Shown: positions 1 to 22,531 of the stretch, one piece after another | How the letters are laid out: each line of letters begins with the position of its first letter | Position numbering within the stretch: the first letter of the stretch is position 1 | DNA from: Fibrobacterales bacterium | GTDB lineage: Bacteria; Fibrobacterota; Fibrobacteria; Fibrobacterales; JAOPTW01 | NCBI GenBank assembly: GCA_051532055.1 | Contig: JAOPTX010000039.1 | Location: 1-22,531 of the forward strand | DNA length: 22,531 nucleotides | Reading direction: 5' to 3' | Notes under the pieces: generated by a model | Seen by the model: the letters and a program-made list of their open reading frames with translations, nothing else | The model's database searches: none | Told to the model about the DNA's origin: nothing | Position numbers and translations under genes: made by a program

Positions 1-1526
1 GGGAGTCGTATTTCTGCGGCTATCTTATTGCAAAAATCAGGGAGCAGGCTTCTGCCGTCCATACGTTCTGGCCTTGCCCCCAGCCCCAAGAGGATAGTTC
101 GAGTCCACCGTTCCAAGATAGTTCTATAGGTCTTGGCAGTCGCATGGTGTGCTTCATCCACAATGATATAGTCATAATAGTCATAGCCCACATTCTGTTC
201 GAAAAACTCTTTTTGAGAGTCAAAGGTCTGTACCGAGATAAAGAGATGATCAAGGTCTCCCTTGTTGGGTTGGCTCCCTCCCACCCAGAGTTGCCCAAAG
301 TCACTATGCTCTACTCCCAGTACCGACCGAAAGGTTCCCCGTGCCTGTTTGAGGATCTCTGCCCGGTGTGCGATAAAGAGGAGCTTTGCCTTTCCGGTAT
401 TCTCTTTGCGATATCGTTTATAGTCGAAGGCCGAAATGACTGTTTTACCGGTACCCGTTGCCGATACTACCAAGTTACGAAAGTGGTCATGTTCGGTTCG
501 CTCGACACTCATTTTTTCGAGCACTTCTTTTTGAAAGGGATACGGTGCTATCTGAAGGTAATAGTTGCGTTCGTGGTCTTTTACGGCAAGTCCATTAAAC
601 TCAGAGCGTACCTTCTCTGCAGAGAGTGCCTTTTTGAATCGTTCTATACCGCCCAGCTCAAAGTCTTCGAACTCATTGCTGTTCCAATAGTGATCGAAGG
701 TTGCTTTTGCCTTTTCAATAATATGGAGGTTCTCTTGTGACGTCACCCGAAGGTTCCATTCTAATCCTTTGGTCAGTGCAGAGCGTGACATATTGGATGA
801 TCCGATATACGCGGTATCGTACTCCGTATCTCGTTCAAAGATATAGCTCTTAGCATGGAGTCGTTCATGGGTCGTATTGTAGGAGATCTTGATCTTGGTA
901 TTGGGGAGTCGTGAGAGAAAGTCCAAAGCGCGGGCTTCCGTTGCCCCCATATAGGTTGTGGTAATAATCCGTATCTCTACATCATCTCGATGGCTTATCT
1001 CTCTGAGTATTTTTTCGAAAATTACGAGGCCCGACCAACGGATGAAGGACACTATCAGATAAATTCTATTAGCCGAGAGCATGTCTCTCTCAATCTCGGT
1101 ATCTATAGATATATCGGAGTTACTTCCCGTAAACAGTGTACTGGTAGTCAGTCCTGTTTGGGGGAGTTTTCTTTGGACCTCTGCTTTGAGTTGTAGATCG
1201 GTCTTCCCCAGTTTATTGAGAAGTGCGTAGAGGATGTTGCTCTCTTGGATTTTCATTTCGTCTGCAACGTCGAGAGAGAGTTTTTGATCGACGTATTGGA
1301 TGAGGTCATTGCAGAAGGTTATCTGGTGTTCTATGTCACTGCCGTTCTCTTGCTGGACTTTTAAGGCGAGGTGGAGGACTTTTATTATGTGGTTGGAGAG
1401 GATGGTTACGGCTTGGGATTTATCTACGGGCTTTTGATCTTTGTAGTAGGTATCGCATTCAGTGCTCTGTAGCTTTTTTGCTATGGAGTGGGTTATGAGG
1501 GTTTCGTAGATTCCTGGGGCGAGCAT
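1..1526 (-). CDS. PLD-family nuclease + SF2 DEAH helicase (DUF3427-type restriction-like protein), 3'-truncated by the window edge
   Basis: Absent from the ORF track because no stop lies in the window. Manual translation from ATG at 1526 gives MLAPGIYETLITHSIAKKL...VSFIRWSGL...ITTTYMGATE...RLHAKSYIF...AYIGSSNMSRSALTKGLEWN (PLD HxK...GSxN...E), LVVSATGTGKT (Walker A), AHRAEI, IVDEAHH, PERMDG and IAAEIRL. HAK, Walker A, DEAH and PERMDG were confirmed in frame with the ATG. The DUF3427 domain itself would lie outside the window. Confidence 0.88.
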   Translation of the reverse strand, partial: MLAPGIYETLITHSIAKKLQSTECDTYYKDQKPVDKSQAVTILSNHIIKVLHLALKVQQENGSDIEHQITFCNDLIQYVDQKLSLDVADEMKIQESNILYALLNKLGKTDLQLKAEVQRKLPQTGLTTSTLFTGSNSDISIDTEIERDMLSANRIYLIVSFIRWSGLVIFEKILREISHRDDVEIRIITTTYMGATEARALDFLSRLPNTKIKISYNTTHERLHAKSYIFERDTEYDTAYIGSSNMSRSALTKGLEWNLRVTSQENLHIIEKAKATFDHYWNSNEFEDFELGGIERFKKALSAEKVRSEFNGLAVKDHERNYYLQIAPYPFQKEVLEKMSVERTEHDHFRNLVVSATGTGKTVISAFDYKRYRKENTGKAKLLFIAHRAEILKQARGTFRSVLGVEHSDFGQLWVGGSQPNKGDLDHLFISVQTFDSQKEFFEQNVGYDYYDYIIVDEAHHATAKTYRTILERWTRTILLGLGARPERMDGRSLLPDFCNKIAAEIRL

Positions 1527-1633
1527 GTAGTGTCTGGGTTAAGGGGTTGTGGGGAATATAGTATTTGAGGGGGTGGGGTTTTGTTTCATTTGATAATTAC
1601 AATATAGAAACAGGAAAAAGGTTTATGAAATTG

Positions 1634-1652
1634 CTCAGGTTTGTGACCTGAG
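1634..1652. terminator. Perfect 7-bp hairpin downstream of the DRT3 ncRNA; possible terminator or processing stem
   Basis: CTCAGGT-ttgtg-ACCTGAG. On the minus strand it is followed by caatttc, only a weak U-tract. Confidence 0.3.
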
Positions 1653-1679
1653 ATATACAGTGATCTTCCACCATAATAT

Positions 1680-1826
1680 ATGCTGGCCTTACGTCTATGT
1701 GTGTGCAGAATTAACTGCTCTCATTCGCTCAACTTCTCAAACCGTCGCTTGTGAAGGGTATTGCTTTAAGTATATCAGCCATTTACTACAAGTAGCATAA
1801 GACTGCAGAAACGTAAGGCACAGCAT
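1680..1826 (-). ncRNA. DRT3-associated structured ncRNA with ACACAC template tract
   Basis: Begins immediately after the drt3b stop. Ends pair: 1680-1694 (atgctggccttacgt) with 1811-1826 (acgtaaggcacagcat), 15 bp with one bulge. Internal hairpins at 1784-1797, 1733-1756 and 1705-1718. The minus strand reads GCAG-UUAAUU-CUGC-ACACACA-UAG-ACGUAAGGCCAGCAU. Confidence 0.8.
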
Positions 1827-3773
1827 TTAATACGCCTGAAGAATAACTTTCTTTTCTATGCAATTCAAGAGATTGACCTCATCCCAATCAATAAACCATT
1901 TGTTTTTTTTCAAATATTGCAATTCTTTTTCAATTTTATCATTTGTGTACTTACCAATGTATTCTAGATGTATTTTCTTTAAAAGTTTTGTTTTTAATGA
2001 GTCATCTAAATATGGACAAGTTAAAGTGTCTAAAATGAAATAACAGGACTCAGCATGTTGCATCATATTATTTGAATGTTCTAAATCACTTGTAACTTTC
2101 TTTATAAGTACTTTTTTCAATCCAATATATTGTTTATCATTTTTAATGTAGAACAGAATACTCATTGCTTCAAAATACGATATTGAGGGCCTGTCTATGA
2201 AAAAGAGGGCATGTATAAAGTTTGAAGATAACAAATACTTTTCCCCTAGTGTTGACAACCCTAATATAATATTAATTTTCTCTAAAGGAATTGCTTCTTC
2301 AGTATGATTATTAGAGGCAAATACCTGTTGTTTTAAAACAAGAATGGCATGGTCTAAAATACACTGTTTGATCGTGTCAATCTCTTCCGGAAAATATTTA
2401 GCAAAATATTTTGGTACAACAAGCATAGCTTGGCAAAGTTTATATGAAGAATTCACCGTAGGGTTAATAGAATATATATAGAACATAACGTCTAACAATA
2501 TTCGAATATTGTCTCTATAAACTAATACTCCTTTTTCCCCTACAAAATATGGTTCGTGCGATAAAATTCTATCCAGTCTATTTGTAAAAGCACTAATCAA
2601 ATAGCCCCCAGCAATTTGAATTCCATTTTCTATGTTATAACATCTCGATTTGATAGTATTAATAAGGCTATGTTTTAATTTATTATAATGAAATATTCTT
2701 TTAAGTCTGAGTTGTTTTTCCTCGTCAAGTTCACTTACTTTGTTGTAAAATTCAGAAATATCATTTTTTAAAAAATGTATCAAATTTGACTGAAGTGAAA
2801 AGAAAGGACGTTCATATAAAACTGATTTACTTTCGTTAATATGATAATTATATCGCAATAAACAACTTCGAATCGTGTCTTTGATCAATTTAATTTCTGC
2901 ATCAGTATTAGCAAAAATAAAAAAATCATCTACATATCTTTTGAAAGAGTAATTCTCATTATACTCCAACCCTTTTTCCACAAGTCTAGACATTATGTCA
3001 GTATCAATACTTTGGAGAATTATTTCTGAGAAAATCCTACTTATCTCTGGCCCAATAACAATCCCATTAGTTTCTTTATAGTTAATGTCTTGCATTAACT
3101 CATCAAATGAATTCACAAAGCTAGATGAAGAATTAAGATTGTGCTTAATGAATTCTTTTGAGCGAACTGCCCATGCAATACTATGAGTGTAAATACTGTG
3201 AAAAAATTTAGTTATATCAATTTTGTAATATTTTGAATACCGTTTCTCTAACAATAAAAATTCTTCTGAATTGAAAAATTTATAGAGTCTATTATATCCA
3301 CGATAGGCAAAATATGAAGATGGATGCCTTGATAATGCATCTTCTATTTTTGTATCAACTAAATCAGATTTATATTTCCCACTTTCCGAATAAGGATTAT
3401 TTACAAATGACATTGAACCAATTTTCTCTGGAGCACGAATCGAAGCTTCGCTAACACTTGCAAAATGACAAATCAGGTTTTCAAATTTTGAATAAAATTC
3501 TATACACTGTATTTGATTTTTAGGGTGTATTAATGAAAGGTGACGCAAACTATCTGGCCCATTTTTAATTGAATAGCCAAATGGTTTTGAATAGCGCTTA
3601 AAATTATTTTTCGAATTAATGCCTGCCAATATTTTATACAGAAATGAATATTTATGCTTTATTTGAAAATAAAACCCTTCATTCGAAAAATTGACTGGCA
3701 CTTCAAAGGGGAAGGATTCAGACAAAACAACCCTTTCAGCATCACCTCTATTTATATGAACTTTTTTAGCCAT
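1827..3773 (-). CDS. drt3b: Antiviral reverse transcriptase Drt3b (UG8 class)
   Basis: 648 aa. N-terminal ERVVLSESFPFEVP, RHLSLIHP, KIDITKFFHSIYTHSIAWAV, ETNGIVIGPEISRIFSEIILQ, RYVDDFFIF (Y280-D283), long helical C-terminus ending WFIDW...QAY. Overlaps a second RT gene by 8 nt. Confidence 0.92.
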   Translation of the reverse strand: MAKKVHINRGDAERVVLSESFPFEVPVNFSNEGFYFQIKHKYSFLYKILAGINSKNNFKRYSKPFGYSIKNGPDSLRHLSLIHPKNQIQCIEFYSKFENLICHFASVSEASIRAPEKIGSMSFVNNPYSESGKYKSDLVDTKIEDALSRHPSSYFAYRGYNRLYKFFNSEEFLLLEKRYSKYYKIDITKFFHSIYTHSIAWAVRSKEFIKHNLNSSSSFVNSFDELMQDINYKETNGIVIGPEISRIFSEIILQSIDTDIMSRLVEKGLEYNENYSFKRYVDDFFIFANTDAEIKLIKDTIRSCLLRYNYHINESKSVLYERPFFSLQSNLIHFLKNDISEFYNKVSELDEEKQLRLKRIFHYNKLKHSLINTIKSRCYNIENGIQIAGGYLISAFTNRLDRILSHEPYFVGEKGVLVYRDNIRILLDVMFYIYSINPTVNSSYKLCQAMLVVPKYFAKYFPEEIDTIKQCILDHAILVLKQQVFASNNHTEEAIPLEKINIILGLSTLGEKYLLSSNFIHALFFIDRPSISYFEAMSILFYIKNDKQYIGLKKVLIKKVTSDLEHSNNMMQHAESCYFILDTLTCPYLDDSLKTKLLKKIHLEYIGKYTNDKIEKELQYLKKNKWFIDWDEVNLLNCIEKKVILQAY

Positions 3774-4977
3774 TAGCCCAACAACCCCTGATTTTATACA
3801 ATTCAGTAGTACTGAATTTATAATATATTTTTTCTTGGAAACCTTTTGAAAAGGAATATTTCAGTAGATTTCGTTTTTTAGTGTCGCTGAGTTCTTCTGG
3901 AATGCCAACATATTTTCTACAACTTGTTAAAATTGTTGCCTTCAAAAATCTATCTAAACATTCAAGGCAAGTAAAATCATTAACATATTTATAATTAAAA
4001 TATATCCCTGTATTTATGTTCTTATCCATCTCTCTATTAAATACTGCATAATTACTAGTTATCATTTTAATTCTATCTTCAAGCAATTCAAAGTCGGGTT
4101 GTTGATAATATGAATAGAATGATTTTATAATTTTGGTCTTAAATTTATTGATTTTTTTTGGTGAAATAGAAATAGAAACTTTTCTAGAAGAGTCTTTGTT
4201 TGTATGGTTTGACGCCTTAAAGTGATAACCTAAATATTCAAACTCTGAAAACAGTTCTTTTTTCTTGTTTGAAACTACATCAGATACCAATGTAGCAGTA
4301 CATTTTTTATTATTGTATTGCAAACCATTTGGCAGCTTATATTGTTTTTTAAATAGCCTTAAATCTCTATTATCATTCAACAAAACAATAATATCATCAA
4401 CAAATCTTGAATGGAAAAAAACATTTTTATCTGTTGAAATTGAGTCATCATATTTTGACAAAATATATTCACCAAGAACAGCACTTACGGACAACCCTCT
4501 TGGCAACCCTTTAAATCCCTTACTTGAATAAAAATCAAAAACCGATTTTAATAGATCAACAGTTGTCCTTGAGATAGTAGGGTCATTGTGAAATATTTCA
4601 ATAATTGACTCCACATTTACTGATTCATAAAAACTCTTTATGTCCAGTCTTACAATTGTGTATGGATAATCTTCACATATTAGATTTATTAAATTGGATA
4701 CAATTATGTCTCTATTTTGTTGTTTCGCTCTTGTTACATTCTTCAAGTTTGAAGCAATCTTTCTTAGAACTAATTTATCGGATAATCTTTCAGGGTGATG
4801 TACACTTTTCCCATTCCGCTTGTGCATTAAAGAAACATACGAATCGTTAAAACCTGATTTTGATCTTTCAACAGCCAAAGAGACTATAGCATCTACTTCC
4901 TTAAATATTTCCACATCAAAATCACCGTTTCTGAAGCAGTTTCTTAAAGCTCGATCTGTAAATGACTGTCTGATCAT
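3766..4977 (-). CDS. drt3a: Antiviral reverse transcriptase Drt3a (UG3 class)
   Basis: 403 aa. RT motifs RLDIKSFYES, GLPRGLSVSAVLGE, RFVDDIIV, FEYLGYHF, plus C-terminal DRIKMITSN...GIYFNY typical of Drt3a. Its stop overlaps the drt3b start (ATGGCTAA). Confidence 0.92.
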   Translation of the reverse strand: MIRQSFTDRALRNCFRNGDFDVEIFKEVDAIVSLAVERSKSGFNDSYVSLMHKRNGKSVHHPERLSDKLVLRKIASNLKNVTRAKQQNRDIIVSNLINLICEDYPYTIVRLDIKSFYESVNVESIIEIFHNDPTISRTTVDLLKSVFDFYSSKGFKGLPRGLSVSAVLGEYILSKYDDSISTDKNVFFHSRFVDDIIVLLNDNRDLRLFKKQYKLPNGLQYNNKKCTATLVSDVVSNKKKELFSEFEYLGYHFKASNHTNKDSSRKVSISISPKKINKFKTKIIKSFYSYYQQPDFELLEDRIKMITSNYAVFNREMDKNINTGIYFNYKYVNDFTCLECLDRFLKATILTSCRKYVGIPEELSDTKKRNLLKYSFSKGFQEKIYYKFSTTELYKIRGCWANG

Positions 4978-5148
4978 TAAATTCGTAGTCCCAAAGTTTA
5001 GAATATTTGCAAATAGAATTTAAAAATAATTCTGACATATATTACATTTATATAACTCTTAGCACTAAAAAGAAACTTCTGTTTCAAATCAATTCGTGCA
5101 TTAAATTATGTTAGACTAAGACGGGCCATTTCAATTAAACGGTTAGGA

Positions 5149-6423
5149 TCATACAACTTTTTTGAACTTGCCAAAATCATATTTATCTAATAAGTCATTA
5201 AACTCTACGGCTGATATCTTTTCATTCTGGCTAATTGCAGCAATAAAACCTTCCAGCTTGTAATTCTCTCTTATTTGACCATTTTCACTAAATACCTGAA
5301 CAATTTTTTCAACTTGACCTTTATCAAAATCAGAATAGAAAGTTTTAATTATTGGGTAATATTCATCAACTTCTTTAAATGATTTTGTCATTTCAAGTAA
5401 TTCAATTAACCTATCACACCATTCACTTGGTATGAAAAACATATTGTGATTTAGAAATTCAGATTTTGTAATTCTCGCAATTCTAAATTTAGCGCTCTCC
5501 TGCAACTCTGCCACGTCTATCAAGTCATATAACTCATCTAAATCTTTGGACGGCATAGTTCTTGTAAATTGTTGATATTTTTGTTTTACATCATCATCCA
5601 AAAATAACCAAAAATTTGAAATAGAGCAGATAAGCTCTGTAGCTTTATGAAATGAAATATCATCCAATTTCTTAATTAAGGTTGAGATATTCTGGTCAAA
5701 TGTTTTATCATATACATCTTTACGCAATACCTCTATTGCTTCTAATGCGTACATACATCTTAATGTTAATTTATAATCAACTTCTTCAAACAGTATCTTC
5801 TTTAATAATATTATGATAAAGTTTCTAACTAAACTAATTCTTGCATTATTAAATGGGCTATGAGTTAAAGCTACAACAGCTTTCTCGAGCTTTGTTGGGA
5901 AGTATTCTGATTCAACCTCTTTAATCAAAATATTCAAAGCATTTTTACCTTGTGCTGGAGGATATCTTAATAAGGTGTTAATCGCTGTTAAGATATGGAC
6001 CCTAGCCAACTCAGCGGGCGGATTAAATATCTCACCGTCAATATTCATAGATGGGTGAGCACATCTGTGCCTATCCTGAAATATTCTATCAAGGTCAATA
6101 AATTCAATAGAAGAAATCAATTCCAATTTATCCTTAGCAATTGTTAATATATTCCTCTCTAATTCAAGTGATTTAGAAATATCACCGGTGTCTTTTGCAT
6201 CTTCAAATTTTTGATATTGAACAATACCTTCTGGATCCTCAGCCAAAGAGAGTTCTTTTAATTTCTCAATTAAATCGAAAACCACTGCTATCCATGTGGA
6301 AACTATTGCAGACCTAAAAGCTCCAGCCTTATAGCACAAAATAGCTTCATTGATATATTTTTTTGCTTTCTCATCTCTACATTTTAATACCAATTCATCC
6401 AAATCCGACAAAAACGATGCCAT
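5149..6423 (-). CDS. HEPN-like (RxxxxH) domain protein with helical C-terminus; putative defence RNase
   Basis: 424 aa. N-terminal YINEAILCYKAGAFRSAIVSTWIAVVFD helix and DRHRCAHP (Rx4H) motif resemble DUF4145/HEPN-type domains. Confidence 0.6.
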   Translation of the reverse strand: MASFLSDLDELVLKCRDEKAKKYINEAILCYKAGAFRSAIVSTWIAVVFDLIEKLKELSLAEDPEGIVQYQKFEDAKDTGDISKSLELERNILTIAKDKLELISSIEFIDLDRIFQDRHRCAHPSMNIDGEIFNPPAELARVHILTAINTLLRYPPAQGKNALNILIKEVESEYFPTKLEKAVVALTHSPFNNARISLVRNFIIILLKKILFEEVDYKLTLRCMYALEAIEVLRKDVYDKTFDQNISTLIKKLDDISFHKATELICSISNFWLFLDDDVKQKYQQFTRTMPSKDLDELYDLIDVAELQESAKFRIARITKSEFLNHNMFFIPSEWCDRLIELLEMTKSFKEVDEYYPIIKTFYSDFDKGQVEKIVQVFSENGQIRENYKLEGFIAAISQNEKISAVEFNDLLDKYDFGKFKKVV

Positions 6424-6745
6424 ATTCTTATTCCTTTGCCATTGACAATAGTACAGTTTACGTTAAACAAAATATAACAATCGAATCTAATAAAACAGAG
6501 TCAATTGGAAGACGGCACCAACGATGTAAATAAATTTCATTGATCGTTCCTATCATATATCACTATAAACTTTTTGGGGATTACGAAGTATTTTTATACG
6601 CAGCGCATCGAAAAAACATTACACATTACGGCTGTTATAATAACTATCTGTGAATCTTTTCCCTGAATGTAACTTATCATAAAGAATTGCCCGCTTATTT
6701 TTAAATTGCAATTGCCCAGAATACATGGATGCTGGAGGACCGCAC

Positions 6746-7936
6746 TTAAATTTTAACGATCAGTTCCTTAAACGCTACAGACATTTCTGACACATTTTGA
6801 AATCTTTTCGATTCATCAGCTGACATTCCTTTTTCTAAAAATCCTTTGATGTCCGGATTCTTCAATTTTTCAAAATTACTTTTACCCGTTAGAACAAAAA
6901 GTATAACTCTTGTCAATGCGTATGTTTCATGAACCATAGTGTAGCTACTAAACCCCTGTAATAAAAGATTTGGATCATTATATGCACCCTTAATAGAGCT
7001 ATCTACACTAGTCAGAGTATTTTCAGGTGATTTTACTAAGCCAAAATCTGACAGTTTTACTATCAGGGCATCATCGTATTGTTTCAACAAAATATTGGTA
7101 GGGCTAATGTCTCTGTGTAAAATATTTTTTTGTGACAAATAATCGAACGCTTTCAATATTTGCCGAATAATGGCCACACGCCCATGTTTATCAATTTTAT
7201 TATTCCGTTCCAATATATATTTGTGCAAGGTAAAGTCTGCATACTCCATAATATATTCATTCAAGGCCTCAATATACTTATAGACTTCGAGTACATAAGG
7301 TGAATTTATTTTTTTCATAACTAGGAATTCATTCTTGAAACGCTCTATTTCTTTGGCTGACAAATCTTCTTTAATTCGCTTTATGGCAAATATTTTGTCA
7401 TAAAAACTATCGTGAAACATAGATACATTCGCATAGGATCCTCCACCTATTATTTTCCTCGGAAAGCTAAGATCGATGTTCTTGTTAACTACCTCACCGT
7501 AATAATCCAAGAGGAACATTGGAGAGATCTTCATGATATTAATTCGTTCAAAATCGAAGGGTATTTCAGACCCTCCACTAGTTGATAAAAAGGATTTACA
7601 CTCATCTATTTTAGAACCGTAGTAATCGTTTAAAGTAAATGAGCACTCTGAATTCATTAAATTATTTTTTAATTCTAATATATGATCTATAACTTGGATC
7701 AAGTCTCTACTTTCATGAGCAGTATAATGTCCGTTACCTATACGAGAATTTAGATATATAAATAGGTCATTAAGAAACGCATGGAGAATGACAAATATCT
7801 CTTTAAGGTCTTTGTGGCCTACATTCTCATAAATTGGTTGATAGGGAGCAACATGTAAATCATAATTTGAGTATTGACTTACAACATTTACTATGTAGGA
7901 ATCAACAACCTTTTTCTTATTCATCCTCTTCTTCAT
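6746..7936 (-). CDS. Hanks-type Ser/Thr protein kinase with AbiJ-NTD-like N-terminal domain
   Basis: IGGGSYANV Gly-loop, FAIK, RFKNE, IMEYAD, HRDISPTNILL, KLSDFGLVK. The N-terminal ~140 aa (HYTAHESRDLI...CKSFLSTSGGSEIP) resemble the N-terminal domain of abortive-infection proteins. Alternative start at 7924. Confidence 0.85.
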   Translation of the reverse strand: MKKRMNKKKVVDSYIVNVVSQYSNYDLHVAPYQPIYENVGHKDLKEIFVILHAFLNDLFIYLNSRIGNGHYTAHESRDLIQVIDHILELKNNLMNSECSFTLNDYYGSKIDECKSFLSTSGGSEIPFDFERINIMKISPMFLLDYYGEVVNKNIDLSFPRKIIGGGSYANVSMFHDSFYDKIFAIKRIKEDLSAKEIERFKNEFLVMKKINSPYVLEVYKYIEALNEYIMEYADFTLHKYILERNNKIDKHGRVAIIRQILKAFDYLSQKNILHRDISPTNILLKQYDDALIVKLSDFGLVKSPENTLTSVDSSIKGAYNDPNLLLQGFSSYTMVHETYALTRVILFVLTGKSNFEKLKNPDIKGFLEKGMSADESKRFQNVSEMSVAFKELIVKI

Positions 7937-8306
7937 CCTCGTCAGCTAACAAATCATCAAGTATATCGTCAATACCCGCCGCCTGCTCTCTAACCGCTTC
8001 AAAAAGACTATTCAATGCTGGTGAACGGGGAGCATACTCCCAAATCAATACCCCACTATCTTCAATAGCAAGTACAATCTCTACGGACCACGAATAATTA
8101 TCTTCATCAAAGTAGTATCTATATCTTCGTTCATATATGGAAAAATATTTATCCTTATAATAAACACTAAAATACAAAAACACTTCATCATCATTGGCTC
8201 GAATAAGAAACAAGGGAGGGTCAGCACGTTCCCATTCAATTTTGTCTTTATAAGTTGCTTGTAAAAGTTTAACTATTAATTTTTCTGCTTTTTGATCAAC
8301 GTTCAT
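7917..8306 (-). CDS. Hypothetical protein with highly acidic C-terminal tail
   Basis: 129 aa ORF, 1 nt from the upstream gene and overlapping the kinase start. Ends DDILDDLLADEDEEEDE. Confidence 0.7.
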   Translation of the reverse strand: MNVDQKAEKLIVKLLQATYKDKIEWERADPPLFLIRANDDEVFLYFSVYYKDKYFSIYERRYRYYFDEDNYSWSVEIVLAIEDSGVLIWEYAPRSPALNSLFEAVREQAAGIDDILDDLLADEDEEEDE

Positions 8307-8307
8307 A

Positions 8308-8790
8308 TCAATCCCACTTAAAGTCTTTCTCTGACTGTTGTAAAGTAACTACTATAGTGCTTAAATCATGACAAACATCCCAAGCTTGTTCATGAGACAT
8401 TTTATAAAGAGGCTCAGGCATAATGAAATATTTTTTTGGATTTAACTTAGGTATTATATCTGATATAAGCTTTTTTTCTTGCTTGCCGTCTATCTTACTT
8501 GATAACGAATATATCAAGCCTTTACATTTTGTCAAATTTTTCAGAAACTGGTCTTTTTCATCAGAATAATTTTTCACTTGTTTAAACATTAGTTCTGTAA
8601 GTTTAAACAGTTCAGAATTAATTTCTGGCAATCTTGCCTTTTTAATAAATTTCTTCTTTAATCCTTTCGTTTCGACAAGTATCCATATGGTCATTCCTAA
8701 AGCAACAATTGTGGCTAGAACCCCAATATTATTAAACCAATCAGGAGCATTGCCATCGATATTTGAAAAGAGATTTATTAGTATTTCCAT
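8308..8790 (-). CDS. Hypothetical single-pass membrane protein
   Basis: 160 aa. Hydrophobic IGVLATIVALGMTIWILV followed by a basic stretch (KGLKKKFIKKAR) and a helical domain. Confidence 0.7.
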   Translation of the reverse strand: MEILINLFSNIDGNAPDWFNNIGVLATIVALGMTIWILVETKGLKKKFIKKARLPEINSELFKLTELMFKQVKNYSDEKDQFLKNLTKCKGLIYSLSSKIDGKQEKKLISDIIPKLNPKKYFIMPEPLYKMSHEQAWDVCHDLSTIVVTLQQSEKDFKWD

Positions 8791-8967
8791 AAGTTTTAAA
8801 AATTAATAATATAGAATATTATTATGTATATTACATGTTAAATCCCATCTAGCTAGGGCTGCCGGGTGTGTATAGCAGGGCAATACCAAACCACCGAAAG
8901 TAGTCCGGACAAGTGTGACAGCTCACTACAAATTTGCTCTTTAATCAAATTAAAACCATACATAAGA

Positions 8968-10161
8968 TTAACCTTTTAACAAAAGAAGCCCTACATTACA
9001 CATCCAGACATAAATATCATACTTCCAAACAAACACCATTAAAGTTACTATAAAAACCCACACAGTACCCATCTTTATTATCGCAACTTTTCTTAGTTGT
9101 TTAGGCAATATTTCGTTCTGCTGACAACTAAGTTCTTCATATATCTCTTCAAGATTTAAATCACCACTTATCTTATCTCTAAATTTTTCAATATCTTTTT
9201 CAATCGCTTCAAACCCTTCTTCTAAATTTTTAATAAACACAAACCAAATAAAAATAAAAAATATGGCCCCCAACAGAAAAAAACCTGTATCTTTAACAAC
9301 ATCAATTTCCGAAAAACTCATTCTTGTTAATAGGAATATATAGGCAATGGGTATTAAAAATATCGAATTTGCCTTACTATTTATTGTTTCATATAATTTA
9401 TCTGTAAGGGAATGGAAATACTCTGTGGAAGCAGTCTTTATTTTATCAAAAGAAAAACCCGACAAATATAAAGAAAAGCTTTTATCATAGTTATATAATA
9501 ATATATCCCAATTTTTGATTAGACATTGAAAGGTCGCATCACGCCCATTTAGTACATTGATCATTTCATTAATGAAAATAAGACGTCTTTCTGCAGAATC
9601 AGGTCTATCCGAAAGTTCTTTTTTAATATCACCTATTCTATCAATTCGATTAATTAAATCAATTTCACAATATTCTATTTTTAAAGACAACCCCTGCCCG
9701 TGTTGGAAAAAAAACAATTCTACATCACCAGAGCTCTTCTTCTGATGATCTGAATTTTCGCATAAAAACTCTATTAATTTCAATATTGAATAATAAGCTT
9801 TAATTTTTTCATTTGACCCTTCCTCCTCCTCAAAATATTCTAATTCATGAATATAAAACCCAGGTTGATTTACTTGTATTTTATTACCATTAATGAAATC
9901 AGTTAATTTTTCATAATAAGGCAAGCTTGATGGAGAAAGAACAATTTGGACCCGATCATTTAGCTGAAGTTCTGCTGGATCAACAATTGCGCAATTATTA
10001 TCACCAAAAACTTCCCTCACACAATCATCCCATAGATTCTTTAAATTTTCTATGTCATCTTCACTTAAGGAAAGTATAAAACCATTCACAACTCCAATTG
10101 TAAATGTTACGTTTTCTAAACGTTTTCGAATTGCGATAAATTTATTCAAACTTTCAATCAT
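8968..10161 (-). CDS. Hypothetical membrane protein (soluble N-terminus, three C-terminal TM helices, coiled coil)
   Basis: 397 aa. Contains YLSGFSFDKIK, TM segments IFLIPIAYIFLL, FFLLGAIFFIFIWFVFI and VWVFIVTLMVFVW. Overlaps the upstream gene by 8 nt (ATGATTGA). Confidence 0.8.
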   Translation of the reverse strand: MIESLNKFIAIRKRLENVTFTIGVVNGFILSLSEDDIENLKNLWDDCVREVFGDNNCAIVDPAELQLNDRVQIVLSPSSLPYYEKLTDFINGNKIQVNQPGFYIHELEYFEEEEGSNEKIKAYYSILKLIEFLCENSDHQKKSSGDVELFFFQHGQGLSLKIEYCEIDLINRIDRIGDIKKELSDRPDSAERRLIFINEMINVLNGRDATFQCLIKNWDILLYNYDKSFSLYLSGFSFDKIKTASTEYFHSLTDKLYETINSKANSIFLIPIAYIFLLTRMSFSEIDVVKDTGFFLLGAIFFIFIWFVFIKNLEEGFEAIEKDIEKFRDKISGDLNLEEIYEELSCQQNEILPKQLRKVAIIKMGTVWVFIVTLMVFVWKYDIYVWMCNVGLLLLKG

Positions 10162-11140
10162 TTAGTAAGTCATCAATTTTTTCTTGTGGAACATTCGTGA
10201 TAGTCACATTATTCTTTTCAATGACAACTTTACTAGTTTTAAGCAACTCCTTATCAAATTCTAATTTATATCCTTTCTCACTAATAGTTGCCTTGTAAAA
10301 ATATTTAATATCTGACTTCTTCGTTATTCTAAAGTTTCCACTAACATGTAAATCGTCATTCATTTGAACATAGTCTATAAAATCGCGTGGTAATTCATGA
10401 TTTACATAAGAAGATATTGCATCAAGAAAAACATCTTTATCTTCTAGTCTCGATTTATCCATGTACTCAAACACATCTTTATTTATCTTGTCCTTTAACT
10501 CAACATTAAATTCTTTTTCCTTCATATATTCTTGCATGGCTTTTTTAAGGCTATTACAATTTGAGGTTGAGGATGCCAAGTCAGTGTTACCAATAAATTT
10601 TTGAAAATATTGGGATACATCTCTTGTTCCCTTAATGAAGGCTAAATAGGAGTCATCCTTATTAATCCATTTTGACAAATTAATTCTATTAGCACGTGCT
10701 AACTTTTCTATATCAAGGGTTTTAAGTACAGCAATATTTAAATTTTTATCATCGATCGTAAACTGCTCTGATTTATCTAGCATCATTGTAACAAGAAATT
10801 CAGCCTTTCCTTCTTGATAGTGAACAAATACCACATACCCACCAGTTGTCCCATGGACATCTATTTCCTTTTCCAATAATTTCATCGAATCGTAAGTGAA
10901 GTCAAAAAAGCCATCATCTTTTAAATATTTTTGTACATAACTTTGAAAAGGGTACGCCTTAGAGTCACTATGGAACATACCATAAGTTGGATTTTTGGTT
11001 TTAAACACCCTCACTAGCCTGTCTACAAATCCCATTACAATAATATTTTTCTCATCTAAGAGTTTCTTTGAATATTTTGATTCTAGCCTAGAATCAACAT
11101 CTTTAATTATATGGTGTAATACAATTTTTTTTAATATCAT
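10154..11140 (-). CDS. Nucleoid-associated protein, NdpA/YejK (NA37) family, accessory homologue
   Basis: 328 aa. MILKKIVLHHIIK start, TTGGYVVFVHY, LDIEKLARANRINLSKW, YLAFIKG, VSQYFQKFIG are characteristic YejK/NdpA blocks. RBS-like TAAGG lies upstream. Confidence 0.82.
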   Translation of the reverse strand: MILKKIVLHHIIKDVDSRLESKYSKKLLDEKNIIVMGFVDRLVRVFKTKNPTYGMFHSDSKAYPFQSYVQKYLKDDGFFDFTYDSMKLLEKEIDVHGTTGGYVVFVHYQEGKAEFLVTMMLDKSEQFTIDDKNLNIAVLKTLDIEKLARANRINLSKWINKDDSYLAFIKGTRDVSQYFQKFIGNTDLASSTSNCNSLKKAMQEYMKEKEFNVELKDKINKDVFEYMDKSRLEDKDVFLDAISSYVNHELPRDFIDYVQMNDDLHVSGNFRITKKSDIKYFYKATISEKGYKLEFDKELLKTSKVVIEKNNVTITNVPQEKIDDLLND

Positions 11141-11164
11141 AATCTCTTACCTTAATTCAATATT

Positions 11165-14100
11165 TTATACCAAACAAACCCGTTCATCAACATCCGAAAC
11201 AGCCTTCTGCTGTATCAAACTATCAAGCTGCCCTTGCAATATCCCAACCATAGCCCCAGTAACCCTAGAAAACCCCAGCCTCGAAGCAACCTCAGAAAAG
11301 CAAGCCTCAGGTCTAACACTCACTGACTCTTGAATCACCACAAGCAACGCCTTCTGTATCTCACTAAAAGGAACAAGCTCCAACTTTTTCTCACTACTCG
11401 GCAAGCTCTGTCTATTACGAACGACAACTTCATTCCTTGGATTTTCAATAAACGTTCCATCATATGCATATCCATGTACCGAAGATATTTTAGTAGCAAT
11501 CTGATTCATTCGAGTCTGTATTTTATTCCCACATCGAGAAATCCCCGCTGTAGATAACAGCCTATTTATTACAGCCTTAAGAGAAACCGGGGACTCAATT
11601 GAAACAACCTTAATTAAAGCATTCCCAATATCCTGATCACTCACTTCACTAAAGTCGCCAGTAAAAGACCAATAGCTGTATTGAGACAAATCTGCCATCT
11701 TGTAAGATTCCATCTCAGGCTTTACATGCTCAATACTACTCCGAGATATATTAGGTCCAACTTGCTCTACTGTTGGGGCTTTACGCACTACTTCCAATGG
11801 TTTAGATAATTCCTTTTCAATTCTCTCTTTTAGGCGGATAACTTCCCTATCACTATTCCTAAACCAGTCCGTACTCCATATTCTATGAAACACCCACCCT
11901 TTACTTTCTAGAACAGCTTGTCGTAATCTATCACGATCCCGCGCATTTGCACTAGAATGATAAGACGCACCATCACATTCTACCGCCAACATGTATCGCC
12001 CTTTCTTCCGAGGGTCTACCACTGCTAAGTCAATAAAGAACCCTTGACTCCCTACCTGAGGTACGACTTCATAGCCAAGACCTTTAATTGCATCATAGAC
12101 CGCCTCTTCAAAAGGACTATCCATTTCTTTACCCGTTTCATGCTCAACGGTATGGTTACCCGTTTGAGCATATTTGAGAAAAGACTTTAGTACCTTAACC
12201 CCAATAGGGCTTGTTTCATTCGTACGCATGTCATCAGCCGTGAAGTTACTAAATATTTTCATATGCTGCTTAGCACGACTGATCAATACATTCAGCCTCC
12301 GCTCACCACCTACGTTATTTATTGGACCATAATTCTGAGAGAGAATACCTTCTTCAGTTCTTCCGTAACCGATACTGATATAGATGACATCACGCTCATC
12401 ACCCTGTACGTTCTCAAGGTTTTTAACAAAGAAGCTCTCGCCACCAGGCGATGAGTTTAAGAATTCTTCGAGCACCTCATGTTTTCGTCTCAATATTTCC
12501 ACTTCCAAAAGTATCGCTTCTTTCTGTGAGATACTAAAGGCAACTGCCCCTAAGCTCAAATGCGGATACTCTTGAGCATGCTTTAATATCGCTAAGGAAA
12601 GATGCCGCGCTTCTTCTCTATTAGTCCGTGTAATACCTTTATCATATACGGTATCCGGTAAATACTCAAGAGCAAGCCCTTCGATCTCTGCAGAAGCCCC
12701 AGAACTCGGGAATACTTTAAGCTTTCCTCCATAAAATTCTTTATTTGAGGTCATGATAAGTGATTCATGTTTCGATCGATAGTGCCACTCCAACATCACC
12801 TCTGGAGTACCTTGCGCTAAAAACAGCCCCAATATACTCTCTATCTCTGCGGTAACATCATTTTCAAGATCATCATCTTCAACATCAACGCTTCGTGACA
12901 TAAACGTTGTAGGTGGCATCTGTTTACTATCCCCCACTACCACTGTCTGTTTACCCCGACAGATTGCCCCAATAGCATCAGGAACCGTTACCTGAGATGC
13001 TTCATCAAATATGACCAAATCAAATTGTATGTTACTATTCTGCAAATAAGTCGCCACCGACATAGGGCTCATCATAAAAATTGGTTTAGACTTAAGAATA
13101 GCACCGCCAGAAAGCTCAAGTAGCTTCCGTACAGGCAATAGACGACGCTTTTTATTCATTTCACGCCTAAGGACTTCCATTTCTCCGGGAGCGTGTATAT
13201 TTGGTAATTCCTTATAGAGCTTATCTACTAATGTTTCCTGAGCAAAATTAAAGCTCTGTGAGTCAAGATCTTTGAACTCTTCTATAGCCCCTTCATGGGC
13301 AACCCTATCAAAGTGTTTTAATTGTTCGGACCCACTATAGTATTCATTTACCACAGAAGCCCAATATTTATACCAAATACAGTGATACAAAGCATCTCCG
13401 GTATGTGCCCATGTTTTAACAAATGCCGCTAACTGAGGTAATCCTCTGCTTGCAAAACCTTCAATTATTTTATTAAGCCGAGTCATGTTATAGAGCTCAC
13501 TCATAGAATCACGCCATACAGGAAGAATAGACTGTACATCACTAATCAATACATCAGCTTGAATTATCTGAGCGGTATCTGGCAGATCTAACAGCCCCTG
13601 CAATTCCCCGAGCCACTCTGCCCATCGGCTTGTTTTTTCTACCAACTGCGCCAAATCAGTACTGAGATATTTAAAATCAGCACCTCCATCTAATAAACTA
13701 ATCAAACTCTCCGGTAACTCACCCTTTCCTATTTCTCCATGAAGAGCAAATATCCATTCAGCAAGTCCGGTGAGTACACTCCAATCAGATTTCTCACCCT
13801 GCCACTGAACTCCAAAGAGTGTGCTTAATAAATTTTCTTGAAGCTTCCACTCTTTGTCTTTCTCCTTTAACTCAAGTAACCTATCTACCCATTCAAGGTA
13901 GTGGGTACTCTCCTTAGGCAATGAATTGACACACAGGGACTGTAACCGCTTTTTAGCCTTTCTATAGTCACCAGAAAGGAACTTCCACCATTTATCTACT
14001 TTACCCAGCAAGCTACCGCGTATTTCAAGCAATGCTTGATCACTTGAGGTGGTAAAAGCCTGCGCTATAAACTGCTCTTTACATACCGCCCGTAGTTCTG

Positions 14101-15916
14101 ATGCAGATTTTCCTTGTTCGAGGGTTGTACTAATAATAGAACTGCGGTCACTCCACTCATGAGTATTAACTTTAACCCCTGATAATTGAGGTGCATCAAT
14201 TGCTCTTTGCGCCGCCTTAATCACCCCTTCGAGTTGAGATACTTTAACAATAAGGTCGAGATGCAGTTCTTTAGAAAGGGACTGTTTGAGTAGATCTATA
14301 CCACTTATAAGTTCAATACCCGCTGATATTTTTTGTGCAATCTCTTCTTGTAACACCGGACTTGCTTCAGCTAATGTTATTTCTCTAAATGGATGTACAT
14401 TAGGCACTCCCATAGCATCAAGATGTGTAGAAAGTGTTTTCAGCTCTATATCGAGATCGCTTAATTCTTCCATGCCCTCATTAGAATGTGTTATGAAGGT
14501 TATATCGGGAATATCAATGCCTTGTATGTGGGAAGCATGCTTCATAAACTTACCCAATGCAGTGATATAATTAACCCCTAAGGAGCCAATAGGTGCACTC
14601 ACCGATTTCACATACTCATCTAAATTCTGGCGTACATTTGAAAGCCTCTTCCTCTCTAATGTACGATGGGGTATTTCTGGCTTCGGCTGATAGAGTACAT
14701 CCCTGAGACTATCAAGTACCTGCTTAGGCCTACTCATATGAGAATGCAGTTCTAATACAGCGCCTCCCAGATGGCATTCGTCCAAACGGTGCTTTACCAC
14801 TTCAAGAGCGGTAAGCTTTTGTGCAACAAACAGCACCTTTTTATCACGAGCAACGGCTTCTGCTATCAGATTAGTAATTGTTTGGGATTTGCCCGTACCT
14901 GGAGGTCCTTGAATGACAGTATTCGCCCCTTTCAACACACTCGATATGGCAAAGGTCTGAGACGAGTCTGAATCCTTTACTAAATGAAGTCGTTCGGGTT
15001 CCTTTACCTCAACATTGCCACCCTCACTCAAAACACCATCGAGTATCTCACCATCCCTCACAAAGCCATCTTTAAAGAGTGAACGAATAACTGAATGGTT
15101 TTCTAAGGACAGGTCGCCCTGCCAATTTTTTGGATCAAGGTCCTTGTACATTTGAAACTTACCAAAAGAGAAAAAGCCCAGTTCAATCTTATTTTCCAAA
15201 ACAGACCAGCGCTCTAGTGCACTGATTGACTCTGTAACTGCCGCAAAGTACTTCTGTATCCCTTCTTCTTTTTCAAAATAGTCTTCAAATCGTGGTAATT
15301 CTACTCTATAATCGTTCTTAAACTTGGCAATCAATGTCTCATTATTCGATAACTCTATACCGGTATAGCGAATTTTAAAGCCTGCTTGGGAGTTTTTACG
15401 ATACAGCTCTACAGGCAATAATATTAGTGGTGCAAATCGTTTAACTTTCGAAGCATCAGCTTCATACCACTCTATAAAGCCAATAGCAAGATAGAGAATA
15501 TCTATGCCACGTTCTTGATAATACGCCTGTGCCTCATTGTCAATTTTAAGTAATCGTATGTCGAGCTTATCAGCGTGGAGTTGTGTTTGTAAGTGCAAAT
15601 CCTCAAACCGCTCATCTCCCATTGAATCACTAAGATACTCTTGTAACGGTGGAAGTTTTTCATAGTCATCAGGAAGCTCACCCTTGGCAAGTATTTCCTC
15701 TTCTACCTTGTACGCATCGGGAACAGGCAAAAAGGACATTGCCTTGCCTTGATTGATCAATATGTCAAATATCGAATCTGATTTTTCATCTACGACTGAT
15801 ACAGATTTATGTCCCCTTGGCTGAAAATGCAGGAGTGTATTACCTCGTATACCGAGATCAAGAAGCTTAATTCTAATTCGTTCTATCTGATCATTTATCT
15901 TATTCTCTTCTACCAT
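11165..15916 (-). CDS. DUF4011 - SF1 (UPF1-like) helicase - Vsr/MTES_1575-like nuclease - DUF3320 protein (Hhe-type anti-phage protein)
   Basis: KLLDLGIRGNTLL and LYLAIGFIEW...APLILLPVEL (DUF4011); DSDSSQ, IQGPPGTGKSQTITN, MMSPMSVA, IFDEASQ, VGDSKQMPP, HYRS, NLENVQGDERD, RRLNVLISRA (helicase); SPFEEAV...IDLAV...ECDGASYHS...RDRLRQ...GW...RIWS (nuclease). Start placed at ATG 15916 (MVEENK, preceded by AGGA); the track ORF extends to 15970. Confidence 0.9.
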   Translation of the reverse strand: MVEENKINDQIERIRIKLLDLGIRGNTLLHFQPRGHKSVSVVDEKSDSIFDILINQGKAMSFLPVPDAYKVEEEILAKGELPDDYEKLPPLQEYLSDSMGDERFEDLHLQTQLHADKLDIRLLKIDNEAQAYYQERGIDILYLAIGFIEWYEADASKVKRFAPLILLPVELYRKNSQAGFKIRYTGIELSNNETLIAKFKNDYRVELPRFEDYFEKEEGIQKYFAAVTESISALERWSVLENKIELGFFSFGKFQMYKDLDPKNWQGDLSLENHSVIRSLFKDGFVRDGEILDGVLSEGGNVEVKEPERLHLVKDSDSSQTFAISSVLKGANTVIQGPPGTGKSQTITNLIAEAVARDKKVLFVAQKLTALEVVKHRLDECHLGGAVLELHSHMSRPKQVLDSLRDVLYQPKPEIPHRTLERKRLSNVRQNLDEYVKSVSAPIGSLGVNYITALGKFMKHASHIQGIDIPDITFITHSNEGMEELSDLDIELKTLSTHLDAMGVPNVHPFREITLAEASPVLQEEIAQKISAGIELISGIDLLKQSLSKELHLDLIVKVSQLEGVIKAAQRAIDAPQLSGVKVNTHEWSDRSSIISTTLEQGKSASELRAVCKEQFIAQAFTTSSDQALLEIRGSLLGKVDKWWKFLSGDYRKAKKRLQSLCVNSLPKESTHYLEWVDRLLELKEKDKEWKLQENLLSTLFGVQWQGEKSDWSVLTGLAEWIFALHGEIGKGELPESLISLLDGGADFKYLSTDLAQLVEKTSRWAEWLGELQGLLDLPDTAQIIQADVLISDVQSILPVWRDSMSELYNMTRLNKIIEGFASRGLPQLAAFVKTWAHTGDALYHCIWYKYWASVVNEYYSGSEQLKHFDRVAHEGAIEEFKDLDSQSFNFAQETLVDKLYKELPNIHAPGEMEVLRREMNKKRRLLPVRKLLELSGGAILKSKPIFMMSPMSVATYLQNSNIQFDLVIFDEASQVTVPDAIGAICRGKQTVVVGDSKQMPPTTFMSRSVDVEDDDLENDVTAEIESILGLFLAQGTPEVMLEWHYRSKHESLIMTSNKEFYGGKLKVFPSSGASAEIEGLALEYLPDTVYDKGITRTNREEARHLSLAILKHAQEYPHLSLGAVAFSISQKEAILLEVEILRRKHEVLEEFLNSSPGGESFFVKNLENVQGDERDVIYISIGYGRTEEGILSQNYGPINNVGGERRLNVLISRAKQHMKIFSNFTADDMRTNETSPIGVKVLKSFLKYAQTGNHTVEHETGKEMDSPFEEAVYDAIKGLGYEVVPQVGSQGFFIDLAVVDPRKKGRYMLAVECDGASYHSSANARDRDRLRQAVLESKGWVFHRIWSTDWFRNSDREVIRLKERIEKELSKPLEVVRKAPTVEQVGPNISRSSIEHVKPEMESYKMADLSQYSYWSFTGDFSEVSDQDIGNALIKVVSIESPVSLKAVINRLLSTAGISRCGNKIQTRMNQIATKISSVHGYAYDGTFIENPRNEVVVRNRQSLPSSEKKLELVPFSEIQKALLVVIQESVSVRPEACFSEVASRLGFSRVTGAMVGILQGQLDSLIQQKAVSDVDERVCLV

Positions 15917-15966
15917 CTGTATTCCTATCAAAATGTCTCTACGAGAAATTATTCTATTTGTCACCA

Positions 15967-16326
15967 TCAACCATCACAAGCACACCCAACACTCTTATGA
16001 CAACTCTTCCAGCGCGCAATACAACTATTCCCACACGCCTTCCCCTTTTTACAAACCTTACAACAGACAATCACCTCACTACCGACCTCACCACCGACGT
16101 CATCATCAACCCCTACCTCAGATCCACCACCATCCAAGCTATCAGCCTGAACCGCAACAACCTTAACCGGAGCAACCGTACGAGTCAAATACGTATCTGT
16201 CGGCGCACCATGACAATGAAACCCACCAGTCTTGCTATTATTATGACACCCATCAGCATTAGTCCCCCCTCCATGAGAGAACCCCGTAACCGAAAGCATC
16301 AATACTACTATTACCATCGTTATCAT
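15967..16326 (-). CDS. Small secreted YHYH-like protein with C-terminal Cys-rich module
   Basis: Signal peptide MITMVIVVLMLSVTGFS, then HGGGTNADGCHNNSKTGGFHCH, an acidic Gly/Val linker and CCKVCKKGKACGNSCIARWKSCHKSVGCACDG. Start placed at ATG 16326 (GGAG upstream); the track ORF begins at 16404. Confidence 0.75.
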   Translation of the reverse strand: MITMVIVVLMLSVTGFSHGGGTNADGCHNNSKTGGFHCHGAPTDTYLTRTVAPVKVVAVQADSLDGGGSEVGVDDDVGGEVGSEVIVCCKVCKKGKACGNSCIARWKSCHKSVGCACDG

Positions 16327-16998
16327 TCTAATCTCCATAGCCGTAGGTTGTATACTCTGCATAATGACACTTCGGACAGTGTGGCAATGCATCGGTTGAA
16401 TCATCTAACGTCACTCGTGCGTGACACCTTTCACACCTATAGGTGCCTATACCTGGCTTATCACCCACTGAAAACATACTGAACCTTTTATCTCACGCTC
16501 GTATAACTATGCAAGCCCTTTAACGTTGAGCAAACCCCAAAGATTAGTAATGAATAATTACAGACAGCGTTATCAACAGATTGAGTGTTCGTTACACAGC
16601 CAGAGAATCATCATACACTAATGAACTTAGTAATAGACTCAAATAACCACATACCTGAATTCAGGGTATCACACTCTTTAACAGTAAATAAATGAAGTTT
16701 AGGCTACGAAAGAACGATTATTGATACATTTAGGCTACGGCACTACCCCATTCTCCCAATTATTAAATCCCTCTTATAAACTCACCACGGCTCTTCCCCC
16801 CACAACTACTGAGTTGTAGCTGAATACAACTATGAAACTGACCTGAGACAAAAGGCAAGGTTCAAGGAGGGCTGCATACAATCGTAGTGGAGTTACAAAT
16901 AACATCCTCTTTAATAATTGAGCGTATGAGTTATTATATTTATTCGATCTTAACTCTTTTCATCTTGTTGGTATCACCTTTTAGATAGGCAAACCTCT

Positions 16999-18159
16999 AT
17001 GTTTTATATTTTACAGTTGTCATGTGTAGCATTGTCACTATACTCCATTTTCTTAATGGTAAAGTGCTCGGTAGCAAAACGAAAAATGCAATGGTTAACC
17101 CTTTCGAATGACGACTGCTCAAATGAAAAAATAAGTGTAATAATTCCGGCACGTAATGAAGAAAAAGATATTGCTGCATCCGTTCAAAGTATTCTTGATC
17201 AAAAAAATGTGGATGTGAGTGTCATTATTGTAAATGACCACTCTACTGACCATACTAAAGACATAATCGAAAAGATTAGTCTCTGTGAGTCACGAGTAAC
17301 GGTTATTAATGATCCTCCACTCAAACCTGGTTGGTTAGGCAAGTGTAATGCGATGCAACATGCTGCCGCCTTTGCTTTAGATGATTTACTTCTATTTACC
17401 GATGCAGATATTATACATCACCCTCATAGTTTTTCTAAAGCGGTTAAGCAGATGAAGTCTCAAAAGTACGATTTCATAAGTCTCTTCCCATTATTTATAC
17501 ATAAATCATTTTGGGAACATATGAATATCCCTCTTATGTTTTTTGCATTTGCACAACATATGAATTTTAAAAAGATTGGAGATGCCAAATCTAATCACGC
17601 CGTTGCCTGTGGCTCTTTTATGCTTGTTAAACAGGATGTTTTTAATGCAATACATGGCTTTGAATCAGTTAAAACTAAAATGTTTGATGATGTAGAATTC
17701 GCTAAGGCATTAAAGTCTAAAAGCTATCGGCTCGGGTTCTATTTTGCCCCAGAGCTCCTGAACGTTCAATTATTTAAAGATAATAGCAGTGCATTTTGGG
17801 GGACAACAAAAAATATACTCACCGCAGTAAATGGCAACAAATGGCTGGCCCTCTCTCTTATTCCATTAGGTATTTGCCAATATTGGGTACCACTATTCAC
17901 CGTACTATATGGAGTAGCTACCGAACAACGTCATTTGTATTTGGTAGGACTTGTCACGTATCTCATTCAATATCTCAGTTTCTTTACTCTTTCCCCCTTT
18001 CTAAATTTTAACCCCATTACACTGATATTCTTTCCACTTTCACAAATTAACGCAACCAGCTGCCTCATTAAAGCGATATACCACCAGACTAAAGGAGCTG
18101 TCCTTTGGCGTGGAAGAGCAATCCAAATTACAACCTTATTAGAAAATAGTCACAAATAA
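16999..18159 (+). CDS. Family 2 glycosyltransferase, membrane-bound (CrtQ/HpnB-like)
   Basis: ISVIIPARNEE, IIVNDHSTD, PGWLGKCNA, LLFTDAD (DXD), ACGSFMLV, FDDVEFA, C-terminal TM helices and WRGR. Confidence 0.9.
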   Translation: MFYILQLSCVALSLYSIFLMVKCSVAKRKMQWLTLSNDDCSNEKISVIIPARNEEKDIAASVQSILDQKNVDVSVIIVNDHSTDHTKDIIEKISLCESRVTVINDPPLKPGWLGKCNAMQHAAAFALDDLLLFTDADIIHHPHSFSKAVKQMKSQKYDFISLFPLFIHKSFWEHMNIPLMFFAFAQHMNFKKIGDAKSNHAVACGSFMLVKQDVFNAIHGFESVKTKMFDDVEFAKALKSKSYRLGFYFAPELLNVQLFKDNSSAFWGTTKNILTAVNGNKWLALSLIPLGICQYWVPLFTVLYGVATEQRHLYLVGLVTYLIQYLSFFTLSPFLNFNPITLIFFPLSQINATSCLIKAIYHQTKGAVLWRGRAIQITTLLENSHK

Positions 18160-18558
18160 GGTTGTAATAAGATTTACCGCAGTATGTATGTAATCAAGCT
18201 GACATGTTGCCCTGCACTCAAATCCGGAAGCATATCTCAGCAACAATACAGTACAGCTGAGGGGGGCAGGAATTTTGTGTACATAGATTTAATCTACAGG
18301 GGGATATTCAGACTGAATCAATAATGAGTATGCCCGTGACACTTCATGATTTCTTTAAATGTATTCTTGTCCACTGTAACGGGTGAAGTGCTACCGAACA
18401 TTGCAGAATGGTTAGCCTACACGGCTCCAGATAACCGTACCACACGAGAAACCTTATGGATTCAGTGGAATAGTACCTGTCCCACGGCGCTCCAAGGGTG
18501 ATACACGCCACATATACTCTGCGACATACAACAACTGCTTGCTCATTGGTAGAGCTGG

Positions 18559-18908
18559 GCAGAGGGCCCACGCTTAGAATTTTTGGTAGTCGGATAGGTT
18601 TTTTGGCCATCGGCTCACTTGCAATTACCTAACGGATGGCTGCAGAGGGCCTCCGCTTGGTTGCAATTGCCTATTACATGACTGCAGAAGGCCTCCGCTT
18701 GGTTGCAATTACCTATTACATGACTGCAGAAGGCAATCGGATGAGTGCAGAACGTAATCGGCTAAAGTTTTTTGAGGACTCTATGAATGCAGAACGCAAT
18801 CGGCTACAGTTCTTTGAGGACTCTATGAATGCAGAACGCAATCGGCTACAGTTCTTTGAGGACTCTATGAATGCAGAAGGTGATCGGATAGGTTTTTTGA
18901 TGGTTTCG
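18559..18908. repeat. Tandem array built on 21/42-nt units
   Basis: 42-nt type A units at 18636 and 18678, a 21-nt unit at 18720, 42-nt type B units at 18741, 18783 and 18825 (the last two identical), a degenerate unit at 18867 and decayed units at 18559-18635. Units share ATGrnTGCAGAr. Confidence 0.9.
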
Positions 18909-19117
18909 CTTAAAGCGTTTGAGTCTGCATGGGTTACAAGGGGGGCGGATACGTTCCCGAGGGTACGCACCTATGCAGAAAAGGGTGCGACTGGGTAATT
19001 GACCCAAAAACGTACATAGCCAGCAGAAATTGGACAATCCCCAAGCCCTTTAGATAATGATCCGTCGGTCGAGAACCCCTTCCCCCCGGAATTAAACTCA
19101 CTCCCCCGAACAAATAG

Positions 19118-19219
19118 TATAGTGGCTCAACATATGAGGCAATCAAAACGGATATTTTAGTTAGGTCTTAATTATACTTACGCAGACATTTTGACCTCAA
19201 ATAAGGGGATGTGACTATA
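19118..19219. repeat. Dispersed repeat copy 1 (MITE-like or promoter/sRNA unit)
   Basis: 19118-19178 matches 22009-22069 at 60/61 nt, and similarity continues through gacattttgacct...aagggga...tgtgac. Copy 1 is bounded by TATAGT...ACTATA. Confidence 0.85.
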
Positions 19220-19432
19220 GATACTCCACCAACTAAGAAATATATTTACACCGTTCCCAATAGTATTTTTTTTTTGGATAGGTAAGGAAAATGGTCTGGT
19301 TTTTTTCTGTTCTATGAGAGGTATTTTGTTAAATAATCTGAAGATAATCGTTCCAAAAAAGAACTTTTTTGTGTGTACTGTACAGTGATAAATTAGGTAT
19401 TTTTTTCTTCATAACTACTTTAGGAGAATAGA

Positions 19433-20293
19433 ATGGATACATATGATTATGCAAAGAGCGTAGCATTAATGGGAATTTTATCAATGATTTTTGGGTGTTT
19501 GGATTCAAATACTGGGAGTTCTGGTATTTCTGATGAGAGTAGCAGTGTTATGTTAAGCTCTTCTAGTATTATATCTTATAGCTCTGACAACGATACTGAT
19601 TTGGCGGCTGAAAGTAGTTACCCTAACTCATCAGAAGACGAATCATCAAGTGAGATAGTCCATTCAGATGAAATATCAAGTAGTGAAACAGTCCCGGATA
19701 CTGAAAAGGAAAGTCAAGAGTCGATTGAAAGCCTGGAAAGCAGCGTAGAAGAAAACGATGAAAGTTCGGAGTCTTTGAGTTCCGAAGTGATAGTTACTTC
19801 ATCAGCTGATATGGGATCCGATGAAGTAACATTTACACAGTCAGTTGTGGATGACCTATTTATAACTGTTGGTTTTAAAGGGGTTGCGGGTGCTGACCAA
19901 GCACTAAAAGATTCATACAGTGGGGTGTTTGGTAGACTTGATAGCGATAACAATAATCTTATTACTCTGGAAGAGTACATTGCTTCACCTATGTTTGATG
20001 AAACGGCTGCTACAGGTATTTATAATGCAAGTGACCGAAATAAGGATGGCGGCATAACCGTAGAAGAGTATATTGAGAACAGAATTATTACTGATGAAGC
20101 AAAACTCATCTATGAAGCAAGTGATAATAATGCCGACGGTTCGTTAACACGCGAAGAGTGGGTGCAGAACAGTGGCTTAGATGAAAACATTGCTGAAGCT
20201 TCATTTACTGCCTTTGATAGTGATACAAGTGGCGATGTAACAACACCTGAATATTTGGTTATTTGGGGCGCATGGGCCAGAGGAGAACTATAA
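19433..20293 (+). CDS. EF-hand calcium-binding lipoprotein with Ser/Glu-rich linker
   Basis: RBS AGGAG, lipobox-like MIFGC, low-complexity SSS/E linker, four EF loops: DSDNNNLITLEE, DRNKDGGITVEE, DNNADGSLTREE, DSDTSGDVTTPE. Confidence 0.85.
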   Translation: MDTYDYAKSVALMGILSMIFGCLDSNTGSSGISDESSSVMLSSSSIISYSSDNDTDLAAESSYPNSSEDESSSEIVHSDEISSSETVPDTEKESQESIESLESSVEENDESSESLSSEVIVTSSADMGSDEVTFTQSVVDDLFITVGFKGVAGADQALKDSYSGVFGRLDSDNNNLITLEEYIASPMFDETAATGIYNASDRNKDGGITVEEYIENRIITDEAKLIYEASDNNADGSLTREEWVQNSGLDENIAEASFTAFDSDTSGDVTTPEYLVIWGAWARGEL

Positions 20294-20323
20294 ATTAAAG
20301 CCGCAGCAAAGATGTATGACTGA

Positions 20324-20381
20324 TTTATCTACTTCTTGAACACAATTCCTGTAATGGGTATATATTATAGAGGTAGATAAA
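20324..20381. promoter_or_regulatory. Inverted repeat flanking a putative promoter of the TIGR02147 gene
   Basis: tttatctacttct (20324-20336) and agaggtagataaa (20369-20381) are 12/13 complementary. TTGAAC at 20336 and TATATATTAT at 20359-20368 lie at or between the arms. Confidence 0.4.
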
Positions 20382-20413
20382 AGCATATTTTTTACCTATA
20401 AAAAAGGAAGTTC

Positions 20414-21235
20414 ATGGAAAGCATTTTCAACTATCTTGATTACCAGGAGTATCTAAAAGATATTTTTGAAATTATGCGCAAAAATGAGCCTGGCTTCACT
20501 TTAAAACTGGTTAATCACGAAATCAATGCAACATCGAGCGGGTTTATTTCAAATGTGATGGCGGGGAGAAAAAACCTGACCCATGCGCAGGTACCAAAGA
20601 TTAGTAAACTCCTTAAGCATACCAAAAATGAGAAACGCTATTTTGAAGCACTCGTCTATTTCACTCGCGCAAAAAATTCAGACGATAAAAAACACTACTT
20701 TAATACAATGGTCTCCTTGCAAAAGCTGAAGCTTAAGAAAATTGATACTCAATGCCTGAGCCTTTTTTCCGAGTGGTACTATGTATGCATACGTAATATT
20801 TTGAAAGTGTATAAGTTTAATGGGAACTATAAAGCATTGGCGAAAAAAGTCACCCCTACTATAACAGAGAGTGAGGCACGGAAATCTATCGAATTACTGT
20901 TAGAGCTCGGTTTTATTAAAAAAGGTGGACACCTTGGCTTCACTTTAGTTGACCCTGTAATAACTACAGGTGATGAGGTGAAGTCATTTTTTCTGAAACA
21001 GTACCATAAGGCAATGTTGAACAATGCGCAAGAAGCTCTTGATTCGATTTCTGCTAAAGAGCGTGATATGTCAGTTGTTTCACTAACGTTATCTGAGGAG
21101 ACCTATAAAAAGGTGAAGAGTGAGGTGCAACAATTAAGAAAAACTATAATGAAACTCACCGAAGAAGATAAAAAACCCGACAGAGTGTATACTTTGAATA
21201 TGCAACTCTTTCCTACTTCACAAAAACTACTATAA
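20414..21235 (+). CDS. TIGR02147 family protein (HTH + DUF4423)
   Basis: IFNYLDYQEYLKD, SSGFISNVMAGRKNLT, YFEALVYF, FSEWYYVCIR, ERDMSVVSL, VYTLNMQLFP are typical blocks of this Fibrobacter/Bdellovibrio-expanded family. Confidence 0.9.
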   Translation: MESIFNYLDYQEYLKDIFEIMRKNEPGFTLKLVNHEINATSSGFISNVMAGRKNLTHAQVPKISKLLKHTKNEKRYFEALVYFTRAKNSDDKKHYFNTMVSLQKLKLKKIDTQCLSLFSEWYYVCIRNILKVYKFNGNYKALAKKVTPTITESEARKSIELLLELGFIKKGGHLGFTLVDPVITTGDEVKSFFLKQYHKAMLNNAQEALDSISAKERDMSVVSLTLSEETYKKVKSEVQQLRKTIMKLTEEDKKPDRVYTLNMQLFPTSQKLL

Positions 21236-21954
21236 TGGATAAATACATGTATTTCTTCGCTTTTAAATATACTTGCATTTTGAGCCTCCTATGCTTAGTC
21301 TTCTCATGCTCGCTTAATCAAGATACTGCTGGTGGTGCAGCTACTGAAGCTGGGAATCCCGAACTTGCAGTCATTAGCGGTGTACTCCTTGATTCTGAAG
21401 GTAACCCAGCAGCGTATATGCCTTACATTATGCAACAAGATACCATTGCCCAGACAGCCCCTGTAGCCGCAAAATTCTCTGCCAAAGTTGCTTCAAATGG
21501 CATTGATACTATCAGTGATACCACAAATGCTGAAGGGGGATATACAATTCACAATGTACTTCCCGGTAAATACACACTACTCACAACTCCGAATTCAGGT
21601 GAATATAGTACATTGATTAGCTTTTCATTTGACGTCGAAAACAGTGTGGAACTCGATTCAGTGCAAGCAGCACCACCAGGAACGTTAAATATTCATTTTA
21701 CTTCAGATATACATGATGTTCAAATGGTAACTATTCGCATTTCTGCCCACGACTCAATCTACTCTCATTTTTATCGAGAAGCCAATGCTGATTTTTCGAT
21801 TGATCTTCCTAATGGCAACTACTTTATTAGAATTATTGTGCCGAATAAAAACAATATGGATCATCTGTTTATAAATAATACGCTCTCATTAAAGCCAAAT
21901 GAAATAATAGATTGGGATATTTCTATAGACAAACCTTATAATGTTGACGATTGA
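21235..21954 (+). CDS. Lipoprotein with carboxypeptidase-regulatory-like beta-sandwich domain
   Basis: Lipobox LVFSC, AGGAATEAGNP, ISGVLLDSEGNPA...TTNAEGGYTIHNVLPGKYTL. One-nt overlap (TAATG) with the TIGR02147 gene. Confidence 0.8.
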   Translation: MDKYMYFFAFKYTCILSLLCLVFSCSLNQDTAGGAATEAGNPELAVISGVLLDSEGNPAAYMPYIMQQDTIAQTAPVAAKFSAKVASNGIDTISDTTNAEGGYTIHNVLPGKYTLLTTPNSGEYSTLISFSFDVENSVELDSVQAAPPGTLNIHFTSDIHDVQMVTIRISAHDSIYSHFYREANADFSIDLPNGNYFIRIIVPNKNNMDHLFINNTLSLKPNEIIDWDISIDKPYNVDD

Positions 21955-22008
21955 AAGAGAAGTCTCTGTGTAATCCCTCTCGATCATATAAATAATTTGT
22001 AGGCCTCC

Positions 22009-22111
22009 TATAGTGGCTCAACATATGAGGCAATCAAAACGGAAATTTTAGTTAGGTCTTAATTATACTAAACGGACATTTTGACCTGTGACAAGGGGAA
22101 TACAATGTGAC
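22009..22111. repeat. Dispersed repeat copy 2
   Basis: Direct repeat of 19118-19215 with a diverged right part. Confidence 0.85.
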
Positions 22112-22112
22112 C

Positions 22113-22391
22113 CTAATAGTATTCATACTTTGTGATGAAAAGAGATTCAAATGTACCATTTGATAGATTCATTTCATAATTTCTATTACCCAGCACATCT
22201 CTCTTGTATCTTGATTCATCTTTATCATTTCCATTACTGCTATGTACGACCTCATAACCAAGTTCTCCATAATACGTATATAGCCTAGTATCAGTAGAGT
22301 ATAGTGGCTGAACACATGAGACAACCACAACGAGTTTTGTAATGAGGCTTAGGCAATTATGAAATGATAGTGTACCTAAGATGAATACCAA
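22113..22391 (-). pseudogene. Possible gene fragment (Tyr-rich, YD/RHS-like C-terminus)
   Basis: 92-aa ORF with a non-ATG start. LYTYYGELG...YKRDVLGNR...TKYEYY is reminiscent of YD-like repeats. It contains a partial copy of the dispersed repeat at 22300-22320. Confidence 0.25.
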
Positions 22392-22531
22392 TTTCTAGAT
22401 GGCATCTATGCATCAAATTGTTCTCACTATAATGCACAACAGGCTGCTCATTTATTTGGTAAATTATACTCATGAAAACAACTGATACACATTTGATACA
22501 ATGGCTCGCTACAATAATTATTGTAACGAGC

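Follow-up and report, generated by a model that had tools for sequence, protein, structure and literature searches.

The closest described relatives of the locus reported here are the DRT3 systems of Escherichia coli. Their Drt3a copies the tract 5'-ACACAC-3' of a non-coding RNA (ncRNA) into poly(dTdG), and mutation of the tract abolishes both product and defense; Drt3b makes poly(dCdA), primed on its own terminal Tyr, and the two strands anneal (PMC13174585). Supplied with all four dNTPs, E. coli Drt3a enters the adjacent stem-loop 4, a read-through that truncates its products, and without Drt3b the products stay short (PMC13174585). Accumulation of the duplex is restricted by RecBCD, and lambda Gam acts as a trigger of abortive infection by E. 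coli DRT3 (PMC13174585). The same study defined the E. coli ncRNA experimentally and found that terminal FLAG tags abolished defense; of the 14 ncRNA mutants of E. coli DRT3, at least ten are loop point mutants. For DRT3, a telomerase-like template boundary has been described in which two flanking stems are anchored by the reverse transcriptase (RT), with Drt3a Y419 taking part (10.64898/2026.06.29.735271). Its role in DRT3 was deduced from structure and from the analysis of read ends; DRT10 served for tests by stem truncation and inversion, and there truncation led to read-through (10.64898/2026.06.29.735271). In the UG3+UG8 ncRNAs, sorted into groups 1-17, Mestre et al. (2022) described an exposed 'CACACA' motif and took it as a binding site (PMC9226505, the main text of which contains no 'Fibrobacter'). 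The published DRT3 covariance model was built on 41 systems.

We analyzed a stretch of 22,531 nt (the window) on contig JAOPTX010000039.1 of assembly GCA_051532055.1, from a Fibrobacterales bacterium. A preliminary description, made from the letters alone, had proposed that a 147-nt segment behind drt3b is the template RNA of a DRT3 system, and had referred to the copying of ACACAC by Drt3a, which is indeed in print with poly(dTdG) as its product (PMC13174585). Our data support the proposal. At the locus both RT genes, drt3a and drt3b, are intact, and the segment behind them folds stably, with an ACACA(CA) tract predicted to be open and, immediately 5' of this tract, a hairpin that covaries. 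Comparison with homologs and with the E. coli system makes it very probable that the minus-strand RNA 1826-1680 is the DRT3 ncRNA of this locus and that it would work by the E. coli mechanism. The locus is a divergent member of the published DRT3 system.

The two RT genes are adjacent in one operon, with whole frames that overlap by 8 nt. drt3a (3766..4977, minus strand) encodes the RNA-templated RT, 403 residues with an FVDD motif at 193-196, and matches the NCBIfam Drt3a model (358.7 bits; cut-off 200), PADLOC (E 6e-117) and PDB 9z6y_A (E 1.6e-54). drt3b (1827..3773, minus strand) encodes the protein-templated RT of 648 residues, which scores 592 bits against NCBIfam Drt3b (cut-off 350), matches chain H of PDB 9z6y, and shares 227 identities with E. 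coli Drt3b over 627 aligned residues. E. coli residues E22, R71, D182, F187, R241, YVDD and Y666 map to E24, R77, D186, F191, R246, YVDD 280-283 and Y648, and the gate and priming residues (E24, R77, R246 and Y648) are all kept. The E. coli complex of Deng et al. 2026 is reportedly a 6:6:6 assembly (reviewed in PMC13314766 and PMC13213688). Among the comparison loci described below, one on an E. coli plasmid (CP083496.1; L033:1801-3844) has drt3b annotated as two pieces, and the gene is whole in the related L143.

The host genome is 5.17 Mb in size with 39.6% GC; drt3a and drt3b together have 29% GC. They belong to a minus-strand defense island with a ProA/Hhe-like helicase, a DS1-like pair, a Ser/Thr kinase, a PD-T7-3-like gene and a type IV restriction-like gene. 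The last of these, a PLD-helicase gene at 1-1526 (minus strand), is cut by the contig end and has 46% GC against 29% for the DRT3 genes. Between 5149 and 8790 (minus strand) lie the PD-T7-3-like gene, the kinase with a long N-terminal domain, and two small proteins of 129 and 160 residues without family match. The DS1-like anti-phage pair at 8968-11140 (minus strand) comprises a YejK-like nucleoid protein and a membrane protein, both below cut-off, and the 1601-residue helicase at 11165-15970 (minus strand) matches PADLOC PDC-S37, and NCBIfam ProA below cut-off. Farther along, an imperfect tandem repeat at ~18550-19000, with a 14-residue unit recurring in both frames, has the lowest folding energy among 448 sampled 147-nt windows, and a TIGR02147 gene, of a family named for paralogs in Fibrobacter succinogenes and thus pointing to Fibrobacterota, occupies 20414-21235. 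A full-length drt3b was found in one of the 296 genomes of the phylum searched, namely this one; the 295 others held no second DRT3, the one other genome of the genus does not contain the island, and the phage collection searched gave no Drt3a match. Long AC/GT arrays in the host genome, considered as a target or an integrated product, were rejected, since none of at least 8 units is present. The host also carries GreA, a RecC family gene that passes its cut-off and, next to it, a RecB-like gene that does not; RecC/RecB-type proteins and GreA are host factors tied to E. coli DRT3 (PMC13174585).

The segment was said to start at the base after the drt3b stop, and it does: the TAA occupies 1829-1827 on the minus strand and the predicted fold begins at 1826, the first base past it. 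Folded as minus-strand RNA, this core (1680..1826, minus strand; putative ends) reaches -49.6 kcal/mol with a z-score of -4.29, which none of 200 shuffles equaled. A plus-strand RNA was rejected, as it folds less well (z -2.52; 3 of 200 shuffles as good) and would be antisense to the operon. The proposed 15-bp terminal stem (1680-1694/1811-1826) is likewise recovered, with one bulged base at 1820, and on the minus-strand RNA it extends to 17 bp, 1826-1809 pairing with 1696-1680. The two arms (5' arm 1809..1826; 3' arm 1680..1696, minus strand) pair at -26.1 kcal/mol, and the 5' ends of the 79 other loci include none as good for this 3' arm. Such specificity is moderate across the family, in which the own partner is best in 27 of 80 loci, and weak for some true members; in E. 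coli L142, 33 of the 79 others are as good. The three internal hairpins of the preliminary description are also predicted. Inner stem-loops A (1776..1805, minus strand) and B (1720..1770, core 1756-1733, minus strand) appear in both the minimum free energy and centroid structures, and the third hairpin, GCAG-UUAAUU-CUGC (1705..1718, minus strand; pair probability 0.99), is the candidate template boundary. It is preceded by a conserved GA and occupies a place equivalent to E. coli stem-loop 4.

The template tract ACACAC(A) (1698..1704, minus strand) lies, as described, between this hairpin and the closing stem, adjoining the hairpin's 3' side. The preliminary description had given it as an unpaired ACACACA on the plus strand. 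ACACACA is the minus-strand sequence, the plus strand reading TGTGTGT, and only ACACA (1704-1700) is predicted to be open (probability unpaired 0.92-1.0). The remaining CA (1699-1698) has a pairing probability of ~77% in the ensemble, the sixth base of ACACAC (1704-1699) being predicted weakly paired, and forcing all seven bases open costs 1.3 kcal/mol. Behind the core, two 7-bp hairpins (1675-1656 and 1652-1634; 1634..1675, minus strand) are a possible 3' extension or terminator. In one shallow metatranscriptome (0.22 of words), nine short contigs of depth ~2-4 cover parts of drt3a, drt3b and neighboring genes; of the eight listed, none lies over 1680-1826, and bins 1541-1980 have no depth. 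These data, which comprise assembled contigs only, count neither way, because contigs can show neither absence nor the ends or level of an RNA, and DNA was possibly present in the library.

To place the RNA in its family, we drew on genomes, plasmids, E. coli chromosomes, metagenomes and viral contigs, with one search contributing the best 80 of 432 matches. The 144 records comprise 143 loci and the Fibrobacterales locus. Of these, 114 retain the Drt3b C-terminus, and removal of three with short downstream sequence and one copy of the Fibrobacterales locus left 110, which reduce to 82 non-redundant loci, the Fibrobacterales locus included. Of these 82, 80 have an ACACAC no more than 300 nt behind the drt3b stop, compared with 3/82 on the opposite strand and 1/82 in the last 300 nt of the gene. 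Within the window the hexamer alone is at chance level (6 copies against 6.86 expected); the weight of the tract therefore comes from its position and its conservation. Among the 80 loci, 62 carry ACACAC, 11 the 7-nt ACACACA and 7 a longer form, and the six tract bases have a mean probability of being unpaired of 0.73-0.83. On either side, bases -2 to -4 from the tract are predicted to pair with 5' partners (~0.7) and bases +12 to +15 to pair back to the 5' end (~0.8). L142 is the characterized E. coli system, with a 667-residue Drt3b and the published residue numbers; its downstream sequence agrees by eye with Table S3 of PMC13174585, and its predicted fold topology is that of the Fibrobacterales RNA.

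Several loci depart from this arrangement. In L069 (4175-4390; identical in L071, L073 and L074) the sequence between intact stems is ACACUC, alongside a Drt3a with YVDD and a Drt3b with all residues intact; the change reflects either natural variation of the template or inactivation of the copy, and the four assemblies may be one organism. Behind the drt3b of L086 (4154-4430), an ncRNA resembling that of L081 breaks off before the boundary hairpin and tract, through either an insertion or a mis-assembly. Nine short-form loci (L032, L033, L035, L038, L040, L041, L134, L135 and L137) have the tract only 24-67 nt past the stop; several share AUGGYUGU upstream, a separate ncRNA architecture. In L050, L066 and L121 a second CACACA-like tract follows 70-80 nt behind the first.

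The hairpin directly 5' of the tract covaries across DRT3 loci. As a structure-blind anchor we took the nearest upstream GAG, which is present in 55 of 80 loci and absent from 25. All four hairpin pairs form in 26 of the 55 anchored loci, against a mean of 10.1 and a maximum of 19 in 5000 shuffles, counts whose significance is overstated because homologous loci are related. Pair 4 forms in 33/55 (21.2 expected) as G-C, U-A, A-U or C-G, and pair 3 in 45/55 (38.9 expected), a value reached by 23 of 5000 shuffles; pair 2 shows no excess (29/55 against 29.3) because a subgroup bulges a C. A sequence-only MAFFT alignment took in 70 of the 79 other loci, leaving out the nine short forms (tract <90 nt from the stop). 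Here 74.6% of hairpin cells pair against 66.5% in shuffles (0 of 500 as high), the register having been seen in a slide control before the test; all slid registers are lower, and a structure line two columns off gives 52.5% paired and no signal. A MAFFT alignment of the whole RNA from 50 loci, at 25% column identity, was too poor to model, and where the closing stem starts at its 5' side, as read from the folds, was too noisy for use. A covariance model built from the 70 loci, with the Fibrobacterales locus excluded, found its best match in the window at 1689-1740 (21.7 bits, E 9.6e-5; next 8.7 bits). Among the 150 of 305 genome candidates that were scored, it again ranks first (E 0.02, the runner-up at E 0.19). 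Minus-strand folding and a covariance model, both proposed as checks in the preliminary description, came out in favor of a template RNA, and so did the conservation of stem and tract, the lack of which was to refute it.

By analogy with E. coli, these features suggest the following mechanism. Drt3a would hold the two stems on either side of the tract by their bases, read ACACAC 3' to 5', and halt at the hairpin's basal pair, G1718-C1705. It would then slip back by one dinucleotide on the AC microhomology and so produce poly(dG-dT), while Drt3b, with Tyr648 as primer and with Glu24 and Arg246 as its gate, would make poly(dA-dC) without a template. Both strands would anneal, and build-up of the duplex during a phage infection in which host nucleases such as RecBCD are blocked would stop the infected cell. 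The RNA itself would come from a sigma-70 promoter of its own that overlaps the end of drt3b, as comparison between loci suggests.

The hairpin as a telomerase-like boundary, also anticipated in the preliminary description, agrees with the flanking-stem model published for DRT3 (10.64898/2026.06.29.735271). By analogy with DRT10, the hairpin would be necessary. It is probably not sufficient, because E. coli Drt3a reads into stem-loop 4 without Drt3b. That same read-through, in which the stem alone does not hold the boundary (PMC13174585), favors a reading that keeps the tract as template but leaves the stopping point chiefly to protein contacts and to the pairing of Drt3b's poly(AC) with the product, the hairpin serving only as a handle. 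The hairpin base, however, lies at zero distance from the first A, with the anchored G pairing with position -1 in 54 of 55 loci, partly by construction (the G is given by the anchor, and 78/80 loci have C or U at -1), and truncation of the DRT10 stem gives read-through (10.64898/2026.06.29.735271). We regard the handle reading as unlikely, although it keeps real weight; it concerns the boundary step only and is compatible with the template RNA reading that we prefer.

How the RNA is transcribed can be approached from the sequence around the drt3b stop. An extended -10 motif (TGnTAnnnT) occurs near the stop at 22 of the 80 loci; shuffles average 5.3 (maximum 13), and a control stretch gives 5. 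Under a site scoring scheme of our own, 42 of 82 loci have the -10 box of their highest-scoring sigma-70-like site at +3 to +8 past the stop, a span that makes up 6 of the 80 positions scanned. Seventeen bases upstream of that box lies the Leu codon of a C-terminal [KR]EL. When the codon is located by pattern, 45 of 66 loci use TTG, where 11.1 would be expected; when it is located by alignment column, 54 of 69 do, compared with 7-25% at 27 other conserved Leu columns. In E. coli, TATTTT stands at +4, six bases before the RIP-seq 5' end at +16 (5' end from PMC13174585). These data suggest that DRT3 loci probably carry a sigma-70-like promoter across the drt3b stop, with its -35 box supplied by the conserved Leu TTG. 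No mention of an internal promoter was found in the passages on promoters of PMC13174585 and PMC9226505, relative to which it is new; Deng et al. 2026, Gao et al. 2020 or supplementary figures may state it.

The Fibrobacterales locus is without the family promoter at the usual place. Among 120 Drt3b proteins, 110 have EL at a position where this one alone has VI, and the best-scoring site lies 24 nt upstream of the family position. This candidate (1840..1868, minus strand) consists of TTGAAT (1868-1863), a 17-nt spacer and TATTCT (1845-1840), the latter spelled by V-I-L codons, with a predicted start near 1833. It is weak, with 8/12 consensus positions in AT-rich DNA, below the 9/12 threshold of a separate promoter scan, which called 3 promoter-like sites against 2.6 expected and no terminator. 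Because the site reaches only 8/12 in such DNA, we treat a promoter shift of ~24 nt upstream as a hypothesis, somewhat more likely to fail than to hold. More tentative again is the broader proposal that DRT3 ncRNAs are independent genes, with a promoter in the last drt3b codons and the Leu kept as TTG to serve as -35 box. As part of that proposal, the shift would have changed the Fibrobacterales protein tail from K-E-L to K-V-I and let the closing stem begin at the stop codon. Since that stem starts at the first base past the stop, terminating ribosomes would open it on a polycistronic message, a point against the template RNA reading.

The missing family promoter also bears on whether this copy is active. 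A true DRT3 ncRNA by descent could now be silent or decaying, and make no DNA: it has neither the TTG codon that usually forms the -35 box nor a -10 box at +3 to +8, the candidate site in their stead reaches only 8/12, the island looks recently acquired (29% GC against 39.6%, and not in the other genome of the genus), and Drt3a has Asn at the site of E. coli Y419. The last point concerns Asn402, in WANG against the C-terminal WKYV of 9z6y_A; we took Y419 to be the Y of this terminal WKYV, its number obtained by subtracting the internal His tag. Across 75 loci the site is Y in 34, H in 17, N in 14, absent in 8 and D in 2, and the E. coli L142 Drt3a ends before it. With such variation Y419 is not a defining residue. 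FVDD, the majority form of Drt3a, occurs in 85 of the 120 relatives listed, and both it and Asn (14/75) were rejected as signs of decay, being common natural states. Against silence, moreover, both frames are whole, the tested Drt3b residues are all kept, the stems are perfect and the tract is intact. A silent copy is thus improbable, and an active template RNA is the reading we retain. A merely structured 3' UTR or terminator region with an AC tract by chance, which would suit the hexamer count and the lack of any Rfam match over 1400-2200 (E up to 10), has a negligible chance of being correct and is already refuted by the conservation counts; against it, the tract lies behind drt3b in 80/82 loci, the homolog model ranks 1689-1740 first, no intrinsic (U-tract) terminator was called behind the core, and the E. 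coli RNA is experimentally defined (PMC13174585).

As a discovery the locus adds little, because the template (PMC13174585) and the boundary (10.64898/2026.06.29.735271) are published; the RNA and its template and boundary logic appeared between 2022 and 2026, so that the first reading was right but is not new. What the locus offers is a compact and divergent example whose boundary hairpin is minimal, at 4 bp, from a phylum with a full-length drt3b in only 1/296 genomes searched, which makes it a handy test case for boundary mutants. The promoter, if it exists, has a practical consequence, as the RNA would be lost when drt3b is recoded or given a C-terminal tag. Such a loss may have contributed to the failure of defense in E. 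coli DRT3 with terminal FLAG tags, a failure that the C-terminal priming Tyr explains as well.

Overall, the nearest counterpart of the Fibrobacterales RNA is the 161-nt ncRNA of E. coli ECOR12 DRT3 (Wang, Yoneyama et al. 2026, PMC13174585). It occupies the same place behind drt3b, has a closing stem and three inner stems with ACACAC directly 3' of the last, and is accompanied by enzymes with the equivalents of E22, R71, R241 and Y666. Outside the tract the two RNAs share no alignable sequence: the boundary stem is 4 bp here and long in ECOR12, the tract is ACACACA here, and the closing stem starts at +1 after the stop rather than at +16. The Fibrobacterales locus also has no clear terminator, and its Drt3a carries FVDD instead of YVDD. 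For both proteins the closest solved structures are those of E. coli DRT3 (PDB 9Z6Y/9Z6Z), which hold the same template motif; relative to 9Z6Y, the stem-anchoring Y419 (WKYV) is replaced by N402 (WANG). As in the UG3+UG8 ncRNAs (PMC9226505), the motif is conserved and exposed at a variable distance from the RT, with no likeness elsewhere. DRT10 ncRNA and telomerase RNA are alike in placing a short template between two stems, of which the 5' stem is the boundary, and in a reset by microhomology (10.64898/2026.06.29.735271). The Fibrobacterales system is nonetheless not a member of DRT10, from which it differs by its RT group, the absence of a SLATT effector, a dinucleotide repeat and a second strand made by Drt3b.

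Follow-up and report, generated by a model that had tools for sequence, protein, structure and literature searches.

The window, by which we mean the whole analysed stretch of 22,531 nucleotides, carries on its minus strand two overlapping reverse transcriptase (RT) genes and, directly downstream of them, a predicted non-coding RNA (ncRNA). The features are as follows:

3766..4977, minus strand: drt3a, Class 2 (UG3) reverse transcriptase, 403 aa; open reading frame with an ATG start and no internal stop
1827..3773, minus strand: drt3b, Class 1 (UG8) reverse transcriptase, 648 aa; open reading frame with an ATG start and no internal stop
3766..3773, minus strand: drt3a/drt3b overlap of 8 nt, ATGGCTAA, from the reading-frame coordinates
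1680..1826, minus strand: predicted DRT3 ncRNA core of about 147 nt, 1 nt after the drt3b stop, from the fold and relatives; approximate ends
1809..1826, minus strand: 5' strand of closing stem P1, which pairs over 17 bp with 1696..1680 and leaves U1820 bulged, from the fold
1680..1696, minus strand: 3' strand of P1, from the fold
1705..1718, minus strand: hairpin GCAG-UUAAUU-CUGC, directly 5' of the template, from the fold
1698..1705, minus strand: template tract CACACACA, a single-stranded stretch that separates the hairpin from the 3' strand of P1, from the fold and the motif

Both frames are open, start with ATG and overlap, which bears out the two intact RT genes of the first-pass annotation; the span given there (1827-4977) comprises the two genes only, and the ncRNA lies just outside it, at about 1680-1826. 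As membership of DRT3 requires, drt3a directly precedes drt3b on the shared strand. The stop codon of drt3a falls inside the drt3b start, within the 8-nt overlap, and this overlap suggests that the two genes may be translationally coupled. An identical 8-nt overlap is annotated on Acetobacter and Novosphingobium plasmids, and all four annotated plasmid loci that we inspected have drt3b next after drt3a on the same strand, the overlaps being 8, 8, 11 and 0 nt.

Family membership and active-site residues of the two proteins

Drt3a matches the PADLOC profile PDLC02175 with an E-value of 6.3e-117, its residues 1-402 aligning with profile positions 1-416 of 417, and scores 358.7 bits against the NCBIfam equivalog NF041747 (curated cut-off 200 bits). 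Likewise, Drt3b matches PDLC02176 with an E-value of 7.1e-194 (residues 2-648 on positions 2-651 of 651) and scores 592 bits against NF041748 (curated cut-off 350 bits). Drt3a reaches 389 bits with the Drt3a profile versus 96.7 bits with that of the next class, UG17, and Drt3b 644 bits with its own profile versus 151 bits for Drt6 and 120 bits for Drt4. In these comparisons, both proteins group with DRT3 and with no other RT class. Sequence searches also paired them with chains of the solved DRT3 structures (PDB 9z6y/9z6z and 26cz): Drt3a matches 9z6y_A ('Drt3a reverse transcriptase protein') with an E-value of 1.6e-54 over residues 2-401, and Drt3b matches 9z6y_H (E 1.2e-111) and 26cz_A (E 2.3e-89), both alignments reaching the last residue.

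The catalytic residues of Drt3a are D112 and the F192-V-D194-D195 motif. All three aspartates are present in 120 of 120 aligned proteins, while position 192 is F in 88 of them and Y in 32, so the FVDD read from the letters in the first pass is confirmed and is the majority form. In Drt3b, the catalytic residues are D186 and Y280-V-D282-D283, E24 lies in SFPFEVP, R246 in GPEISR, and Y648 is the C-terminal residue; the YVDD motif, E24, R246 and Y648 are as described before. Across both families (120 aligned proteins each), the aspartate columns of the active sites are conserved in 120/120 or 119/120.

The E. coli work assigns roles to several Drt3b residues: E22 is the dA gate, R241 the dC switch and Y666 the priming tyrosine (PMC13174585). 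In the alignment with 26cz, whose 108-residue tag offset reproduces the numbering of that paper, E24 corresponds to E22, R77 to R71, D186 to D182, F191 to F187, R246 to R241, Y280/V281/D282 to Y276/V277/D278, and Y648 to Y666. More precisely, the counterparts of Y648 are Y650, the final residue of 9z6y_H, and Y774 of 26cz_A, whose number becomes Y666 once the tag offset is subtracted. These columns are nearly invariant in the 120 aligned Drt3b proteins: R77, R246, D186, F191, Y280 and D282 are the same residue in all 120, V281 is V in 119, and E24 is E in 118 and D in 2. The Y648 column holds Y in 119, and in 112 this Y stands at the very C-terminus. E24, R246 and Y648, proposed earlier as candidate specificity and priming positions, therefore coincide with E22, R241 and Y666.

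An AlphaFold2 model of Drt3b (pLDDT 85.5, pTM 0.87) consists of an RT core, helices at 327-623 and a low-confidence tail end (646-648). Its best solved fold is DRT6 (9wy8_A, E 2e-14, TM 0.75 on the target), and UG15/DRT4, AbiK and Abi-P2 are further near folds. Among library entries released up to 2026-04-08, the fold search returned only other Class 1 RTs and no DRT3 entry, so that the tie to the DRT3 structures rests on the sequence search.

The RNA downstream of drt3b

The segment 1640-1830 folds with a minimum free energy (MFE) of -55.8 kcal/mol (z -3.47), and none of 200 shuffles was as stable. The P1 duplex has an energy of -31.7 kcal/mol, which corresponds to z -4.8 when the 3' flank is shuffled 100 times. 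The same architecture was obtained for 15 relatives, each folded singly. In a set of 8 aligned relatives, 14 of the 23 consensus pairs, mostly in the closing stem, keep pairing through two-sided changes; the equivalent of the hairpin has 3 predicted pairs in that consensus, one of them with 3 double changes. In published DRT3 the template is 5'-ACACAC-3' and stem-loop 4 forms the template boundary (PMC13174585), and the hairpin at 1705..1718 is probably the counterpart of that stem-loop, that is, a template-boundary element.

The first-pass annotation had seen an AC tract, and no GU-repeat tract, on the sense strand of the ncRNA. Indeed, ACACAC is found at 1704..1699 on the minus strand, 122 nt past the drt3b stop and unpaired in the MFE fold, and GTGTGT is absent from the sense strand in the 330 nt after that stop. 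Over the window as a whole, the hexamer is no scarcer than chance predicts, with 6 matches versus 6.9 expected. Despite this chance-level count, its position and strand are conserved across loci: within 330 nt after drt3b, sense-strand ACACAC occurs in 22 of 22 stretches and GTGTGT in none, other dinucleotide-repeat hexamers occur in 0-3 of the 22, and three of three further loci carry ACACAC too. The resulting 25 loci out of 25 form a far more diverse set than the published DRT3 ncRNA model covers with its 32 RNAs. Two details set the present RNA apart. Its template tract is 8 nt long versus 6-7 nt in 17 of 21 relatives, and its nearly perfect closing stem has no CCAAUAU/UGAGG internal loop, an element present in 7 of the 8 aligned relatives.

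An Rfam scan of 1400-5300 matched no family at E-values up to 1, and there is thus no curated family against which to test the ncRNA. We also built a covariance model. A MAFFT alignment of the RNAs of the 15 relatives was rejected as its basis since only the 3' third aligned and the 5' halves were out of register; the model was built instead on the alignment of 8 relatives, with the window excluded. It gave one match in the window, a weak one (14.5 bits, rough E 0.082) at 1831..1675 on the minus strand with all elements in register; the model is narrow and missed 12 other held-out DRT3 loci. Among 14 held-out sources other than the window, a single one was found properly (L027, a near-duplicate of a training row), another (L040) gave two trivial partial matches, and the remaining 12 gave none. 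Because nearly all held-out sources were missed, this model cannot define the family.

Predicted mechanism and comparison with characterised systems

Taken together, the locus is very probably a genuine, intact three-part DRT3 system (drt3a, drt3b and a cis-encoded ncRNA) that would work by a mechanism like that of E. coli. Wang et al. 2026 (PMC13174585) found that Drt3a uses an ACACAC template in RNA to synthesise poly(dTdG), that Drt3b, with no nucleic-acid template, produces poly(dCdA) by means of Glu/Arg gates and priming from a tyrosine, and that defence in E. coli needs both RT active sites. Deng et al. 2026, Science, cited by Wang et al., is a further publication on the mechanism, and a Drt3b hexamer and a 6:6:6 complex are the higher-order assembly expected of DRT3. 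The Drt3b mechanism that the first pass had put forward (template-free poly(AC) synthesis, Glu/Arg residues and protein priming) agrees with Wang et al. Since DRT3 and its mechanism are already in print, the novelty that had been implied is not supported, and the locus is best read, from its sequence, as a divergent member of a characterised system. The main worth of the result is a correct annotation, and the NCBI family models would name both genes.

Products, priming, trigger and phenotype in the following scheme would carry over from the E. coli work. Drt3a, a probable RNA-templated poly(dTdG) polymerase, would bind the ncRNA and repeatedly copy the exposed CACACACA into poly(dTdG), the abutting hairpin serving as template boundary. 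Drt3b, presumably a poly(dCdA) polymerase with protein as both its primer and its template, would start DNA on the hydroxyl of Y648 and, without a nucleic-acid template, strictly alternate dA and dC: E24 would pick dATP and exclude dT and dG, R246 would read dC and switch position, and R77 would stack on the base. The complementary strands would then anneal into poly(GT/AC) double-stranded DNA. Host RecBCD may keep the level of this repeat DNA down; once a phage inhibits RecBCD or sets off the system in another way, repeat DNA would accumulate and growth would stop (abortive infection).

The likeness to E. coli DRT3 extends to most parts of the locus. The same three parts occur in the same order and on one strand, the genes overlap, and both profiles are matched over their full length; the catalytic motifs, the E/R/R gates and the C-terminal priming tyrosine are all retained; the ncRNA lies directly 3' of drt3b with an AC-repeat template beside a stem-loop within the closing stem; and the host has RecBCD genes. 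On the other hand, Drt3a has 403 aa here versus 426 in 9z6y_A, with FVDD in place of the YVDD of the E. coli enzyme, and the template is 8 nt long. The candidate priming tyrosine is the last residue here, as is its counterpart in 9z6y_H, whereas the protein that Wang et al. describe (667 aa) has it in penultimate position. Also unlike the E. coli system, the present one comes from a probable Fibrobacterota of a marine metagenome. At about 29-43% identity, the dA/dC gating and priming residues of E. coli are unchanged and the AC template is retained, which supports protein-templated poly(AC) synthesis as a family-wide property.

Other UG RTs share some of these traits. DRT10 (UG17), whose profile is the second best for Drt3a at 96.7 bits, and the telomerase-like Class 2 UG RTs also make tandem-repeat DNA by copying a short ncRNA template over and over, and a neighbouring structure limits read-through (PMC13174585); DRT10 works with a SLATT effector and has no second RT, while the present system has Drt3b as the partner and would make a double-stranded product. 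Drt3b resembles AbiK, Abi-P2, DRT4 (UG15) and DRT6, all Class 1, in its thumbless RT core and helical-repeat domain, and these Class 1 UG/Abi RTs also carry out protein-primed, template-independent synthesis. It differs from them in the Glu/Arg gates, which would enforce an alternation of dC and dA, and in its partnership with a second RT; the product of DRT4, in contrast, is described as single-stranded DNA of random sequence.

Distribution, host and alternative readings

The first pass had called the system divergent, and this is what we find. The nearest homologues of the two RTs are 43% and 45% identical, and tblastn identities of Drt3b are 28.9% to an Enterobacter plasmid copy and 28.5% to an E. 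coli plasmid copy. In a tree, Drt3b has a single sister protein (43% identity), with which it falls, together with four others, in a small clade; its terminal branch measures 0.61 versus a median of 0.19. The comparison set was drawn from viral contigs (18 loci) and plasmids (8 records). A search of a contig collection with the single protein gave 2 loci only, 3 of 400 genomes in the class of a Pantoea genome carry Drt3b, numbers too small for a comparison, and a phage collection gave none.

It is conceivable, if rather unlikely, that the locus and one close relative form a separate deep DRT3 lineage that was laterally transferred into Fibrobacterota and whose ncRNA docking or register is altered. 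The 8-nt template, together with a plain 17-bp stem without an internal loop, is the reason for considering that the RNA might dock differently on Drt3a or reset the template in a different register. Should such a deep lineage still function against a RecBCD that differs greatly, the logic of repeat double-stranded DNA guarded by a nuclease would be portable across phyla. As a compact, distant homologue from a marine Fibrobacterota, the system could also be a second model for structures or for RecBCD dependence.

The DRT3 locus lies in a low-GC defence island, and the 9-kb segment that holds it has the lowest GC content in the assembly (30.7% versus 39.7% for the genome; 0 of 1375 windows as low). 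This low GC is one argument for reading it as a real DRT3 by descent that is silent or non-functional in its host, either as unexpressed, recently acquired island cargo or for want of a compatible trigger or nuclease partner. The isolation of the locus points the same way: it is the sole full-length Drt3b match among 296 genomes of the phylum, and within that search none was found in the genome of the same genus. A promoter and terminator scan gave no clear candidate for either, with no terminator-like sites and promoter-like sites no more frequent than in shuffles (29 versus 23.1 expected). Still, we judge silence improbable. The frames are open, and the catalytic, gating and priming residues, the RNA template and the stems are all kept, which argues for continuing selection. 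A possible nuclease partner is present in the host as well, where recC-like, recB-like and recD genes are adjacent on one contig (C16); recD scores 360 bits, above its curated cut-off, and recC-like (364 bits) and recB-like (436 bits) score below theirs, so that we only infer a RecBCD function in this host.

Also against silence, seven small metatranscriptome contigs from the same sample, of which one spans the drt3a/drt3b junction, resemble the operon at 99% or more and give a weak hint of transcription; DNA carry-over into this RNA library is possible, the organism being present at about 417x in the DNA run. The contigs leave 1400-2840, which includes the ncRNA, and 4151-4805 uncovered, and with a depth of only 2-4 the gap over the ncRNA says nothing on its expression. 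A TTGAAA-18-CATAAT match lies at 5134..5105 on the minus strand, upstream of drt3a; we did not count it as evidence.

Because the locus sits on a deep and sparsely sampled branch, we also considered a variant of DRT3 whose output or register has changed (copying of a longer template, or a different repeat) or whose trigger is different. The small clade and long branch, the longer template and the near-perfect stem without the usual loop are what such a variant might look like, yet it is highly improbable: the tract still consists of AC repeats alone and so encodes only GT repeats, the residues that fix the AC product of Drt3b (E24, R77 and R246) are unaltered, and complementarity demands that both strands stay as they are. 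Least credible are RTs of another class (DRT10/UG17, DRT4/6, AbiK, a retron or a group II intron) that are merely DRT3-like, a reading that draws on the weaker UG17, Drt6 and Drt4 matches, such as any RT has, and that is refuted by PADLOC scores four times higher for the DRT3 profiles at full-length coverage, by curated equivalog cut-offs passed for Drt3a and Drt3b only, by the matches to solved DRT3 chains, and by a gene pair with a downstream ACACAC RNA, which is specific to DRT3.

The window also encodes a TIGR02147 ('Fsuc_second') paralogue, which speaks for an assignment to Fibrobacterota. As a taxonomic marker this protein is ambiguous, Bdellovibrionota and Fibrobacterota clusters both standing at 0.97-0.98, and RecA was used instead. 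Of the 120 best relatives of RecA, three bear an organism name, and all three belong to Fibrobacterota, in line with the phylum that the first-pass annotation had thought probable.

Family assignment and conserved residues of the two reverse transcriptases

Judged by its sequence, the locus is a divergent DRT3 of the system already published rather than a new kind of system, and all of the sequence-level defining features of DRT3 that we tested are found in it. The first-pass annotation had described two intact reverse transcriptase genes, and both frames are indeed open:

3766..4977, minus strand: drt3a, intact ATG-started frame, 403 aa
1827..3773, minus strand: drt3b, intact ATG-started frame, 648 aa

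The genes overlap by 8 nt (ATGGCTAA), so that the stop of drt3a lies inside the start of drt3b, and the four annotated plasmid drt3a/drt3b pairs that were inspected are arranged alike, overlapping by 8, 8, 11 and 0 nt. In a Bradyrhizobium genome (L016, G297:C12:611418-612596), the Drt3a match contains one in-frame TAA, and this copy may therefore be broken.

Profile searches placed both proteins in the DRT3 classes proposed for them. With PADLOC, the top match of the 403-aa protein was Drt3a (E 6.3e-117, 389 bits; residues 1-402 align to positions 1-416 of the 417-position profile), followed by UG17 at 96.7 bits, and that of the 648-aa protein was Drt3b (E 7.1e-194, 644 bits, residues 2-648 on positions 2-651 of 651), with Drt6 as runner-up at 151 bits. 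Both also passed the curated cut-offs of the NCBIfam equivalogs (Drt3a, 358.7 bits against 200; Drt3b, 592 bits against 350), and Pfam returned nothing beyond the generic RVT_1 domain in either protein. By sequence, the drt3a product matches PDB entry 9z6y_A ("Drt3a reverse transcriptase protein", E 1.6e-54), and the drt3b product matches 9z6y_H ("Drt3b reverse transcriptase protein", E 1.2e-111) and 26cz_A, a SUMO-fused RNA-directed DNA polymerase (E 2.3e-89). An AlphaFold2 model of Drt3b, made with 120 aligned sequences (pLDDT 85.5, pTM 0.87), has an RT core, followed by a purely helical stretch (327-623) and a tail with low confidence at its final three residues. Among solved folds the model comes closest to the Class 1 RTs DRT6, UG15/DRT4, AbiK and Abi-P2, with no DRT3 entry among the matches listed.

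In the published account of E. coli DRT3, DRT3a makes poly(dTdG) by copying a conserved 5'-ACACAC-3' motif of an ncRNA whose gene lies downstream of drt3b. DRT3b needs no RNA to make poly(dCdA), which it primes on Y666; E22 is its dA gate, R241 its dC switch, and R71 stacks on the base. Annealing of both products gives dsDNA (Wang, Yoneyama et al. 2026, PMC13174585). A review (PMC13314766) attributes to Deng et al. 2026 (Science) a 6:6:6 complex and poly(GT/AC) dsDNA. The mechanism given in the first-pass annotation (template-free poly(AC) synthesis by Drt3b, Glu/Arg residues and protein priming) agrees with PMC13174585 and, as the two sources describe it, is therefore already in print. Both the identity of the locus and its most probable mode of action follow directly from the published E. 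coli system.

We mapped the residues of Drt3b by aligning it to 26cz_A and subtracting 108 tag residues, which gives the numbering of PMC13174585; the fit of the numbering suggests that 26cz is the protein of that study. Conservation was scored in an alignment of 120 proteins, namely the window's own and the best 119 of 768 matches at E up to 1e-20.

Drt3b residues of the window, their counterparts in the numbering of PMC13174585 (alignment to 26cz_A), and the column among the 120 aligned proteins
E24; E22; E 118, D 2
R77; R71; R 120/120
D186; D182; D 120/120
F191; F187
R246; R241; R 120/120
Y280; Y276; Y 120/120
V281; V277
D282; D278; D 120/120
D283; no entry; D 119, N 1
Y648; Y666; Y 119, gap 1

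The three residues singled out beforehand as candidates for specificity and priming, E24, R246 and Y648, thus align with E22, R241 and Y666 and fall on conserved columns. A natural E-to-D variant at the dA gate has been reported to keep partial activity (PMC13174585), and Tyr is the final residue in 112 of the 120 proteins. In Drt3a, D112, D194 and D195 are invariant among 120 aligned proteins. Position 192 is F in 88 of them and Y in 32, so the FVDD of the window is the usual form and no oddity.

The downstream RNA and its AC tract

The drt3b stop and the next gene are 300 nt apart, and this interval contains CACACACA at 1705..1698 (minus strand). The hexamer ACACAC by itself is unremarkable in the window (6 matches, 6.9 expected), and what matters is its placement. 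Among 26 comparison loci tried, 21 had a tblastn match to the last 250 residues of Drt3b, giving, with the window, 22 downstream stretches of 330 nt, near-duplicates included (L026-L028; L029 = L036). Sense-strand ACACAC is present in 22/22, mostly 118-170 nt past the stop (122 nt in the window), GTGTGT in 0/22 and other dinucleotide-repeat hexamers in 0-3, in line with the earlier observation of an AC tract and no GU repeat on the sense strand of the ncRNA. ACACAC was also found in all three of the five dropped loci that were checked, with the coordinates given by the tools themselves; the remaining two (L034, L037) are truncated matches and were left out.

The predicted fold of the region 1640-1830 has an energy of -55.8 kcal/mol (z -3.47), a value matched by none of 200 shuffles. 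It comprises:

1826-1809 with 1696-1680, minus strand: predicted closing stem, 17 bp with one bulged U
inside the predicted closing stem, minus strand: internal stem-loops
1718-1705, minus strand: predicted hairpin GCAG-UUAAUU-CUGC, abutting the template
directly 5' of the closing stem's 3' strand, minus strand: template, unpaired

The hairpin adjoining the template is the positional counterpart of stem-loop 4, which stops read-through in the published DRT3 ncRNA (PMC13174585). The duplex that the upstream region forms with the 32 nt following the template scores z -4.8 in the window and z <= -1.6 in 17 of the 22 stretches, being absent or weak in five (L019, L022, L029, L036, L040). Folded singly, sixteen RNAs share the plan listed above, and RNAalifold on eight relatives, the window excluded, predicts both the closing stem and the template-adjacent hairpin, with 14 of 23 pairs kept through two-sided changes. 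A covariance model from these eight relatives has one match in the window (1831..1675, minus strand), with stem, hairpin and CACACAC in register; since the match is weak (14.5 bits, rough E 0.082) and the model narrow, missing 12 other held-out DRT3 loci, we count it as consistent and not decisive. No Rfam family matched the window's RNA.

In many DRT3 ncRNAs (L012, L017, L020, L024-L028, L031) the closing stem carries an internal loop, CCAAUAU in the 5' strand facing UGAGG in the 3' strand, which may be a protein-docking motif defining RNA subtypes. This loop is missing from the window, L011 and L030, whose closing stems are nearly perfect; with its 8-nt template, the window's RNA is a plainer variant.

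Divergence, host and genomic setting

The locus had also been called divergent, and it is: identity between the window's Drt3b and each of the other 119 aligned proteins is 33.6-42.9%, against an average of 48% within those 119, and the nearest Drt3a is 45% identical. In the tree, the window's Drt3b is sister to one protein within a small, deep clade with a Leptospira ryugenii protein among its members; the nearest Drt3a and Drt3b probably lie on the same 3,470-nt contig. At such evolutionary distance the AC template and the residues for gating and priming have stayed the same. Among 296 Fibrobacterota genomes examined, DRT3 is otherwise unseen: the only full-length Drt3b profile match is the window's own, one further match is limited to the RT core of a 523-aa frame, and a same-genus genome had none. 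The proposed placing of the host in Fibrobacterota is supported by RecA: of the 120 relatives listed for this genome's RecA, three bear an organism name, and these are a Fibrobacteraceae, a Fibromonadales and a Fibrobacteria member, all within Fibrobacterota. It is also supported by a TIGR02147 "Fsuc_second" paralogue (NCBIfam) at 20414..21235 of the window, for which an Atlas look-up gave an ambiguous taxonomy, with Bdellovibrionota and Fibrobacterota clusters both at 0.97-0.98.

E. coli DRT3 is restrained by RecBCD and triggered by lambda Gam (PMC13174585). In this genome, recC-like, recB-like and recD genes adjoin on one strand of another contig (C16, 46341-55668, minus strand), so a counterpart of the restraining nuclease exists. 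RecD is above its curated cut-off; recC (364 bits against 583) and recB (436 against 696) are well below theirs, and this RecBCD is therefore divergent. One metatranscriptome library, from the same sample as probably gave the assembly, contains seven small contigs, at depth 2-4, that agree with the DRT3 operon to at least 99%; the pieces listed fall in 2897-4027 and 4910-5278, one of them crossing the junction of drt3a and drt3b. Given the very high abundance of the organism in the DNA run and the possibility of carried-over DNA, they give only a hint that the operon is transcribed.

The window is one entire contig (C39, 22,531 nt) of a 5.17-Mb assembly, 94% complete. Its stretch 1527-10526, which carries DRT3 and several other defence genes, is the lowest in GC of the assembly (30.7% against 39.7% for the genome; 0 of 1375 sampled 9-kb windows as low) and has the look of a defence island gained by lateral transfer. 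The neighbouring genes are:

3-1526, minus strand: type IV methyl-directed restriction enzyme (PLD-nuclease and ResIII helicase), cut by the contig end, E 6.7e-96
5149-6423, minus strand: PD-T7-3 homologue, 424 aa, directly upstream of drt3a, full-length match, E 2.7e-27
6746-8790, minus strand: Ser/Thr kinase, 396 aa, resembling Stk2, mad6 and PD-T4-6, and two small frames
8968-11140, minus strand: overlapping pair of a 397-aa protein and a YejK/NA37 nucleoid-associated protein, weak DS1 matches
11165-15970, minus strand: helicase-nuclease, 1601 aa (DUF4011, superfamily-1 helicase, MTES_1575 nuclease, DUF3320), PDC-S37/Hhe-like

The restriction gene is higher in GC than the island, and the PD-T7-3 homologue matched no Pfam or NCBIfam family. 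The kinase has its kinase domain at 161-395, after 160 N-terminal residues with no assigned domain; the small frames upstream, at 7917-8306 (overlapping the kinase start) and 8308-8790, matched no family, and the group could be a kinase-based defence operon. The pair at 8968-11140 may represent a distant DS1-like system, to judge from a DS1_2 anti-phage match of the 397-aa protein (E 3e-7, far below cut-off) and a DS1_1 match of the YejK/NA37 protein (104 bits, cut-off 330). The 1601-aa protein gave a full-length match to PDC-S37, a PADLOC candidate (1731 bits), and a partial one to Hhe.
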